DNA from: an uncultured Eubacteriales bacterium
GTDB lineage: Bacteria > Bacillota > Clostridia > Oscillospirales > Acutalibacteraceae
Length of the DNA stretch: 64,000 bases
NCBI GenBank assembly: GCA_934486615.1
Contig: CAKSQO010000002.1
Location: forward strand, 112,425-176,424
Direction: 5' to 3'
A program made the position numbers and the translations under genes. Below, piece after piece: positions 1 to 64,000 of the stretch; within the stretch, counting starts at the first letter, position 1; the number at the start of each line of letters is the position of its first letter. The notes under the pieces were generated by a model. The model made no database searches and was not told the DNA's origin. It saw only the letters and a program-made list of their open reading frames with translations.

Positions 1-368
1 TCGCCCGTATAGCCGCGCGCACGCAGATTTGCAAGACAGGAGTAAAAGTAGCGGTCGCTGATGACCGTCTCCCCCTGCTTTAAATGCGGCAGAATGACCT
101 TGTTGACGTGCTGCAGTCGGTCGCTCGCCGCAAGCAGCGACAGGCTGCGGTAGTCGAACGCGTCGTGGTTCGGCTGATCCATATAATTGCGGAATATCGC
201 ACTCTGCCGCACCGACGGAGTCGGCTGCTTGGTCAGGAATACGGCGCGGCTCTTTTCAAGCTCGCCCTTCAGGCGGGTCAGCATCGTCGTCTTGCCGCAG
301 CCGTCAAGGCCGCAGAACGTCAGCAGCAGCCCGCGCGTGCCGTGAGGGCGCATATCAAGCTCTCTCAT
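1..368 (-). CDS. dTMP-kinase-like P-loop kinase; only the N-terminal 122 aa are visible, the C-terminus runs off the window start
   Basis: Minus-strand translation MRELDMRPHGTRGLLLTFCGLDGCGKTTMLTRL...ISDRYFYSCLANL has a Walker A motif (GLDGCGKTT) and the DRY motif typical of the thymidylate kinase family. Its ATG overlaps the stop of the upstream nucleotidyltransferase gene as ATGA, which suggests translational coupling. Confidence 0.6.
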   Translation of the reverse strand, partial: MRELDMRPHGTRGLLLTFCGLDGCGKTTMLTRLKGELEKSRAVFLTKQPTPSVRQSAIFRNYMDQPNHDAFDYRSLSLLAASDRLQHVNKVILPHLKQGETVISDRYFYSCLANLRARGYTG

Positions 369-1438
369 TTTTCGCTCACCTCCTCAAGCAGCGCCGCCCT
401 GTCGGGGCTGAACAGCCGCTTTTCAATGTCGCGCTCGGTATAGACAAAGCGTTTGCCCTCCGCGGGCGACACCACCGTGTGCAGAAAATCGGGCTCGTCG
501 GCGAGAATATCGCGCGCCATGTCGGCTGCGGCCGTGTTCTTCATATTAAAGCAGCTTTCGGCATAAAGGGCCGCAAACGCGCACTCCTTTTCGAGGCCGA
601 GCTGCCTTGCGCGCTCAAACATTCGGCTTATCTGCTTCGGGGAGCTGTCCTCAAGCAGCATATAAATGTCGCCGAGCTTGTAAAGGCTCATATCGCGCCC
701 CATCCTGACCCACGGCATCGACGCCGCCTCCTTATAACAGTGGCAGCACAGGTGAATGAGGAAGTCGTCCTTGCCGAGCGTTCTGACCGACAGGCTGCCC
801 GCGCGCCTGACAGGCGTGTGAGCGAGCATTTCGCCGACGAGCGCACCCTTGTCGGGCTTATAGTCGAGCGAGAAGTTCACGTCGACCTCGAGCCAGTTCA
901 TCTGCGGCAGGCCGACGGGCTTGATGAACGGCACCGTCTCGCCGCGAGTCAGCTTCGACTCGAGCACCTCGCGGCGCGTTGCGGGCACAAACTCGCCCGA
1001 GCGGACGTGCCCCTGCTTAAAGCCCGCCTTGCGCAGCCTATTGCACACCTCGCCCACCGCGTCGGGGCGCACGAGCAGGTCGATGTCGTTCGAGGTGCGG
1101 CAGCCCTCGGGATATTCGGCGCACAGCAGCGCGCCCTTGAGCATCGCCCAACCCTCGCAGCCGCAGAGCACCTGCGTGACGTAGCGCACGCATTTGAAGA
1201 AGCCCGCGTTGCGTATTTTTGCGCTCTCCCGCGCCTGCGCAAGCGCGTTTCTCTCCTCGCGCCCGACCTGTGCAAGCAGCCCCAGACGCTCCAGCTTTTC
1301 GTGCGCTGTGCCCGCCGTACGGTTGCAAAAAAGCAGCCCCAGCACCTGCGGGGTCAAGCTCTTTAAGAGCTTTACATCAAGCTCGTCCGAGCGGAAGCTG
1401 CACAGGCTTTTAAATAACTCTTTTTCCTGTTTTTTCAT
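365..1438 (-). CDS. Pol-beta superfamily nucleotidyltransferase family protein (357 aa)
   Basis: The six-frame ORF contains the G[CS]x4-DxD motif (EGCRTSNDIDLLV) of Pol-beta-type NTases. Codon usage is consistent with the host. It overlaps the downstream kinase-like gene by 4 bp. Confidence 0.6.
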   Translation of the reverse strand: MKKQEKELFKSLCSFRSDELDVKLLKSLTPQVLGLLFCNRTAGTAHEKLERLGLLAQVGREERNALAQARESAKIRNAGFFKCVRYVTQVLCGCEGWAMLKGALLCAEYPEGCRTSNDIDLLVRPDAVGEVCNRLRKAGFKQGHVRSGEFVPATRREVLESKLTRGETVPFIKPVGLPQMNWLEVDVNFSLDYKPDKGALVGEMLAHTPVRRAGSLSVRTLGKDDFLIHLCCHCYKEAASMPWVRMGRDMSLYKLGDIYMLLEDSSPKQISRMFERARQLGLEKECAFAALYAESCFNMKNTAAADMARDILADEPDFLHTVVSPAEGKRFVYTERDIEKRLFSPDRAALLEEVSEK

Positions 1439-1486
1439 AAATTTTTTCTCCTTTCTACCGTCTTGAAAATTCGGTATCCCGACTTT

Positions 1487-1837
1487 TTAAGCGCCGGGCT
1501 TTGTGTACTGCAGGATAATTGCGCCAAGCGTCGCGCGCTCCGCTTCGGTGAGAGCCGCGGCTTCACCCATATCGGCAAAGTCGGCCAGCTTTCTGAGCAC
1601 GTTCAGCTCGTCTGAGGTCATATACATTCGGTCTGCGCGGTAGTCCGACATAATATAGACCCCGCCGCCGTAGCGCCCCGTCTGCGTGTATATCGGCTCG
1701 CTTACGCTCAGCGCGTCAATATCCCTTTGAATAGTCCTTTCGGAAACGCCGAACTCAGTCGCCAGATTAGTGACAGTCTCGTGCCTGCGCCTGCAGAGGA
1801 TGCGCATTATCTCGGCTCTGCGCTTCGACGTTTCCAT
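1487..1837 (-). CDS. HTH_11 (DeoR/YafY N-terminal-like) transcriptional regulator, 116 aa, no WYL domain
   Basis: METSKRRAEIMRILCRRRHETVTNLATEFGVSERTIQRDIDAL matches the YafY/BrxR-type N-terminal wHTH. A strong RBS (AAAGGAGGGAG) lies 5 nt before the ATG at 1837, so this start was chosen over the ORF-track start at 1855. Confidence 0.6.
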   Translation of the reverse strand: METSKRRAEIMRILCRRRHETVTNLATEFGVSERTIQRDIDALSVSEPIYTQTGRYGGGVYIMSDYRADRMYMTSDELNVLRKLADFADMGEAAALTEAERATLGAIILQYTKPGA

Positions 1838-1998
1838 AAGGCTCCCTCCTTTCATATTCGATAGTAAAGTTTAATTACGACAGTTTCTGTCAGAATTAAA
1901 AAAAAGAACCCGGCAAAAATCAGCGCATTTTTTTGCGCCGATCTGCCAGGTTCCTCTCAACTTAAATTGAGTTCAACGTATCTCTTCAGCAGGATCGT

Positions 1999-2229
1999 CT
2001 ATTCAGATTTTCTCACGGCAGAGGTGCGTTCGATCACACTTGCCTTTACTCCGTTTCCGGTAAACATTATCTGCAAGTATTTTTTACATTTAGGGCAGCC
2101 CGCCTCGATGTACGACTCCGCTCGTCCTTTACACAATGATCTGCCGCACACAGGGCAGCACGCAAGATATACCATACCCTCCACAAACGCTCCTCCTATC
2201 GACGAATAAATAGATTGACATTTCTTCAC
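1999..2229 (-). CDS. Small Zn-ribbon protein (76 aa, CPVCG...CPKC)
   Basis: The ORF has two CxxC pairs (CPVCG and CPKCK) and sits first in the minus-strand operon with the HTH, NTase and kinase genes. Confidence 0.4.
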   Translation of the reverse strand: MKKCQSIYSSIGGAFVEGMVYLACCPVCGRSLCKGRAESYIEAGCPKCKKYLQIMFTGNGVKASVIERTSAVRKSE

Positions 2230-2346
2230 ACTTTTGATAATATGTAATCGGAAGTTATTTGCAATTTAGATTATATAGGATTTGTACCAATTTGTCAATA
2301 TTTTTCACAAATTTATTTTATTTTTGTCGGTAAGGGAGATTTATCA

Positions 2347-2754
2347 ATGAATTTCGGTGAAAAATTAAAGGCCGTTCGGCTGTCAAAAAACATATCGCAA
2401 TCCGAGCTGGCCGATATGACCGGCATATCCGAGCGCTCGCTTTACACTTATGAACAGCGCGGTACGCTGCCCCGCAGCGGCAACCTCAGCCGCATCGCCG
2501 ACGCGCTCGGCGTATCGGCCGATTACCTGCTCGGCGGCGAAGGCTCGACTGACGCAGGATTCGTCGACTCGCACTCCGGCGAGGTAAGCGCTCTGCTCGA
2601 GCGTGCGGCAACGCTGTTCGCGGGCGGCGAGCTGGACGTCGAGGCAAAGGAGCTGTTCTACCGGTCGCTTACGCAGGTCTACCTCGACTCAAAGGCCGAA
2701 GCGAAAAAGTTCGCGCCGAAATCCCGCCGCAAGCGCGCGGCCGCTTCAAAATAG
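2347..2754 (+). CDS. XRE-family HTH transcriptional regulator
   Basis: Its N-terminus LKAVRLSKNISQSELADMTGISERSLYTYEQ is a Cro/C1-type HTH. An RBS (GGGAG) lies upstream. The gene is paired with a downstream ImmA-like peptidase. Confidence 0.8.
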   Translation: MNFGEKLKAVRLSKNISQSELADMTGISERSLYTYEQRGTLPRSGNLSRIADALGVSADYLLGGEGSTDAGFVDSHSGEVSALLERAATLFAGGELDVEAKELFYRSLTQVYLDSKAEAKKFAPKSRRKRAAASK

Positions 2755-2801
2755 CGGGTTTTTATCCTGCTTTTCACGACGTTCTGACAGAGGCTCTCGC
2801 A

Positions 2802-3503
2802 ATGCTCAATATCCGCTTAATTTCAGAAAAAGTCAACCGCCTTGTCGGCAAATACCGCACGCGCGATCCGTTTGCCCTTTGCACCGCTATGGGTGTGCAC
2901 GTCTACCGTCACGACCTCGGTAAGCTGCAGGGGTACTGTTTTTGCCGGTCGCGCGTGAAAAATATCGTGCTGTCCTCCCACGCCGACAGCAACGCGCAGC
3001 GCCTGCTCTGCGCTCACGAGCTCGGGCACACCGTGCTGCATTTCACCCCTTCGTCGGGCGAGCAGCTAATACGGCTCGAAACGCTCAAGGAGCTCACACC
3101 CACCGAAAAGGAAGCGAACATCTTCGCCGCCGAGCTGCTGATAACCGACGGAGAGGTGTCGGCGCTCACCGAGTCGGGCGCTACCGCGGCGGACATCGCG
3201 CGGCGGCTCTGTCTGCCCGCGGAGCTTGTTATGTTCAAGCTCGAAGCAATGAAAGCGCGCGGCCTGCTTAAAGCCGCCGTGATTGACGAGCCGCGCAGCG
3301 ACTTTCTCAAAGCCGCGCTGCCGCGCACCGACCCCGATTTTACCGACGCGCCCGACGGCGACTTCCCCGCCGACTCTCCCGACAGCTTCGCTGATTTCGA
3401 CCGCAGCTTTACCGACGCCCGCGACGATTTCGCCGACTTTGACAACTCCCGCGACGATTTCGCCGACTTCTGCGGCGACTCCCCCTTCCCCGACGATTTT
3501 TGA
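2802..3503 (+). CDS. ImmA/IrrE family metallo-endopeptidase with C-terminal acidic tandem repeats
   Basis: The HEXXH motif (HELGHTVLH) sits in an ImmA-like context directly downstream of the XRE gene. The C-terminal 60 aa are low-complexity repeats (DFADFD / DDFADF). Confidence 0.7.
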   Translation: MLNIRLISEKVNRLVGKYRTRDPFALCTAMGVHVYRHDLGKLQGYCFCRSRVKNIVLSSHADSNAQRLLCAHELGHTVLHFTPSSGEQLIRLETLKELTPTEKEANIFAAELLITDGEVSALTESGATAADIARRLCLPAELVMFKLEAMKARGLLKAAVIDEPRSDFLKAALPRTDPDFTDAPDGDFPADSPDSFADFDRSFTDARDDFADFDNSRDDFADFCGDSPFPDDF

Positions 3504-3506
3504 ATG

Positions 3507-3558
3507 AAAAAGCGGCTCCCGAATCGGATTAAATCCGTTTTCGGGAGCCGCTTTTTCG
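3507..3558. terminator. Bidirectional rho-independent terminator
   Basis: A GC stem (AAAAAGCGGCTCCCGAA ... TTCGGGAGCCGCTTTTTC) is flanked by A and T runs on both sides. Confidence 0.7.
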
Positions 3559-3585
3559 GGTATGGATTCCACCGTATATCAGCTT

Positions 3586-3906
3586 TCAGCCAATTATTAC
3601 TTCGGCAATATCAAAATCTTCGCAGACAAATTCTATGCTGTCGGTTTCAAAATCGCTGACAGTATATCTTGAGGTTCTGTCCCACTGACGGGATTTATTA
3701 TCGACAAGCTCAAAGCCCTCAATCACAAGCGGGTTCGACATCGCTTGTATTCTTATATTGGCCGCGTTATAAAACTTCATAGCAAACAGCTTTTGAGCGC
3801 ACTCGACGTTCATCTCAATCTCAATAGAACCGTTATTTTGAGTAACGCGCAGTTCAGATATGCTTAATTCCTGACCCTGAACGAATTTTAAATTATCTTT
3901 AGTCAT
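3586..3906 (-). CDS. Hypothetical protein (106 aa) in an AT-rich islet
   Basis: It is a clean ORF in an AT-rich segment, downstream of the hypothetical gene at 3919-4320. No family was recognised. Confidence 0.4.
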   Translation of the reverse strand: MTKDNLKFVQGQELSISELRVTQNNGSIEIEMNVECAQKLFAMKFYNAANIRIQAMSNPLVIEGFELVDNKSRQWDRTSRYTVSDFETDSIEFVCEDFDIAEVIIG

Positions 3907-3918
3907 CGTCGAACCGCC

Positions 3919-4320
3919 CTACTTCTCATGCCAGACTGCGAGGACTTCGCCGTCGGAGGTCATTATTATGCACGCTGTGCCGCCCAAAATATTATGCGAG
4001 TTGAAGCTCAGCTCATTAAGCCAGCCGAAGCTGCCCGTGACGAGCCAAGCGTCATTTTTCACGTCGCAGCTGACCTTGTAAGGGCGCTCTCCTTTAACAT
4101 CGGGATAGTGCTTCAGCCAGACCTGCTCCGCTTTTTGCTTTGCGTCGCGGGCGTCGGCGACCTTTCCTACACTTTCGGCAGAGGGGAACAAAGCGATGCT
4201 CTCCCGATAATCGTTAACATCAAAAGTGCCGACCGCCGAGACGCGCACGCAAACAACGGCAAAGTACGCCGCAAAAGCAACAGCAAGCACCAAAACTATA
4301 ACAGCCGCTCGTTTCTTCAT
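3919..4320 (-). CDS. Hypothetical membrane-anchored/secreted protein (133 aa)
   Basis: An N-terminal hydrophobic segment (VIVLVLAVAFAAYFAVVCV) is preceded by an RBS (GGGAGGTG) and a consensus sigma-A-like promoter. Confidence 0.45.
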   Translation of the reverse strand: MKKRAAVIVLVLAVAFAAYFAVVCVRVSAVGTFDVNDYRESIALFPSAESVGKVADARDAKQKAEQVWLKHYPDVKGERPYKVSCDVKNDAWLVTGSFGWLNELSFNSHNILGGTACIIMTSDGEVLAVWHEK

Positions 4321-4337
4321 AAATCAGCACCTCCCGC

Positions 4338-4370
4338 CTCAATAATAGCAATAATTGTTCCAATTGTCAA
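4338..4370 (-). promoter_or_regulatory. Sigma-A-type promoter for the 3919-4320/3586-3906 operon
   Basis: Minus strand: TTGACA (4370-4365), a 17-nt spacer, then TATTAT (4347-4342), followed by RBS GGGAGGTG. Confidence 0.55.
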
Positions 4371-4501
4371 TTTTAATTTGCACAATATAGCTAAAATTTG
4401 TCAACAAATACGGCGGTATTTATATTTTTATGTAGAATAATCCACCTGCGCAGGCAAAGAATATTAGAGCAAACGACTTTTCTCACAAGGAGTTTCAGGC
4501 T

Positions 4502-5038
4502 ATGAAAGCAACAGGTATCGTAAGGCGGATCGATGACCTCGGGCGCGTCGTCATACCCAAAGAGATCCGCCGCACAATGCGTATCCGCGAGGGCGACCCG
4601 CTGGAGATTTACACCGACGCGGACGGGGAGGTCATATTCAAGAAATACTCGCCTGTCGGGGAGCTGGCGGGGTTTGCGGGGCAATACGCCGAGGTGCTCG
4701 CGAAGGCGACGAACATTTCGATCGTCATCTGCGACCGCGACCGCTGCATTGCCGCGGCGGGCGTCAGCAAAAAGGAGGCGCTCGAGCGCCGCATATCCCC
4801 AGAGCTTGAGGAGCTTACGCTTGCGCGGCGCAGCTTTATGCGGCGCGGCGACGGCGGCGAGCTTGCGCCGCTTGACGGCAGCAGGCTTACGGCGCTGCTC
4901 GCACTGCCGATAATCGCGGCAGGCGACGTGTGCGGCTCGGTCGTGCTCATCTCCCGCGGAGGCTCGCACACGCCGAGCGACGAGGACGTGCGGATAGCGC
5001 AGATTGCCGCAAATTTTCTCGGCAAGCAAATGGAATAG
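4502..5038 (+). CDS. spoVT: Stage V sporulation protein T (AbrB-type swapped-hairpin N-domain + GAF domain)
   Basis: MKATGIVRRIDDLGRVVIPKEIRRTMRIREGDPLEIY is the canonical SpoVT/AbrB N-terminus. The 178-aa length matches, and a terminator follows at 5042-5078. Confidence 0.85.
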   Translation: MKATGIVRRIDDLGRVVIPKEIRRTMRIREGDPLEIYTDADGEVIFKKYSPVGELAGFAGQYAEVLAKATNISIVICDRDRCIAAAGVSKKEALERRISPELEELTLARRSFMRRGDGGELAPLDGSRLTALLALPIIAAGDVCGSVVLISRGGSHTPSDEDVRIAQIAANFLGKQME

Positions 5039-5098
5039 CGAAAAACGGGCGCAGCCTGCAAAAGCTGCACCCGTTTTTTCATATCAATCCTGACCGCT

Positions 5099-5374
5099 TT
5101 AAATAAGCTCGGTTGATAGGACGAACTTATCCTTAATCTCTTTAAGCCGCTGCATATGCGGAGCTTTCATATGCGCCCGCTGACACTCGCGCGTACGCCG
5201 GCGCTCGACAAGCAGCACGGTGTCGGGCTGCTGAGCGTCAAAGAAGCAGCGATAAATAAGCGCGCCGTCCTCCGCACGCACCGCGTCAAGCGCTCCCGAG
5301 TCCGCGACGGCCCGTACAAAGGTTGCGGCCGTATCGGGCTTGACCGTATATTTTACCAAAAGCGTGTATTCCAT
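5099..5374 (-). CDS. Antibiotic biosynthesis monooxygenase (ABM) domain protein, 91 aa
   Basis: MEYTLLVKYTVKPDTAATFV...LVERRRTRECQRAHMKAPHMQRL has the ABM fold signature. The longer 227-aa ORF-track call is rejected because its upstream part is the antisense shadow of a high-GC region. Confidence 0.6.
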   Translation of the reverse strand: MEYTLLVKYTVKPDTAATFVRAVADSGALDAVRAEDGALIYRCFFDAQQPDTVLLVERRRTRECQRAHMKAPHMQRLKEIKDKFVLSTELI

Positions 5375-5531
5375 AGCTGCACTCCCTTTTTTTAAGAATA
5401 TACCACACTTATCCCGCAATTTCTGCCGCGAGGAATGTAAAAGAATGTGGAATTTTTTGCGTGGATATGCTATACTGAATTGTACATCGGTAAATAAGTG
5501 CAGGCTTCCCATACGGAGGGCAAAATCAGCG

Positions 5532-6479
5532 ATGAATTTTATACACATAAAATACGCGGTCGAGGTCGCCAAGACCCGCTCGATAAACAAAGCCGCCGAG
5601 GTGCTGTACGTCGGCCAGTCGGCGCTCAGCCGCGCGATAAAGGAGCTTGAAGCGAGCATCGGCGTGACTCTGTTCGAGCGCAGCGCCAAGGGCATGACAC
5701 TGACGGCCGACGGCGAGGTATTCATAAAATACGCGCAGGGTCTGCTCGACCAGGTCAACGAGCTTGAGCATATGTTCGGCAAGGGCGCGAACGACGTTAA
5801 AAAGAAGCTGTCGATAGCCGCTCCGCGCGCGACCTACATTGCCGACGCGCTTGCTAAATTCTCGCGCAAGCTGCCGAAGGACGCCCGCATCGAAGTTTTC
5901 TACAAGGAGACCAACTCGCAGCAGGCGATAAAGGACCTGACCGACGGCGACTACAAGCTCTGCGTGCTCAGATACGCGCAGAACTACGACAAATACTACC
6001 GCGCAATGCTTGAGGACAAGAATCTGACCTACGAGCCGCTGGCGCAGTTCAAATACGTGCTGCTGATGAATGAAAAGTGCCCGCTTGCGACCAAGGAGCG
6101 GATAACGAGCGACGATCTGCGCGACCTTATAGAGATCGCGCACGCCGACCCCTACGTTCCCACCCTGCCGCTTGCGGAGGTCAAGCGCGAGGAGCTGACC
6201 GACATCTCGCCGCGCAAAATCTTCGTGTTCGAGCGCGCAAGTCAGTTTGAGCTTTTCGCCCAAAATCCCGATATTTATATGTGGGTCTCGCCCATTCCCG
6301 AGGAGCTGCGCAGCCGCTACGGTCTGATTCAGCGCACCTGCGACGAAAATGAGCGCGTCTATCAGGACGTGCTCGTGCACAGCAAGAATTACACGCTGAC
6401 CGACCTCGACCGCGCCTTTATCGAGCAGCTCGAGGAGTCCAAGCGCGCGGCCATCGGGCCGTATCAGATAAACGCGTAA
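5532..6479 (+). CDS. LysR-family transcriptional regulator
   Basis: MNFIHIKYAVEVAKTRSINKAAEVLYVGQSALSRAIKELE is an LysR-type HTH. The gene is divergent from the ABM gene. Confidence 0.8.
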   Translation: MNFIHIKYAVEVAKTRSINKAAEVLYVGQSALSRAIKELEASIGVTLFERSAKGMTLTADGEVFIKYAQGLLDQVNELEHMFGKGANDVKKKLSIAAPRATYIADALAKFSRKLPKDARIEVFYKETNSQQAIKDLTDGDYKLCVLRYAQNYDKYYRAMLEDKNLTYEPLAQFKYVLLMNEKCPLATKERITSDDLRDLIEIAHADPYVPTLPLAEVKREELTDISPRKIFVFERASQFELFAQNPDIYMWVSPIPEELRSRYGLIQRTCDENERVYQDVLVHSKNYTLTDLDRAFIEQLEESKRAAIGPYQINA

Positions 6480-6496
6480 TAAGGAGTTTTTGTTTT

Positions 6497-7039
6497 ATGA
6501 AATGGCTTATAGCGTCCGACATTCACGGCAGCGCTTTCTACTGCCGCAAGCTGCTCGGCTGCTTTGCCGCCGAGCATGCCGACCGTATTTTGCTGCTCGG
6601 CGATGTGCTTTATCACGGCCCGCGCAACGACCTGCCCGAGGGCTACGCTCCCAAGGAGGTCATCGCAATGCTCAACCCGCTCAAGGACTCGATTCTCTGC
6701 GTGCGCGGCAACTGCGAGGCCGAGGTCGACCAGATGGTGCTCGACTTCCCCGTGCTCGCCGACTACGCCGTGCTCGACCTCGGCAAAACGCTCGTCTACG
6801 CGACCCACGGTCACGTATATAACGAGCAGCACCTGCCGCCGCTTAAAAAGGGCGACGTGCTCCTGCACGGCCACACGCACGTTCCCGTCTGCGCCGACCG
6901 AGGCGACTATGTTTATATGAATCCCGGCTCGGTATCCATTCCGAAGGAAGGCAGCCACCACGGCTATATGACCCTCGAGGACGGCGTTTTTATTTGGAAA
7001 GACCTTGACGGCAATATCAAAAACGAGTTCAGGCTTTAA
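6497..7039 (+). CDS. YfcE-family metallophosphoesterase (phosphodiesterase)
   Basis: The calcineurin-like motifs DIHG, GDVLYHGP, GNCE and GHTH are present. Confidence 0.8.
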   Translation: MKWLIASDIHGSAFYCRKLLGCFAAEHADRILLLGDVLYHGPRNDLPEGYAPKEVIAMLNPLKDSILCVRGNCEAEVDQMVLDFPVLADYAVLDLGKTLVYATHGHVYNEQHLPPLKKGDVLLHGHTHVPVCADRGDYVYMNPGSVSIPKEGSHHGYMTLEDGVFIWKDLDGNIKNEFRL

Positions 7040-7059
7040 GCCTGAGCTCGTTTTGTTTT

Positions 7060-7392
7060 TTATTGAACGCCGGCCGCAGCCTTGTAGCCCTCACCCCAAA
7101 TTCGCAGCGAATCGAGCACGGGCGCAAGGCTCTGCCCGAGTCCGGTCAGCTCGTACTCGACACGCGGCGGCACCTCGGCATAGACCTTACGGCTGACAAG
7201 GCCGCTGTCCTCCATCGCGCGAAGCTGCGCGGTGAGCACCTTTTGCGACACGCTGCCTATCGACTTTTTCAGCTCGCCGAAGCGCTTTTTGCCGGGCATA
7301 AGGTCGCGCAGAATAAGCACCTTCCACTTGTCGCCTATCAAGGTCAGAGTCGTCTCGACCGGACAGGCGGGCAGTTTATTTATATCGGTCAC
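7060..7392 (-). CDS. HxlR-family (MarR-like) transcriptional regulator
   Basis: CPVETTLTLIGDKWKVLILRDLMPGKKRFGELKKSI is the HxlR signature. GTG at 7392 with a GGGAG RBS is preferred, but ATG at 7434 remains possible. Confidence 0.7.
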   Translation of the reverse strand: MTDINKLPACPVETTLTLIGDKWKVLILRDLMPGKKRFGELKKSIGSVSQKVLTAQLRAMEDSGLVSRKVYAEVPPRVEYELTGLGQSLAPVLDSLRIWGEGYKAAAGVQ

Positions 7393-7667
7393 GTTTATCA
7401 CTCCCGTTAGTTTCCAAAAGTAACTTTGTTTCAAATATTAGCATACTTCCCGCAAAAAATCAAGCAAAAAAATTTTTTCGCGACAAAAAAACACCCGCAG
7501 CCCGCGTAATAACCAATCGTTTCCTTACGGTAACCGCCCAATAGTTCCTTTTCGGTAACTACGGCACAATAAAGTGCTTACTTTACAAGAGAAACCGATG
7601 CGGTTACAATAAAGTCACGCCAAGCGGAGAAAGCTCCGCGACGAAAAACTTTTTGGAGGAATTTATT

Positions 7668-8297
7668 ATGAAAATTGCAGTTGTATGCGCTAACGGTAAA
7701 GAGGGCAGGCTTATCGTCGACGAAGCCCTTTCAAGAGGGCTTGACGTAACCGCCGTTGTGCGCGGTGAGAACCGTTCGGCAGCCGAAAAGGCTGTCATCA
7801 AGGACGTGTTCGAGCTGGAAAAGAGCGACCTCGACGGCTTCGACGCAGTTGTTGACGCGTTCGGCGCGTGGACGAACGACACCGTCGGCGGGATTCCCGC
7901 AGCGGCGAAGCTGCTGTGCGACCTGCTTTCGGGCAGCGACACGCGTCTGCTCGTCGTAGGCGGTGCAGGCAGCCTTTATGTAAACCGCGAGCACACGCTC
8001 TGCGTAGCTGACGGCGCGGACTTCCCCGACGCGTTCAAGCCGCTCGCGGCCGCGCACGCCGAAGCGCTCGATATGCTCCGCACACGCAGCGACGTCAGGT
8101 GGACCTACATCAGCCCCGCAGGTGACTTTCAGGCCGACGGCGAGCGCACCGGCGAGTACACCCTCGCAGGCGAGGAGCTGACGCTCAACTCCAAGGGTGA
8201 GAGCGTGATAAGCTACGCCGACTACGCTATCGCAATGGTCGACGAGGTCATTGGCGGCAAGCACGTCGGGCAACGCATCAGCGTCGTCTCAAAGTAA
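7668..8297 (+). CDS. NAD(P)H-binding (NmrA/atypical SDR-like) oxidoreductase
   Basis: MKIAVVCANGKEGRLIVDEAL has a Rossmann GxxGxxG-like N-terminus with RBS TGGAGGAA upstream. It is divergent from hxlR, the classic regulator/reductase pair. Confidence 0.7.
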   Translation: MKIAVVCANGKEGRLIVDEALSRGLDVTAVVRGENRSAAEKAVIKDVFELEKSDLDGFDAVVDAFGAWTNDTVGGIPAAAKLLCDLLSGSDTRLLVVGGAGSLYVNREHTLCVADGADFPDAFKPLAAAHAEALDMLRTRSDVRWTYISPAGDFQADGERTGEYTLAGEELTLNSKGESVISYADYAIAMVDEVIGGKHVGQRISVVSK

Positions 8298-8336
8298 GAG
8301 CTTTTTGCCGCGTTTATTCAAAGGAGAGCGAATTTT

Positions 8337-8948
8337 ATGGCTACGGACGAATACCTTAAAATACTGGTTGACGACATTCATTCAGTCACGGTCGCAACGC
8401 TCGGCGCGGACGGCCGCCCGCAGACTCGCGCTATTGATATGATGCTGTTTGATGATAATGGCATATACTTCCTGACCGCGAAGGGCAAGTCGTTCCGTGA
8501 GCAGCTGAAAAGTCAGGGCTTCGCCGCCGTTTCGGCCGTTAAAGGTAAAGTCTCGCTCTCCCTGCGCGGCAGTGTCAGGAGCATAGGGCAGGAAAAGCTC
8601 GACCTGATTTTGGAGAAAAACAAGTATATGCAGCGCATCTATCCGCATCGCACGCGCGGCGCGCTCGAGGTGTTCTGCCTGTTCGACGCGCAGGGCGAAT
8701 ACTTCGACATAAGCGACCCCGCGCACATCAGACGCGACAGCTTCACAATCGGCTCAGCGCGTGTCTGTGACGTCGGTTATTTCATAGGCGAGGACTGCTT
8801 CGGCTGCGACAAGTGCCTTAAAGTCTGCCCGCAGGGGTGCATTGATGTATCACACACGCCTGCGGTCATCGACCGTCACGGCTGCCTCGGGTGCGGGCAA
8901 TGCGCCGAAGTCTGCCCCGCGCACGCCGTGAAAAGGAGGACACTGTGA
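8337..8948 (+). CDS. Pyridoxamine 5'-phosphate oxidase-like (FMN-binding split-barrel) protein fused to a 2x[4Fe-4S] ferredoxin domain
   Basis: The N-terminus has a PNPOx-like fold signature. The C-terminus carries CFGCDKCLKVCP and CLGCGQCAEVCP (CxxCxxCxxxCP twice). Its stop overlaps the GTG start of the macro gene as GTGA. Confidence 0.65.
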   Translation: MATDEYLKILVDDIHSVTVATLGADGRPQTRAIDMMLFDDNGIYFLTAKGKSFREQLKSQGFAAVSAVKGKVSLSLRGSVRSIGQEKLDLILEKNKYMQRIYPHRTRGALEVFCLFDAQGEYFDISDPAHIRRDSFTIGSARVCDVGYFIGEDCFGCDKCLKVCPQGCIDVSHTPAVIDRHGCLGCGQCAEVCPAHAVKRRTL

Positions 8949-9718
8949 CTCAGGACGAGCGCCGAAAGTATATGATAAGCGCACTTCTTTGCGAGCGCTC
9001 GGGGCGCGACCGAATCGCCGCCCCGAGCGCGCCGGACGAGCAGCGCAGGCTGCTTCGCGCACTGATGAACGTGCGGCCGCCGCGGCCGATAAGCGCGGAC
9101 TTTCTGAAAGTTCAGGATGAATATCTGCGCGAAAGATTGGCCGAAAGAAAAGTAACCGACGCGGCCGCTTTAGACGAAATTCAGCCGCACATCTGCCTGT
9201 GGCAGGGCGACATCACGACGCTTAAATGCGACGCGATAGTAAACGCCGCAAACAGCGCCATGCTCGGCTGCTTCTGCCCCAACCACGGCTGCATCGACAA
9301 CGCGATCCATACGTTCGCGGGCGTGCAGCTGCGGCTCAAATGCGCCGAAATTATGGCGCACCAAGGCGCCGCCGAGCCTGTCGGGCGCGCGAAGATTACT
9401 CCCGCTTACAACCTGCCGAGCCGCTATGTTCTGCACACCGTCGGGCCGTATGTCGAGGGCTTGACCACCGCGCGCGACAAAGAGGCGCTTGCCTCGTGTT
9501 ACCGCTCCTGCCTTGAGCTGGCGGCGGCAAACGGGCTTGAAAGTGTGGCGTTTTGCTGCATTTCAACCGGCGAGTTTCACTTCCCAAACGCGCAGGCGGC
9601 CAAAATAGCCGTGGCGACTGTCAGGGAATTTTTAACCGCACCGACGAGTGTGAAAAGGGTGATTTTTAATGTTTTCAAAGCTACAGACCGCGAAATCTAC
9701 GCGCGGCAGCTCGGCTGA
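8945..9718 (+). CDS. Macrodomain protein (ADP-ribose-protein hydrolase, SirTM-partner type)
   Basis: GDITTLKCDAIVNAANSAMLGC...GCIDNAIH...YVLHTVGP are macro-domain motifs. GTG at 8945 follows a strong AAAGGAGG RBS, and the ORF-track ATG at 8891 lies inside the upstream gene. Confidence 0.75.
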   Translation: MTQDERRKYMISALLCERSGRDRIAAPSAPDEQRRLLRALMNVRPPRPISADFLKVQDEYLRERLAERKVTDAAALDEIQPHICLWQGDITTLKCDAIVNAANSAMLGCFCPNHGCIDNAIHTFAGVQLRLKCAEIMAHQGAAEPVGRAKITPAYNLPSRYVLHTVGPYVEGLTTARDKEALASCYRSCLELAAANGLESVAFCCISTGEFHFPNAQAAKIAVATVREFLTAPTSVKRVIFNVFKATDREIYARQLG

Positions 9719-10538
9719 CGTAAAGCGGCTTAAAGCCGCGCTTGAAGCGGCTGACGCGGTCATAATCGGAGCGGGCGCGGGCCTTTCGGCCTCGGCGGGC
9801 TTCACATATTCGGGCGAGCGATTTGAGCGATACTTCTCCGATTTCGGCGAAAAATACGGCTTTTCCGATATGTACTCGGGCGGGTTTTATCCGTTTTCGT
9901 CAGACGAGGAATACTGGGCGTACTGGAGCCGCTACATCTTCGTCAACCGCTATCTGGACGCGCCGAAGCCCGTTTACAGCGACCTGCTTTCGCTTATAAA
10001 GGGCAAGGACTGCTTTGTTATAACGACGAACGTCGACCACTGCTTTCAAAAGGCGGGCTTTGACAAAAAGCGGCTGTTTTACACGCAGGGCGACTACGGC
10101 CTGTTTCAGTGCAGCGAGCCGTGCTGCCGGGAAACCTTCGACAACGAAGCGGCCGTGTGCGAGATGCGCAACAGGCAGCGTGATATGCGCGTGCCGAGCG
10201 AGCTTGTGCCGCGCTGCCCGCACTGCGGCAGGCCGATGACGTTGAATTTGCGCTGCGACGACCGCTTTGTCGAGGACGAAGGCTGGCACGCGGCGGCGCA
10301 GCGGTACGCCGACTTTCTGCGCACACGGCGCGAGCAAAAGGTGCTGTTTCTTGAGCTTGGGGTTGGCTTCAACACCCCTGTGATAATCAAGTATCCGTTC
10401 TGGCGTATGACGGGTGATAATCCCCGCGCGACCTACGCCTGCATAAATCGCGGCGACGCGTTTTGCCCCGACGCGATAAGCGAGCGCGCGATATGCATCG
10501 ACGGCGATATCGCCGAAATTTTATCCGAGCTGAAATAA
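9669..10538 (+). CDS. Sir2-family protein of the macrodomain-linked (SirTM) class
   Basis: The GAGAGLSASAG, TTNVDH, QGDY and CPHCG motifs are present. It overlaps the macro gene by about 50 nt, as in the conserved macro-sirTM operon. Confidence 0.75.
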   Translation: MFSKLQTAKSTRGSSADVKRLKAALEAADAVIIGAGAGLSASAGFTYSGERFERYFSDFGEKYGFSDMYSGGFYPFSSDEEYWAYWSRYIFVNRYLDAPKPVYSDLLSLIKGKDCFVITTNVDHCFQKAGFDKKRLFYTQGDYGLFQCSEPCCRETFDNEAAVCEMRNRQRDMRVPSELVPRCPHCGRPMTLNLRCDDRFVEDEGWHAAAQRYADFLRTRREQKVLFLELGVGFNTPVIIKYPFWRMTGDNPRATYACINRGDAFCPDAISERAICIDGDIAEILSELK

Positions 10539-10539
10539 A

Positions 10540-10585
10540 AAACGCCGAAGAGGCAAGCGAAATGCTGACCTCTTTCGGCGTTTGA
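10540..10585. terminator. Bidirectional terminator between sirTM (+) and the vanZ-like gene (-)
   Basis: AAAACGCCGAAGAGG ... CCTCTTTCGGCGTTTGATTTT forms the hairpin. Confidence 0.65.
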
Positions 10586-10587
10586 TT

Positions 10588-12039
10588 TTATTCGGGTTTT
10601 GCGGCAGCGCGCCTTTGCTTCAGCATTTTGATCGCGGTGCTCAGCTCGTATGCGGCGAGGAAGCCCATCGCTCCGCCAAGAGTGTTGCCGAACAGGTCGT
10701 CAAGCTCGGCTATACCGAGCGAGGTGACATACTGCGTGACCTCTATCGCAAGCGAGAACAGCAGCGGCACGAGCAAAAAGCGCTTCTTTTTAAGCTGCAT
10801 ATAGAGCGACGCGCCGAACGGCACGAACAGCCAGACGTTGTTTATCACGCCTGTGCGGCGGCTCATACTGACAAGGAACACCTGCGCATAGGAGAACAGC
10901 TGCAAATTCAGCCGCGTGTCCCCCGTTTCGCGGAACATCAGCGTTTCGTACAATATGAATACGACGTAGAGCACCGACAGCACTATACGCAGCTTCTTCG
11001 GTGCGACGATGATAAGCAGCGTGACGAACACGCCGAACAGAACGACGGTGAAAGGAAATCCGCTTAAAATATTGTCCACATTTAGTAATACATGCCCGCC
11101 GCGGCTGAGCTGCAGGCGCTCCGAGCCGCTGATTTTCACGCCGTAATAGCCCTTTTTCACGCGGTACGGCTCGCCGTCTGCGCCGAAGTACATCTCTTTT
11201 TCAATGGTGCCGTCGCGGTAATACGTCCGTGTGAGTGAGGTGTAGCCTGCCGTTGTCGCGGCGGGCTTACCGTCAGCGTCAAGATAGGTTATGCGGATGA
11301 CGCGGCCGTCCTTATTGTAATCATTTTTAACTCCATAGCAGCCGGACATGGTGGGCGCAGGCGCTCCCGACGCGTCGAAAGCCATTTCTTTGATCACGCG
11401 GTCGGACGAGTCGCGCTCATAGCGCTTTATCGCAGGGAAGACGCTCGACTGAAGAAGCAAGCCGCCCTCGCCGTAGTAGTAGACGGCGCAGTTATTGCCG
11501 TTATCGTCGTACTCGCGGCGCGTCTGCCGGTAGCCGCCCGAGCACTTGACAGTCTGCATTTGCGAGTCAAAATAAGTGTCGGTGTCGGCCTTGCCGCTCT
11601 CGGTGAGCGTGCGCTTTATGTAGGTGTAGCCGCCCACCGTCTGCATCGCGTTGCCGTCACGGTCGAGGTAGGTCAGCATGTCATAGCCGTCAAAGTGCTC
11701 ATAAGAAATACCCGCATAGCCGCCCTTACCGAGCATAGGCTCGCCGTTTTCGTCCAGATAGCGCTCGAGTATCAGCTTGCCGTCGGAATTATTCGTCTTT
11801 TCAAGCACGGCATAGCCGATGTCGACCGCGACCGTCGCCTGCCCCTTTTTATCCGTATAGACCGTGCGGGTGATGTTGCCCTCGGTCAGCTCGTTTTTTT
11901 CGAGCTCGGCGGAGATCGCTCCCGCGTTATGGTTGACCCCGCCAATCGGAATCAACAGCATTAGCGAAGCAACCGTAAAGGCGATAAGGAACGCCGCGGC
12001 AATGATATGGCGCAGCGTGCCCGTTTTAGAGTTGAGCAT
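10588..12039 (-). CDS. VanZ-family membrane protein with an N-terminal extracellular repeat domain
   Basis: The C-terminal about 170 aa have VanZ-like TM helices (..LFVPFGASLY..EVTQYV..). The N-terminal about 300 aa follow a TM anchor and carry 4-5 repeats of about 38 aa of the pattern GYxxxxxxY-D-DG. Confidence 0.6.
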   Translation of the reverse strand: MLNSKTGTLRHIIAAAFLIAFTVASLMLLIPIGGVNHNAGAISAELEKNELTEGNITRTVYTDKKGQATVAVDIGYAVLEKTNNSDGKLILERYLDENGEPMLGKGGYAGISYEHFDGYDMLTYLDRDGNAMQTVGGYTYIKRTLTESGKADTDTYFDSQMQTVKCSGGYRQTRREYDDNGNNCAVYYYGEGGLLLQSSVFPAIKRYERDSSDRVIKEMAFDASGAPAPTMSGCYGVKNDYNKDGRVIRITYLDADGKPAATTAGYTSLTRTYYRDGTIEKEMYFGADGEPYRVKKGYYGVKISGSERLQLSRGGHVLLNVDNILSGFPFTVVLFGVFVTLLIIVAPKKLRIVLSVLYVVFILYETLMFRETGDTRLNLQLFSYAQVFLVSMSRRTGVINNVWLFVPFGASLYMQLKKKRFLLVPLLFSLAIEVTQYVTSLGIAELDDLFGNTLGGAMGFLAAYELSTAIKMLKQRRAAAKPE

Positions 12040-12157
12040 CTCTTTTTTCCTTTCGCAAACGAACCGACCTCACCCGCTTTGTGAGGCGCGCGGCGGCTGA
12101 AATCGGTTCATTCTGAATTTGAAGCTGTGCGTTTGCGCGCGCAAACTGCTTAAAATC

Positions 12158-12676
12158 TCAGTCTCTGCGGAACAGGTCTCGTGTGTACACCTTCTGCTCC
12201 ACATCGTCAAGGCAGGAGTCGTAGCGATTGGCGATGATCGCCTGACTGCGGCGCTTAAACTCGTCAAGGTCGTTGACGACCTCGCTGCCGAAGAAGGTTG
12301 AGCCGTTCTCGAGCGTCGGCTCATAGATGATGACGGTCGCGCCCTTGGCCTTGATGCGCTTCATTACGCCCTGAATGGACGACTGGCGGAAGTTGTCTGA
12401 GTTCGACTTCATCGTCAGTCGGAACACGCCGACCACGACCTCGTGCTCCTTGCCGGGGTCGTAGTGCTCGTTGACCTCGTAAGCGCCCGCGATCTCAAGC
12501 ACACGCTCGGCGATAAAGTCCTTGCGCGTGCGGTTGGACTCGACAATGGCCCGACCGTGTGCAGAACATAGCAGCTCGGCCGGTTGTATGCGGGAGTTAT
12601 CTGCAAGGCGTCTGCCGCAAACACAATGTCGGAGCATCTTCCGGACGTTCTTACCGATCATCAAAGGGAGCACCAA
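12158..12676 (-). pseudogene. ugd: Mosaic gene remnant: 3' fragment of UDP-glucose 6-dehydrogenase fused in another frame to an about 80-nt fragment of a macrodomain gene
   Basis: [19 protein letters not shown]...[35 protein letters not shown]...[23 protein letters not shown] is the C-terminal UDP-binding domain of Ugd. In a different minus frame, 12545-12625 encodes [18 protein letters not shown] and is about 87% nt identical to 9401-9460 of the intact macro gene. The catalytic N-terminal Ugd domains are absent. Confidence 0.6.
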
Positions 12677-12959
12677 AGAATTCGACAGCTTTCACCAACA
12701 GTTCGTCAATACCTCAGCTCTGTCATATCCGGGTTTCTTCTTCGGTCGGCCGCGCTCCGCTTTTACGGTGTCAGTTGACATCACGGAAGCCGTAGGTTCC
12801 AAAATACTCTCCCATCATAAATTTCCTAAGCCCAAAGAGTAAATAGAATAAAGAATATGCTTTAGCCGGATAATTATCCGTTGCCTGCTGCTCACCACGG
12901 AGAGGTAGCACACTTGAGCAGCCCAACCATGTGGCAGAACACATGGCCGTTGTACGGAA

Positions 12960-14147
12960 TCAGTATTTTCTCCAAACCATCTTATCGACCACGTTGACAT
13001 ATCCCTGAATGATGCGAACCACCTTCATAGACACTGTCTCGTCCACATAGTCGGGGCAGGGCTTACCCAGAACGCCCTTCTGCTTCATTTCGATAGCCAT
13101 ATCGGTAGCGTTGAGAAGTTCCCGTGTGGTAATACCGGCCAGGATGAAGTCACCTGATTCCAGTGCTTCGGGACGTTCCGTACTGGTACGGATGCACACG
13201 GCGGCGATGGGATGCCCAATGGACAGGTAGAAGCTGCTCTCCTCGGGCAGCGTGCCGGAGTCGGAGACAATCGCCAGAGCGTTCATTTGCAGCTTGTTGT
13301 AGTCGTTGAAGCCCAGCGGCTCGTTGACACGGACACGAGGGTCAAGTTTGAAGCCACTCTTTTCCAGACGGTGCTTGCTGCGGGGATGGCAGGAGTAGAG
13401 AATGGGCATATCGTACTTTTCCGCCAGTGCGTTAATTGCGGTGAACAGGCTCAGGAAGTTCTTTTCGGAGTCGATATTCTCCTCCCGGTGGGCAGACAGC
13501 AGAATGTACTTGTCCTTTTCCAGCCCCAGACGCTCTAACACATCGCTTTTCTGAATCTTCTCCAGATTCATATGCAATACCTCTGCCATGGGAGAGCCGG
13601 TCTGGTAGGTTCGCTCCTTGGGCAGTCCGGTATCCGCCAAATACTTACGGGCGAACTCGGAGTAGCACAGGTTCACGTCGGAAATTACGTCCACGATGCG
13701 GCGGTTGGTCTCCTCGGGCAGGCACTCGTCCTTGCAGCGGTTGCCGGCCTCCATGTGAAACAGCGGGATGTGCAGCCGCTTGGCGGAGATGGCGGACAGA
13801 CAGGAGTTGGTGTCGCCCAGAACCAGATAACCCTCAGGCTGTAATTCGGACAGAAGCTCATAGCTGCGACCCAGGATATTCCCACAGGTCACACCCAGAT
13901 TCTCGCCAACCACGGGCACCAGAATGTCCGGACCATACTCCCCGAAGGTGTTTTTCAGCTCGAAATCCTCCCAGAATACGGTGGAGAGGTTTCTGTCCCA
14001 GTTTTGATTGTAATAGACCACGCAGCAGTCGAAGTATTCACGGCAGCGCTTGATAACCGCAGCCAGTCGGATGATTTCCGGACGGGTGCCGCAGCCAATC
14101 ATGACCTTTGTGCGCCCGTCATTTTTCCATTTAAAATTGTGTTCCAT
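12960..14147 (-). CDS. UDP-N-acetylglucosamine 2-epimerase (non-hydrolysing; Cap5G/FnlC-like)
   Basis: The ORF is 395 aa with epimerase_2-family motifs (GTRPEIIRLAAV, HxEAG-like HMEAGNR). Confidence 0.75.
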   Translation of the reverse strand: MEHNFKWKNDGRTKVMIGCGTRPEIIRLAAVIKRCREYFDCCVVYYNQNWDRNLSTVFWEDFELKNTFGEYGPDILVPVVGENLGVTCGNILGRSYELLSELQPEGYLVLGDTNSCLSAISAKRLHIPLFHMEAGNRCKDECLPEETNRRIVDVISDVNLCYSEFARKYLADTGLPKERTYQTGSPMAEVLHMNLEKIQKSDVLERLGLEKDKYILLSAHREENIDSEKNFLSLFTAINALAEKYDMPILYSCHPRSKHRLEKSGFKLDPRVRVNEPLGFNDYNKLQMNALAIVSDSGTLPEESSFYLSIGHPIAAVCIRTSTERPEALESGDFILAGITTRELLNATDMAIEMKQKGVLGKPCPDYVDETVSMKVVRIIQGYVNVVDKMVWRKY

Positions 14148-14179
14148 AATATTCTCCTAAAGTCAACCGGTAGCTACTC

Positions 14180-15376
14180 TTACACCGGCTCGAAGAAGGT
14201 GTCGGGGTGATTGGGGTCAAAAACCTCGTTACAGGTCATTACCGTCACCAGATTCTCCGTCTCCGACAGGTTGATGATGTTATGGGTCCAGCCGGGAATC
14301 ATGTGGACAGCCTCGATCTTGTCTCCGGAAACCTCAAACTCCACCATTTCTCCGGTGTTGATGTTCCGTTCCTGAATCAAGCCGTGACCAGCCACCACGA
14401 TGAACAGCTCCCACTTGGAGTTGTGCCAGTGCTGCCCCTTGGTGATGCCGGGGCGGCTGATGTTGATGCTCACCTGACCGCAGTCGGCGGTATGCACCAG
14501 TTCCGTGAAAGAGCCACGGTTATCCACGTTCATCTTCAGGGCATACTTAAACTTGTCCGTTGGCAGATAGGTCAAGTACAGAGAATACAGCTTCTTGGCA
14601 AAAGAGCCGTCGGGCATTTTCGGCATCATAAGCGTAGTCGGCTGTGCCTTGAACTCCTGCAGCAAGTCCACAATCTCCCCCAGCGTGACCTTATGCGTGA
14701 CGGGCACGCAGCAGTAGCGACCGTCTGCTTTCAGCACAGTCTCGACCCCGTCAAACCCGCAGTGCTGCTCCCTGCCCTCGAGCAGGTCGAACATACCCTC
14801 GACGAGGTCGTCGATGTAGAGCAGCTCAAGCTCGGTCGAACGGTCGTTGACGGTGAAAGGCTCGTCGTTGGCGACCGCCCAGCAGAATGTGCTGACGGCG
14901 CTGTTGTACTTGGGGCGGCTGTGCCCCATCAGATTCGGGAAACGGTAAACCGCGACCTTGGCACCTGTTTCATCGGCATAGTCGAAGAACAGCTCCTCGC
15001 CCGCCTTTTTGCTGCGGCCGTACTCGCTGTTGCCGAAGCGGCCCGCGAGCGTGGCCTGAATGGAGGACGACAGCATTATCGTCGCCTTGTTGCCGTGCTT
15101 TTTCAGGCAATCGAGCAGCGCCGACGCAAAGCCGAAGTTGCCCTTCATAAAATCGTCGGGATTTTCGGGGCGGTTGACGCCCGCAAGGTTGAACACAAAG
15201 TCCGCCTTTTGGCAATAAGCGTCCAGCTCGTCCGCGGTCGAGTCGATGTCGTACTCGTAAATCTCGTCGACCTTGATGTTCGGGCGGGTTCTGTTCTTGC
15301 CGTCACGGATGTTTTTCAGATTATTGCACAGGGCAGTTCCGACCATGCCCTTTGCGCCTGTTATGAGAATATTCAA
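14180..15376 (-). CDS. CapF/FnlB-like bifunctional SDR reductase with a C-terminal cupin domain
   Basis: The N-terminal Rossmann motif ILITGAKGMVG is followed by a C-terminal cupin-like segment (HWHNSKWELFIVVAGHG). TTG at 15376 after RBS GAGGTG is chosen because the longer ORF-track start overlaps the upstream gene. Confidence 0.65.
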   Translation of the reverse strand: MNILITGAKGMVGTALCNNLKNIRDGKNRTRPNIKVDEIYEYDIDSTADELDAYCQKADFVFNLAGVNRPENPDDFMKGNFGFASALLDCLKKHGNKATIMLSSSIQATLAGRFGNSEYGRSKKAGEELFFDYADETGAKVAVYRFPNLMGHSRPKYNSAVSTFCWAVANDEPFTVNDRSTELELLYIDDLVEGMFDLLEGREQHCGFDGVETVLKADGRYCCVPVTHKVTLGEIVDLLQEFKAQPTTLMMPKMPDGSFAKKLYSLYLTYLPTDKFKYALKMNVDNRGSFTELVHTADCGQVSINISRPGITKGQHWHNSKWELFIVVAGHGLIQERNINTGEMVEFEVSGDKIEAVHMIPGWTHNIINLSETENLVTVMTCNEVFDPNHPDTFFEPV

Positions 15377-15386
15377 ACTTTTCACC

Positions 15387-15953
15387 TCAATGCACGGCTG
15401 TGCAGTCGGGAATGTCCGCGCCCTGCGGCACGGTGGAATCATTACATACGGTCGAGTTGCCGCCGATACGCGCAAAGTCGCCGACCGCGGCATTTGTGCG
15501 CACGACCGAATTGGTGTAAAGCAGCGCATAGTCGCCGACCGAGCCGCCGCAGTGCACCTCGACGCCCGCGTTCAGGATAACTCCGCTGCCGACCTTTGCG
15601 CCGTTTTGCACGCAGGCGTGCTGCATTATTATGCAGCCGCAGCCCACTTCGGCGAAGGGGCTGATGTACGCGCTTTCGGCGATTATATTCGGGAAAGTGA
15701 AGCCGAGCGCGGCCGCTTTAGCATACACTTCCGCGCGGAAGCTGTTGTTCCCCACGCCGACGACGAGCAAGCTGTACTCCTTGCGCAGCTGCGGCAGATC
15801 GGCAACCGAGCCGACCACCGTCAGCCCGTCGATAACACTGCCGACGGGCTTTCCGTCGTCGACAAAGGCGCAGTCGAACTTCAGCGCCGCCTGCTCCGCC
15901 GCCATACGGCCGAAGCCGCCCGCTCCGATCAAAAGCAGCTTCTGCTTAGACAT
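15387..15953 (-). CDS. PglD/NeuD-family sugar N/O-acyltransferase (left-handed beta-helix)
   Basis: An N-terminal Rossmann-like LLLIGAGGFGR is followed by C-terminal hexapeptide repeats, as in NeuD/PglD. Confidence 0.7.
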   Translation of the reverse strand: MSKQKLLLIGAGGFGRMAAEQAALKFDCAFVDDGKPVGSVIDGLTVVGSVADLPQLRKEYSLLVVGVGNNSFRAEVYAKAAALGFTFPNIIAESAYISPFAEVGCGCIIMQHACVQNGAKVGSGVILNAGVEVHCGGSVGDYALLYTNSVVRTNAAVGDFARIGGNSTVCNDSTVPQGADIPDCTAVH

Positions 15954-16992
15954 TCGGAATGCCCTTCAGTGCGTTCTGGACATATTCGGTGGTCAGGATC
16001 TTCTTTACAGTGCCTTCCACGTCCAGGCGGTTGGTATTGTGGCTGGTGTAGGACTCGTCCGCCATGGTATGTACCTCGCCCTTGACGACGAACTTGTCAT
16101 AGTTGAGGTCGCGATTATCGGCGGAAACACGGAAATAGTGGCCCATATCCTCGCTGCGCAGGCGCTCCTCGCGGGTCATCAGCGTCTCAAACAGCTTCTC
16201 GCCGTGACGGGTGCCGATGATATTCGTGCCGGTGTCGCCGAACAGCTGCTGGACGGCCTTGGCAAGGTCGCCGATGGTGGACGCGTCGGCCTTCTGAATG
16301 AACAGGTCGCCCGGGTTTGCGTGCTGGAACGCGAACATAACAAGGTCGACCGCCTCGTCAAGGTTCATAAGGAAGCGGGTCATATTCGGGTCGGTGATGG
16401 TGATGGGGCTGCCAGCCTTGATCTGGTCGATGAACAGCGGAATTACGCTGCCGCGGCTGCACATTACGTTGCCGTAGCGGGTGCAGCAGATGGTCGTGCC
16501 GCCGCGCTCGGCCGCTACGCGGGCATTGGCGTAGATGACGTGCTCCATCATCGCCTTGGAAATGCCCATAGCATTGATAGGATAAGCGGCCTTATCGGTC
16601 GAAAGGCAGACCACGCGCTTGACGCCCGCGTCAATGGCGGCGTGCAGCACGTTATCCGTGCCGATTACGTTGGTCTGGACCGCCTGCATCGGGAAGAACT
16701 CGCACGACGGCACCTGCTTGAGAGCGGCTGCGTGAAAGATGTAGTCGACGCCGGGCATAGCGTCGCGAACGGACTGCGGATTGCGCACGTCGCCGATGTA
16801 GAACTTCACCTTCTTTGCAGTGTCAGGGTGCTTGGCCTGAAGCTCATGACGCATATCGTCCTGCTTTTTCTCATCGCGCGAGAAAATGCGGATTTCCTTC
16901 AGGTCGGAGTCAAGAAAGTGCTTTAAAACCGTCGAGCCAAAAGACCCCGTACCTCCCGTGATCATAAGGGTTGCGTTATTGAATGTAGACAT
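15946..16992 (-). CDS. UDP-GlcNAc 4,6-dehydratase/5-epimerase (CapD/Cap5E/FnlA-like)
   Basis: MITGGTGSFG precedes the extended SDR-e motifs YxxxK (YGNVMCSRGSV region). The 348-aa length is typical of FnlA. Confidence 0.75.
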   Translation of the reverse strand: MSTFNNATLMITGGTGSFGSTVLKHFLDSDLKEIRIFSRDEKKQDDMRHELQAKHPDTAKKVKFYIGDVRNPQSVRDAMPGVDYIFHAAALKQVPSCEFFPMQAVQTNVIGTDNVLHAAIDAGVKRVVCLSTDKAAYPINAMGISKAMMEHVIYANARVAAERGGTTICCTRYGNVMCSRGSVIPLFIDQIKAGSPITITDPNMTRFLMNLDEAVDLVMFAFQHANPGDLFIQKADASTIGDLAKAVQQLFGDTGTNIIGTRHGEKLFETLMTREERLRSEDMGHYFRVSADNRDLNYDKFVVKGEVHTMADESYTSHNTNRLDVEGTVKKILTTEYVQNALKGIPNV

Positions 16993-16994
16993 TT

Positions 16995-18407
16995 TTATTT
17001 CCTTCTTTCTATAATTGTCGTAATTTTATCATACAAAATACTATTCCTTAGTTTTTTGTATGCGACAGCAATGACAAGCAGTACAATAACAAATGACAAA
17101 ATCATTCTATACTCAAAAGATGACAATTCAATCACTATTTGAAAAGCAATCAGCGCCATTATTATCAAAGAGTACCTGTCTATAAAGCCTTTTTCCATTT
17201 GCTTTTTTGCAAGCAATGCACGAATAAGCCAAACGCATACATAGCTGACAAGCGTTGCAAATGCAGCTCCATACAAACCATAGCCCGGAATAAGAATAAT
17301 ATTTAGCACTATATTCACACACGCTGCTGCCAAGGTTGAATATAATAAAACGCTCGTCTTTTTTGTTGCAGTATATATCGTACCAATAAGAGATGACAGT
17401 GAATTAAAAACAAATGAAAAAATCAGAATACAGCCAACCATCCAGGCGCTATAAAAATCATTTTTGTATAGAACAACCGCTAAATACTTAGATGCAAAAA
17501 TAAGTAATGAGGCAGCCACAAGCAGTACCATCATAACGCTTGTATATACAGTTTTAAAAAATTTCGACCCATCTTTTTTTTTGAACTCGTCAAATATTGA
17601 TATTTGAAAAGCCGAAACAAACAGAGACATAACCATCGTCAGCAGAGTAGGAATTTTATACGCAATCGAGTATAATCCAACTTCTGCAGATGACAAAAAC
17701 CATAGTATTACATATTTATCCGACGAGTCACTTACCCACCAACTTATGGAGTTCGGGATCATGGGGACGGAAAAACGCAACATATCTTTATATACATTGC
17801 TCGGTATCGAAAGCGGATTGACTAAATATGTCCACAATTTGTTATAAATGATAATTATGAACGATACAAGCAGATGTGACATCGTTGCCGCCAGAAGATA
17901 TCCAATAATTCCGTAATTTCTAATAACCAGAAAATAAATATTCAAACTCAAGGTTGTCACTGTGCTAATAACACCCATTATTGAATATTGTGTCACCTTA
18001 TTAATTCCCTTCAGGAACTGAATTAACACTGTATGCAAATTCATCACAAAGAAGAAAATAACTATCCAGATTCTATACTTCGCTATTGAACTGACAAAGG
18101 AAAATAATGGTGACAGCAGGATAAGAACTCCGCTCCCCAGCACAACTAACGTTATACCGATAGTAAGTACATATCGATTGTCGTAATCATTGTCTATTGC
18201 GAAACGCAGGATAGCTTCAGATATTACAAGCGTAAGAAACGGTGTCAACAGTGTAACGGTTGTCACAATTATATCGTAAATTCCATATTCTTCTGTAGAA
18301 AGAATCGACGTATATAATGGTATAAGAAGGAAGCTGAGTATCTTACTGGAAAACTGGCCGATTGTCATTGCAGCTGTATTGGATAGGAGTCTTTTGTATT
18401 TATTCAA
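16995..18407 (-). CDS. wzx: Wzx-like oligosaccharide flippase (MOP superfamily)
   Basis: It is 470 aa with about 12 predicted TM helices and the polysaccharide-biosynthesis-protein architecture. The gene is AT-rich. Confidence 0.7.
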   Translation of the reverse strand: MNKYKRLLSNTAAMTIGQFSSKILSFLLIPLYTSILSTEEYGIYDIIVTTVTLLTPFLTLVISEAILRFAIDNDYDNRYVLTIGITLVVLGSGVLILLSPLFSFVSSIAKYRIWIVIFFFVMNLHTVLIQFLKGINKVTQYSIMGVISTVTTLSLNIYFLVIRNYGIIGYLLAATMSHLLVSFIIIIYNKLWTYLVNPLSIPSNVYKDMLRFSVPMIPNSISWWVSDSSDKYVILWFLSSAEVGLYSIAYKIPTLLTMVMSLFVSAFQISIFDEFKKKDGSKFFKTVYTSVMMVLLVAASLLIFASKYLAVVLYKNDFYSAWMVGCILIFSFVFNSLSSLIGTIYTATKKTSVLLYSTLAAACVNIVLNIILIPGYGLYGAAFATLVSYVCVWLIRALLAKKQMEKGFIDRYSLIIMALIAFQIVIELSSFEYRMILSFVIVLLVIAVAYKKLRNSILYDKITTIIERRK

Positions 18408-19513
18408 TCAGTATCACCTCCCAGAGCTTCTCTCAAAAAGCTCTTAGAAGAAATCTCAATTTTTCTTAAGCCGTCTTCAATCGCTTCATAATCGATATGT
18501 TCAAAGTTCAATTCGCACTCATTTGCTCCCGCAATGCGGTTCATCAATCCTATTTCGTTTAGTAAGTCAATAACACGGCTTGTTCTTGTCCGAGGTAAAA
18601 CCACGTTGAAATCTTTTTTGTAAATCAGCGAAAACGCTGTACCGTGAAACGAATTTGTGAGAATATAATCAGCATTCTTTATAAGCGATAAAAATTCAGT
18701 CGGTCCTGCATCTCGTATTTCATATGATTTCTTCTTCGAGTAACTTATAAATCCGACAAGCATTCGAACTTTGAGATTTTTTTCTTTCGCAATTCTAAAC
18801 GCAAGCTTTTCCATTTCCTCATCCTTCTGCAATTCATACACGAGAATATACGGATCAGTTTTTTGCGACTTATCTTGCAATAAGGTATTATACTCGTTGG
18901 CAGAAAGCAGGAAAGTTGGATCCAATGTACAGGTGTTTTTAACACCATTTTCTTGAAGAAACACAGAGAGACTTTTTTCTCTTACTCCCACATAATCCAG
19001 TTTACCGGTATATTTAATTAAATCACTAGTCTGGGCTTCGGATAAAGCAGAAACATCCCCACAACTTGCAGCATATGCCACATTAGTTTTCCCTTTAATA
19101 AGTTTTGACTGTCCAAAAAATTCTGCTTGAAAGCCACCTGTAATATCTGGATTCCATATTTGATCGCTGCCAAGTATCACAGCATCATATATGTAGGTCA
19201 TATCGTATGGAATCACCGATAGATTACGCTTTTTAAACTCTTGGAATCGTAGGTACTTTCTTCTATAACCTTTTTCAAAGTACAAAGACATCATCATTTT
19301 CTTGTAAATTGATGCGAGCTTTTTTTTGCTTCTACAAGCAGTTTTTATAAACTCAGCCGGCTCAAACTCAGAGCCATTTCCTTTACATTGAAAGTCCATA
19401 ATATCGACATGGTAGCCAAGGTTTTTTTCAATATAATGAGCCATGGCATATGTTTGAAGAACTGCACCGTAATTAGGAACATTATGGAACGTAAAAATAC
19501 ACGCTTTTTTCAC
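18404..19513 (-). CDS. Polysaccharide pyruvyl transferase family protein (CsaB/WcaK-like)
   Basis: The N-terminus CIFTFHNVPNYGAVLQTYAMAHY is characteristic of PF04230 pyruvyl transferases. Confidence 0.65.
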   Translation of the reverse strand: MKKACIFTFHNVPNYGAVLQTYAMAHYIEKNLGYHVDIMDFQCKGNGSEFEPAEFIKTACRSKKKLASIYKKMMMSLYFEKGYRRKYLRFQEFKKRNLSVIPYDMTYIYDAVILGSDQIWNPDITGGFQAEFFGQSKLIKGKTNVAYAASCGDVSALSEAQTSDLIKYTGKLDYVGVREKSLSVFLQENGVKNTCTLDPTFLLSANEYNTLLQDKSQKTDPYILVYELQKDEEMEKLAFRIAKEKNLKVRMLVGFISYSKKKSYEIRDAGPTEFLSLIKNADYILTNSFHGTAFSLIYKKDFNVVLPRTRTSRVIDLLNEIGLMNRIAGANECELNFEHIDYEAIEDGLRKIEISSKSFLREALGGDTD

Positions 19514-20697
19514 TTAATCTCCTCCAAATACAAGCTTTCATATGCTGTCGCCATCACCTTATCAGAATACGTATATTCTGCCTCAAGTGCTATTTGGTTT
19601 GAATGAATATCCTTATAATTAATCCACTTGTTCCTTATTATGTCTGCCAGTTTCTTAACATCGCCAAATTCAACAAATTGTGTATGATCAGAAAGCGCAA
19701 TGCTCTCGGATCCGCCATTTTTAAACCCCACAACCGGAGTTCCGCAAAGCAACGCCTCTGCAACAGTCATTCCATATGTTTCTCTCCGACTTAGTGTTAA
19801 CACCAAGTCTGCCTTGCGGTAGAAATCAGCTAATTCATTCTTATCATTCACGGATCCAATTATTCGAACATTATCCTCTTCTACCTTTTTGCTTGCTGTT
19901 CTTCCGACAACTTCAAATCGTATTTTTTCATTTTTCAGGAGCCTTGCCAGTTCCAGCAAATAAAATCCACCCTTGCTGTCCTTGTCTGCAGTGTTGAAAT
20001 CAGCTGTAACAAACAAAACTGTACGCCAATCGTCCTCCTTCAAAAATCTCTTTTCAAAGAAGATGCTTGCATCTATTCCATTCATTATGCAGCGTTGCTG
20101 CACTCCCGAAAATATTGGCGATTCCAGCGCTCTCTTATTTTGCCATGGGGAGACAGATACCGCATAACACTGTTTAGCTCCGGCAAACGCCTTTTTCATT
20201 TTCTTCCAAGCGTTTGCCGTTGTGTCTCTCCATGTATTTGCCGCAAACCTTAGCTGAGGACAGTTTCCGCAACCGGATTTCCACTTTTCACAATTGAATG
20301 CATGGCTGCACGATCCGGTATAAAAAAACTCTGCATGATTGGTAACGATAAAAGGAATCTTATTCTGTTTAAGATATCTCAATAAAGAGTATATATTGAC
20401 AACATTGCAATTTGCCGAGTGGATATGAATAACGTTTGGTTTCTCTTTTTCAATAATCCGTTTAATTTTAAGAGTTGAAACAGGAGCAAATCCGTACTGA
20501 TAGCCCAAAACATACGCTACACGTTTGTATACTCCCAGTTCATGCGGTACACACACACCATACGTCTTCAGCTTCTCGTGTTGCTTAGTAATATAAGGGG
20601 CACATAAAATATGCTCGAAATCGCTATATTTTGCAATGCTGTCAATTATTGCACCTGTGCTCCCATAATCGGCACAATTAATATGCAGAACTTTCAT
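19510..20697 (-). CDS. Glycosyltransferase family 4
   Basis: The C-terminal GT4 motifs are present (RRETYGMTVAEALLCGTPVV). Confidence 0.65.
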   Translation of the reverse strand: MKVLHINCADYGSTGAIIDSIAKYSDFEHILCAPYITKQHEKLKTYGVCVPHELGVYKRVAYVLGYQYGFAPVSTLKIKRIIEKEKPNVIHIHSANCNVVNIYSLLRYLKQNKIPFIVTNHAEFFYTGSCSHAFNCEKWKSGCGNCPQLRFAANTWRDTTANAWKKMKKAFAGAKQCYAVSVSPWQNKRALESPIFSGVQQRCIMNGIDASIFFEKRFLKEDDWRTVLFVTADFNTADKDSKGGFYLLELARLLKNEKIRFEVVGRTASKKVEEDNVRIIGSVNDKNELADFYRKADLVLTLSRRETYGMTVAEALLCGTPVVGFKNGGSESIALSDHTQFVEFGDVKKLADIIRNKWINYKDIHSNQIALEAEYTYSDKVMATAYESLYLEEIK

Positions 20698-21880
20698 TTA
20701 GTTGCCTCGCCCCTACTGAATTTCGCTGATTCTTTTCATACTCTGAAAATCCCACGGATATAATAAACAGCAAGAAAACATTATATGTTGGATATATAAT
20801 CAAATGACTAACGCAGGATAGAGTGATATAAATTAGTATCGCAGCAGTAACGGCAGCAAAGGATTCACACTGTGCTTTCCTCAGTTTTACTGCTTTAAAA
20901 ATGAAATTAAATAAAAGTGAGATATAAAAAATCAATCCAATTGCACCATAATCATAAAGCACTTCCAAAAAATCATTGTGAGCAGATGAAATCGATATTT
21001 TATCAAGATAAACAGCATTATATCCATGCCCGATTACCTGCTTAACAATGTTTGAATTCTTAAATGCTTCCCAAACAAGTGCATAGGTAGTTGTACGGCC
21101 TGACCCACCATCCTCCTGCAAACTCTGCATACGTTCGATAATAGTTATATTTATTGATTTAGATAGATACTCCGATACATACACAAGCACTATACACACA
21201 ATCATCAAGAGTACCATTGCCCCGGTCTTTTTTCTTCCTCTTTTATCGTCTTTTTCAAGTAACGGTGGAAGAAACCCACAGAGAATAATGGCAATCAACG
21301 CTGTTCTTTTTCCGGAGATAATTGTCAATAATGCTGCGATGAAAATCATCGAGTATTTGACCGTCTTTTTATCAACCAAATAACATAATGGCAAGAGGAG
21401 AACACAATAATATATTGAGTTTATTCCCCCGGAACTCCAATATCTATTGCCACTCAGAAGCCATATAGCATATCTTAGTGAGAACACATAAAATGCGATT
21501 ACTCCAATGTTAATTATCGTCTTTCTTTCATCGTCCTCGACTTGTATGAGAAGTAGGAACGAAACAATCAAGAAAGATCCCCACCACATCTGGGTCAGAA
21601 AGTTTGTCAGTATATCTATTGCGCCTGAATAGTTTTGTAGCCCTGTTACGAAAAACCAAAAACTGGTTACCACTGTAAGAATGATTATGCTTTTATTCGG
21701 AATGAACCGTACACGAAGAACTATAAAAAACGAAAGTGCAATAATAGCAACCCTTCCGATAAGTAAGAATTGCTCGATAGTCGATCCCATTGTAAAATAG
21801 GAGTTCATTCGAAAAAACAGATACACAAACACTATCAGTATATAGTTCCTGAGTTTTTTACAAGTCAAAGATTGATTCAT
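20678..21880 (-). CDS. wzy: Wzy-like polysaccharide polymerase / O-antigen ligase family membrane protein
   Basis: It is 400 aa, polytopic, with a large loop region, and sits inside the glycan locus. Confidence 0.55.
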   Translation of the reverse strand: MNQSLTCKKLRNYILIVFVYLFFRMNSYFTMGSTIEQFLLIGRVAIIALSFFIVLRVRFIPNKSIIILTVVTSFWFFVTGLQNYSGAIDILTNFLTQMWWGSFLIVSFLLLIQVEDDERKTIINIGVIAFYVFSLRYAIWLLSGNRYWSSGGINSIYYCVLLLPLCYLVDKKTVKYSMIFIAALLTIISGKRTALIAIILCGFLPPLLEKDDKRGRKKTGAMVLLMIVCIVLVYVSEYLSKSINITIIERMQSLQEDGGSGRTTTYALVWEAFKNSNIVKQVIGHGYNAVYLDKISISSAHNDFLEVLYDYGAIGLIFYISLLFNFIFKAVKLRKAQCESFAAVTAAILIYITLSCVSHLIIYPTYNVFLLFIISVGFSEYEKNQRNSVGARQLNESSAY

Positions 21881-21919
21881 ATTTTGAATTACCTCTCTCG
21901 TTACGGCAACATCGCCATC

Positions 21920-23080
21920 TTACTTTGCCTCCAGCATTGAGAGAACACGTTTACTTTGGAATATATTGTTTTTCTCATCTAAAACAAATTTCTGTGCACT
22001 ATGTCCTTTTCTGTTTCTTTCGCTTCGCACAGTATCGAAAGTAGTCTTTATTGCTTTCGCAATCCCCTCTGCGGACTCATCCTCGATCAAGTAGACATAC
22101 TGCTTATATTCCTCCGGCATACCGGGAAGATCCGTCGTAAGAACCGGTGTGCCGGATGCCATATATTCCATATTCTTTGAAGGGAACGAATACTTGGTAA
22201 ACTCTTCATGGGTCGGGCGCGGATTGATAAGCAAGTCCGCCTCTGTTTCTGCCCAAACCACTTCATCATTCATAGCAATTCCGTGGTAAACCACATTCGG
22301 ATGCTCCTGCGTCACCTTCTGCAGTTCATCAACATAAGGTCCATTTCCATAGATATGCAGTTCTGAATCCGGTACATCGGCAAGGACAAATCCGTCCACC
22401 ATAGACTTTACTCCGTATCGAGCATCCAGCAATCCGGCATACATACACTTCTTAGTACAACTCGTTTGCGCTTTTACTTCCGGCTGCGGTTTAATTGTTG
22501 AATCGCACAATGCCTCAACGATCACATAAGGTTTATGCTCGGGGTTTATCGGTTCGTTCATCGCTTCTGTAAGGAGAACATATCCGGTACACTTCTGTAT
22601 AATCTTCCGTACAAGTCTTACATGATTTTGATTAGTCCCAGTCACCATCAGCTCCGGAAGGTCGGTTACGATTCCGATACATGGTTTCTTTCGCAAACGA
22701 GCTGCTGTCACAGCGCCATAGGCCACCGATGCATTCAGTACATCAGTAACGACCGCATCACAGCCGCCAAACATAACTGTTCCAAATGCAGAAATCGTCT
22801 GCCACAAGATCTTGATACCCTTGACATTCAGTACTGAACAATAATGGTACCTTACCTTTCCCCGCTGGACGCTATCGGCCGGGAGAAACTTGTGCGGACA
22901 ATTCGTTCCGGTCACAGGTCGTGCCGTTACAGCCCGTACCACTGCACCGTTTTCTGCCAAACCTTGTATCATCAGACGATTGAATTTCTGTGCCTGCTGC
23001 CCCGGTGCTTTCGGACTATTATCAAATAGGTTTGCGAAGTCTTGCGCATCCATTGCGCTGGACGCATAATCAATTCTCAT
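21920..23080 (-). CDS. Glycosyltransferase family 4
   Basis: The C-terminal EX7E-like GT4 region is present (FPSKNMEYMASGTPVLTTDLPG). Confidence 0.6.
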   Translation of the reverse strand: MRIDYASSAMDAQDFANLFDNSPKAPGQQAQKFNRLMIQGLAENGAVVRAVTARPVTGTNCPHKFLPADSVQRGKVRYHYCSVLNVKGIKILWQTISAFGTVMFGGCDAVVTDVLNASVAYGAVTAARLRKKPCIGIVTDLPELMVTGTNQNHVRLVRKIIQKCTGYVLLTEAMNEPINPEHKPYVIVEALCDSTIKPQPEVKAQTSCTKKCMYAGLLDARYGVKSMVDGFVLADVPDSELHIYGNGPYVDELQKVTQEHPNVVYHGIAMNDEVVWAETEADLLINPRPTHEEFTKYSFPSKNMEYMASGTPVLTTDLPGMPEEYKQYVYLIEDESAEGIAKAIKTTFDTVRSERNRKGHSAQKFVLDEKNNIFQSKRVLSMLEAK

Positions 23081-23094
23081 CTGTGTTCTCCACT

Positions 23095-24189
23095 CTATTT
23101 AGCAATAAAATCCAAGAGCCTTGCCTTCGTCATTTTCTGCTCATTCAGAACGTTTTCTAAGGCATTCGCACATTTTACTTCAAACTTTTCCCAATCGATA
23201 TCGCGGTAATATGCCCAGATTTCATCTGCTATATTACTACCGTCAAGTGACACGGCAATACCAACCTGTCGTTCCGTAACAACATCGCCCATGTGGGAGC
23301 CTGCCGTGCATATCTGGGGGATACCAAAAATAATACCGTCATAGTATTTATTACCCATTGCATTCCCCGTAGTGTGCCCACAGTCATAAACGTTATGGAT
23401 CATATCTGTATTTTCAGCAAACTCATACCGATCGGTTGGCATATAAGCGCCGTGAAAAAAAACATTATTATAATTCTTACTCCGGGCATACTGCTCCATA
23501 TCCCTTCCGTCCTGCTGCATTCTTCCGTAATAATGCAGTTCAAAACGAGAGTCATTTCCCAGAGCATCCATCAGTTTTTTATTCACATCGACCTGTCGGA
23601 CAAGCCCCCAATAGCTAATGCGAATTGTATCGCGTCCCCTTGCATCCTGTTTACGGAGCATTTTATGATTCAGGGAGTCCTCCAGATAGTTGTGAATCGT
23701 CATAACATTTTCTTCAGTGGAGAGAAACTTCCGGAACGCATTAGAGCTGACGAAAGTCACGGCGCTGTTTGTAGAAAGGATACCAACCAGCTTGCGATAT
23801 ACCGGGATATACTCGTAAGATACATCTCGAAAATCCAGAAGATACCGCCCTTTGTACTTTCGCACCAGATAGTCCAGCAAGGTCAATCCCGGTGTCGTAT
23901 GCAGCACAATAATTCTGTCATATGAGTTGTTTTTTAAGACATCCAATGCAAACTTACGATACTTTGCAAAATACTTCAGTTTTTTCTTGAACGGAAGTTG
24001 CTCTTCCAGATGCTCCTCAAACTTATATGCCTTTGAAATTCTCTGCGGCACTTCCGCATCAGGCTTTCCGTCACGATCCCAGTAAATCAGTTCAAACTGA
24101 ATATCCCGTCCCTTGAGCGCATCCAGATAAAAGTTCATATAAGGCATATATGCGATTTTCCCAAAGCCCAATAACAGAACTTTCATCAT
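23095..24189 (-). CDS. Putative glycosyltransferase (family uncertain)
   Basis: It is a 364-aa ORF inside the glycan locus. The MKVLLLGFGK N-terminus resembles GT-B proteins, but no unambiguous motif was seen. Confidence 0.4.
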   Translation of the reverse strand: MMKVLLLGFGKIAYMPYMNFYLDALKGRDIQFELIYWDRDGKPDAEVPQRISKAYKFEEHLEEQLPFKKKLKYFAKYRKFALDVLKNNSYDRIIVLHTTPGLTLLDYLVRKYKGRYLLDFRDVSYEYIPVYRKLVGILSTNSAVTFVSSNAFRKFLSTEENVMTIHNYLEDSLNHKMLRKQDARGRDTIRISYWGLVRQVDVNKKLMDALGNDSRFELHYYGRMQQDGRDMEQYARSKNYNNVFFHGAYMPTDRYEFAENTDMIHNVYDCGHTTGNAMGNKYYDGIIFGIPQICTAGSHMGDVVTERQVGIAVSLDGSNIADEIWAYYRDIDWEKFEVKCANALENVLNEQKMTKARLLDFIAK

Positions 24190-25397
24190 GCTTTTCCTCC
24201 AATTCTGCGATACAAATCCTCATAGAGCTTGGTGTTAACCGATCTGGCGTAGACCGCTTTTCCGTATTTCTGTGCGTTATCTGCCAATCGGCTGCAATAC
24301 TCCGGCTCGTCCTTCAATTTTAAAATACCTTCGGCAACACCATCCGAATCATCGCAATCAAATGCCATACCGATCTGTTCTCTTTTGAACATATCATTGT
24401 AATCCGATCCCTCATCTGCTGATGTTACAATAACTCTGTGACACGCCATTAAAAGTCCGGCTTTGCTCGGAACTGAATTTCCAATAACTCCACGAGGAAG
24501 CGGAATCAAACATGCTGAGCACGCACTGTACACATGCGGAACCATCTCTTGCGGCTCCAGCGGCAGAAACACGATATTATCAAGCTTCTTCTCTTGAGCA
24601 GCATGAATAAATTCATCCTTCTGACTTCCCTGGCCAATCATCTGGAACACTATTTTCTTATCCTGCTTCAATTTTTCGGCAACTCGGAGCACCATCTTAT
24701 AATCAAAGTTCATACCCATAGTTCCTGCAAACTGAACATAAAAGCAGTCTTTTTTTAAGTCGTATTTTTTTACAAACAAATTATCTTCCCACGGAATTTC
24801 ACGAACGCTCTTGTCGTCATACCAGTCCGGGATAACTGTAATTTTGGCAGCCGGAACGCCTTGCTCTATCACTTTTTGCTTCATATCCTCTGAAATCACA
24901 GAGATATGATCTGCTCTTCTATAGGCAACCTTCTGAAACATATAGAAAACTTTCTGCATCCATTTCTGCTTCATAGCACCGTTCGCGATAGAAGCCCCCG
25001 GGAACATATCCTGACTATTATAAATAACCGGAGTCTTCACGCAGCTTTTAGCAAATGCGATTGCAAAAGGAGCCCACGGACACGATTGAACCATCATTAC
25101 ATCAAAATCCTGCTGAGCCTTGAAAACCTTTCGAGCCTTAAAACAATATTTAACACCCACCAAATATCTCTTGGCGAATGCTTTTTTTGCAACAGTTTCT
25201 ATATTAATAGTTTCATAAGAGAAGTTTTCAAGTTCTTTCAATCTCTCGGGACAATCCGGATTAATTCCGGTAGAATGGCTCTCGATCAAATGCACCTTAT
25301 GTCCATAAGAAACAAGATCTTCGATTAGAGCTGTGTATAGATGCCATGAAGGACCCGGTGTATCAAGGCCGCTAGACATGAACAACAAAATATTCAT
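24186..25397 (-). CDS. Glycosyltransferase family 4 (WcaI-like)
   Basis: A GT-B fold N-terminus precedes a C-terminal GT4 region (ACLIPLPRGVIGNSVPSKAG). Confidence 0.6.
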   Translation of the reverse strand: MNILLFMSSGLDTPGPSWHLYTALIEDLVSYGHKVHLIESHSTGINPDCPERLKELENFSYETINIETVAKKAFAKRYLVGVKYCFKARKVFKAQQDFDVMMVQSCPWAPFAIAFAKSCVKTPVIYNSQDMFPGASIANGAMKQKWMQKVFYMFQKVAYRRADHISVISEDMKQKVIEQGVPAAKITVIPDWYDDKSVREIPWEDNLFVKKYDLKKDCFYVQFAGTMGMNFDYKMVLRVAEKLKQDKKIVFQMIGQGSQKDEFIHAAQEKKLDNIVFLPLEPQEMVPHVYSACSACLIPLPRGVIGNSVPSKAGLLMACHRVIVTSADEGSDYNDMFKREQIGMAFDCDDSDGVAEGILKLKDEPEYCSRLADNAQKYGKAVYARSVNTKLYEDLYRRIGGKA

Positions 25398-25421
25398 TAA
25401 CTTCTCCTTTTTGGCAGCACT

Positions 25422-26480
25422 TTATAAAAGCACGGTTTTTAACCACTGAACAAGTTTATTTTTTTCTTCTGAAATAAGCTCCATGTCCAATTTGACAGGT
25501 TTCTTTGTTATTTCACCTGCTCCGACTCTCTCGAGTAGGCCCACCCGATTAGTCTTTACCAAGAGCATTGCAGAATGACCGTATGCAAGTGTCACAGCAC
25601 AGGAATGCACTCTATCGGACAGCGTCAACTGAGAATTTGCATACAGATTAATATACCCGTAAGGGATATCTGCACAGAAGGAGTTTTTATATGCGTAGAT
25701 TTTGCTTCTGAAATGCGGGTGGAATCTCTGATCCGTTCTTACCAACTTATACTGTCCGATTTCGTTTTCACGTTTCGGTGCCGGCAGAAGGCTTCGCACA
25801 TAAATCAATGCATCTGTAAACCGATCTGTTTTTGCTGCAACCGTAGAAGGTGAATTAACGAAAAACCTTTGATTGTCAAATTCAAATTCATGTGTGTGTT
25901 TACGACCGGAATCATCAATCCAGATTTGCGGCTCAACAATTTTATCAAAATTAGAAATCCAGTACGGCTGCCCGAAGTCAATCTTGCAGGGAGCATAGTA
26001 ATCCGGGGTAAAGAAGGAGAAGCAGATTCCATCATACGCATTGGTTGCGTATTTTCCAAATGCCTCATAGGTTTCATGTTCTCTAGACGAAAAAACAAAC
26101 GGAGGGCACTGCTTAAAGAATTCTTCGACCTCACATCTGGCAGCAGTATCAAGCTTCATAGTACCGGCACTCAAAATCATATAACCAACGCCACGTTCTT
26201 TGAGTTCCAGCAGGATATCCTTCCACAGCCGGAGGAAATACTTAGAAATCACAGGGCCGGCAAGCACAATATAATCCACATCGAGCTTTGCGATGTACTC
26301 AAGCTGGTTCTTATGAGGATACAGTCGCTTTCCGTAACTTGTTGTGTAAGTTTGATAATCTGAAACAACTGTCACATTCTCTGCGCCCAGAATTTTCTTA
26401 AGCACATACTCTACACCCAAACTAAAAAAGCCGTTTCCAATGTTCGTGCACCAGAATCCAGTGCAATACGCCACCTTCAT
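25422..26480 (-). CDS. Second polysaccharide pyruvyl transferase family protein
   Basis: MKVAYCTGFWCTNIGNGFFSLGVEY and the overall layout resemble WcaK/CsaB enzymes. Confidence 0.55.
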   Translation of the reverse strand: MKVAYCTGFWCTNIGNGFFSLGVEYVLKKILGAENVTVVSDYQTYTTSYGKRLYPHKNQLEYIAKLDVDYIVLAGPVISKYFLRLWKDILLELKERGVGYMILSAGTMKLDTAARCEVEEFFKQCPPFVFSSREHETYEAFGKYATNAYDGICFSFFTPDYYAPCKIDFGQPYWISNFDKIVEPQIWIDDSGRKHTHEFEFDNQRFFVNSPSTVAAKTDRFTDALIYVRSLLPAPKRENEIGQYKLVRTDQRFHPHFRSKIYAYKNSFCADIPYGYINLYANSQLTLSDRVHSCAVTLAYGHSAMLLVKTNRVGLLERVGAGEITKKPVKLDMELISEEKNKLVQWLKTVLL

Positions 26481-26517
26481 ATCTTTGTACTCCTCATCAA
26501 TGAAATATTATCAACCG

Positions 26518-26565
26518 CAAAAGCGGCTCAGACTCATCTCTAAGAGTCTGAGCCGCGCTTTCTTA
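26518..26565 (-). terminator. Intra-locus rho-independent terminator/attenuator after the priming transferase gene
   Basis: Minus strand: GCGGCTCAGACTC-ttagagatg-GAGTCTGAGCCGC followed by TTTTG. Confidence 0.5.
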
Positions 26566-26727
26566 AATAATTTATCTGCTTAAATCTCAGGTTACAAAAG
26601 CTGAGAGCGCGGCGTTTATATTTTAGTCGCACAGCGCACGGAGTTAAGCTTACGCTTTTGCTTTATCGGCCGCTGCTTTTGCTTCGGCGCTTTTGCTTTG
26701 CGAGGCGCGCTGAGTCTGCATCCCGGG

Positions 26728-28197
26728 TCACGCCGTGGTCCGCTCGGGCTCTTCGGCGGTCCGCTCGGGTGAAGCCCCGGCGGAAGCGGCAGTCTCTGAC
26801 GCGGCAGGCTCGGCGGCGGTTTCGGCGGTCTCCTGATCCATGGCGGTGGTGGAGCCCTGAGCGACTCCCTCGGTCGACTCGGGCAGGAACAGAATCTTGA
26901 TCGTTGCGAGCATTATTTTCAAATCTTCGATTATATTCGGGTGGGCTATGTACATCAGATCCATAACGAGCTTATCGTACGGCGTTGTGTTGTATTTGCC
27001 GTAGACCTGAGCGTAGCCTGTAAGGCCTGCTTTTGCCTGAAGTCTGAGCTTGAACTCGGGAATTTCCTCGCAATACCGGGCGGCGATCTCGGGGCGCTCG
27101 GGGCGCGGGCCGACGATGCTCAAATCGCCCTTGAGAATATTTATCAGCTGCGGCAGCTCGTCAATTCGACAGGCGCGTATGACCTTGCCGACGGGCGTTA
27201 TGCGGTCGTCGTTCTCGCCTGTTGAAAGGCGGGCGACGCCGTCCTTTTCCGCGTCGACTCTCATACTGCGGAACTTGAGTATCTTAAACTCGCGGCCGTC
27301 TTTTGTCAGGCGCGTTTGCTTATAGAACACGGGGCCGCCGTCGGTCACCTTTACGGCGACGGACGTGATAAGGAATATCGGGCTTAGTATGATTATCGCC
27401 GCGGCGGAAATGATGACATCGAGCACGCGCTTGAGCAGCAGATACTCGGGAGACGCCATATATCTGCCTATGCACAGCATCGGCAGATGGAACATATGCC
27501 TGTGTTGCGCGCCGCTCATGATAACGTCGCCGATGCGCGGAATGACGAACATCTTTATGTCGTTATCGGTGCAGTATTTGAGGATAATATTGCGGTCGTG
27601 GCTGTGTACTCCGCTTACGAAAACGATGTCGATGCCGTCGAGTATCGACAGATCCTCGACGCACTCGGCAGCGCTGACGGTGAGCACAACGTCGTACTTT
27701 TTGTTGAGGCCGTCTTCGTCGATGAGGGACTCCATTCCCTGACGCATATCATAAACAATCGCCGTCTTTTTCGGCTTGAATACGGCAAAATAGCCCCTGT
27801 GCGACGCAAACGACCACACAAGGGAAATCAGCATCTGACCGAAAAGAGCGGCAACTCCGGGCAAAATATTGGGCACACGGCCGCAAAGGACCGATATAAC
27901 TATGTACATGACCAGGTCGCTCATTGCACAGGCAAGGAACTGGGCGTACACAATTTCGGATATTCGCTGCATCGACACGGAGAACGCGTCGTACACGCGG
28001 CCGAGCATAACATAAAGCAGCAGGTAGAGTGCAAGCAGTGCGAGACTGCCGCCGAGAGCGACTCGAGCAACGGTGTGCTCGGCGTAGTAAAGGAACCAGC
28101 AAAGGGCAAACGGAACTGTCATCAGCACGGCGTTAAGCACCTTGACCGAACGCAAAACAATTTCGTGCTTGAGTTTAGACATCATCATTCTCCTCAA
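26728..28197 (-). CDS. Polyprenyl-phosphate sugar phosphotransferase (WbaP/CpsE-type initiating transferase) with an Ala/Glu/Thr-rich C-terminal tail
   Basis: The C-terminal catalytic domain motifs are present (LSIVGPRPERPE, DELPQLINILKGDLSIVGPRP), with N-terminal TM helices. The last about 60 aa are low complexity. Confidence 0.8.
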   Translation of the reverse strand: MRRMMMSKLKHEIVLRSVKVLNAVLMTVPFALCWFLYYAEHTVARVALGGSLALLALYLLLYVMLGRVYDAFSVSMQRISEIVYAQFLACAMSDLVMYIVISVLCGRVPNILPGVAALFGQMLISLVWSFASHRGYFAVFKPKKTAIVYDMRQGMESLIDEDGLNKKYDVVLTVSAAECVEDLSILDGIDIVFVSGVHSHDRNIILKYCTDNDIKMFVIPRIGDVIMSGAQHRHMFHLPMLCIGRYMASPEYLLLKRVLDVIISAAAIIILSPIFLITSVAVKVTDGGPVFYKQTRLTKDGREFKILKFRSMRVDAEKDGVARLSTGENDDRITPVGKVIRACRIDELPQLINILKGDLSIVGPRPERPEIAARYCEEIPEFKLRLQAKAGLTGYAQVYGKYNTTPYDKLVMDLMYIAHPNIIEDLKIMLATIKILFLPESTEGVAQGSTTAMDQETAETAAEPAASETAASAGASPERTAEEPERTTA

Positions 28198-28591
28198 AAT
28201 TCACTCCGCAAGAGATCAAAAAAAATCAAACGCACAGAGTGTTTATGTGATAAACCGTAGGTTAAATTGCCGTATGGGCGCAAAAATACACAATTACACT
28301 TTTATTACATACTAACATATTCGCGTGAAAATATCAAGGAATTTGCTTCATAAAATTGCCCCTTCAATCGTGCTGATAATGAAAATTGCGCCAAAAATGC
28401 TCTTAATCGGTTAAAAAAGGACGGATTGCTCCGCTGCACGACCTTTTCCGACGCATATCGGGGGAGCGCATTATATAGCTACTATGTATATCGATAAATG
28501 GAATACCGATATGAAAAAGCGGCAATTCTCTTTTGCTCCCGCTTTGTGTTAATATTAAGGTGCAATCAACGGCAAAGGGGGTTAAAGCGCC

Positions 28592-29230
28592 TTGAAGTCA
28601 TACGAAATTTCAAAAGCCGCTCTCGGGCGTATTCCGACCTATCTTAGCTTTTTGCAGCAGCTGCCCGACAGCGTGACAAGCGTTTCGGCGACGCTTATTT
28701 CAAAGGAGCTGGGGCTCGGCGAGGTACAGGTCCGTAAGGACCTCGGAGCCGTGTGCGGCGCAGGCAAGCCGAAGGTCGGCTACGCGCGTGCGGAGCTTGA
28801 GAGCAGCCTGAAGCGCTGCCTTGACGGCAAAAACGGCACGGCGGTCATCATCGGAGCGGGCAAGCTCGGGCGGGCGCTGCTCGACCACCGCGGCTTTGCG
28901 GCGTTCGGCATTTCGATAGTCGCCGCGTTCGATCGCAGCGCCGACGAAAACGGCCGCTCATCGTCGGGCAAGCCGATACTCCCGCTGGCAAAGCTGCCCG
29001 ACTTCTGCCGCGAAAATAATGTCAAGCTCGGCATAATCGCCGTCGCGGACGAGGCGGCGCAGGCCGCGTGCAACCTGCTGTATGACAGCGGCGTCAAGGT
29101 AATGTGGAGCTTTTCGTCCGGTCCGCTGTACAAGCCGCTCGACGCGGTGGTGCAGTACGAAAATCTGGCGCTGAGCCTTGCTCACCTTAAAATGCAGGCT
29201 CTCGACCTGCCCGAGCGCAGGAACGTCTGA
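28592..29230 (+). CDS. rex: Redox-sensing transcriptional repressor Rex
   Basis: An N-terminal wHTH (IPTYLSFLQQL) is followed by a Rossmann VIIGAGKLGRAL. A TTG start follows an AAGGGGG RBS. Confidence 0.75.
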   Translation: MKSYEISKAALGRIPTYLSFLQQLPDSVTSVSATLISKELGLGEVQVRKDLGAVCGAGKPKVGYARAELESSLKRCLDGKNGTAVIIGAGKLGRALLDHRGFAAFGISIVAAFDRSADENGRSSSGKPILPLAKLPDFCRENNVKLGIIAVADEAAQAACNLLYDSGVKVMWSFSSGPLYKPLDAVVQYENLALSLAHLKMQALDLPERRNV

Positions 29231-29315
29231 ATTTATCCGCGTGTTTACACTCCGCAAAAGCCTTCGGCACTTCGGCCGCGGCAAAAGCGGTACAAATTAA
29301 AAAGAGGTATGAATT

Positions 29316-30065
29316 ATGAAACTCGACAACATCATCGCAAAAAGATCCGACAAGACCGTATACCGCGACGGCGAGTATTGCCTGAAGGTATTCGACTCCG
29401 ATTTTTCAAAGGCCGACGTGCTCAACGAGGCGCTCAATCAGGCCCGCGTTGAGGAGACCGGCCTGAATATTCCGAAAATTCACGCTGTTACCATGGTCGA
29501 CGGCAAGTGGACCATTGTCTACGGTTTCATCGAGGGCACGACCCTTGCAAAGCTGATGGAGAAAAATCCCGACAAGCGCGACGAGTACCTCGATATGTTC
29601 GTTTCGCTCCAGATCGAAGTGCAGTCGCACACCTGCCGGCTGCTTAACAAGCTCAAGGACAAGATGAACCTCAAAATCAGCGCGACCGGGCTGTCGGCTA
29701 CGACCCGCTACGACCTGCTGACCCGTCTTGAGGGTATGCCCAAGCACAACAAGCTCTGCCACGGCGACTTCAACCCCTCGAACGTCATCGTTACCGCCGA
29801 CGGCACTCCGTTCATCATCGACTGGTCGCACGCAACCCAGGGCAACGCGTCCGCCGACGCGGCGCTGACCTACCTGCAGTTCAGCCTCAGCGGCGACCGC
29901 GAGACAGCCGACAGGTACCTTGAGCTGTTCTGCTCCAAGAGCGCTACCGCCAAGAAGTACGTCCAGTCGTGGCTGCCGATCGTCGCCGCTTCGCAGCTTG
30001 CAAAAAGCAGCGAAAAGGACGCGCAGTTCCTCGAAAGCTGGATCGACGTCGTCGATTACGAATGA
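29316..30065 (+). CDS. Aminoglycoside-phosphotransferase/choline-kinase-like (protein kinase-like fold) family protein
   Basis: The Brenner motif CHGDFNPSNVIV and IIDWS are present. Confidence 0.6.
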   Translation: MKLDNIIAKRSDKTVYRDGEYCLKVFDSDFSKADVLNEALNQARVEETGLNIPKIHAVTMVDGKWTIVYGFIEGTTLAKLMEKNPDKRDEYLDMFVSLQIEVQSHTCRLLNKLKDKMNLKISATGLSATTRYDLLTRLEGMPKHNKLCHGDFNPSNVIVTADGTPFIIDWSHATQGNASADAALTYLQFSLSGDRETADRYLELFCSKSATAKKYVQSWLPIVAASQLAKSSEKDAQFLESWIDVVDYE

Positions 30066-30090
30066 GCTTTTTCAGGAGAAGTGCCGCATT

Positions 30091-30339
30091 ATGACGATTG
30101 AGATTTGCGTAGGCTCGGCCTGCCGCGTCAAGGGCTCTGAGAAGATAGTCTCCTTGTTCCGTCAGGCGCTCGGCAAGGCGGGCGGCGGCGCGCAGGTCGC
30201 CCTCTCGGGCAGCCTGTGCGCAGGCAAATGCAGCCGCGACGGCGTTACTGTGACCGTCGACGGTGAGGCCTACTCGGGCATTACGCCGATGAACTTCAAG
30301 ACTTTTTTCAACGACAAAGTACTGCCGCGCTTAGGCTGA
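30091..30339 (+). CDS. Thioredoxin-like [2Fe-2S] ferredoxin
   Basis: It is 82 aa. CVGSACRVKG...CAGKCSRDG matches the HndA/NuoE-type 2Fe-2S ferredoxin pattern. Confidence 0.6.
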   Translation: MTIEICVGSACRVKGSEKIVSLFRQALGKAGGGAQVALSGSLCAGKCSRDGVTVTVDGEAYSGITPMNFKTFFNDKVLPRLG

Positions 30340-30387
30340 GTTCTTTTCACCCGCATTGGGCAGGCAAACCACAGGAGGATCAGAAAA

Positions 30388-31818
30388 ATGAGAAAATTCG
30401 ATACAAAGGTGCAGCACCTTAAATACAAGGTGCTGCGCGAGGTCGCGCGTCTGGCATGGAACGATTCGCTGCTTGACAACCTGCTCGACATACCCAAGAC
30501 GATAGTACCAGACAAGACCCCGACCATGCGCTGCTGCGTATACAAAGAGCGCGCGATACTTGCCGAGCGCGTCAAGCTCGCGATGGGCGGAAATCCGCTC
30601 AATCCGAATGTCATCGAGGTCATCAGCATCGCCTGCGACGAGTGCCCGATGGGCGGCTACGAGGTCACAAACGCATGTCGCGGATGTCTTATGCACCGTT
30701 GTGAGGACGCATGTCGATTCGGCGCGATCTCGTTCGACCGCAACCACGTCGCGCACATTGACAAGTCCAAATGCAAGGAGTGCGGCGCGTGCTCGAAGGT
30801 ATGTCCCTACACCGCCATCATAAGCCGTAAGCGCCCGTGCGAGAACGCCTGCAAGATCAAGGCGATACATATGAACGACGACGGCGCAAGCGTCATCGAC
30901 AACAGCAAGTGCATCTCGTGCGGCGCGTGCGTTTATCAGTGTCCCTTCGGTGCGATAACGGACAAGTCGTACATTCTCGACGCCATCGACATCATCAAAA
31001 AGAGCGAGCACGGCAAGAAGTACAAGGTCTATGCCGTCGTCGCGCCCGCTATCTCGAGCCAGTTCAGGTACGCAAAGCTCGGGCAGGTCATCGCGGGGCT
31101 TAAAGAGCTGGGCTTCGACATGGTGGTTGAAGCGGCGCTCGGAGCGGACATGGTCGCCTACGCCGAGTCGCAGGAGCTGGCTGAAAAGGGATTTTTGACA
31201 AGCTCATGCTGTCCTGCGTTCGTGACGTATATCGAGAAGGCGTTCCCCGCCCTCGTGCCGAACATATCGCACAATCTGTCACCCATGGCGACCGTCGCCA
31301 AGTTCATAAAGGAGAACGACGAGCCGTGCAAGGTCGTGTTCATCGGGCCGTGCACCGCCAAAAAGGCCGAGGTGCACAAGGACTCCGTCAAGCCCTACGT
31401 TGACGTTGCTCTGACGTTTGAGGAGCTGCAGGCGCTGTTTGACAGCCGCGACATCGAGATTACCGACCTCGGCGAGGAGGAGCTGGACAACGCGTCCTAC
31501 TTCGGCCGCATATTCGCCCGCTGCGGCGGACTTTCCTCGGCGGTTGAGGAGGCGCTTAAGGAGCAGGGACAGACCGACTTCGAGCTGAAGCCGTTCTCCT
31601 GCGACGGAATCGAGGCGTGCCGCCTTGCGCTGCTGAAGAAAAACAAGGGGCTGCTCGACGCGAACTTCATCGAGGGTATGGCCTGCGTGGGCGGCTGTAT
31701 CGGCGGCGCAGGCTGCCTGACCCACGGCGAGCGAAACCGCGCCGACGTCGACAAGTACGGCCAACTTGCAGGCGACAGGACAATAGTCAAAGCAATCGAG
31801 GACGCAAATCAGCTGTAA
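30388..31818 (+). CDS. [FeFe]-hydrogenase family protein (N-terminal 2x[4Fe-4S] plus H-cluster domain)
   Basis: The H-cluster motifs are present: TSCCPAF (L1), GPCTAKKAE (L2), EGMACVGGCIGG (L3). Upstream ferredoxin-type Cys clusters are also present. Confidence 0.75.
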   Translation: MRKFDTKVQHLKYKVLREVARLAWNDSLLDNLLDIPKTIVPDKTPTMRCCVYKERAILAERVKLAMGGNPLNPNVIEVISIACDECPMGGYEVTNACRGCLMHRCEDACRFGAISFDRNHVAHIDKSKCKECGACSKVCPYTAIISRKRPCENACKIKAIHMNDDGASVIDNSKCISCGACVYQCPFGAITDKSYILDAIDIIKKSEHGKKYKVYAVVAPAISSQFRYAKLGQVIAGLKELGFDMVVEAALGADMVAYAESQELAEKGFLTSSCCPAFVTYIEKAFPALVPNISHNLSPMATVAKFIKENDEPCKVVFIGPCTAKKAEVHKDSVKPYVDVALTFEELQALFDSRDIEITDLGEEELDNASYFGRIFARCGGLSSAVEEALKEQGQTDFELKPFSCDGIEACRLALLKKNKGLLDANFIEGMACVGGCIGGAGCLTHGERNRADVDKYGQLAGDRTIVKAIEDANQL

Positions 31819-31833
31819 AAAAGATATAGCAAT

Positions 31834-31877
31834 CACCCGCTGCGGTATAAAAAACCGGCCGCAGCGGGTGATTTTTT
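31834..31877. terminator. Bidirectional terminator after the hydrogenase gene
   Basis: CACCCGCTGCGG ... CCGCAGCGGGTG followed by ATTTTTTG. Confidence 0.65.
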
Positions 31878-32090
31878 GCATTTTAAGTTGCAGACGCTTT
31901 GTGTAAAAAACAGCTTAACAGCATAAAAACCGACCCGCGCGGGAAATATCGCACGGGGCGGTTTTGAATTATATTTGATTCGTCGGGCAAAGTCATTATC
32001 CGACTTGCGGCGGAAATTCGTCTGACGTCGATCAGTGAAAAATCATCTGCCGTCGGTCGGCTGAAATTCGATTGCAGAGCCTCCTCTGCC

Positions 32091-32801
32091 TTAGCCGCCG
32101 AGGTAGGCCTTTTTAACTTCCTCGCTCTGCATAAGCTCTTTGCCTGTGCCCGAGAGGACGATTCGGCCGTTCTCGAGGACGTAGGCGCGGTCGGAAATCG
32201 CAAGCGACTTTCCCGCGTTCTGCTCAACAAGCAGGACGGTCGTGCCGCCCTTATGAAAGTCCTTGATTATATCAAAGACCTCGTCGACGAGCAAGGGAGA
32301 AAGTCCCATCGACGGCTCATCAAGCATAAGCAGGTCGGGGTGGCTCATCATAGCGCGGCCCATTGCGAGCATCTGCTGCTCGCCGCCCGAAAGAGTGCCC
32401 GCGATCTGGTCGCGGCGCTCACCGAGGCGCGGGAAGCGCTCGTATATGCCCTCGATGTCCTTTTTGACAACGCTCTTGTCCTTCTGCGAAAATGCACCCA
32501 TAAGCAGGTTGTCGTAGACGCTCAGCTCCTGAAACACGCGTCGACCCTCGGGCACCTGTGCGATGCCGAGGTGGACAATCTTATGGCACGGCATATGCGT
32601 GATCTCTCTGCCGTCGTAGGTGACGGAGCCGGCGCGAATCGGGATAAGACCGTTTATGCTCTGCATAGTGGTGGTCTTGCCCGCGCCGTTTGCGCCGATG
32701 AGCGTGACGATCTCGCCGCGCTCGACCTTAAAGCTGATGCCCTTGAGCGCCTGAATGACGCCGTAGTACACCTCGAGGTTATTTACTTCAAGCAAAGCCA
32801 T
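32091..32801 (-). CDS. livF: Branched-chain amino acid ABC transporter ATP-binding protein
   Basis: Walker A GANGAGKTT and the ABC signature LSGGEQQ are present. The start MALLEV follows RBS GGAGGT. Confidence 0.8.
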   Translation of the reverse strand: MALLEVNNLEVYYGVIQALKGISFKVERGEIVTLIGANGAGKTTTMQSINGLIPIRAGSVTYDGREITHMPCHKIVHLGIAQVPEGRRVFQELSVYDNLLMGAFSQKDKSVVKKDIEGIYERFPRLGERRDQIAGTLSGGEQQMLAMGRAMMSHPDLLMLDEPSMGLSPLLVDEVFDIIKDFHKGGTTVLLVEQNAGKSLAISDRAYVLENGRIVLSGTGKELMQSEEVKKAYLGG

Positions 32802-32805
32802 ATCA

Positions 32806-33576
32806 TTAACCTCCGATGTACGCCTTGATGACCTCGGGGTCACTCAGCGCGGTCTGCGGGTCGCCCTGCGCGAGCACCGTACCGAAGTTGAGGACGGTCA
32901 GCTCGTCGCAAAGACCGGAAACGAACTTCATATCGTGCTCGATAAGCAGGATTGTCATATCGAATTTGTCGCGGATAAAGCGGATTATATCCATAAGCTC
33001 GGCAGTCTCGTTCGGGTTCATACCCGCGGCCGGCTCGTCGAGCAGCAGCAACTTGGGATCGGTCGCGATGGCGCGCGCGATCTCGAGCTTGCGCTGCTTG
33101 CCGTAAGGAAGGTTGCAGGAGAGGTTGTTGCGTTCCTCTTCAAGGTCGAAGATGCGCAGGATCTCCTTTGCGCGCTCGCGCATACGCTTTTCGACGTCGA
33201 AGTGGCGCGGCAGCCTGAAAATGCTCTCGACAGGGGTGCATTTGAACTCGGGCCGGTCGGTCAGGCCGACAAGGACGTTGCGTATGACAGACATATTGTT
33301 GAACAGACGGATATTCTGGAATGTTCTTGCTATACCCGCGTGGTTGATTGCCTCCTGCGACTTGCCGTTGAGCTTGACTCCGTCGAGAAAGAACTCGCCC
33401 TCGGTCGGCTTGTACACGCCCGTGAGCATATTGAACACGGTGGTTTTGCCCGCGCCGTTAGGGCCGACAAGGCCGTAAAGCTGATTTTTCTTGATTTTCA
33501 GGTCAAGCCCCTGAACGGCTTTAAGTCCGCCGAACGAAATGCCGAGGCTTTTGGTTTCAAGCATATATTCAGACAT
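32806..33576 (-). CDS. livG: Branched-chain amino acid ABC transporter ATP-binding protein
   Basis: Walker A GPNGAGKTT is present with a LivG-like C-terminal extension. Confidence 0.8.
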   Translation of the reverse strand: MSEYMLETKSLGISFGGLKAVQGLDLKIKKNQLYGLVGPNGAGKTTVFNMLTGVYKPTEGEFFLDGVKLNGKSQEAINHAGIARTFQNIRLFNNMSVIRNVLVGLTDRPEFKCTPVESIFRLPRHFDVEKRMRERAKEILRIFDLEEERNNLSCNLPYGKQRKLEIARAIATDPKLLLLDEPAAGMNPNETAELMDIIRFIRDKFDMTILLIEHDMKFVSGLCDELTVLNFGTVLAQGDPQTALSDPEVIKAYIGG

Positions 33577-33577
33577 A

Positions 33578-34720
33578 TCACTTGTCCCCCTTCTTCGGTT
33601 CGTCGGGCTTGTACGGGTCGACCTTTGCGGGATCGATCGAAAGCAGCTCGTCCATCTTTATCTTGGTCGGGACTTTATCCCAGTCGGCGCGGTCGTCGGC
33701 AACCTTTGCGGGGTCGTGCTTGCCGCTGCCGAATCTCGCAAACAGCGAGCGGAAGTTGTAGCGCTCCCTGAAGCCCTTGAGTGCGGGTGCATTGTTGTAG
33801 ATGACGATGATTATCAGGATAAGCGCGTAGAACAGGTTCTGCAGCACGGCGAGGTCGCCCGTGAGGACGGTCGCGAGCTTTGCGTTGAGGAAGGTTATCA
33901 GCGTTGCGGCGATGATTGAGCCGTTTATGCTGCCCATTCCGCCGAGGACGACCATAACGAGTATCTCGATAGAGTAGTTATAGCCGAACTTGGCGCTCTC
34001 GACGTTGTAGTTGCTGAAGCTGTAGAGCACTCCCGCGATACCGGCGAAGAAAGCCGAGATGGTAAACGCCATCAGCTTGTACTTGGTGACGTTTATGCCC
34101 GTCGCACGGGCGGCGATCTCGTTGTCGCGGATAGCGGTTATGGCGCGTCCGTGCTTGGAGCGCATAAGGTTCTGAATCACGGCGAGGGTTGCGAGCACAA
34201 GCAGGAACCCGTAGATAAAGAGCGTGTTCTTGTCAAAGCGCGGGGTCGAAAGTCCGATAGCTCCGCCGAAGGACGAGGAGCTGCTGTTCTGGAACAGCGA
34301 CTTGACGATCTCGCCGAACGCGAGCGTGACTATCGCGAGGTAGTCGCCTTTAAGCCGCAGCGCGGGCAGCCCGATGAGCACGCCGCACGCAGCAGCGGCT
34401 ATACCGCCGACGACGAGCGAAATGAGCATGGTCGGCAGGCTGTTGCCGAGCGCAGGCGCAATCAGGCTTGCCAGCTTGCCGCCGAGGTATGCACCGACGC
34501 ACATAAAGCCGGCGTGGCCGAGCGACAGCTCGCCGAGGAAGCCGACGACGAGGCTGAGCGAGACTGCAAGGATAATGCTGATAGAGATTTTTTCAAGCAG
34601 GAACTCGGTTGACGAAGAAAGTCCGCTTGTAAACGAAAGAATTGTGAAAACAACAATGATAGCCGCGATGACCGCGTAGTTTATCAGATGTTTCCATCCG
34701 TATGAGCCGGTGCGTTTCAT
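33578..34720 (-). CDS. livM: Branched-chain amino acid ABC transporter permease with a charged C-terminal tail
   Basis: It is a polytopic permease of the LivM type. The last about 60 aa are a hydrophilic K/D/P-rich tail. Confidence 0.75.
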   Translation of the reverse strand: MKRTGSYGWKHLINYAVIAAIIVVFTILSFTSGLSSSTEFLLEKISISIILAVSLSLVVGFLGELSLGHAGFMCVGAYLGGKLASLIAPALGNSLPTMLISLVVGGIAAAACGVLIGLPALRLKGDYLAIVTLAFGEIVKSLFQNSSSSSFGGAIGLSTPRFDKNTLFIYGFLLVLATLAVIQNLMRSKHGRAITAIRDNEIAARATGINVTKYKLMAFTISAFFAGIAGVLYSFSNYNVESAKFGYNYSIEILVMVVLGGMGSINGSIIAATLITFLNAKLATVLTGDLAVLQNLFYALILIIIVIYNNAPALKGFRERYNFRSLFARFGSGKHDPAKVADDRADWDKVPTKIKMDELLSIDPAKVDPYKPDEPKKGDK

Positions 34721-35592
34721 CAGACCTTCTCCCTCCTTTTCTTACCGAGGAAGCCCGTCGGACGGACGAGCAGGATTATGATAAGGATAGAGAACTCGAT
34801 GGCGTCGGTATAGGGTGCGAGCGCCTCGACGTTGCCCGCAAAGCTCTCGATAACACCGAGCAGCACGCCGCCGAGCATAGCTCCCGGGATAGAGCCGATA
34901 CCGCCGATAACTGCGGCGGTGAACGCCTTGATACCGGGCATAGAGCCGAACGTCGAGTAGATGTTGGGCGCCTTGAGCAGGCAGAACAGCCCCGCAAGCG
35001 CCGCCAGACCCGAGCCGATGGCAAAGGTTATGGTGATTATGCGGTTGACGTTGATGCCCATAAGCTGAGCCGCACCGCTGTCCTCAGAGACCGCAATCAT
35101 CGCGCGGCCGGTCTTCGTGAACTTGATAAAGCACGACAAAGCGGCCATTACAACTATGGTTGCAGCAAGCGTTATGAGGGTGTAGACCTGAATCTTGAAC
35201 GATCCGATCTTAATGCTGCCGAATTCGGCGATGTTGACCATTTTCGTAGCAGAGCCGAATATGATCTGAGCCATACTCTGCAAAAAGTAGCTGACGCCGA
35301 TTGCGGTTATCAGCACTGCGAGAGGCGACGCGCCGCGAAGCGGCTTGTATGCGACCTTTTCAATGACGACGCCGAGCAGAATGCAGACGATCACCGAGGC
35401 GAGCACTGCAATCAGCGGGTGGCCGGTCATATTCATAAACACGAGTATCGTGTAGCCGCCGACCATTATAATGTCACCGTGAGCGAAGTTCAGCATTTTC
35501 GCGATGCCGTAGACCATCGTGTAGCCCAGGGCTATCATCGCGTATATGCCGCCAAGGCTCAGGCCGTTGACGATCGTAGTCAAAATTTCCAT
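34720..35592 (-). CDS. livH: Branched-chain amino acid ABC transporter permease
   Basis: It is a LivH-like permease. The ATG at 35592 follows a GAGGAAGG RBS. Confidence 0.75.
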   Translation of the reverse strand: MEILTTIVNGLSLGGIYAMIALGYTMVYGIAKMLNFAHGDIIMVGGYTILVFMNMTGHPLIAVLASVIVCILLGVVIEKVAYKPLRGASPLAVLITAIGVSYFLQSMAQIIFGSATKMVNIAEFGSIKIGSFKIQVYTLITLAATIVVMAALSCFIKFTKTGRAMIAVSEDSGAAQLMGINVNRIITITFAIGSGLAALAGLFCLLKAPNIYSTFGSMPGIKAFTAAVIGGIGSIPGAMLGGVLLGVIESFAGNVEALAPYTDAIEFSILIIILLVRPTGFLGKKRREKV

Positions 35593-35702
35593 AAATTTAC
35601 CTTCCTCATAACGAAAGCCCGCTTGTACCACAACTTGCCGGGGCGCATTTTCAGCGCACCGGCAAGCCGAATTAAACTGTTTAAGCTAATTCAAGGAATG
35701 AA

Positions 35703-36881
35703 TTACTTATTAGCGTCAGCTTCCTTGATGATGTACTTGATGGCGCTCTTGTTGACATAGCCGTTCTTGTCCCAGGCGATCTTTGCGCCGGTTACGCCCG
35801 ACATGGTGAAGCCGCCCTGGAACTGCTCTTTAAGGATGTCGCACAGGTCGGAAGCGCTGATGGTTACGGGAATCTCCTTACCGGAGTCGATAGCCTGCTT
35901 CATGGCGCCGTAGATAGCGTATACGCAGTCATAAGCAGAAGCGCCGAACTGGTTAAGAGTCTCTTTTCCGTACTTGGCAACATACTTGTCGATGAACTCT
36001 TTGGCAGCACCGTCGGTCGCCTTGGAGTTGAACTGCGACAGCATGGAAACTTCCTGCGGAATGGAGTTGATGTCGAAGCCATCGATGGAGTCGACGCCGT
36101 CAAGTCCGTCGCAGCCGTAGTAAACAGCGTCGTCGGCGATGATGCCCTTGGCCTGTGTCATAAAGATGGAGGCAGGTGTGAAGTAGATGGGCATAAAGAT
36201 GAAGCTGTACTCTTTAAGGCTGTTGATCTGCGAGCTGAAATCGGTGGTGTTCGCGTCGGTGAAGGCAGCCTCTTTAATGGTAACGGAGCTGTCGAGCTTC
36301 TCCTTAAACTGGTCGTAGACGCCCTTGGAGTAAGCGTCGTCGGACTTGTAGAACACGCCGATGGTCTTACCCTTGAACTGGCTGTTTACATAGTCGGCCG
36401 CAACGCCGCCCTGGTTGCCGTCTGCGAAGCACATCTGATAGCCGTTGTCGTTAGCGGGAACGGCGTCGGCGGAAGCGGACGGGGTGATGAAGAAGACGTT
36501 GTCGTCAGCCGAGAGGTTCTTCCACTCAAGCGCGGGCTTGGTGGTAACGGTGCCCAGAGACACCTGCATGCCGCCCTCGAAAAGCGAAGAATAGTTGGTG
36601 GAGATCTTGGCAGGGTCGTTCATATCGTCGGTAGTGACGAGCTTGAACTTGACGCCGCCCAGGCCGCCCTTTTCGTTGATCTCGTCAACAGCCATCTGAG
36701 CCGCATTCTTAACGCCCATACCGTAAAGCGAAGCGTTGCCGGTAAGCGGGCCGCTCAGGCCGATGACATACTCGGTGTTGTCTGCGGTGTAGCCGCTGTC
36801 GGAACCGCCGCAGCCCGCAAAGCAGGCGGCGATCATTGCCGCGCCGGTAACGGCGGCGGCGAACTTTTTGAAGAGTTTCAT
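35703..36881 (-). CDS. ABC transporter substrate-binding lipoprotein (LivJ/LivK family)
   Basis: The lipoprotein signal is MKLFKKFAAAVTGAAMIAACFAGCGG, followed by a periplasmic binding protein type I fold. The RBS is AAGGGAG. Confidence 0.75.
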   Translation of the reverse strand: MKLFKKFAAAVTGAAMIAACFAGCGGSDSGYTADNTEYVIGLSGPLTGNASLYGMGVKNAAQMAVDEINEKGGLGGVKFKLVTTDDMNDPAKISTNYSSLFEGGMQVSLGTVTTKPALEWKNLSADDNVFFITPSASADAVPANDNGYQMCFADGNQGGVAADYVNSQFKGKTIGVFYKSDDAYSKGVYDQFKEKLDSSVTIKEAAFTDANTTDFSSQINSLKEYSFIFMPIYFTPASIFMTQAKGIIADDAVYYGCDGLDGVDSIDGFDINSIPQEVSMLSQFNSKATDGAAKEFIDKYVAKYGKETLNQFGASAYDCVYAIYGAMKQAIDSGKEIPVTISASDLCDILKEQFQGGFTMSGVTGAKIAWDKNGYVNKSAIKYIIKEADANK

Positions 36882-36908
36882 AATTGTTTCTCCCTTTCTG
36901 ATTTTTTG

Positions 36909-36939
36909 ATTATACAATAAAAGCGACCCTGCCGTCAAC
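36909..36939 (-). promoter_or_regulatory. Sigma-A promoter of the liv operon with an extended -10
   Basis: Minus strand: TTGACG (36939-36934), a 16-17 nt spacer, then TGTATAAT (36916-36909). Confidence 0.6.
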
Positions 36940-36996
36940 AGCAAAGTCGCTTAAATCATCATCGTTTGCGCCCTTTCGACGCTGTTCGGTAATGCT

Positions 36997-37260
36997 TTAT
37001 GCAGCTTTGCCTTTCGGCTCGGTAATAATTCGTATCTGCACCGCTGCGGCAAGAAGAATGGTAGCCGCGATGCTTACGCGAACTGCCGCGGAGCTGATAA
37101 TTATCGCAGCAAAGGCCGCAATAATAACAGAAAGCAGCCCTGCCGCAAGGACAGCGCTGCTCGCAATTACGGTATTGTTTGATTTGAAGGCGCAAGAAGC
37201 TGAGCTCGGTGCAAAAGCATCGTCTGACGTATCACTGTATCGGTTATTCATACAGAACAT
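36997..37260 (-). CDS. Small hydrophobic membrane protein (87 aa), hypothetical
   Basis: MFCMNNRYSDTS... has two Ala-rich hydrophobic helices. RBS GAAGGGAAG lies 9 nt before the ATG. A hairpin (AAGCGAC...GTCGCTTTT) follows and overlaps the liv promoter. Confidence 0.4.
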   Translation of the reverse strand: MFCMNNRYSDTSDDAFAPSSASCAFKSNNTVIASSAVLAAGLLSVIIAAFAAIIISSAAVRVSIAATILLAAAVQIRIITEPKGKAA

Positions 37261-37553
37261 CACAAGCCGCTTCCCTTCAAAAACGCTTACAAAAGGCATT
37301 ACGCTTTTGCGTTGTAAAGTATTATAAGTTATCATTTTTCATTTGTCAATACACAGAATAATATTCCCGCATACTGCACAAAAGGAATTTGAGAGGTGCG
37401 GCAAGCTTTATGCAATCCGCTTGACGATTTTGCACTTTTTACAGCACTTTGCACAGCAAAAAGGAAGATTTTTCCGTTTTCAGGAAAGGCGGCATTTGAT
37501 TTTTTCATCGGCATATGATATGATAAAGCGACAAACCGAAAGGACTGAACAGA

Positions 37554-37805
37554 ATGATTGATTACAGATACGATACCCAGCTGCTCATCGAGGGCGAAGG
37601 TCTTGACGAAGACGCGATAAACGACTACTTCGTCAACAATTTCAAGGGCGACTGCCTTATCGCCGTCGGCGACGAGGAGCTTATCAAGATCCACTACCAC
37701 ACCAACGAGCCGTGGAAGGTGCTCGAATACTGCGCGTCACTGGGCGAAATATTCGACATCGTCGTTGAGGATATGGACCGCCAGGCGCGCGGCCTGAAGG
37801 GCTGA
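37554..37805 (+). CDS. Small protein (83 aa) resembling the C-terminal segment of DAK2-domain fusion (YloV-like) proteins; possible gene fragment
   Basis: LIAVGDEELIKIHYHTNEPWKVLEYCASLGEIFDIVVEDMDRQ resembles the conserved C-terminal module of YloV-type proteins, and no N-terminal DAK2 domain is present. Confidence 0.35.
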   Translation: MIDYRYDTQLLIEGEGLDEDAINDYFVNNFKGDCLIAVGDEELIKIHYHTNEPWKVLEYCASLGEIFDIVVEDMDRQARGLKG

Positions 37806-38098
37806 TTTAAGCGAAAGCCCGCGACTTGCCGCGGTAAATTCAGGCCACTTCATAATCAAAATGATATAATCCAAACAGTGCGGCCTTGAACCTTTTGCTT
37901 TTTTCTGTCTGCCCGACAGGAATCACTCCATTTAATTATTTATCTGCAGTTTAACAAGGTCAAGCTTTAATCGCGCTCAATTTCAGCATTGACACGCAAA
38001 AGCCGAAATTGCTTCTTGTAATTAAACGGGCGCGCTGTTATAATGCAAAAAGCAGAGCGCTTTGCGGAACAAAATTGCGCCTGCAGGAGACAGGATCT

Positions 38099-39454
38099 AT
38101 GGGCTTTGGGAAAGATATGATCTGGGGTGCGGCGACCGCTGCATACCAGATAGAGGGCGGCTTCAACGAGGACGGAAAAGGGCTTTCCGTCTGGGACGTG
38201 TTCTGTGAAAAGCCGAACGTCGTCAAAAACGGCGACAGCGGCCGCGTCGCGTGCGACCACTATCACAGATACAGGGAGGACGTGCGGCTGCTTAAGGAAA
38301 TGGGCGCGAAGTCGTACCGCTTCTCGGTTTCGTGGCCGCGCGTGCTTCCGAACGGCACGGGCGAGGTCAACCCCGCAGGCATAAAGTTCTACAACGACCT
38401 CATCGACGAGCTTATTGCAAACGGAATCGAGCCGATGCTGACTCTGTTTCACTGGGATTACCCGCAGGCGCTTGAGGATAGGGGCGGCTGGCTCAATCCC
38501 GACAGCCCGAAGTGGTTCGCCGAATACGCGCGCGTTATCGCCGAGAACTTCGGCGACCGCGTGAAGCTGTTCGCGACCTTTAACGAGCCGCAGGTATTTA
38601 TGGGCAGCGGCTATTATTACGGCAGCTTTGCGCCGGGCAAGAAGCTGAGCCTGCCCGAGTTCACCCGCGCGTGCTTCAACGTGCTGCTTGCGCACGGCGC
38701 GGCGGTAAAGCAGCTGCGCTCATCGGTGCCCGACTGCCGCGTCGGCTACGTCACGGCGACGGTGTTCTACGCGCCCGAGGACGAGGACGACGCCGAGCTT
38801 ATCGCCGAGGCGAAAAAGCAGACGTTCTCGCTCGACATCGACAATTTCTTCGGCCGCATCGCGTTCTGGTGCGACCCGGTGTTCTTGGGCACGCTGCCGC
38901 AGACCGAGGGGCTTGCCGCAATCGAGCCACACCTGCCCGCCGACTACAAACGGCTGCTCAAAGAAGAAGTGTGCCGGCCGCTCGACTTCTGCGGGCTGAA
39001 CGTCTACTTCGGCTACCGCGTCGGGCGGCGTGACGGCAGCATTAAGCAGCTCAATTTTGCGCCCGACGCGCCGCGCACGGCGATGAACTGGCCGATAACG
39101 CCCGAATCGATGTACTGGGGCACGAAGTTTATTTTCGAGCGCTACGGTCTTCCTGTTTACATCAGTGAAAACGGACTCGCCTGCCCCGATGCGGTCACGC
39201 CCGACGGCGCGGTGCACGATGAAGCGCGCATAAAATTTATGCACGATTACATTTCCGAGCTTGAGCGCGCGGCCGACGAGGGCGCCGACGTTGCGGGCTA
39301 CTACGCATGGTCGTTTATGGACAATTTTGAGTGGAACTGCGGCTACGGCCCGCGCTTCGGTTTGGTGCACATTGACTACGCCACGCAAAAGCGCACGCCA
39401 AAGGACTCTTACTACGCCTACCGTGATTTTATCAAGCGGTTCTACGGCGAATAA
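38099..39454 (+). CDS. Glycoside hydrolase family 1 beta-glucosidase
   Basis: WGAATAAYQIEGG, the TLFHWDYPQAL-type motif, the NEP catalytic acid (FATFNEPQV) and the ENG nucleophile (YISENG) are present. Confidence 0.85.
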   Translation: MGFGKDMIWGAATAAYQIEGGFNEDGKGLSVWDVFCEKPNVVKNGDSGRVACDHYHRYREDVRLLKEMGAKSYRFSVSWPRVLPNGTGEVNPAGIKFYNDLIDELIANGIEPMLTLFHWDYPQALEDRGGWLNPDSPKWFAEYARVIAENFGDRVKLFATFNEPQVFMGSGYYYGSFAPGKKLSLPEFTRACFNVLLAHGAAVKQLRSSVPDCRVGYVTATVFYAPEDEDDAELIAEAKKQTFSLDIDNFFGRIAFWCDPVFLGTLPQTEGLAAIEPHLPADYKRLLKEEVCRPLDFCGLNVYFGYRVGRRDGSIKQLNFAPDAPRTAMNWPITPESMYWGTKFIFERYGLPVYISENGLACPDAVTPDGAVHDEARIKFMHDYISELERAADEGADVAGYYAWSFMDNFEWNCGYGPRFGLVHIDYATQKRTPKDSYYAYRDFIKRFYGE

Positions 39455-39702
39455 AAGATAAGTTAAGCCACCTATCGGCGCGAATTTGACTGCGCCGATG
39501 GGTGGCTTTTTATCCGTGCGGAGATTGGCAGGCAGGGCGGATTTCGCCGATAAGAGCGCGAAGTCCTCCAAGCAGCGCTTTTCTCCCGCTATGCAACCCT
39601 TCCACCAAATCCTCACAAAAAAACCGCCCGAACGTCGGCACAAAGCTTTCCGTTCGGGCGGTTATTGATTATTTAAGGCTTATTGCAGCGTTTTTAAGCA
39701 AA

Positions 39703-41366
<1,664 letters not shown>

Positions 41367-41378
41367 TTATGTCTCCTT

Positions 41379-42194
41379 TCAAGCGCCGCTTCCTGCGACG
41401 ATCTCGGTGATCTCCTGCGTGATCGCGCCCTGTCTGGCGCGGTTGTAGGAAAGCTGCAGCTCGTCTATCATTGCGGCGGCGTTCTTTCCGGCACTGTCCA
41501 TTGCCATACGCCTTGCGGCGACTTCGCTTGCGAAGCTCTCGCGCACGGCGGCGGTGATGACCGCAGCGACGTATTCGGGAATGACCGACGAAAGTATCGT
41601 CACCTCGTCGGGCTCGAACACGGCGTTTACGGTCTTTTTACCCTCGGGCACGGTCAGCGGGAGGACGTCGTTTATCACGGCCTCCTGAGTAAGCATTGAC
41701 ACATAGTGCGTGCTGATTATCGCAAGGCGGTCGAACCCGCCCGCGAGGAAATCGGCGCAAAGCTGCCGAGCGAGCTTATCCGCATCGGCGGCAGAGAACG
41801 TCTCGCTCGAGACCGTCTCACTTGCGAAGCGGTCACACGCGCGCTTGCCTATCGGAATGAACCCGGCTGTCGGATACTCCCTTGCAAGGCGGAACACGTT
41901 TGCGTTGTAGCCGCCTGCAAGGCCGCGGTCGCCCGCGATTATAATTATGCGCAGCCGCTCGTCCGCTTTTTCGCCGTCAAACGCGCGGGTGTAGGGGCTT
42001 TTAGCCCCCTCGGGGCAGCACAGCAGCGTGTCCTTGATGTCGGTTATCGTCGCGGTATAGGCGCGCGTTTTGAACATGGCTTCATTGGCGCGGCGGATTT
42101 TTGACGAGGCGACAAGCCCCATCGCCTTGGTAAGGTGCATTGTGGAATTTACGCTCTTGATACGGTTGCGCAGAGCTTTGGTATCTGCTCCCAT
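41379..42194 (-). CDS. atpG: F0F1 ATP synthase subunit gamma
   Basis: It sits between atpA and atpD. The C-terminal motif LQLSYNRARQGAITQEITEIVAG is present. Confidence 0.85.
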   Translation of the reverse strand: MGADTKALRNRIKSVNSTMHLTKAMGLVASSKIRRANEAMFKTRAYTATITDIKDTLLCCPEGAKSPYTRAFDGEKADERLRIIIIAGDRGLAGGYNANVFRLAREYPTAGFIPIGKRACDRFASETVSSETFSAADADKLARQLCADFLAGGFDRLAIISTHYVSMLTQEAVINDVLPLTVPEGKKTVNAVFEPDEVTILSSVIPEYVAAVITAAVRESFASEVAARRMAMDSAGKNAAAMIDELQLSYNRARQGAITQEITEIVAGSGA

Positions 42195-42198
42195 ATCA

Positions 42199-43689
42199 TC
42201 ACTCCATTTCCTTCAGTGCTTTTTCCAGCTCGGCGACGTCGCTGTCCTCGAAGCAGCCCTGCTCAAATCTGGCAAGCAGGTCGGGGTACTCGTTGTTCAT
42301 CTTTTCGTACAGCCGCTGCTCCCACTCGCTGACCTTGCTGACAGGCACGCTGTCGAGGTAGCCGTGGATAACGGCGTAGATTATGCTGACCTGGCAGCCC
42401 GCGGAGACGGGCGAATTGCGCTTTTGCTTAAGCACCTCGACGATGCGCTCACCGAGGGCAAGGCGCGCCTTGGTGTCGGCGTCGAGGTCGCTGCCGAACT
42501 GGGCGAACGACTGCAGCTCGCGGTACTGCGAATAGAGCAGCTTCAGCTCGCCGGAGACCTTTTTCATCGCTTTAAGCTGGGCGGAGCCGCCGACTCGGCT
42601 GACGGAGATACCGGGGTTGATTGCAGGCATAATGCCCGCGTGGAACAGCTCGGTCTCGAGGAATATCTGACCGTCGGTTATCGAGATGACGTTGGTCGGG
42701 ATATAGGCCGAGACGTCGCCCGCCTGCGTTTCGATTATCGGCAGGGCGGTTATCGAGCCGCCGCCGTACTCGTCGGCAACGCACGCTGCGCGCTCGAGCA
42801 GTCTTGAATGGAGGTAGAACACGTCGCCGGGGTACGCTTCACGTCCCGGCGGACGGCGGATAAGCAGGCTGAGTGCGCGGTAAGCGACGGCGTGCTTGGA
42901 CAAATCGTCATAGATGATAAGCACGTCCCTGCCCTGCTCGCGGAAATATTCCGCCATGGCGCAGCCCGCGTATGGCGCGATATACTGCAGCGGAGCGCTC
43001 TCGCTCGCCGAGGCGGAGACGATGATAGTGTACTCCATAGCGCCCGCGCGCTCAAGCTCGTTGGCTATCTGAACGACGGAGGTGCTCTTCTGCCCTATTG
43101 CGACATAGATGCACAGCACGTCGCTCGAGCGCTGATTTATAATGGTGTCGATCGCGATCTCGGTCTTACCGGTCTGGCGGTCGCCGATGATAAGCTCGCG
43201 CTGGCCGCGGCCGATCGGTATCATACCGTCGATTGCCTTAATACCGGTCTGGAGCGGCACGCAAACGCTCTTGCGCTCGATTATTCCGGGCGCTTCGGCC
43301 TCGATGGGGCGCGTCTCGTGCGTGTCGACAGGACCTTTGCCGTCGATTGGAGCGCCGAGGGCGTTGACAACGCGGCCGAGCAGCGCTTCGCCGACGGGAA
43401 CGGAGAGGACCTTGCCCGTGCGCTTGACCTGCGTGCCCTCGCGAATGTCGTTATTATCGGAAAGAATTGCGACAGAAACCGTCTCGTTTTCGAGGTTCTG
43501 CGCCATACCGAGCGAGCCGTCCTCAAATTCAAGCAGCTCGCTTGCCATACAGTTGCGCAGCCCGTAGACGCGGGCGATACCGTCGCCGACAAGGATAACG
43601 GTGCCCGTCTCGGCCATTTCGGTGCGCGAGCGGTAAGCGCGTATCTGTTCTTTAATTATGCTGCTTATTTCTTCGGGATTGGTGCTCAT
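42199..43689 (-). CDS. atpA: F0F1 ATP synthase subunit alpha
   Basis: GDRQTGKT is the P-loop and ATP-synt_ab motifs follow. Confidence 0.95.
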
Positions 43690-44225
43690 TATTCGATCAC
43701 TTCCTTTACATCTTTCAGTTTGCGGCGGATACTTCCGTCAATGAGCGTGTCGTCCATACGGACGATAAGTCCGCCGAAAATACTCTCGTCGACCTCGTAC
43801 TCGGCGGTAACGGTGCGGCCGCTGAGCTTTTCGAGCTTTTTGATAAGCGCGGCCTTTTCGCCGTCGGTAAGCTCGACGGCGCTCGTCACCACGGCGACCG
43901 AGGTGCGCTCAAGGGCGTTGAGCATTCCGTTATACTCGCTTACGCAGTCGGAAAACAGCGCTATGCGCCCTTTTTCGCACAAAAGCTGAGTAAACGACAG
44001 CACATATTCGGGCACGCTGTCGCCGAACGCCTGCTCGATAAGCGCCCTGCGCTCCCTTATGGGAACATTCGGCGACTCAAGCAGCGCGTAATACTCGGGC
44101 TGACGCTCAAGCTGAGCATTGATCTCGCCGAGGGCTGCAGCGTACTCCTTCTCCCGTCCGTCCTCCTTTGCAAGAGCAAATATGGCGGACGCGTACTCCT
44201 TACAGGTCTCAGTCATCGTTCTCAC
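43689..44225 (-). CDS. atpH: F0F1 ATP synthase subunit delta
   Basis: Its position and OSCP-like sequence match. Confidence 0.8.
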
Positions 44226-44715
44226 CCATTTCCGCGATGACAGAGTCGATTATGGTTCTGTGGTCGTCGGCGTTTATCTCGCGGTGCAGCATCTTCTCGG
44301 TGAGCACGGTGGAGACATCGACGATCTCTTTTTTGATCTCGGACTGAGCCTTCTTCTGCTCGAGAGCGGCCTGGGACTGAGCCTGACGGACGATACTGTC
44401 GGCCTTTTCCTTAGCGTCGGCGACGATGCGTCCGGAGCGGTACTCCGCCTGCTTGGTCGCATTGTCGACAATGCGTCCTGCGTCGGCTTTTGCGCCGGCC
44501 ATCTTTTTCTCCCACTCGTCGCGGTGCTCGTTGGCGGTTTTCTCGGCCTCGGCGGCCTTTTCATACTGCGCGCCGATTTCTTCTTCGCGCTTGGCGAGCA
44601 TATTTCTGACGGGCTTGAAAAGAAACTTCTTTACAATCAGAAAGAGAATAAGGAGGTTGCACAGGGAGATCAATATCTGCCATATATTGATAGATATGAC
44701 GTCCAAACTTTGCAT
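44209..44715 (-). CDS. atpF: F0F1 ATP synthase subunit b
   Basis: A single N-terminal TM helix is followed by a long charged coiled coil. Confidence 0.8.
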   Translation of the reverse strand: MQSLDVISINIWQILISLCNLLILFLIVKKFLFKPVRNMLAKREEEIGAQYEKAAEAEKTANEHRDEWEKKMAGAKADAGRIVDNATKQAEYRSGRIVADAKEKADSIVRQAQSQAALEQKKAQSEIKKEIVDVSTVLTEKMLHREINADDHRTIIDSVIAEMGENDD

Positions 44716-44727
44716 AGTGCCTGCTCC

Positions 44728-45940
<1,213 letters not shown>

Positions 45941-45998
45941 TTACTCACTCCCTTCGCAGGACAAGGCGTTTTTCGGCTTGTCCGAACAGGTATGAACT

Positions 45999-46388
45999 TT
46001 ATCGTGAAGCCTTTTTGTCCATAAGCGGACGGAAGGCAATGGCGATCCTCGGGAAAAACAGCGGCACAAGCACCGCGATGATGTTGAAGCACGGAGCTAT
46101 AGCTCCCGCTCCCGCGCCGATGACAAGCATAAAAAAGCGCGCCGACTGCGAGAACTTTACGCTCGTCGCGGCGGCCTTTTCATCCTTTTTTGTGGCCGCC
46201 TGAACGGTGAGCCCCATAAGGAAGAAGTTGAGCACGGCGAGCGATCCTCCGAGCAGGTTGCCGAGCAAAACGGTGTAGTCCCACTTGCCTATTATAAGGA
46301 ACACGGCCTGCATAAGCGCGCTGCCGATAACGACGGCGGCGGCGATGAAGCCCGTCTCGCGGCGGACGGTCGGGTCGATTCTGCTCAT
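45999..46388 (-). CDS. atpI: ATP synthase protein I (AtpI/AtpZ-like small membrane protein)
   Basis: It is the first gene of the atp operon, small with four hydrophobic helices. Confidence 0.6.
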   Translation of the reverse strand: MSRIDPTVRRETGFIAAAVVIGSALMQAVFLIIGKWDYTVLLGNLLGGSLAVLNFFLMGLTVQAATKKDEKAAATSVKFSQSARFFMLVIGAGAGAIAPCFNIIAVLVPLFFPRIAIAFRPLMDKKASR

Positions 46389-46547
46389 AAGTGATAAGCC
46401 TGCCTTTCAAGCGGTCTTTGCATTGATAGAAATTATAGCTTAAGCCGTGCCGTTTCGGCAATGGTCGCAGGAGTGCGTTTTGCCGAAATTTTGGTCAAAT
46501 AAGGTGATTTGCCTATTCGGTGTTTCGAAGCAGTCCGGCTTCAATAC

Positions 46548-46577
46548 ATTATAGTATTTTATCGCGGCGATTGTCAA
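46548..46577 (-). promoter_or_regulatory. Sigma-A promoter of the atp operon
   Basis: Minus strand: TTGACA (46577-46572), an 18-nt spacer, then TATAAT (46553-46548). Confidence 0.55.
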
Positions 46578-46701
46578 TAAAATCACGCATTAAATTAGCT
46601 GTTTTTTGACATTTGCGCCGATTATATCGGACCTTGACGCCGCCCTGAAAGCGCAAAAGTCGCGCTTAAAACAATTATACGTCAAATAATGAAAAAAACA
46701 C

Positions 46702-46730
46702 TTGCATTTCTCAAATCGTTATGATATTAT
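46702..46730 (+). promoter_or_regulatory. Sigma-A promoter of rpsT
   Basis: TTGCAT (46702-46707), a 17-nt spacer, then TATTAT (46725-46730). RBS GAAGGAGGTG follows. Confidence 0.6.
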
Positions 46731-46784
46731 ATCCGAGTAGCATAATTTTTTATGAACTTAATGATTTTTGAAGGAGGTGGAATT

Positions 46785-47045
46785 ATGCCTAACATCAAGT
46801 CTGCTAAGAAGCGTGTTTTGGTCGCCGAAGTCAACGCTGCCCGCAACAAGGCAATGAATTCTGCGCTTAAGACGTCTATCAAAAAGGCTAACGCCGCCAT
46901 CGAGAACAACGCTGCCGATAAGGCCGAGGCTGTAAAGGCCGCCGTCAAGAAGATCGACCAGGCCGAGACCAAGGGTCTGCTGCACAAAAACACTGCGGCG
47001 AGAAAGAAGTCTGCTCTGACTCTCAAGCTCAACGCATCGAAGTAA
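46785..47045 (+). CDS. rpsT: 30S ribosomal protein S20
   Basis: MPNIKSAKKRVLVAEVNAARNKA is the canonical S20 N-terminus. A terminator hairpin follows. Confidence 0.9.
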   Translation: MPNIKSAKKRVLVAEVNAARNKAMNSALKTSIKKANAAIENNAADKAEAVKAAVKKIDQAETKGLLHKNTAARKKSALTLKLNASK

Positions 47046-47205
47046 TTCATACTTTCGCTATAAACGGGCGTCTGAAACATCGGACGTCTGTTTTTTTATG
47101 CCTGTTTAGGATAAGATGGAGATGGTCGGCGCGAATTTCGGGGCGCGGTGGGTGCTTTTGCAGAACCTGCACGTTGCATATGCGTAGGTTTGCGTGTCTC
47201 CCCCC

Positions 47206-47985
47206 TTACCCGGCGCTTTGAGCGGACTTGTGCCGCTGCTTGCCTGCGCGGTCGATGTAATAATTCTCCCTTATCAGCAGCTCGTCGGCGGTCACGAACG
47301 AGTAGCCCTCGCCCGTCAGCCGCTCGAGTATGACAGGCAGCGCTTCAAGCATTGGCTTTGCGCCGATGTGCATTAATATGACCGAGCCGGGCTTTACGTT
47401 CTTCAGCGCGCACCCGACAACCCTTTCGGCGCTGTAGCCGGGCTTCCAGTCGAGCGAGTCGCAGTCCCATTGCAGCGACTGCAGCCCGAGCCCGCGCGCG
47501 GCGGTCACGGTCAGGTCGTTGTACTCGCCGTAAGGGCCGCGATAAACGGTGACCTTCTTGCCGGTCAGCCGCTCAAGCCGCTCGCTGCACGCCCTTGTAT
47601 CGGCGACAAACTGCTCGCGGCTCATATTTTTGACATGGGAGTGTTTATCGGAATGGTTGCCTATCTGGTGCCCCGCGGCCGACAGCTTTTTGACCGCCTG
47701 CGGATACTTCTCCGCCCACTCGCCGACGGCGAACACCGTAGCTTTCGCCTTGTAGCGGTCGAGCAGGGCTATCAGCTCGTCGACCCCGCTGTCGTCCCAC
47801 GCCGCGTCGAAGGTCAGCGCAAGCTGCCGCCTGTCGTTCTCGACGCAGTAGACGGGCAGCTGTCTTTCGGCCGTTGCGGCAATCAGGAAGCACGCGGCGC
47901 TCAAGGCCGCGACTGCCGCCGAAGCTATGCTCACGGCGCTTATCCACACACGTTTTGTCAGCACAAGAACTTTCAAAATCATCAC
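47206..47985 (-). CDS. Polysaccharide deacetylase family protein (NodB homology; PdaA/PdaB-like)
   Basis: The NodB motifs TFDAAWD and HSDKHSH are present after an N-terminal signal anchor. Confidence 0.75.
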   Translation of the reverse strand: MMILKVLVLTKRVWISAVSIASAAVAALSAACFLIAATAERQLPVYCVENDRRQLALTFDAAWDDSGVDELIALLDRYKAKATVFAVGEWAEKYPQAVKKLSAAGHQIGNHSDKHSHVKNMSREQFVADTRACSERLERLTGKKVTVYRGPYGEYNDLTVTAARGLGLQSLQWDCDSLDWKPGYSAERVVGCALKNVKPGSVILMHIGAKPMLEALPVILERLTGEGYSFVTADELLIRENYYIDRAGKQRHKSAQSAG

Positions 47986-48045
47986 CGATAAATTATATTT
48001 GCGGGTACAAGCAGGCTATGCGTGCTTTTGACCGCAAAGTTTTTG

Positions 48046-48074
48046 TTGACAACGCGTACTTGTGGGATTATAAT
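48046..48074 (+). promoter_or_regulatory. Sigma-A promoter driving the lysine-riboswitch leader
   Basis: TTGACA (48046-48051), a 17-nt spacer, then TATAAT (48069-48074). Confidence 0.65.
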
Positions 48075-48084
48075 TCAAATAAAT

Positions 48085-48300
48085 AAAAAGCAGAGGCGCG
48101 AAATGCATCAGTAGCCCCCGTATTTAAGACCCGCACGGTCAAAGGGGCAAAAGGGCTTTTCGCCGAAACCGAGTCGGCCGCGTGCGGCGGTCGCTTGAGT
48201 TGGGCCGCGGTCGGAACACGTCGCGGACTGTCACTGTGATCGTGGAGCGCTGCAATATTTCCCGCTTTCAGGGCTTGAAGAAGGCTTTTTAAGCGGGCAA
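48085..48300 (+). ncRNA. Lysine riboswitch (L-box) in the 5' leader of the NhaC-family transporter gene
   Basis: AGAGGCGCGAAatgcatcAGTAGCC aligns with the L-box P1/loop-E start (AGAGGUGCGAAC...AGUAUGCC). GCCGAAAC, GGACTGTCA (CUGUCA) and GTGGAGCGCT (GGAGxGCU) blocks lie downstream. The leader is about 330 nt between promoter and RBS. Confidence 0.65.
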
Positions 48301-48407
48301 GTAAGGATTTTGCCGTTTCGCGTTTGCGGGGCGGTGTTTTTTATACCGCAGCTTTGGAGTTTAAGTGGTTTTTACTATTACGGCTTAAAAGAAATGAGGG
48401 AAGAAAA

Positions 48408-50228
48408 ATGTTTGCAAAGCAAAAATTCAGGCGGTTTGCGGTACTTGCCGCCGTGTGCGCGATTGTCGTTTTCTGTATGACCTATCTGGGTCTGTCGGTC
48501 GCGGCCGACGGCAGCTCCGACAAGGCGGCGGGCGCCGACAGCTTCACCGTCACGGTCGACGGTGAAGACACCGAGTACGACCTCTCCGACGGTGAGAGCG
48601 CTCAGGCCTACGTTGACGGCTACGCCGACAATCTGGTGAACGACAAGGGCTTTGAGAGCCACATATCCTCGGCTCTTGAGACCGTCAGAAAGTCGGTCGG
48701 GCAATACGCGACCGTGTGGGCGCTCGTCCCGCCGCTGGTTGCGATAGTGCTGGCGCTGATAACAAAGGAGGTCTACTCCTCGCTGTTCGTCGGTATCCTC
48801 ATCGGCGGCATGATATACTCGAACTTCAGCTTTGAGGGCACTATGGTTCACGTTTTCAGCGACGGCTTCGTCGGCAGCGTTGCCGACGCATACAACGTCG
48901 GTATCATTATCTTTCTTATAATGCTCGGCGCCATGGTCGCGATGATGAACAAGGCAGGCGGCTCGGCGGCGTTCGGCCGTTGGGCGACCAAGCATATCAA
49001 GAGCCGCACAGGCGCTATGCTCGCGACTGTTGCACTCGGCGTGCTGATATTCGTTGACGATTACTTCAACTGCCTGACCGTCGGCTCGGTCATGCGCCCG
49101 GTGACCGACAAGCAGAACGTCTCGCGTGCAAAGCTTGCCTACCTCATTGACGCGACGGCCGCGCCCGTTTGCATTATCGCGCCCATTTCGTCGTGGGCGG
49201 CAGCGGTTGCGGGCTTTGCAAAGGGAGCGGGAGCCGAGAGCGGCATTTCGCTGTTTGTCAGCGCTATTCCCTACAACTTCTATGCTCTGCTGACAATTGT
49301 AATGATGATAGTCATTTCGGTCGCTAACATCGACTACGGTCCGATGAAAAAGCACGAGGACAACGCCAAAAACGGCGATATTTTCACCACCGAGGTCAAG
49401 ACTGCCGTAGAAAACATGGAAGGAAATGAGCGCGGCCGCGTGTGCGACCTTGTTGTTCCCGTCATCTTCCTTATCATAGCATGCGTTATGGGCATGATAT
49501 ACTCGGGCGGCTTCTTCACCGAAGGCAGCGGAGGCTACAGGGACTTTGTCACCGCGTTTTCCAACTCGGATGCTTCGGTCGGCCTGCTTTACGGCTCGTT
49601 TATTTCGGTCATATTCACGGTCATCTTCTTTATGTGCAGGCGCGTGCTGTCGTTTAAAGACTGCATGGCGTCTATCCCCGACGGCTTCAAGGCAATGGTG
49701 CCCGCCATTATGATCCTCGTCTGCGCGTGGACGCTCAAGACCATGACCGACAGCCTCGGCGCGAAGATATTCATTTCACAGCTTATTGAAAGCAGCGCAG
49801 GTGCGTTCAATTTCCTGCTGCCTGCAATTATATTTGTTATAGCAGTCGGACTTTCGTTCTCAACGGGTACTTCGTGGGGCACGTTCGGCATACTTATTCC
49901 GATAGTGCTCAGCGTTTTCACTGCAGAGAGCGGCCCGATAACCGTCATCTCCATCTCCGCGTGCATGGCGGGTGCGGTCTGCGGCGACCACTGCTCACCC
50001 ATTTCCGACACGACCATTATGGCATCCGCAGGCGCGCAGTGTGACCACATCAGCCACGTTTCAACGCAGCTGCCTTATGCGATGACGGTCGCTGCGGTCA
50101 GCTTCATTGCCTACATCATCGCAGGCTTCATTCAAAACTGGCTTATCGTGCTGCCTATCGCGATAGTCCTGCTTACGGCGACACTCTTCGTTATAAAAGC
50201 GGTCGTCGCCAAGCGCGAAAAGGCCTGA
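48408..50228 (+). CDS. NhaC-family transporter, LysW-like (putative lysine transporter)
   Basis: It is a polytopic NhaC-family protein (LVPPLVAIVLALITKEVYSSLFVGILIGG) with an N-terminal signal/extracytoplasmic segment, preceded by an L-box. Confidence 0.7.
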   Translation: MFAKQKFRRFAVLAAVCAIVVFCMTYLGLSVAADGSSDKAAGADSFTVTVDGEDTEYDLSDGESAQAYVDGYADNLVNDKGFESHISSALETVRKSVGQYATVWALVPPLVAIVLALITKEVYSSLFVGILIGGMIYSNFSFEGTMVHVFSDGFVGSVADAYNVGIIIFLIMLGAMVAMMNKAGGSAAFGRWATKHIKSRTGAMLATVALGVLIFVDDYFNCLTVGSVMRPVTDKQNVSRAKLAYLIDATAAPVCIIAPISSWAAAVAGFAKGAGAESGISLFVSAIPYNFYALLTIVMMIVISVANIDYGPMKKHEDNAKNGDIFTTEVKTAVENMEGNERGRVCDLVVPVIFLIIACVMGMIYSGGFFTEGSGGYRDFVTAFSNSDASVGLLYGSFISVIFTVIFFMCRRVLSFKDCMASIPDGFKAMVPAIMILVCAWTLKTMTDSLGAKIFISQLIESSAGAFNFLLPAIIFVIAVGLSFSTGTSWGTFGILIPIVLSVFTAESGPITVISISACMAGAVCGDHCSPISDTTIMASAGAQCDHISHVSTQLPYAMTVAAVSFIAYIIAGFIQNWLIVLPIAIVLLTATLFVIKAVVAKREKA

Positions 50229-50337
50229 TTAGGCCGCAGTGCAAAAGCCTGCTCACCGGCTGTTTATGCACCGACACATCAACAAAAGCCGTGCGCTCCC
50301 TCATTTTCAGGCGAGTGCACGGCTTTAAAATTTATCC

Positions 50338-51144
50338 TTATTTTGTGTGAACGTCGAGCTGCGGAAACGGTATCGAAATGCCGTTTTTATCGAATGCCTT
50401 TTTGACCTGCTCGGGCAGGCGCAGCTTGACTTTCCAGTAGTCCCCGCTCTTGACCCAGATGCGCATGACAAAGTCGAGCGAGCTTGAGTTCATCGTCGTC
50501 AGTATGACCTCGGGCGCGGGAGTATCGAGCGCCTCGGGCGTTTCGCTTGCGAGTGTCAGAAGTACATCGCGGGTCTTGTCAATATCGTCGGAATAAGAGG
50601 TCGAGCATGGTATGTCGAGCCTGACCTCCTCCTTTTGCCAGTAATTTACAACGTCGCCCGCCATCACCGTGCCGTTGGGGATAGTCACGACGTGATTGTC
50701 GGCGGTGTAAAGCACGGTATAAAACACGGTTATGTCGTGCACCGTGCCCGTTTTGCCGCTGGTTTCGATGTAATCGCCGACCCTGAACGGCTTGAAAATC
50801 AGTATCATCAGCCCGCCCGCGAGGTTTGACAGCGCGCCCTGCAGCGCAAGGCCGACCGCCAGTCCGCAAGACGCGAGCACCGTCATGAACGAGGTCATCG
50901 GTATGCCGAGAACGTAGGCCGCAGTCAGCACGACAAGCGCGTTGAGCACGATTTTAAGTGCGCTGTTTATGAACGTGCGCACACCCGCGTCGAGCTTTGA
51001 ATAGCCGTGTCCGCGGTTTATCCACTTTATCACCCACTTTGACAGCTTCAGTCCGATTACGAGGATAAGCGCCGTGAATATCAGCTTCATCCCGACGTTC
51101 GTGACCGCTTCGGCCAGCCGGTCGAGTATCTTTTGAGTGTCCAT
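50338..51144 (-). CDS. Small-conductance mechanosensitive channel (MscS family)
   Basis: MscS pore and beta-domain motifs are present (GLALQGALSNLAGGLMILIFKPFRVGDYIE). Confidence 0.8.
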   Translation of the reverse strand: MDTQKILDRLAEAVTNVGMKLIFTALILVIGLKLSKWVIKWINRGHGYSKLDAGVRTFINSALKIVLNALVVLTAAYVLGIPMTSFMTVLASCGLAVGLALQGALSNLAGGLMILIFKPFRVGDYIETSGKTGTVHDITVFYTVLYTADNHVVTIPNGTVMAGDVVNYWQKEEVRLDIPCSTSYSDDIDKTRDVLLTLASETPEALDTPAPEVILTTMNSSSLDFVMRIWVKSGDYWKVKLRLPEQVKKAFDKNGISIPFPQLDVHTK

Positions 51145-51316
51145 ACGATTCCTCCGAAAAGTTTCTTTTATTCTGATTATATCCCAAATTCGGTTACTTG
51201 GCAAGAAAAAGCCTGCGCCGTTTATCCGACAGGCTGAAAATTATGTGAAGTGCGACAAAATCACTGATTTTGCAGCCTGCACTATTGCCTTTTACATTTG
51301 AATGCGATATTATTAG

Positions 51317-51631
51317 ATGGGTTCTTCGCAGCTGAGCTTTAAACCGATGAAGAGCCTTCCGAAAGAACCCGTAAATAAGCTTTTCGACATCGGCAGCATC
51401 GCTGTTCAGGTCGAGCCGGTCAAAGCTCGCGCCGACAAAGCTGCCGTGACCGACTTTACGGACAGATTGACGGAGAATAAGGCCGCGGTTATGCCTGCCC
51501 ATAACTGCTTCGCAACGCGTAACGCCGTCTGCGCCATAGTTATTAAAGGCGGAGAGACCGAAGCCGCGGGTACTCCCGAGGAGCTGCTCGGGAGCAACGA
51601 GTTCTGCCGTATGTTCAGCCGAACACTGTAA
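51317..51631 (+). pseudogene. Degenerate 3' fragment of an ABC exporter ATP-binding protein
   Basis: LFDIGSIAVQVEP...AAVMPAHNCFATRNAVCAIVIKGGETEAAGTPEELL...EFCRMF parallels the Walker B / D-loop / H-loop / C-terminal region of ABC exporters (LLDEATSALD...IAHRLSTI...GTHEELL) with key catalytic residues substituted. No N-terminal part is present. Confidence 0.45.
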
Positions 51632-51670
51632 TTTTCAGAGCCTTTTTTGAAAACAGAAAGGAGTTTTCCC

Positions 51671-54553
51671 ATGCAATCAAACGACATCAAGCTGAGCGCC
51701 GCCGCCGTCGGCGACGTCTGCCGCGGCTTCAGACTTGTAAACAAGCAATATGTCGAGTCAAAAGCCGCCGACCTGTACACTCTCAAGCACGAGAAAACGG
51801 GCGCCGAGCTGCTCTATTTTGACCGCAGCGACGAGAACAAGACGTTCTCCGTCGCGTTCAAGACCCTGCCCGAGGACAGCACGGGCGTGTTCCACATTCT
51901 CGAGCACAGCGTGCTCAACGGCTCGCGCAAATTCCCTGTGAAGGAGCCGTTTGTGTCGATGCTGCAAAGCTCGATGCAGACTTTCCTCAACGCGATGACC
52001 TACAGCGACAAGACGGTGTTCCCCGTTTCCAGCCGCAACGAGCAGGATCTGTTCAACCTGATGGAGGTCTATCTTGACGCGGTGTTCTGCCCCGCCATTT
52101 ACGACCGACCCGAAATTTTCATGCAGGAGGGCTGGCACTACGAGTTCAAATCGGACGACAGCGAGCCCTACTTCAACGGCGTTGTTTTCAGCGAGATGAA
52201 GGGCGTTTACGCCGACGTTGACCGCGTCATTGCCGACGAGACCGAGCGTATGCTCTTCCCCGACACAAGCTACGGCTTCATCAGCGGCGGTCACCCCGAC
52301 AACATCACCGACTTAACTTACGAGAAGTTCATCGCGACCCACAAGCGCTTCTATCACCCGTCGAACGCGAGGATTTTCCTCGACGGACATATGGACGTTG
52401 ATGCGGCGCTTGCGCTCATCGACGGCGACTATCTGTCCAAGTACGACCGCCGCGAGCCCGACTTCGACTTTGTCCGTCAGACCCCGAAGGCGGTCGAGAG
52501 CACCCTGCTCTTCGAGCCGCGCGAGGGCGAGGAGGAGCTTGCGCACCTGTCCGTGGCGAAGATACTCTGCGACCACGACGACGTGCTGAAAATCTATGCG
52601 GCGAAGGTGCTCGCCGACTACCTGACAGGCTCGAACGAAGCGCCGCTCAAGCGCGCATTCCTTGAAAAGGGTCTGGCGCAGGACATCAGCCTTGAAATCT
52701 GCGACGGCATTTATCAGCCGTTCTTCGCCCTCGTCGTCCGCAACACGAGCGCGGATAAGTTTGACGAAATCAAAGCTTTCATTCCCGAAGCCGTCAAGGC
52801 TATGCTCGCAAACGGGCTTAACCGCAGGTCGCTGACCGCGTCGCTCGAGCGCTTCGCGTTCGTAAACCGCGAGATAAGCGAGCCGTACGGCGTTGAGCTT
52901 GCGGTAAAGGCGCTCGACGGCTGGCTCTACGGTGACGACCCGCTGACCCACATCGACAACGCGGGCGTGTTCGATGAGCTGCACGCAAAGCTCGACGAGG
53001 GCTGCTTTGAAGCGCTGCTTGACGAAATGCTTGGCTCTGCCGAAGCCATGTCGTACCTGAGCGTGCTGCCCTCGACGACCAAGGCCGAGCTTGACGCAAA
53101 GCGCGAGAGCGACAAGGTCGCCGCCGCAACCGCCAAATGGAGCGCGGACGAGCGCGCAAGGCAGCTTGCCGCGTTCAAAAAAATGCAGCAATGGCAGCAG
53201 ACTCCCGACACGGACGCCGCCCTCGCCGCCCTGCCGCACCTCGCTTTAAAGGACGTGCCCGTTGAGGTCGCGCCGATTGAAACTGCAATCAGCTCTGTCA
53301 GGGGCTGCGACGTGCTCGAGGTCAACGGCGACACAAACGGCATCGTTTACCTTAACCTGTATTTCGACGTGTCGGACTTCACCTGCGACGAGCTGCGTCT
53401 GCTGAATGTAATGACAGCGTTCTTCGGTGAGCTGCGCACCGAGCACTACTCGGCCGACGAGCTGCAAACGGACATCAAGGCTACGCTCGGCGGACTTGAG
53501 TTAAAGATAGCCGTTATGTCCAAGGCAGGCGACACGGCGCACTGCAAGCCGTACCTTTTAGTCGGCGCGAGCATGCTCAAAGAAAATGTCACGCCTGCGC
53601 TTGAGCTGATACGCGAGATTCTGCTGAACGCCCGCTTTGACGAGGCAGACCGCATCGCTGAAACCGTCGCGCAGAGCGACTACTTTCTCAAGCAGTCGCT
53701 TATAGGCAACGGCCACGTTTTTGCGATAAGCAAGGCGCTCTCCGCGTTCTCGTCCGAGGGCGCGCTCAAGGATGCGCTCGAGGGCGAGAGCTTCGTAAAA
53801 TGGTTCGCCGATTTTGCGGAAAAGTTCGGAGCCGACCCCGAAAGCTTCAGCAAGCGCTTTGCCGAGCTTAACGCAAAGGCGTTCACGTCGGGCCGCCTGT
53901 TCGCAGGCTTCGGCGGCGAGCTTGAGCTGAGTTCGCTCGAGAGCCTTATCGCCGCCATACCGGACGGCAAGCCTGCCGCTGCGGCCGAGCTGCCCGTCTT
54001 TGAGCGCGGCAACTGCGCAATCGAAATTCCGTCCGACGTCGGCTATTCGGCGCTCGGCAACAACCTTTACGCTATGGGCAGGCGCTTTACCGGCGCCTGC
54101 AGCGTGCTCGGCTCGCTGATGACGTTCGGCTACCTGTGGAACGCGGTGCGCGTTCAGGGCGGCGCTTACGGCACGGGCATGAGCGTGCGCGCAAACGGCG
54201 ACGTATTCTGCTACTCCTACCGCGACCCGAATCTTGAAAATTCGCTTGCCGCTTTCAGCGGTACGGCGGATTTCCTGCAGGGCTTCCTCGCACAGGGAAT
54301 GCCGCTTGACGACATCATCATCGGCACGGTCAACCAGACCGACCCGCTGCTCGACCCGTCCGGCAAGTGCGACCTTATGTGCGCACGCTATCTCAGGGGC
54401 ACTGCGCACGACGACATCGCGCGCATCCGCCGCGAGATCCTCTCGACCTCGCCCGACGACCTCACCGAGCTGGTCGGTATGCTGCTCGAATGCGTCGAGA
54501 GCGGCAGGTTCTGCGCCGTCGGCAACAGGGACTCCGTCGCGTTCGTGAAATAA
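51671..54553 (+). CDS. M16-family Zn metallopeptidase (insulinase/PreP-like, about 960 aa)
   Basis: The inverted zinc motif HILEH...E is present, at a length typical of PreP/CYM1-like peptidasomes. Confidence 0.8.
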   Translation: MQSNDIKLSAAAVGDVCRGFRLVNKQYVESKAADLYTLKHEKTGAELLYFDRSDENKTFSVAFKTLPEDSTGVFHILEHSVLNGSRKFPVKEPFVSMLQSSMQTFLNAMTYSDKTVFPVSSRNEQDLFNLMEVYLDAVFCPAIYDRPEIFMQEGWHYEFKSDDSEPYFNGVVFSEMKGVYADVDRVIADETERMLFPDTSYGFISGGHPDNITDLTYEKFIATHKRFYHPSNARIFLDGHMDVDAALALIDGDYLSKYDRREPDFDFVRQTPKAVESTLLFEPREGEEELAHLSVAKILCDHDDVLKIYAAKVLADYLTGSNEAPLKRAFLEKGLAQDISLEICDGIYQPFFALVVRNTSADKFDEIKAFIPEAVKAMLANGLNRRSLTASLERFAFVNREISEPYGVELAVKALDGWLYGDDPLTHIDNAGVFDELHAKLDEGCFEALLDEMLGSAEAMSYLSVLPSTTKAELDAKRESDKVAAATAKWSADERARQLAAFKKMQQWQQTPDTDAALAALPHLALKDVPVEVAPIETAISSVRGCDVLEVNGDTNGIVYLNLYFDVSDFTCDELRLLNVMTAFFGELRTEHYSADELQTDIKATLGGLELKIAVMSKAGDTAHCKPYLLVGASMLKENVTPALELIREILLNARFDEADRIAETVAQSDYFLKQSLIGNGHVFAISKALSAFSSEGALKDALEGESFVKWFADFAEKFGADPESFSKRFAELNAKAFTSGRLFAGFGGELELSSLESLIAAIPDGKPAAAAELPVFERGNCAIEIPSDVGYSALGNNLYAMGRRFTGACSVLGSLMTFGYLWNAVRVQGGAYGTGMSVRANGDVFCYSYRDPNLENSLAAFSGTADFLQGFLAQGMPLDDIIIGTVNQTDPLLDPSGKCDLMCARYLRGTAHDDIARIRREILSTSPDDLTELVGMLLECVESGRFCAVGNRDSVAFVK

Positions 54554-54737
54554 GCAAAGAGGCACTTAAATCAGGCGCGCCTTTTGCACCGACTCAAGGT
54601 GCGCTTGATTTTAGGCGATTTCAACCGATGCCGACATCGGCAGACAAGGGTAAGCACGGTTTTTTTCTGTCTGCCGACGGTAATGTTTGACTTTTTCAAA
54701 GCGGCGATGTATAATTGCATATGTTCACAGCGCATAC

Positions 54738-54811
54738 GCAGGTGTAGTTTAATGGCAGAACATCAGCTTCCCAAGCTGAATACGGGGGTTCGATTCCCCT
54801 CACCTGCTCCA
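54738..54811 (+). tRNA. tRNA-Gly (anticodon CCC), CCA encoded
   Basis: Cloverleaf by hand: acceptor GCAGGTG/CACCTGC, D-arm GTTT..GAAC, anticodon stem TCAGC/GCTGA with loop TTCCCAA, T-arm GGGGG-TTCGATT-CCCCT, discriminator T, then CCA. A terminator hairpin follows (AAAAAGCTCC...GGAGCTTTTT). Confidence 0.8.
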
Positions 54812-55104
54812 AAAAAGCTCCAAGTCATTTGACTCGGAGCTTTTTCAATGAAATAAATCCCTGCGGGGTTTGTGAAATGCCCTGCAGGGATGAAATATTG
54901 CTTAAAAATATGAAATTCGCCTCTCGGCGCGTAAAATCGCTGCGGCGACGGGTGGATTTTATTTGATATTCGGCAACAGCTTAAATTTTCATCAAAGCTC
55001 AGCCTTTGATTTTATTTTTAAATTAAAGGCGAAAATCGAGCTGTACGCTGACTTCATTCAACAATGACAAGCGGATTGTACGATTCAATAAACGACACGG
55101 CCGA

Positions 55105-55150
55105 AGGCGAAGCACTGTGACTTTTGCCTTTGGCCGTTTTTGTTTGCATA
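55105..55150 (-). terminator. Rho-independent terminator of the phosphatase gene
   Basis: CGGCCGAAGGC ... GCCTTTGGCCG is a hairpin with T-rich flanks, about 35 nt past the stop at 55183. Confidence 0.55.
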
Positions 55151-55182
55151 TATGCGAGCAGACTTGCGCCGCCAAGCTGCTC

Positions 55183-56553
55183 TTACACCTTAAACATGAG
55201 TGTGGATAAATCGTCGAAGGTTATTTCGCCGCGGCCTGCAGAATTGCCGACGTTTACGGTCAGCGTACCGTTTTTCAGGCCGTAGGCGACCTTTTTGCCC
55301 TCGAGTGTCACGGAGGTGACCGACTTGCTCTTACGCATATTCAGCTCAAAGCTGACCTTGCCGTCGCTCGGGGTCTGATGCGAGAGCGACTGCGACTTGA
55401 ACACTGCCGAGTCGGTCATCAGAATATTATAGATATTCGACATCTCCATATCGGTCAGGCCTACGCGGCGCATAATCGTAACGGCCTTGTCGTGCGAAGT
55501 GTTGCCCTGAGCCGCTCTGAGGCCCGTCACAAGCTGCTCGAAGCCGTCGTCTCCGGCGGTATAGGAGCGCGGGCGGTTGGGCGTAAGCTCGTAGTCGATG
55601 AAGACATTCCGCTCATCGACACCGACAAACGATTCGAGCATAAACGCCAAAGTGCCCGTGCGGTCGGCGCCCGCAGCGCAGTGGAACACTATCGGGTAGT
55701 TATCGAGGTCGGCAAACAGCTTGAGCGCTTTTCCCGAGCCGTCGCCGCCGTAAAGGAACGACCTGTACGCGGCAATCGGCACACGGACGTAGTTTACGTC
55801 CGCGCTTATCGGGCTGCGGGTTCTGTACTCCTCGGCGACCTCCGCTTCGGTGCGCAGGTCGAGGTCGGTCTTGACGCCGAGCAGACCTGTCAGCAGCTGC
55901 CTGCCGTCGTCGGTGACGTTGTCGATTGACGCGCAGCGGTAGACAAGCCCCTGCTTTATTCGCTTGCCGCCGTCGGCGGGCCAGCTGCCCATGTCACGGA
56001 AGTTGCCGACTCCGCCGACCGCGATAACGCGCGGACCGTCGAGGGTCCTGAACTCGTAAGTCTCGGTCTGCTTTTCTTCTCCGTCGGCGGTGAAGCGCGC
56101 CATGCAATAATATGCAGTGCCCGTTTTGAGTGCATTTATGTTGACCGTACCGTGCCCCGTCGCATCAAACACGCGCGGGTCGGACATATCCTTGTTTTCG
56201 GACACGAGCAGCTCGATTTTTTCGGGATTGCCGACCGAGTTTATCCTTATGCGGGCGGGAGTATGCAGGTCGGAGCTGCCGATGAACGAATAGTAATCAA
56301 CCGTGTTCGAGGCAAAATCGTTCAGGTCGTACATCTCAGCTTTTTGCATATAAAGGCGGAGCGTGTCGGTGTTCAGGTCGTACTCCTCGTCGACGGAGAG
56401 CTTTACGTCAATCAAACCCTCCGTTGATGAGGCCGACGAATCCGACGACCCGGTCGAAGCTGCGGACGAGCTTCCCGCCGTTTTATTCTTGCCGCACGCT
56501 GCGGCAGACGCAAAAAGCATTGCGGCGCAGATGAGCGCTAAAATCCTTTTCAA
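55183..56553 (-). CDS. Secreted/lipoprotein tyrosine-phosphatase-like protein (CX5R active site) with an N-terminal beta-rich domain
   Basis: The P-loop HCAAGADRTG (CX5R) is in the C-terminal half. A TTG start gives a lipoprotein signal MKRILALICAAMLFASAAACG followed by a Ser-rich linker. Confidence 0.6.
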   Translation of the reverse strand: MKRILALICAAMLFASAAACGKNKTAGSSSAASTGSSDSSASSTEGLIDVKLSVDEEYDLNTDTLRLYMQKAEMYDLNDFASNTVDYYSFIGSSDLHTPARIRINSVGNPEKIELLVSENKDMSDPRVFDATGHGTVNINALKTGTAYYCMARFTADGEEKQTETYEFRTLDGPRVIAVGGVGNFRDMGSWPADGGKRIKQGLVYRCASIDNVTDDGRQLLTGLLGVKTDLDLRTEAEVAEEYRTRSPISADVNYVRVPIAAYRSFLYGGDGSGKALKLFADLDNYPIVFHCAAGADRTGTLAFMLESFVGVDERNVFIDYELTPNRPRSYTAGDDGFEQLVTGLRAAQGNTSHDKAVTIMRRVGLTDMEMSNIYNILMTDSAVFKSQSLSHQTPSDGKVSFELNMRKSKSVTSVTLEGKKVAYGLKNGTLTVNVGNSAGRGEITFDDLSTLMFKV

Positions 56554-56698
56554 AAAATCACCGCTTTCCGTTATTACCGTTAATTCTAACATAAAAAGGT
56601 GCGCCGAATAACTGCCATAAGCAACAAAATCACAGCCGCTCTTTTGTGGCCTATCAACAAAAACACCCGCGGCCGAGAAAAAGTCGCGGGCGTTTAAG

Positions 56699-57229
56699 TT
56701 ATTTTGGATAGACAAGGCGGTCAGCCGCTTTAAGCGCGTTGGCTATCGGCACTGTCAGCAGGCCCATACACAGGTTGCCCGCGGCGTGTACCACGTCCCA
56801 CGGCAGACCCGCGATTATCCATGTTACGGTTGCCTTGAAGGACAGCCCGTACATCAGCGCCTGAGCAGGCGCGTACAGCGTGCCGAACAGCATACCGTGC
56901 ACGGCACACACGGCGCAGCAGGCGGGCACGGCAGCCTTGGCCGACATCTTCCCCGGCAGCAGCATCGCAGCGCCCCACAGCGGCAGCCATATATACAGAT
57001 ACGGCAGCCACCACATATGAAAGCCGTTGAACAGCCCGCACAGGAACACGAACAGATAAAGCGGAATCAGCGCCTTTGAGCGGTAAACGAGAGTATAGGC
57101 CACGGTCAGCATGGCTATCGGGTGCACGTTTGGCATAAACTCCATTATGACCTTGGCAACGTACATCACCGTGCCGAGCAGGGCGAACACCGCCGTCTCC
57201 CTTATGCTGAGGGCCGGTTTGCGCTTCAC
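56699..57229 (-). CDS. Small polytopic membrane protein, ECF-transporter S-component-like (candidate cobalamin-specific S component)
   Basis: It is 176 aa with about 5-6 TM helices. It overlaps the upstream DUF4430 lipoprotein gene as ATGA and lies under a cobalamin riboswitch. Confidence 0.45.
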   Translation of the reverse strand: MKRKPALSIRETAVFALLGTVMYVAKVIMEFMPNVHPIAMLTVAYTLVYRSKALIPLYLFVFLCGLFNGFHMWWLPYLYIWLPLWGAAMLLPGKMSAKAAVPACCAVCAVHGMLFGTLYAPAQALMYGLSFKATVTWIIAGLPWDVVHAAGNLCMGLLTVPIANALKAADRLVYPK

Positions 57230-57720
57230 CCCTCGGCTACTGTTGCCACGAACGAATAGGTAGCGCCCGCGGTGATTTCGGTCGAGTCAACGCCGGTGGA
57301 AGCGTAGTCGCCGTCGATGTAGAACGCCCAGTAAGAGCCGTCGGTGTTATAGTCAAGGGTAACGCCGTTGACGGTCGTGACAAACAGGCCGTAGGAGCTG
57401 TCCTGACCCGCGATGAGGCCGACCTTCAGCAGAGCGGCGCCGACGGTGGTCTCGTCGGTGTTGACGGTAAACTCGGTGCTTTTTTTGTCGGCGTCGGTGA
57501 CGACGAACTTGAACTTGGTGCTGCCCTCGCCGACAACGTTGGCGTCGCCTGCCTTGCTCGAAACGGAGCTGCTCGCCGGAGCGCTCGATACGTTGCTCGA
57601 AGCGGAGCTTGACGCGCCCTTATCGGAACCGCAGGAGGTCATAGTCAGTGCAACAGCCGCAGAAAGCACCAGACAAAGCAGAGCGGAAACGACAGAGGAA
57701 GTAAACTTTTTCTTTTCCAT
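57226..57720 (-). CDS. DUF4430-type lipoprotein (candidate surface cobalamin-binding protein)
   Basis: A lipobox (LTMTSCG) is followed by a Ser-rich linker and a C-terminal beta-rich domain with the DUF4430-like TVNGVTLDYNTDGSYWAFYIDG motif. Confidence 0.5.
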   Translation of the reverse strand: MEKKKFTSSVVSALLCLVLSAAVALTMTSCGSDKGASSSASSNVSSAPASSSVSSKAGDANVVGEGSTKFKFVVTDADKKSTEFTVNTDETTVGAALLKVGLIAGQDSSYGLFVTTVNGVTLDYNTDGSYWAFYIDGDYASTGVDSTEITAGATYSFVATVAEG

Positions 57721-57789
57721 TTTTTCTTTTCTCCTTAGAAAAATATTGCCGTTCTCTCACGCAGGCGATCGCTGCGGACTTAATGCTTT

Positions 57790-58005
57790 GAGCATTAGGT
57801 CATAACGGCTCGGGCGACAAGGTCTTTCGACTTAAAGCACCGCTCGCTCACCTTCTCGCCGAAAGCCCACAGGGCACATCGGCAATGGCTTTTACGCGGC
57901 GAAAAGCTGCGGCTTTTCGACTCGCTGCGTACTGCGCGCGGCATAAAATGCTTATCACGGCGGCGGGCCCGTGCGGGAATTTCACCCGTTTCCCTTTTTC
58001 GCCAC
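57790..58005 (-). ncRNA. Cobalamin riboswitch in the leader of the DUF4430/S-component operon
   Basis: Minus strand after the TSS: GGTGGCGAAAAAGGGAAACGGGTGAAATTCCCGCACGGGCCCGCCGCCGTGATAAGC matches the RF00174 core (GGUG...AAxAGGGAA..GGUGAAAxUCC..CGGxCCCGCCxCUG). A B12-box-like GCCATTG lies downstream. Confidence 0.7.
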
Positions 58006-58010
58006 CGATT

Positions 58011-58039
58011 ATTCTATCATATTAAGCGTCCGCGGTCAA
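58011..58039 (-). promoter_or_regulatory. Sigma-A promoter for the cobalamin-riboswitch leader
   Basis: Minus strand: TTGACC (58039-58034), a 17-nt spacer, then TAGAAT (58016-58011), ending 4 nt before the riboswitch GGTG. Confidence 0.6.
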
Positions 58040-58049
58040 TCTTGCACTA

Positions 58050-58077
58050 TTGACAAATGCGGCTTTGGGTGTAAAAT
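58050..58077 (+). promoter_or_regulatory. Divergent sigma-A promoter for the PII-like/CPA2 operon
   Basis: TTGACA (58050-58055), a 16-nt spacer, then TAAAAT (58072-58077). RBS AAGAGGAGG precedes the gene at 58111. Confidence 0.5.
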
Positions 58078-58110
58078 ATTTCTTGAAGAAATAAGAGGAG
58101 GTAATTTGCT

Positions 58111-58449
58111 TTGCAGGTGCTATTTTTAGTTTTAAACAAAACGGAGTGTCTTGAGGAGATACTCAAGGAATTCAGCAAAAAAGAGCTTCACGGCGCGACG
58201 ATACTCGACAGCAAGGGTATGGCGCACAGCCTCGACAGCTTCACCGAGCTGCAGTTTATGCTGTCGCTCAGGTCGCTGCTCGACCCGACCCACCGCGAAA
58301 GCAAGACGGTGTTTATGGTCATTAAGGACGACGAGGTCAAGGTCGTATCCGATATAGTCAACCGCGTCACAGGAGGACTGGACAAGCCCGACACGGGAAT
58401 ACTGTTCACCATGCCGGTGAGCCATCTGGAAGGATTCAAGCTCAAATGA
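58111..58449 (+). CDS. Small PII-like (GlnB-fold-like) protein, 112 aa, hypothetical
   Basis: Size and alternating beta-alpha pattern resemble PII/DarA-like signal transducers. Its stop overlaps the CPA2 start as ATGA. Confidence 0.4.
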   Translation: MQVLFLVLNKTECLEEILKEFSKKELHGATILDSKGMAHSLDSFTELQFMLSLRSLLDPTHRESKTVFMVIKDDEVKVVSDIVNRVTGGLDKPDTGILFTMPVSHLEGFKLK

Positions 58450-59612
58450 ATACTCTGCTTTACCTTGCGATAATGATATTTTCGGGTATGCTTTTCGGCC
58501 GCATTGCCAAGCTTGTAAAGCTGCCTAACGTCACGGGCTACCTTGTCGGAGGTCTGATAATCGGCCCGAGCGTACTTAATATAATACCCGCCGACGCGAT
58601 AAGCTCGATGACGATAATATCGAACGTAGCGCTCGGCTTCATCGCCTTTTCGATAGGCAACGAGTTCAAGATCTCGTATTTCAAGCGCGTCGGCGCGACC
58701 CCGATAGTAATTGCGGTGTTCGAGTCGCTGCTGGCGGTCGTCTTCGTTATGGTCGGGCTCATCATCGCGGGCTTTGATCTGCCGTTTTCGATAGTGCTCG
58801 GCTCCATCGCGGCCGCGACCGCTCCCGCGGCGACGATAATGGTCATTCGCCAGTACAAGGCCAAAGGCCCGATGACAGAAACGCTGTTAAGCGTTGTGGC
58901 GATCGACGACGCGACCGCACTGATATTCTTCGGCATCTGCGTTGCCATCGCGGGCGCGCTCGGCGGCAAGAGCGAGTCGCTCGGTATGGCGCTGCTCAAG
59001 CCCGTTGTCGAAATACTGGGCGCTGTGGTAATCGGCTTTGTGATAGGGCTGCTCATGCTGCTGCCTTTCAGGTGGTTTAAAAAGGACGGCAACCGCCTGT
59101 CGATAATCATAGGCGCTGTATTCCTCGGGGTCGGACTTGCCGACATACTCGGCATATCGAGCCTGCTGCTGTGCATGGCAATGGGCGCGGCGCTCGCCAA
59201 CTTCAGCAGCGAGACTGCCTCGATAATGAAGCTTGCCGACGGGCTGACCCCGCCGATATTCCTGCTGTTCTTCGTCGCCTCGGGCGCCGAGCTGCAGCTG
59301 AGCGTTCTGCCGCAGATAGGGCTTGCGGGCGTAATCTATGTCATACTGCGCGTTGTCGGCAAGGTCGCGGGCGCAGCCTTCGGCGCGGCGATTTGCAAGG
59401 CGCAGGCGAGCGTGCGCAAGTACCTCGGTCTGGCGCTTGCACCGCAGGCGGGCGTTGCGATAGGACTGTCGCTGATTGCCATCACAGCAGTGCCTGAGCA
59501 CGGCGCGGCGATACGCGCAATAATCCTGTGCGGCACGCTGATCTACGAAATGGTCGGCCCCGCGCTGTCAAAGTTCGCACTCAAAAAAGCAGGCGAGATA
59601 ACCGAAAGCTGA
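58446..59612 (+). CDS. Cation:proton antiporter, CPA2 family (no RCK domain)
   Basis: About 12 TM helices with Na_H_Exchanger-family motifs are present. A terminator hairpin lies at 59651-59695. Confidence 0.75.
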   Translation: MNTLLYLAIMIFSGMLFGRIAKLVKLPNVTGYLVGGLIIGPSVLNIIPADAISSMTIISNVALGFIAFSIGNEFKISYFKRVGATPIVIAVFESLLAVVFVMVGLIIAGFDLPFSIVLGSIAAATAPAATIMVIRQYKAKGPMTETLLSVVAIDDATALIFFGICVAIAGALGGKSESLGMALLKPVVEILGAVVIGFVIGLLMLLPFRWFKKDGNRLSIIIGAVFLGVGLADILGISSLLLCMAMGAALANFSSETASIMKLADGLTPPIFLLFFVASGAELQLSVLPQIGLAGVIYVILRVVGKVAGAAFGAAICKAQASVRKYLGLALAPQAGVAIGLSLIAITAVPEHGAAIRAIILCGTLIYEMVGPALSKFALKKAGEITES

Positions 59613-60106
59613 CCGCGCTGCCGCTTAAATCATCTGCCGCACTGCATAAAAAACGGCTCTCACTTAAAAAGACCGAGTGAGAGCCGTTGATTTTTGCCTT
59701 GAAAACAGATATAAGCTGATCCGCGGGCGCGTTGGGGGTGGGGGGTGATGAGTGGGAGCTCATCGTGCGGCCGCGTAACAGCTTATTGGTATAGATTATA
59801 GTTTGCGCCCGCATAAATGACAATATTTGACGGTAAAATGTGACCTAAAGGTAAAAAATCAGAACCGTATTGACAAATGGAAACTCCCGTGCCGCAAGTG
59901 CCCGACCGACGCTGACCGCCGTTGCCGTCGCAATCCTTTGCAAGCGTGCGTTTGCCATAATTTTCAATCGTCAAAAAAGTGTAATATTACCCCGAATATG
60001 TTGATTTACATAATTTCTTGTGTTAAAATGTAGTTTGGTATCCGGGCGCGGTAAAACCGGACACATTTTTGACGTTTATCAATTCTTTCAGAGGACGGAG
60101 CGCACA

Positions 60107-61570
60107 ATGGTATTCTCAAGCCTGACCTTTTTTCTGGTGTTTTTAACACTCAACCTGATATGCTACTCTTTTGCCAAGGACATTCGCAGCAAGAATATCG
60201 TTATGCTCGTGTTTTCGCTCGTGTTCTACACCTGGGGCGAGCCGAAATATGTCCTGCTGTTGCTTGCAATGGTGGGCGTAAACTGGCTGATGTCACTGCT
60301 TATCGAGAAGCACCGTAAAACCAAACTCGCGCGCCTGTGGCTCGTGATTTCGTGCGTCTTCAGCCTCGGAATGCTTGCGATATTCAAGTATTCAAACCTC
60401 ATTACCTCGACTTTTTCGTTCATTTTCGGCGATTTTGTGACGAACATCGCCCTGCCCATCGGCATTTCGTTCTACACGTTCCAGATTCTTTCCTACGTCA
60501 TCGACGTCTACCGCGGCGAAGTGCCCGCGCAGCACTCGTTCTGGCGGCTGCTGCTGTACGTCAGCCTGTTCCACCAGTGCATCGCAGGGCCGATAGTACG
60601 CTACCGTGACGTCGAGCGCGAGATAACCTCGCGCCGCATGACGGGCGAGGATTTCAGCCGCGGCGTGACCCGCTTCGCGGTCGGTCTTGGCAAAAAGGCG
60701 ATGCTTGCCAACGCGTGTGCAAAGGTCGCCGACACGATACTGCTCAGCGACTCGCAGTTGAGCGATATGACAAAGCTGAGCAAAAACCTCGAGCAGCTCG
60801 CCTCAAAGCCCGCCGCCATGCTGTGGCTCGGCGTGCTGATGTATATGCTGTTTATCTACCTCGATTTCTCCGCCTACTCCGATATGGCTATCGGAATGGG
60901 GCTTATGATAGGCTTCCACTATAAAGAGAACTTCAACTACCCTTATGTTGCGTCGAGCGTCACCGACTTTTGGCGCAGATGGCACATTTCGCTGAGCAGC
61001 TTCTTCCGCGATTACGTCTATATACCGCTCGGCGGCAACCGAAAGGGTCTGCCGCGCAAGCTGTTCAATATGTTCGTGGTCTGGTTCTTAACAGGGCTGT
61101 GGCACGGCGCAAGCTGGAACTTCGTGCTGTGGGGGCTTTACTTCTTTGTGTTCCTCGTTATCGAGAATCTCGGTCTGCGCGACAAACTCGCAAAAGCGCC
61201 CAAGTTCGTCGGCCACCTCTATCTGCTGCTGGTTGTGTTCTTTGGCTGGATTCTGTTCCGCTTTACGAATATGAGCGCCGCGCGGACAGTTTTCAAGGGG
61301 CTGTTCGGCCTGAACGGCAACGGCTTTACGAGCTTTGAGGCCAACGCGATGTGGCTTAACTACATCTTCTTCCTCATCGTCGCGATAGTCTCCGTCACGC
61401 CGCTTATCAAAAATCTGGGCGCAAAGCTCACGGCTGTCAGCGAGAAAAACGGTGTCGTGGCCGTCGTATACGGCGTGTCGCAGATACTTGTGCCGACCGT
61501 GCTGATAATTCTCAGCACCATGGCGCTTGTGGGCAACAGCTACAATCCGTTCATTTACTTCAGATTTTAA
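60107..61570 (+). CDS. MBOAT-family membrane-bound O-acyltransferase (DltB/AlgI/PatA-like)
   Basis: The conserved His region (WRRWHISLSSFFRDYVYIPLGGN, FLTGLWHGASWNF) is present with a polytopic topology. Confidence 0.8.
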   Translation: MVFSSLTFFLVFLTLNLICYSFAKDIRSKNIVMLVFSLVFYTWGEPKYVLLLLAMVGVNWLMSLLIEKHRKTKLARLWLVISCVFSLGMLAIFKYSNLITSTFSFIFGDFVTNIALPIGISFYTFQILSYVIDVYRGEVPAQHSFWRLLLYVSLFHQCIAGPIVRYRDVEREITSRRMTGEDFSRGVTRFAVGLGKKAMLANACAKVADTILLSDSQLSDMTKLSKNLEQLASKPAAMLWLGVLMYMLFIYLDFSAYSDMAIGMGLMIGFHYKENFNYPYVASSVTDFWRRWHISLSSFFRDYVYIPLGGNRKGLPRKLFNMFVVWFLTGLWHGASWNFVLWGLYFFVFLVIENLGLRDKLAKAPKFVGHLYLLLVVFFGWILFRFTNMSAARTVFKGLFGLNGNGFTSFEANAMWLNYIFFLIVAIVSVTPLIKNLGAKLTAVSEKNGVVAVVYGVSQILVPTVLIILSTMALVGNSYNPFIYFRF

Positions 61571-61582
61571 GGAGGGCGCGAA

Positions 61583-62929
61583 ATGAAAAACAACCGTTTT
61601 AAATTCATCGTCAACGCCCTCAAGTCAAGCCTTTTCGTGCTCACACTCATCGTCGGGCTTATCGTTTCGATGCTTATTCCGCTGCGCCCGACCTACTCAG
61701 AGAATGAAAAGCGCGAGCTTACCAAGTTCCCCGCCCTGACTGCGTCGAGCCTTGCCGACGGCAGCTTTTTCGCGGGAATCGACACCTGGTTTGCCGACAC
61801 CTTCCCGTTCAGAGAAGCGATGATCTCGGCCTACGGCGGCATCGAAGATCTGTACGGCTTACACACGACCAAGGTGCACGGCAAGGTCGACGACGGCGAC
61901 GATATTCCCGACACGCCGAGCAAGGCGGGGGCTTCGTCGGGGGCTTCGTCGGGCACGGCGTCCTCCGGCTCATCGAGCACGGGCAGCTCCTCCGCCGCTT
62001 CGTCGCAGGATAACGAGCCCGCCGAGCAGGGGCTGTCGATGGGCGGTGTACTGCTTATCAAGAACGCCGCTTACGAATACTATAACTTCAACAAATCGTG
62101 CGCCGACCGCTATTCCGCAGCCGTCACAAACGCGGCCAACCGCTTGAACGGCATCTCAAACGTCTATGATATGGTCGTGCCGACGAGCATCGGAATCACG
62201 CTCAACGAGGCCACGCGTAAGAGCATTAACAGCTCCGACCAGCAAAAGGCCATCAACTACATCTACGGCTCGATGGGCGACGGGGTCAAGACGGTAAACG
62301 TCTACGACACGCTCATGAGCCACCGCAGCGAGTACATTTTCTTCCGCACCGACCACCACTGGACGCAGCTGGGCGCTTACTACGCCTATCAGCAGTTCGC
62401 AAACCGCGCCAAGTTCATGCCCATTGAGCAGAGCCGCTACTCCACCGTCACCTACGACGGCTTCCTCGGCTCGTTCTATGCGGCGACGAAGAAGGACGCG
62501 ACACTCGCCGCCACTCCCGACTCTATCACAGCGTTCAAGCTCATCAATAACGCGTCGATGAATGTCGTAGGCAAAAACGGCTCCTCATTCTCGTGGCCCA
62601 TAATCGGCGACCCGACCAAGTCGGCGGAGAACCTCAAGTACGCGGCGACGTTCATCGGAGGCGACAATCCGCTGTCGACGATCACAAACAACGACCTTCC
62701 CGAGGGCGACTCGTGCATACTGGTCAAGGAGTCGTTCGGCAACGCGTTCGCTCCCCTGCTAATTCCGCATTATAAGAACATCTACGTCGTCGACTACCGC
62801 TACTACAAGGGCGGACTCATCCGGCTTGCGCAGGAAAAGGGCGTAAAGGACGTGATCTTCTTAAACAACATCTCAGCCACGCGCACTTCAGCCCGTGTGA
62901 CCGAGATGGAAAACCTCATCAACCGCTGA
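61583..62929 (+). CDS. DHHW-family protein (AlgX/AlgJ/PatB-like extracytoplasmic acyltransferase partner of MBOAT)
   Basis: An N-terminal TM anchor and Ser/Gly-rich linker precede the FRTDHHWTQLGAYYAY (DHHW) motif. Confidence 0.75.
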   Translation: MKNNRFKFIVNALKSSLFVLTLIVGLIVSMLIPLRPTYSENEKRELTKFPALTASSLADGSFFAGIDTWFADTFPFREAMISAYGGIEDLYGLHTTKVHGKVDDGDDIPDTPSKAGASSGASSGTASSGSSSTGSSSAASSQDNEPAEQGLSMGGVLLIKNAAYEYYNFNKSCADRYSAAVTNAANRLNGISNVYDMVVPTSIGITLNEATRKSINSSDQQKAINYIYGSMGDGVKTVNVYDTLMSHRSEYIFFRTDHHWTQLGAYYAYQQFANRAKFMPIEQSRYSTVTYDGFLGSFYAATKKDATLAATPDSITAFKLINNASMNVVGKNGSSFSWPIIGDPTKSAENLKYAATFIGGDNPLSTITNNDLPEGDSCILVKESFGNAFAPLLIPHYKNIYVVDYRYYKGGLIRLAQEKGVKDVIFLNNISATRTSARVTEMENLINR

Positions 62930-63112
62930 TATTTTAAATAATTGCAAAACCGCGTCGGACAAGACATTCATTGCCTTTTGCCCGACGCGGTTTTTATAAT
63001 TATTAAGATTTAACAGATTATTTACAATAAAATATGTAGTTTTTTTAACAAAGCTGTGTTATACTGTAAAATGTGGTAATTTTGATTTTTCCCGAAAGGT
63101 AGGGTGTTAAAT

Positions 63113-64000
63113 ATGAGAAAGACGAAGATAATCTGCACCATCGGTCCTGCGAGCGATAACGAGGAGACTCTGACCCAACTGTGCTTGAACGGCATGAACG
63201 TGGCAAGGCTGAACTTCTCCCACGGAACTCACGCCGAGCATCAGCAGAAGATCGACCTCATTAAAAAGGTACGTGAAAAGCTCGATATGCCCATCGCTAT
63301 CATGCTTGACACCAAAGGTCCCGAATACCGCATCGGCACGTTCAAGGACGGCGCGGTGCAGCTTAAAGACGGCGACACCTTCACCTTCACCACCGACGAC
63401 ATCGAGGGCGACAGCTCCCGCGTTTCGGTCAGCTACAAGGGGCTTATTGACGAGCTGAACGAAGGCGATAAGATTCTCGTCAACAACGGCCTCGTCATCT
63501 TCCGCGTTGAAAAGATCAGCGGCAACGACGCGCAGTGCGTTGTTGAAGTCGGCGGTGACCTATCCAACCGCAAGAGCATGAGCTTTCCCGACAAGGTGCT
63601 GCATCAGGACTATCTCAGCGAGCAGGACAAAAGCGACCTGCTTTTCGGCATCGAGAATGACGTAGACTTCGTCGCCTGCTCCTTCGTTTCAGGCAAGCAG
63701 GACCTCGAGGACGTGAAGAACTTTCTCAAGGCAAACGGCGGCGGCGACATCGACCTCATTGCCAAAATCGAGAACCGCGCAGGCGTAAACAACATCGAGA
63801 GCATATGCGAGGCCTGCGACGGCATTATGATCGCGCGCGGCGACCTCGGCGTTGAAATTCCGTTTGTCGAGCTGCCCGCCATCCAAAAGCTGCTGATAAC
63901 CAAGTGCCGCCTGCTCGGCAAGCGCGTTATCACCGCGACCGAAATGCTCGAGTCGATGATAAAGAATCCGCGCCCGACCCGTGCCGAGATCTCCGACGTC
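63113..64000 (+). CDS. pyk: Pyruvate kinase (N-terminal part; continues beyond the window end)
   Basis: [16 protein letters not shown]...[13 protein letters not shown]...MLDTKGPE is the canonical pyruvate kinase N-terminus. Confidence 0.9.

Follow-up and report, generated by a model that had tools for sequence, protein, structure and literature searches.

A SirTM and zinc-dependent macrodomain gene pair downstream of a PNPOx-like split-barrel/ferredoxin gene in a predicted redox operon of gut Clostridia

Introduction

Characterized class-M sirtuins (SirTMs) transfer ADP-ribose to proteins with high specificity, and zinc-dependent macrodomains (Zn-Macros) remove ADP-ribose from protein Asp and Glu residues (PMC4518038, PMC11490716). 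The sole known SirTM substrate is the lipoyl carrier protein GcvH-L, whose gene immediately precedes the macrodomain gene in the operon that also contains sirTM (PMC4518038, PMC11490716). In Staphylococcus aureus and Streptococcus pyogenes this extended operon comprises gcvH-L, the Zn-macro gene, sirTM, and, downstream of sirTM, the lipoate ligase gene lplA2, together with genes for OYE and LLM oxidoreductases; links of the staphylococcal and streptococcal operon with oxidative stress and with flavin oxidoreductases have been described (PMC4518038, PMC11490716). Minimal, or "lone," pairs of SirTM and Zn-Macro are found in, e.g., Enterococcus faecalis, Treponema pedis, and the source organism of MorMacro; the targets of lone pairs are unknown, and MorMacro fails to demodify GcvH-L (PMC11490716).

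Among regulators of the MarR/DUF24 (HxlR) family, thiol-switch regulons have been described for YodB-AzoR1/YodC, HypR-HypO, and CatR, and the sensor Cys14 of HypR lies in the peptide EGCPVE (PMC3351151). Here we compare with these systems a locus in a 64-kb stretch of DNA (the window) from the genome of a spore-forming member of the gut Clostridia.

Results

Positions 8337 to 10538 of the window hold three close-set genes on the forward strand. They encode a 203-amino-acid protein with a PNPOx-like, flavin-type split-barrel domain and a 2x[4Fe-4S] ferredoxin (PNPOx-Fd; 8337 to 8948), a Zn-Macro that is a predicted protein-ADP-ribose hydrolase (8945 to 9718), and, from an ATG start, a SirTM (9669 to 10538). 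The Macro start GTG (8945 to 8947) overlaps the PNPOx-Fd stop TGA (8946 to 8948) as GTGA, with AGGAGG at 8934 to 8939, 5' of the GTG, and the Macro and SirTM reading frames are genetically linked by an overlap of 50 nt. Directly before these genes, a gene for an NAD(P)H-binding protein (NAD_binding_10/NmrA-like; Pfam NAD_binding_10, E = 1.8e-14) occupies 7653 to 8297 on the forward strand, its probable start being ATG 7668 after a GGAGG. An HxlR/DUF24-family transcription regulator (Pfam HxlR, E = 7.8e-33) is encoded divergently on the reverse strand at 7060 to 7434, and its true start is probably near ORF residue 15, about position 7392. Open reading frames and Pfam matches thus bore out all gene positions of the original prediction, and the GTG-stop overlap and the two flanking genes that it had named are real.

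The divergent intergenic control region (7435 to 7652) contains a 22-nt tandem direct repeat (copies at 7513 to 7534 and 7538 to 7559) and a promoter-like, sigma-70-type site on the forward strand (7582 to 7610; consensus match only), and is a putative operator. A hairpin followed by a T-run (about 10541 to 10590, forward strand; consensus match only) lies 3' of the sirtuin gene and is the likely terminator both of the operon and of a convergent VanZ-like gene downstream of SirTM. The four-gene unit is framed by these two signals, and the layout is best explained as an operon for the NAD(P)H-binding protein, PNPOx-Fd, Zn-Macro, and SirTM that diverges from the HxlR/DUF24 regulator.

The regulator has the winged helix and the N-terminal Cys at the start of helix 1 that typify HxlR/DUF24 thiol switches, and redox sensing is predicted for it. 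Its Cys24, in a CPVE motif that matches the sensor Cys14 peptide of HypR, was invariant in 40 of 40 neighboring homologues, and its NCBIfam match was to an RrpB-like redox transcription factor, below the cut-off. Like the YodB, HypR, and CatR regulons, the window combines an HxlR-family regulator bearing an N-terminal sensor-type Cys with divergent genes for NAD(P)H/flavin reductases; unlike it, the described MarR/DUF24 regulons have neither an ADP-ribosylation pair nor a PNPOx-ferredoxin fusion.

The sirtuin matched S. pyogenes SirTM (PDB 5a3a) at E = 5.6e-71 and deacylase sirtuins (SIRT5) at only 0.03. The Pfam SIR2 score (17.7 bits, under the cut-off of 24) was rejected as a class call by itself, since it would mis-score this sirtuin, and the PDB sequence search settled the assignment to SirTM. 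In S. pyogenes SirTM (SpySirTM), Gln137 stands at the position of the catalytic His, with Asn118 and Arg192 as partners (PMC4518038). In the 5a3a alignment N121, Q140, and R195 of the window protein correspond to N118, Q137, and R192, so that Gln replaces the catalytic His; C148, C152, C183, and C186 align to the Cys4 structural zinc site of SpySirTM, and GVGFNTP at residues 231 to 237 fits the pyrophosphate-binding class motif GVGx[NT]TP.

The macrodomain was recognized by Pfam Macro (E = 2.7e-37) and by the curated NCBIfam model NF003163 (protein-ADP-ribose hydrolase; 355.1 bits versus a cut-off of 272), and it aligned over residues 1 to 255 with PDB entries 8rsi, 5kiv, and 8rsl (E = 7e-78 to 1.8e-73). 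Zn-Macros are defined by a Cx(4)HxC Zn-loop in place of the Gly-rich catalytic loop, plus NAAN (PMC11490716); the window protein has the loop C109-FCPN-H114-G-C116 and NAAN at 100 to 103. Residue 1, counted from the GTG, aligns to the N terminus of the solved Zn-Macros, and residues 1 to 80 align to the N-terminal three-helix bundle of 8rsi (1 to 255 against 3 to 258; by homology of sequence only). These comparisons show SirTM and Zn-Macro to be bona fide members of a predicted mono-ADP-ribosylation writer-eraser pair. With the catalytic residues of both proteins all conserved, the SirTM is a predicted protein mono-ADP-ribosyltransferase that, as a member of its class, would lack deacylase activity. 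The sirtuin had been proposed to be of the SirTM class and not an NAD-dependent deacetylase, and to be paired with a macrodomain; the PDB match and the Gln agree with the former, and the macrodomain is indeed present and of the zinc type.

In PNPOx-Fd, the split barrel (residues 1 to 130) scored 36.4 bits with Pfam PNPOx_N (cut-off, 28.1), and several Fer4 models matched as well. The ferredoxin (residues 147 to 203) carries the two CxxCxxCxxxCP motifs of a dicluster 2x[4Fe-4S] ferredoxin (C154/157/160/164 and C183/186/189/193), and all eight Cys are invariant in 29 sequences, across members 31 to 63% identical to the window protein. The acidic residue E121 is likewise invariant. The AF2 model (pLDDT, 82.9) has the PNPOx-like fold, and its best Foldseek matches were PNPOx-related, Nim, and GS26 split barrels (probability 1.0), the top targets being 2hhz, 5jab, 2hq7, and 2ig6. 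Residues 1 to 130 thereby resemble 2hhz, the Nim-type proteins 2ig6 and 2fg9, and general stress protein 26 (probability 1.0; TM to target, 0.64 to 0.77), whereas the C-terminal dicluster ferredoxin is absent from those proteins, and we found no solved structure spanning both domains. By family and modeled fold, PNPOx-Fd is a probable flavin-type split barrel, with FMN, F420, or heme as a candidate cofactor. Its homologues number hundreds to thousands overall, including 626 close ones and 122 representatives of 50%-identity clusters at E <= 1e-30, and public sources label the family as "4Fe-4S binding protein" only.

The locus shares with the extended SirTM operon the writer and eraser families, all catalytic motifs, and tightly overlapping genes. 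PNPOx-Fd fills the GcvH-L slot, directly upstream of macro with overlapping or abutting frames, and both operons are tied to flavin-dependent oxidoreductases and, by the type of regulator in the window, to oxidative or electrophile stress. Unlike the extended operon, the window locus has no GcvH-L directly upstream of macro, where PNPOx-Fd lies, and no LplA2 downstream of sirTM, where the VanZ-like gene converges; their absence, as predicted from the letters, is thus confirmed for the locus, which therefore lacks the lipoylation step. A tblastn search (E < 1) with an E. coli GcvH query, a weak negative, gave no GcvH homologue in the 64-kb window, the same query gave no match in the related loci L001 to L087, and the ten mid-size window ORFs scanned had no LplA-type or ligase Pfam match. 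Further differences are the divergent HxlR/DUF24 regulator, the strictly anaerobic gut Clostridia as hosts, and the reductases, which instead of OYE and LLM proteins are NAD_binding_10 and PNPOx-like in the window and nitroreductase and small PNPOx in related loci. Like lone pairs, the window pair is without GcvH-L and LplA2; unlike them, it forms the 3' end of an HxlR-linked redox operon and has a recurrent, specific neighbor. In the literature covered, which included few subscription journals, we found no prior description of SirTM with a ferredoxin, pyridoxamine-oxidase, HxlR, or nitroreductase partner, in keeping with the suggestion that the context was new.

Gene neighborhoods were then mapped by operon walking and tblastn, with intergenic spacing taken from HSP coordinates; greedy six-frame ORF calling was discarded, as it produced many antisense artifacts on GC-rich loci. 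Among the best 80 species of at least 593 genome matches, picked by SirTM similarity alone, 70 loci were informative; cultured carriers include Clostridium sp. Marseille-P3244 and Clostridia bacterium i40-0019-1A8. The gene directly upstream of Macro (or, in loci without macro, of SirTM) encoded PNPOx-Fd (31 to 63% identical to the window protein) in 26 of the 70, and 28 of the 70 had a PNPOx-Fd gene at some position. Among the species listed with such adjacency, the PNPOx-Fd match stopped 6 to 17 nt before the Macro match began. Other occupants of the upstream slot were nitroreductase (7 loci), small PNPOx (5), an unknown 272-amino-acid protein (5; family F8, with no Pfam or PDB match), the NAD_binding_10 family (3; directly upstream of Macro in species L065, L070, and L080), and HxlR itself (3), and 16 loci had none or another gene; in about 60% of close SirTM relatives, the slot holds something other than PNPOx-Fd or no gene at all. 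Partner types were interleaved on the SirTM tree. Thirteen species had SirTM with no macro nearby, and in five (L019, L038, L069, L074, and L082) PNPOx-Fd was next to a SirTM without macro. Related operons elsewhere contained nitroreductase, Zn-ADH, and Flavin_Reduct reductases. The small ORFs preceding the radical-SAM gene had no Pfam match. Of the 52 loci with enough upstream DNA, at least 28 had a divergent HxlR gene no more than 4.5 kb away, which is an undercount. Net charge and pI of the macrodomain, compared in a search for electrostatic complementarity of the GcvH-L type, did not differ informatively between loci with and without a PNPOx-Fd neighbor.

Seen from PNPOx-Fd, 76 of 80 metagenome loci picked by PNPOx-Fd similarity alone were informative, and 71 of the 76 (93%) had Macro and/or SirTM directly downstream, in a redundant sample that collapses to 14 lineages at 90% identity, with 67 loci falling in just two of them. 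The gene order was Fd-Macro-SirTM in 46 and Fd-SirTM-Macro in 25. All three close homologues examined singly had the triad of PNPOx-Fd, Macro, and SirTM, with differing flanks. A divergent PNPOx-Fd subgroup (B) occurred both with and without Macro-SirTM (without in 2 of 3 look-ups). The adjacency is recurrent (26/70 SirTM loci and 71/76 PNPOx-Fd loci), and the condition named as refuting the original prediction, an adjacency unique to one genome, clearly does not hold. Many gut Clostridia share the triad as a conserved module, PNPOx-Fd is the commonest and tightest neighbor of these pairs, and the pairs are usually not "lone" but close HxlR-controlled flavin-reductase operons.

Discussion

Our preferred reading, to which we give a little less than an even chance, is that the window holds a redox-stress operon under HxlR control whose last genes form a cassette for reversible ADP-ribosylation, and that PNPOx-Fd is the foremost candidate for its client. 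Oxidant or electrophile stress would induce the operon through the sensor Cys of HxlR; electrons may pass along a short chain, made up of the NAD(P)H-binding protein and PNPOx-Fd, that serves reductive detoxification or repair; SirTM would mono-ADP-ribosylate an operon-encoded redox protein, most likely PNPOx-Fd, and so gate or protect it; and Zn-Macro would take the mark off again. That PNPOx-Fd is a client of the pair, we infer from its place in the operon. Of the variant ADP-ribosylation switch originally proposed, the recurrent triad stands; the role of PNPOx-Fd as its target or effector does not follow, as about 60% of close SirTM relatives differ in the slot. In other lineages the cassette is joined to other flavin reductases, and the system is therefore better called a redox-operon-linked SirTM/Zn-Macro variant than a strictly PNPOx-Fd-specific one.

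A serious competitor, though one we consider somewhat improbable, is co-regulation only: Macro-SirTM would be a mobile two-gene cassette that inserts 3' of the other genes in reductase operons under HxlR/DUF24 control, its substrate (e.g., a carrier protein, lipoyl or other, or a number of stress proteins) would be encoded elsewhere, and PNPOx-Fd would simply be the commonest last gene. The pair was always found at the operon 3' end, with a variable upstream gene family, so that the addition of a cassette to HxlR-regulated reductase operons explains the data equally well; from this terminal position, adjacency to PNPOx-Fd could likewise reflect 3'-end insertion and not specific interaction. 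The 16 loci with no recognized or another partner, the subgroup B operons without the pair, and HxlR as a more general companion than any one reductase point the same way. However, the PNPOx-Fd subgroup of the window keeps the pair directly downstream in 93% of informative loci, the adjacency outlasts both the swap of Macro/SirTM order and the loss of macro, start/stop overlap or near-abutment is conserved, and in the known precedent the substrate is encoded by the operon itself, at the corresponding position.

It is improbable that the pair acts instead on a small molecule or cofactor, for example through NAD+/ADP-ribose turnover that feeds or signals to the flavin reductases, or that the macrodomain is mainly an O-acyl-ADP-ribose or ADP-ribose-phosphate hydrolase. 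A fusion of PNPOx, Fe-S, and NUDIX domains (P0124) hints at a link to ADP-ribose metabolism but is a single representative; an ECF riboflavin-type transporter component in many related operons and the 13 species lacking a nearby macro would also suit such a role. Against it, characterized SirTMs add ADP-ribose to proteins with high specificity and Zn-Macros remove it from them (PMC4518038, PMC11490716), and the catalytic residues for its addition and removal are all conserved in the window proteins. Chance or genome-specific adjacency without function is refuted: the exact combination of NAD_binding_10, PNPOx-Fd, and the pair was not seen outside the window, but the triad occurs amid unrelated flanks in at least 26 genomes at the species level and in 14 metagenomic lineages, and recurrence across dozens of species puts the arrangement far outside what chance would give.

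To return to PNPOx-Fd as the client, it is conceivable, though we regard it as doubtful, that this protein represents a second, lipoylation-independent class of SirTM substrate, an anaerobe flavin/Fe-S electron-transfer protein whose activity or oxygen-sensitive cofactors would be gated through reversible mono-ADP-ribosylation under an HxlR thiol-stress switch. DraT and DraG reversibly ADP-ribosylate the nitrogenase Fe protein, an Fe-S electron donor; DraT is an ARTC-type transferase, DraG is an ARH-family hydrolase, and the target residue is Arg. If PNPOx-Fd is the client, both systems would switch an Fe-S electron-transfer protein through a writer/eraser pair, and the operon would be a sirtuin-based functional analogue of nitrogenase Fe protein control that is widespread in the gut microbiota. 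The likeness is one of analogy only, as DraT/DraG differ from SirTM/Macro in their unrelated folds, Arg target, and regulatory logic. The triad, three small soluble proteins, makes PNPOx-Fd a directly testable candidate for the target of the pair. ADP-ribosylation signaling would thereby be tied to redox and electrophile defense in abundant commensal anaerobes, and given the Nim-like fold and the nitroreductase neighbors, the system may also be connected with the metabolism of nitro-drugs or quinones.

Natural fusions occur within the PNPOx-Fd family. One (P0137) combines a domain of the NAD(P)H-binding family (E = 9e-15) with PNPOx-Fd; two others (P0148 and P0206), each a single cluster representative, join the PNPOx domain to Macro and look like deletion chimeras. 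No second SirTM was present in the 64-kb window, and a 39-amino-acid macro remnant lies at 12490 to 12603 on the reverse strand.

Operon organization and enzyme identity

Genes 1 to 3 are co-directional open reading frames (ORFs) on the forward strand and encode a 203-amino-acid (aa) PNPOx-ferredoxin protein (PNPOx-Fd; 8337-8948), a macrodomain protein (Macro; 8945-9718), and a macro-linked sirtuin (SirTM; 9669-10538, ATG start at 9669). The GTG start of gene 2 (8945) overlaps the TGA stop of gene 1 as GTGA, with AGGAGG six bases 5' of the GTG, and gene 3 starts 50 nt inside gene 2. A gene for an NAD_binding_10 protein (7653-8297, forward strand, probable start 7668) lies 39 nt upstream of gene 1 and is separated by a 218-nt intergenic region from a divergent HxlR-family regulator gene (7060-7434, reverse strand). 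The original prediction of a three-gene locus at 8337-10538, with the macro GTG overlapping the PNPOx-ferredoxin stop and with HxlR and NAD(P)H-binding flanks, was thus upheld by ORFs, Pfam matches, and overlap coordinates. Consensus matches to a promoter-like site (7582-7610, forward strand) and to a hairpin followed by a T-run on the same strand 3' of gene 3 would bracket a four-gene unit (NAD_binding_10, PNPOx-Fd, Macro, and SirTM). A 22-nt tandem direct repeat (CCAATnGTTyCyTTwCGGTAAC; 7513-7534 and 7538-7559), located in the HxlR/operon intergenic region just 5' of the promoter-like site, is a possible operator.

In PDB sequence searches, gene 3 matched SirTM of Streptococcus pyogenes (5a3a; E = 5.6e-71) and a fungal macro-SirTM fusion (8rsn; E = 2.7e-26), whereas deacylase sirtuins reached an E value of only 0.03. 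Upon alignment to 5a3a, N121, Q140, and R195 of gene 3 fell on the SirTM catalytic trio (N118, Q137, and R192), and the class motif GVGx[NT]TP and the zinc cysteines were kept. Gene 2 matched solved Zn-Macros from end to end, N-terminal helical bundle included (E = 7e-78 to 2e-62). It contains both a Cx(4)HxC zinc loop and a NAAN motif, and its score exceeded the cut-off of the curated protein-ADP-ribose hydrolase model of NCBIfam. Since E values, catalytic residues, motifs, and cut-off agree, assignment of gene 3 to SirTM and of gene 2 to Zn-Macro has the strongest support that sequence alone can give; the predicted SirTM class held, and the predicted macrodomain partner is of the zinc type.

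The predicted absence of GcvH-L and LplA2 agrees with the searches of the 64-kb window. A tblastn search with an approximate E. coli GcvH query detected nothing GcvH-like in the window or in loci L001-L087; the gene that follows sirTM is VanZ-like and convergent, and ten further ligase-sized ORFs of the 64-kb window encode proteins unrelated to LplA-type ligases. A gcvH-L/lplA2 pair may be located elsewhere in the genome, beyond the visible 64 kb.

The PNPOx-Fd family

The N-terminal half of gene 1 matched Pfam PNPOx_N (36.4 bits; cut-off, 28.1), and its C-terminal 55 residues hold two CxxCxxCxxxCP motifs. The AlphaFold model (pLDDT 82.9) consists of a split barrel (residues 1 to 125), a disordered linker (132 to 142), and the ferredoxin domain; Foldseek grouped the barrel with PNPOx-related, Nim-type, and general-stress-protein-26 structures, and neither Foldseek nor a PDB sequence search returned a solved structure spanning both domains. 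The protein has 626 close homologues (~202 aa), and a divergent subgroup, itself 31 to 40% identical to the window protein, has 3022 homologues; at E <= 1e-30 the family comprises 122 cluster representatives (50% identity). Among members 31 to 63% identical to the window protein, the eight cysteines and barrel residues including T47, G50, K51, E121, and R133 are invariant. Public sources name it only "4Fe-4S binding protein." One cluster representative (P0124) is fused to a NUDIX domain, and two (P0148 and P0206) join the PNPOx N-domain to Macro, perhaps as deletion chimeras or misassemblies.

Conservation of the triad

One genome per species was scanned with the window SirTM, which confirmed at least 593 relatives, of which the best 80 (66 to 76% identity) were kept; most of these come from metagenome-assembled genomes of Oscillospiraceae, Lachnospiraceae, and further Clostridia of human, rabbit, chicken, and ruminant gut. 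Among the 70 of these best 80 loci with enough upstream DNA (tblastn maps and tally), 26 (37%) have PNPOx-Fd as the first gene 5' of Macro, or 5' of SirTM if there is no macro, and 28 have it anywhere in the locus, with partial matches at two further edge loci. In the adjacent species listed, 6 to 17 nt separate the PNPOx-Fd match end from the Macro match start, so the close spacing is a conserved trait. A metagenome scan that started from the PNPOx-Fd family alignment yielded 80 loci, a redundant set that collapses to 14 lineages at 90% identity, and Macro and/or SirTM is directly 3' of PNPOx-Fd in 71 of 76 informative loci. Three close homologues looked up singly showed the triad in unrelated flanks. 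The triad is therefore conserved, and recurrence from both sides rejects an adjacency unique to this genome. One human-gut lineage (L128, L131, L137, L139, L141, L143, L149-L152, L154, L155, L158, L160, L162, L165, and L166) shows Fd-SirTM-Macro rather than Fd-Macro-SirTM, with a ~100-nt gap 3' of PNPOx-Fd.

Other upstream partners

The anticipated recurrence of PNPOx-ferredoxin beside SirTM in Clostridia stood for those 26 loci, but other genes hold the slot elsewhere. In the 70-locus sample these were a nitroreductase (7 loci), a 131-aa PNPOx (5), a 272-aa protein without a Pfam match (5), NAD_binding_10 (3), HxlR itself (3), and DUF1848, Flavin_Reduct, PCC, and a cyclophilin-like protein (one each); 16 loci had no recognizable gene there. 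Partner types were interleaved on a neighbour-joining SirTM tree. In six species (L026, L053, L068, L078, L081, and L087; e.g., L087:4918-5736), the 272-aa family, unmatched in Pfam and PDB sequence searches, is the one placed immediately between HxlR and Macro-SirTM; it is another candidate partner.

The divergent PNPOx-Fd subgroup has its own conserved operon type, a reverse-strand HxlR gene followed by a small ORF, radical-SAM/SPASM, nitroreductase, and PNPOx-Fd, which ends in Macro-SirTM in ten species (L025, L028-L031, L039, L041, L056, L061, and L085) and in L170 and lacks the pair in L168/L169 and L171. The small ORF (70 to 113 aa) gave no match in a Pfam search; its pairing with radical-SAM/SPASM resembles peptide-modification or cofactor-maturation clusters. 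As the upstream gene varies and Macro-SirTM forms the operon 3' end in all cases, the common denominators are the HxlR/DUF24 regulator and flavin-type reductases.

Within the fetched flanks (<=8 kb each side), SirTM lacked an intact macro gene in L011, L019, L033, L038, L050, L060, L062, L069, L074, L076, L079, L082, and L087, with short macro remnants 5' of SirTM in L062 and L087; this was unexpected, the class being defined by macro linkage. The operon version seen most often in human gut (L036, L047, L059, and many of L088-L127) carries, ahead of PNPOx-Fd, genes for a riboflavin-type ECF-transporter S component, a small PNPOx, and a SnoaL-like protein that is secreted, which suggests that the module includes flavin supply. 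In one locus (L088:3803-7008), a type-A operon ends at PNPOx-Fd without Macro-SirTM, and a second HxlR gene and the first part of a type-B operon come immediately after it; the two PNPOx-Fd paralogues of that genome might share a single ADP-ribosylation pair.

Regulation and proposed function

A strict count, which overlooks several cases, placed an HxlR/DUF24 regulator no more than 4.5 kb away in at least 28 of 52 loci. The regulator's N-terminal cysteine, invariant in 40 of 40 homologues, lies within a CPVE motif identical to that of the HypR sensor peptide (PMC3351151); the operon adjoins this thiol-switch-type regulator gene.

A flavin/Fe-S protein and a writer/eraser pair with predicted activity in protein mono-ADP-ribosylation are encoded on one transcript, and their translation is probably coupled. 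Stress would induce the operon, and electrons would pass from NAD(P)H via the NAD_binding_10 protein to PNPOx-Fd, a route supported by a natural fusion of both families, P0137, whose N-terminus is NAD_binding_10-like (31% identity to the NAD_binding_10 protein of the window, E = 9e-15). PNPOx-Fd would itself be reversibly ADP-ribosylated; it occupies the slot that GcvH-L holds in the staphylococcal operon, and we regard it as the leading candidate for a client of the pair, at less than even odds. The main rival, to which we give a sizeable minority chance, is that the Macro-SirTM cassette is only co-regulated with the redox operon and its substrate is encoded elsewhere.

SirTM and Zn-Macro enzymes are already known. 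SirTM papers class pairs of this kind as stand-alone, and a 2024 study (PMC11490716) gives unknown targets for pairs that lie outside the extended operon. The accessible SirTM literature contained no description of a PNPOx-Fd/HxlR redox-operon context, in agreement with the novelty originally claimed. The locus, widespread in gut anaerobes, offers a concrete candidate substrate and regulatory setting for these pairs.

Other features of the window

A 39-aa macrodomain remnant (12490-12603, reverse strand; 54% identical to the operon's macro) was identified within an ORF at 12158-12676 (reverse strand), in a different frame next to a truncated UDP-glucose/GDP-mannose dehydrogenase C-terminal fragment, an arrangement that resembles a rearrangement scar separating the VanZ gene from the polysaccharide locus. 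A low-GC island (~16000-26000; 37 to 46% versus 54 to 59% elsewhere), full of reverse-strand ORFs and containing a polysaccharide pyruvyl transferase gene (25422-26480), probably represents a capsule/EPS gene cluster gained by horizontal transfer.
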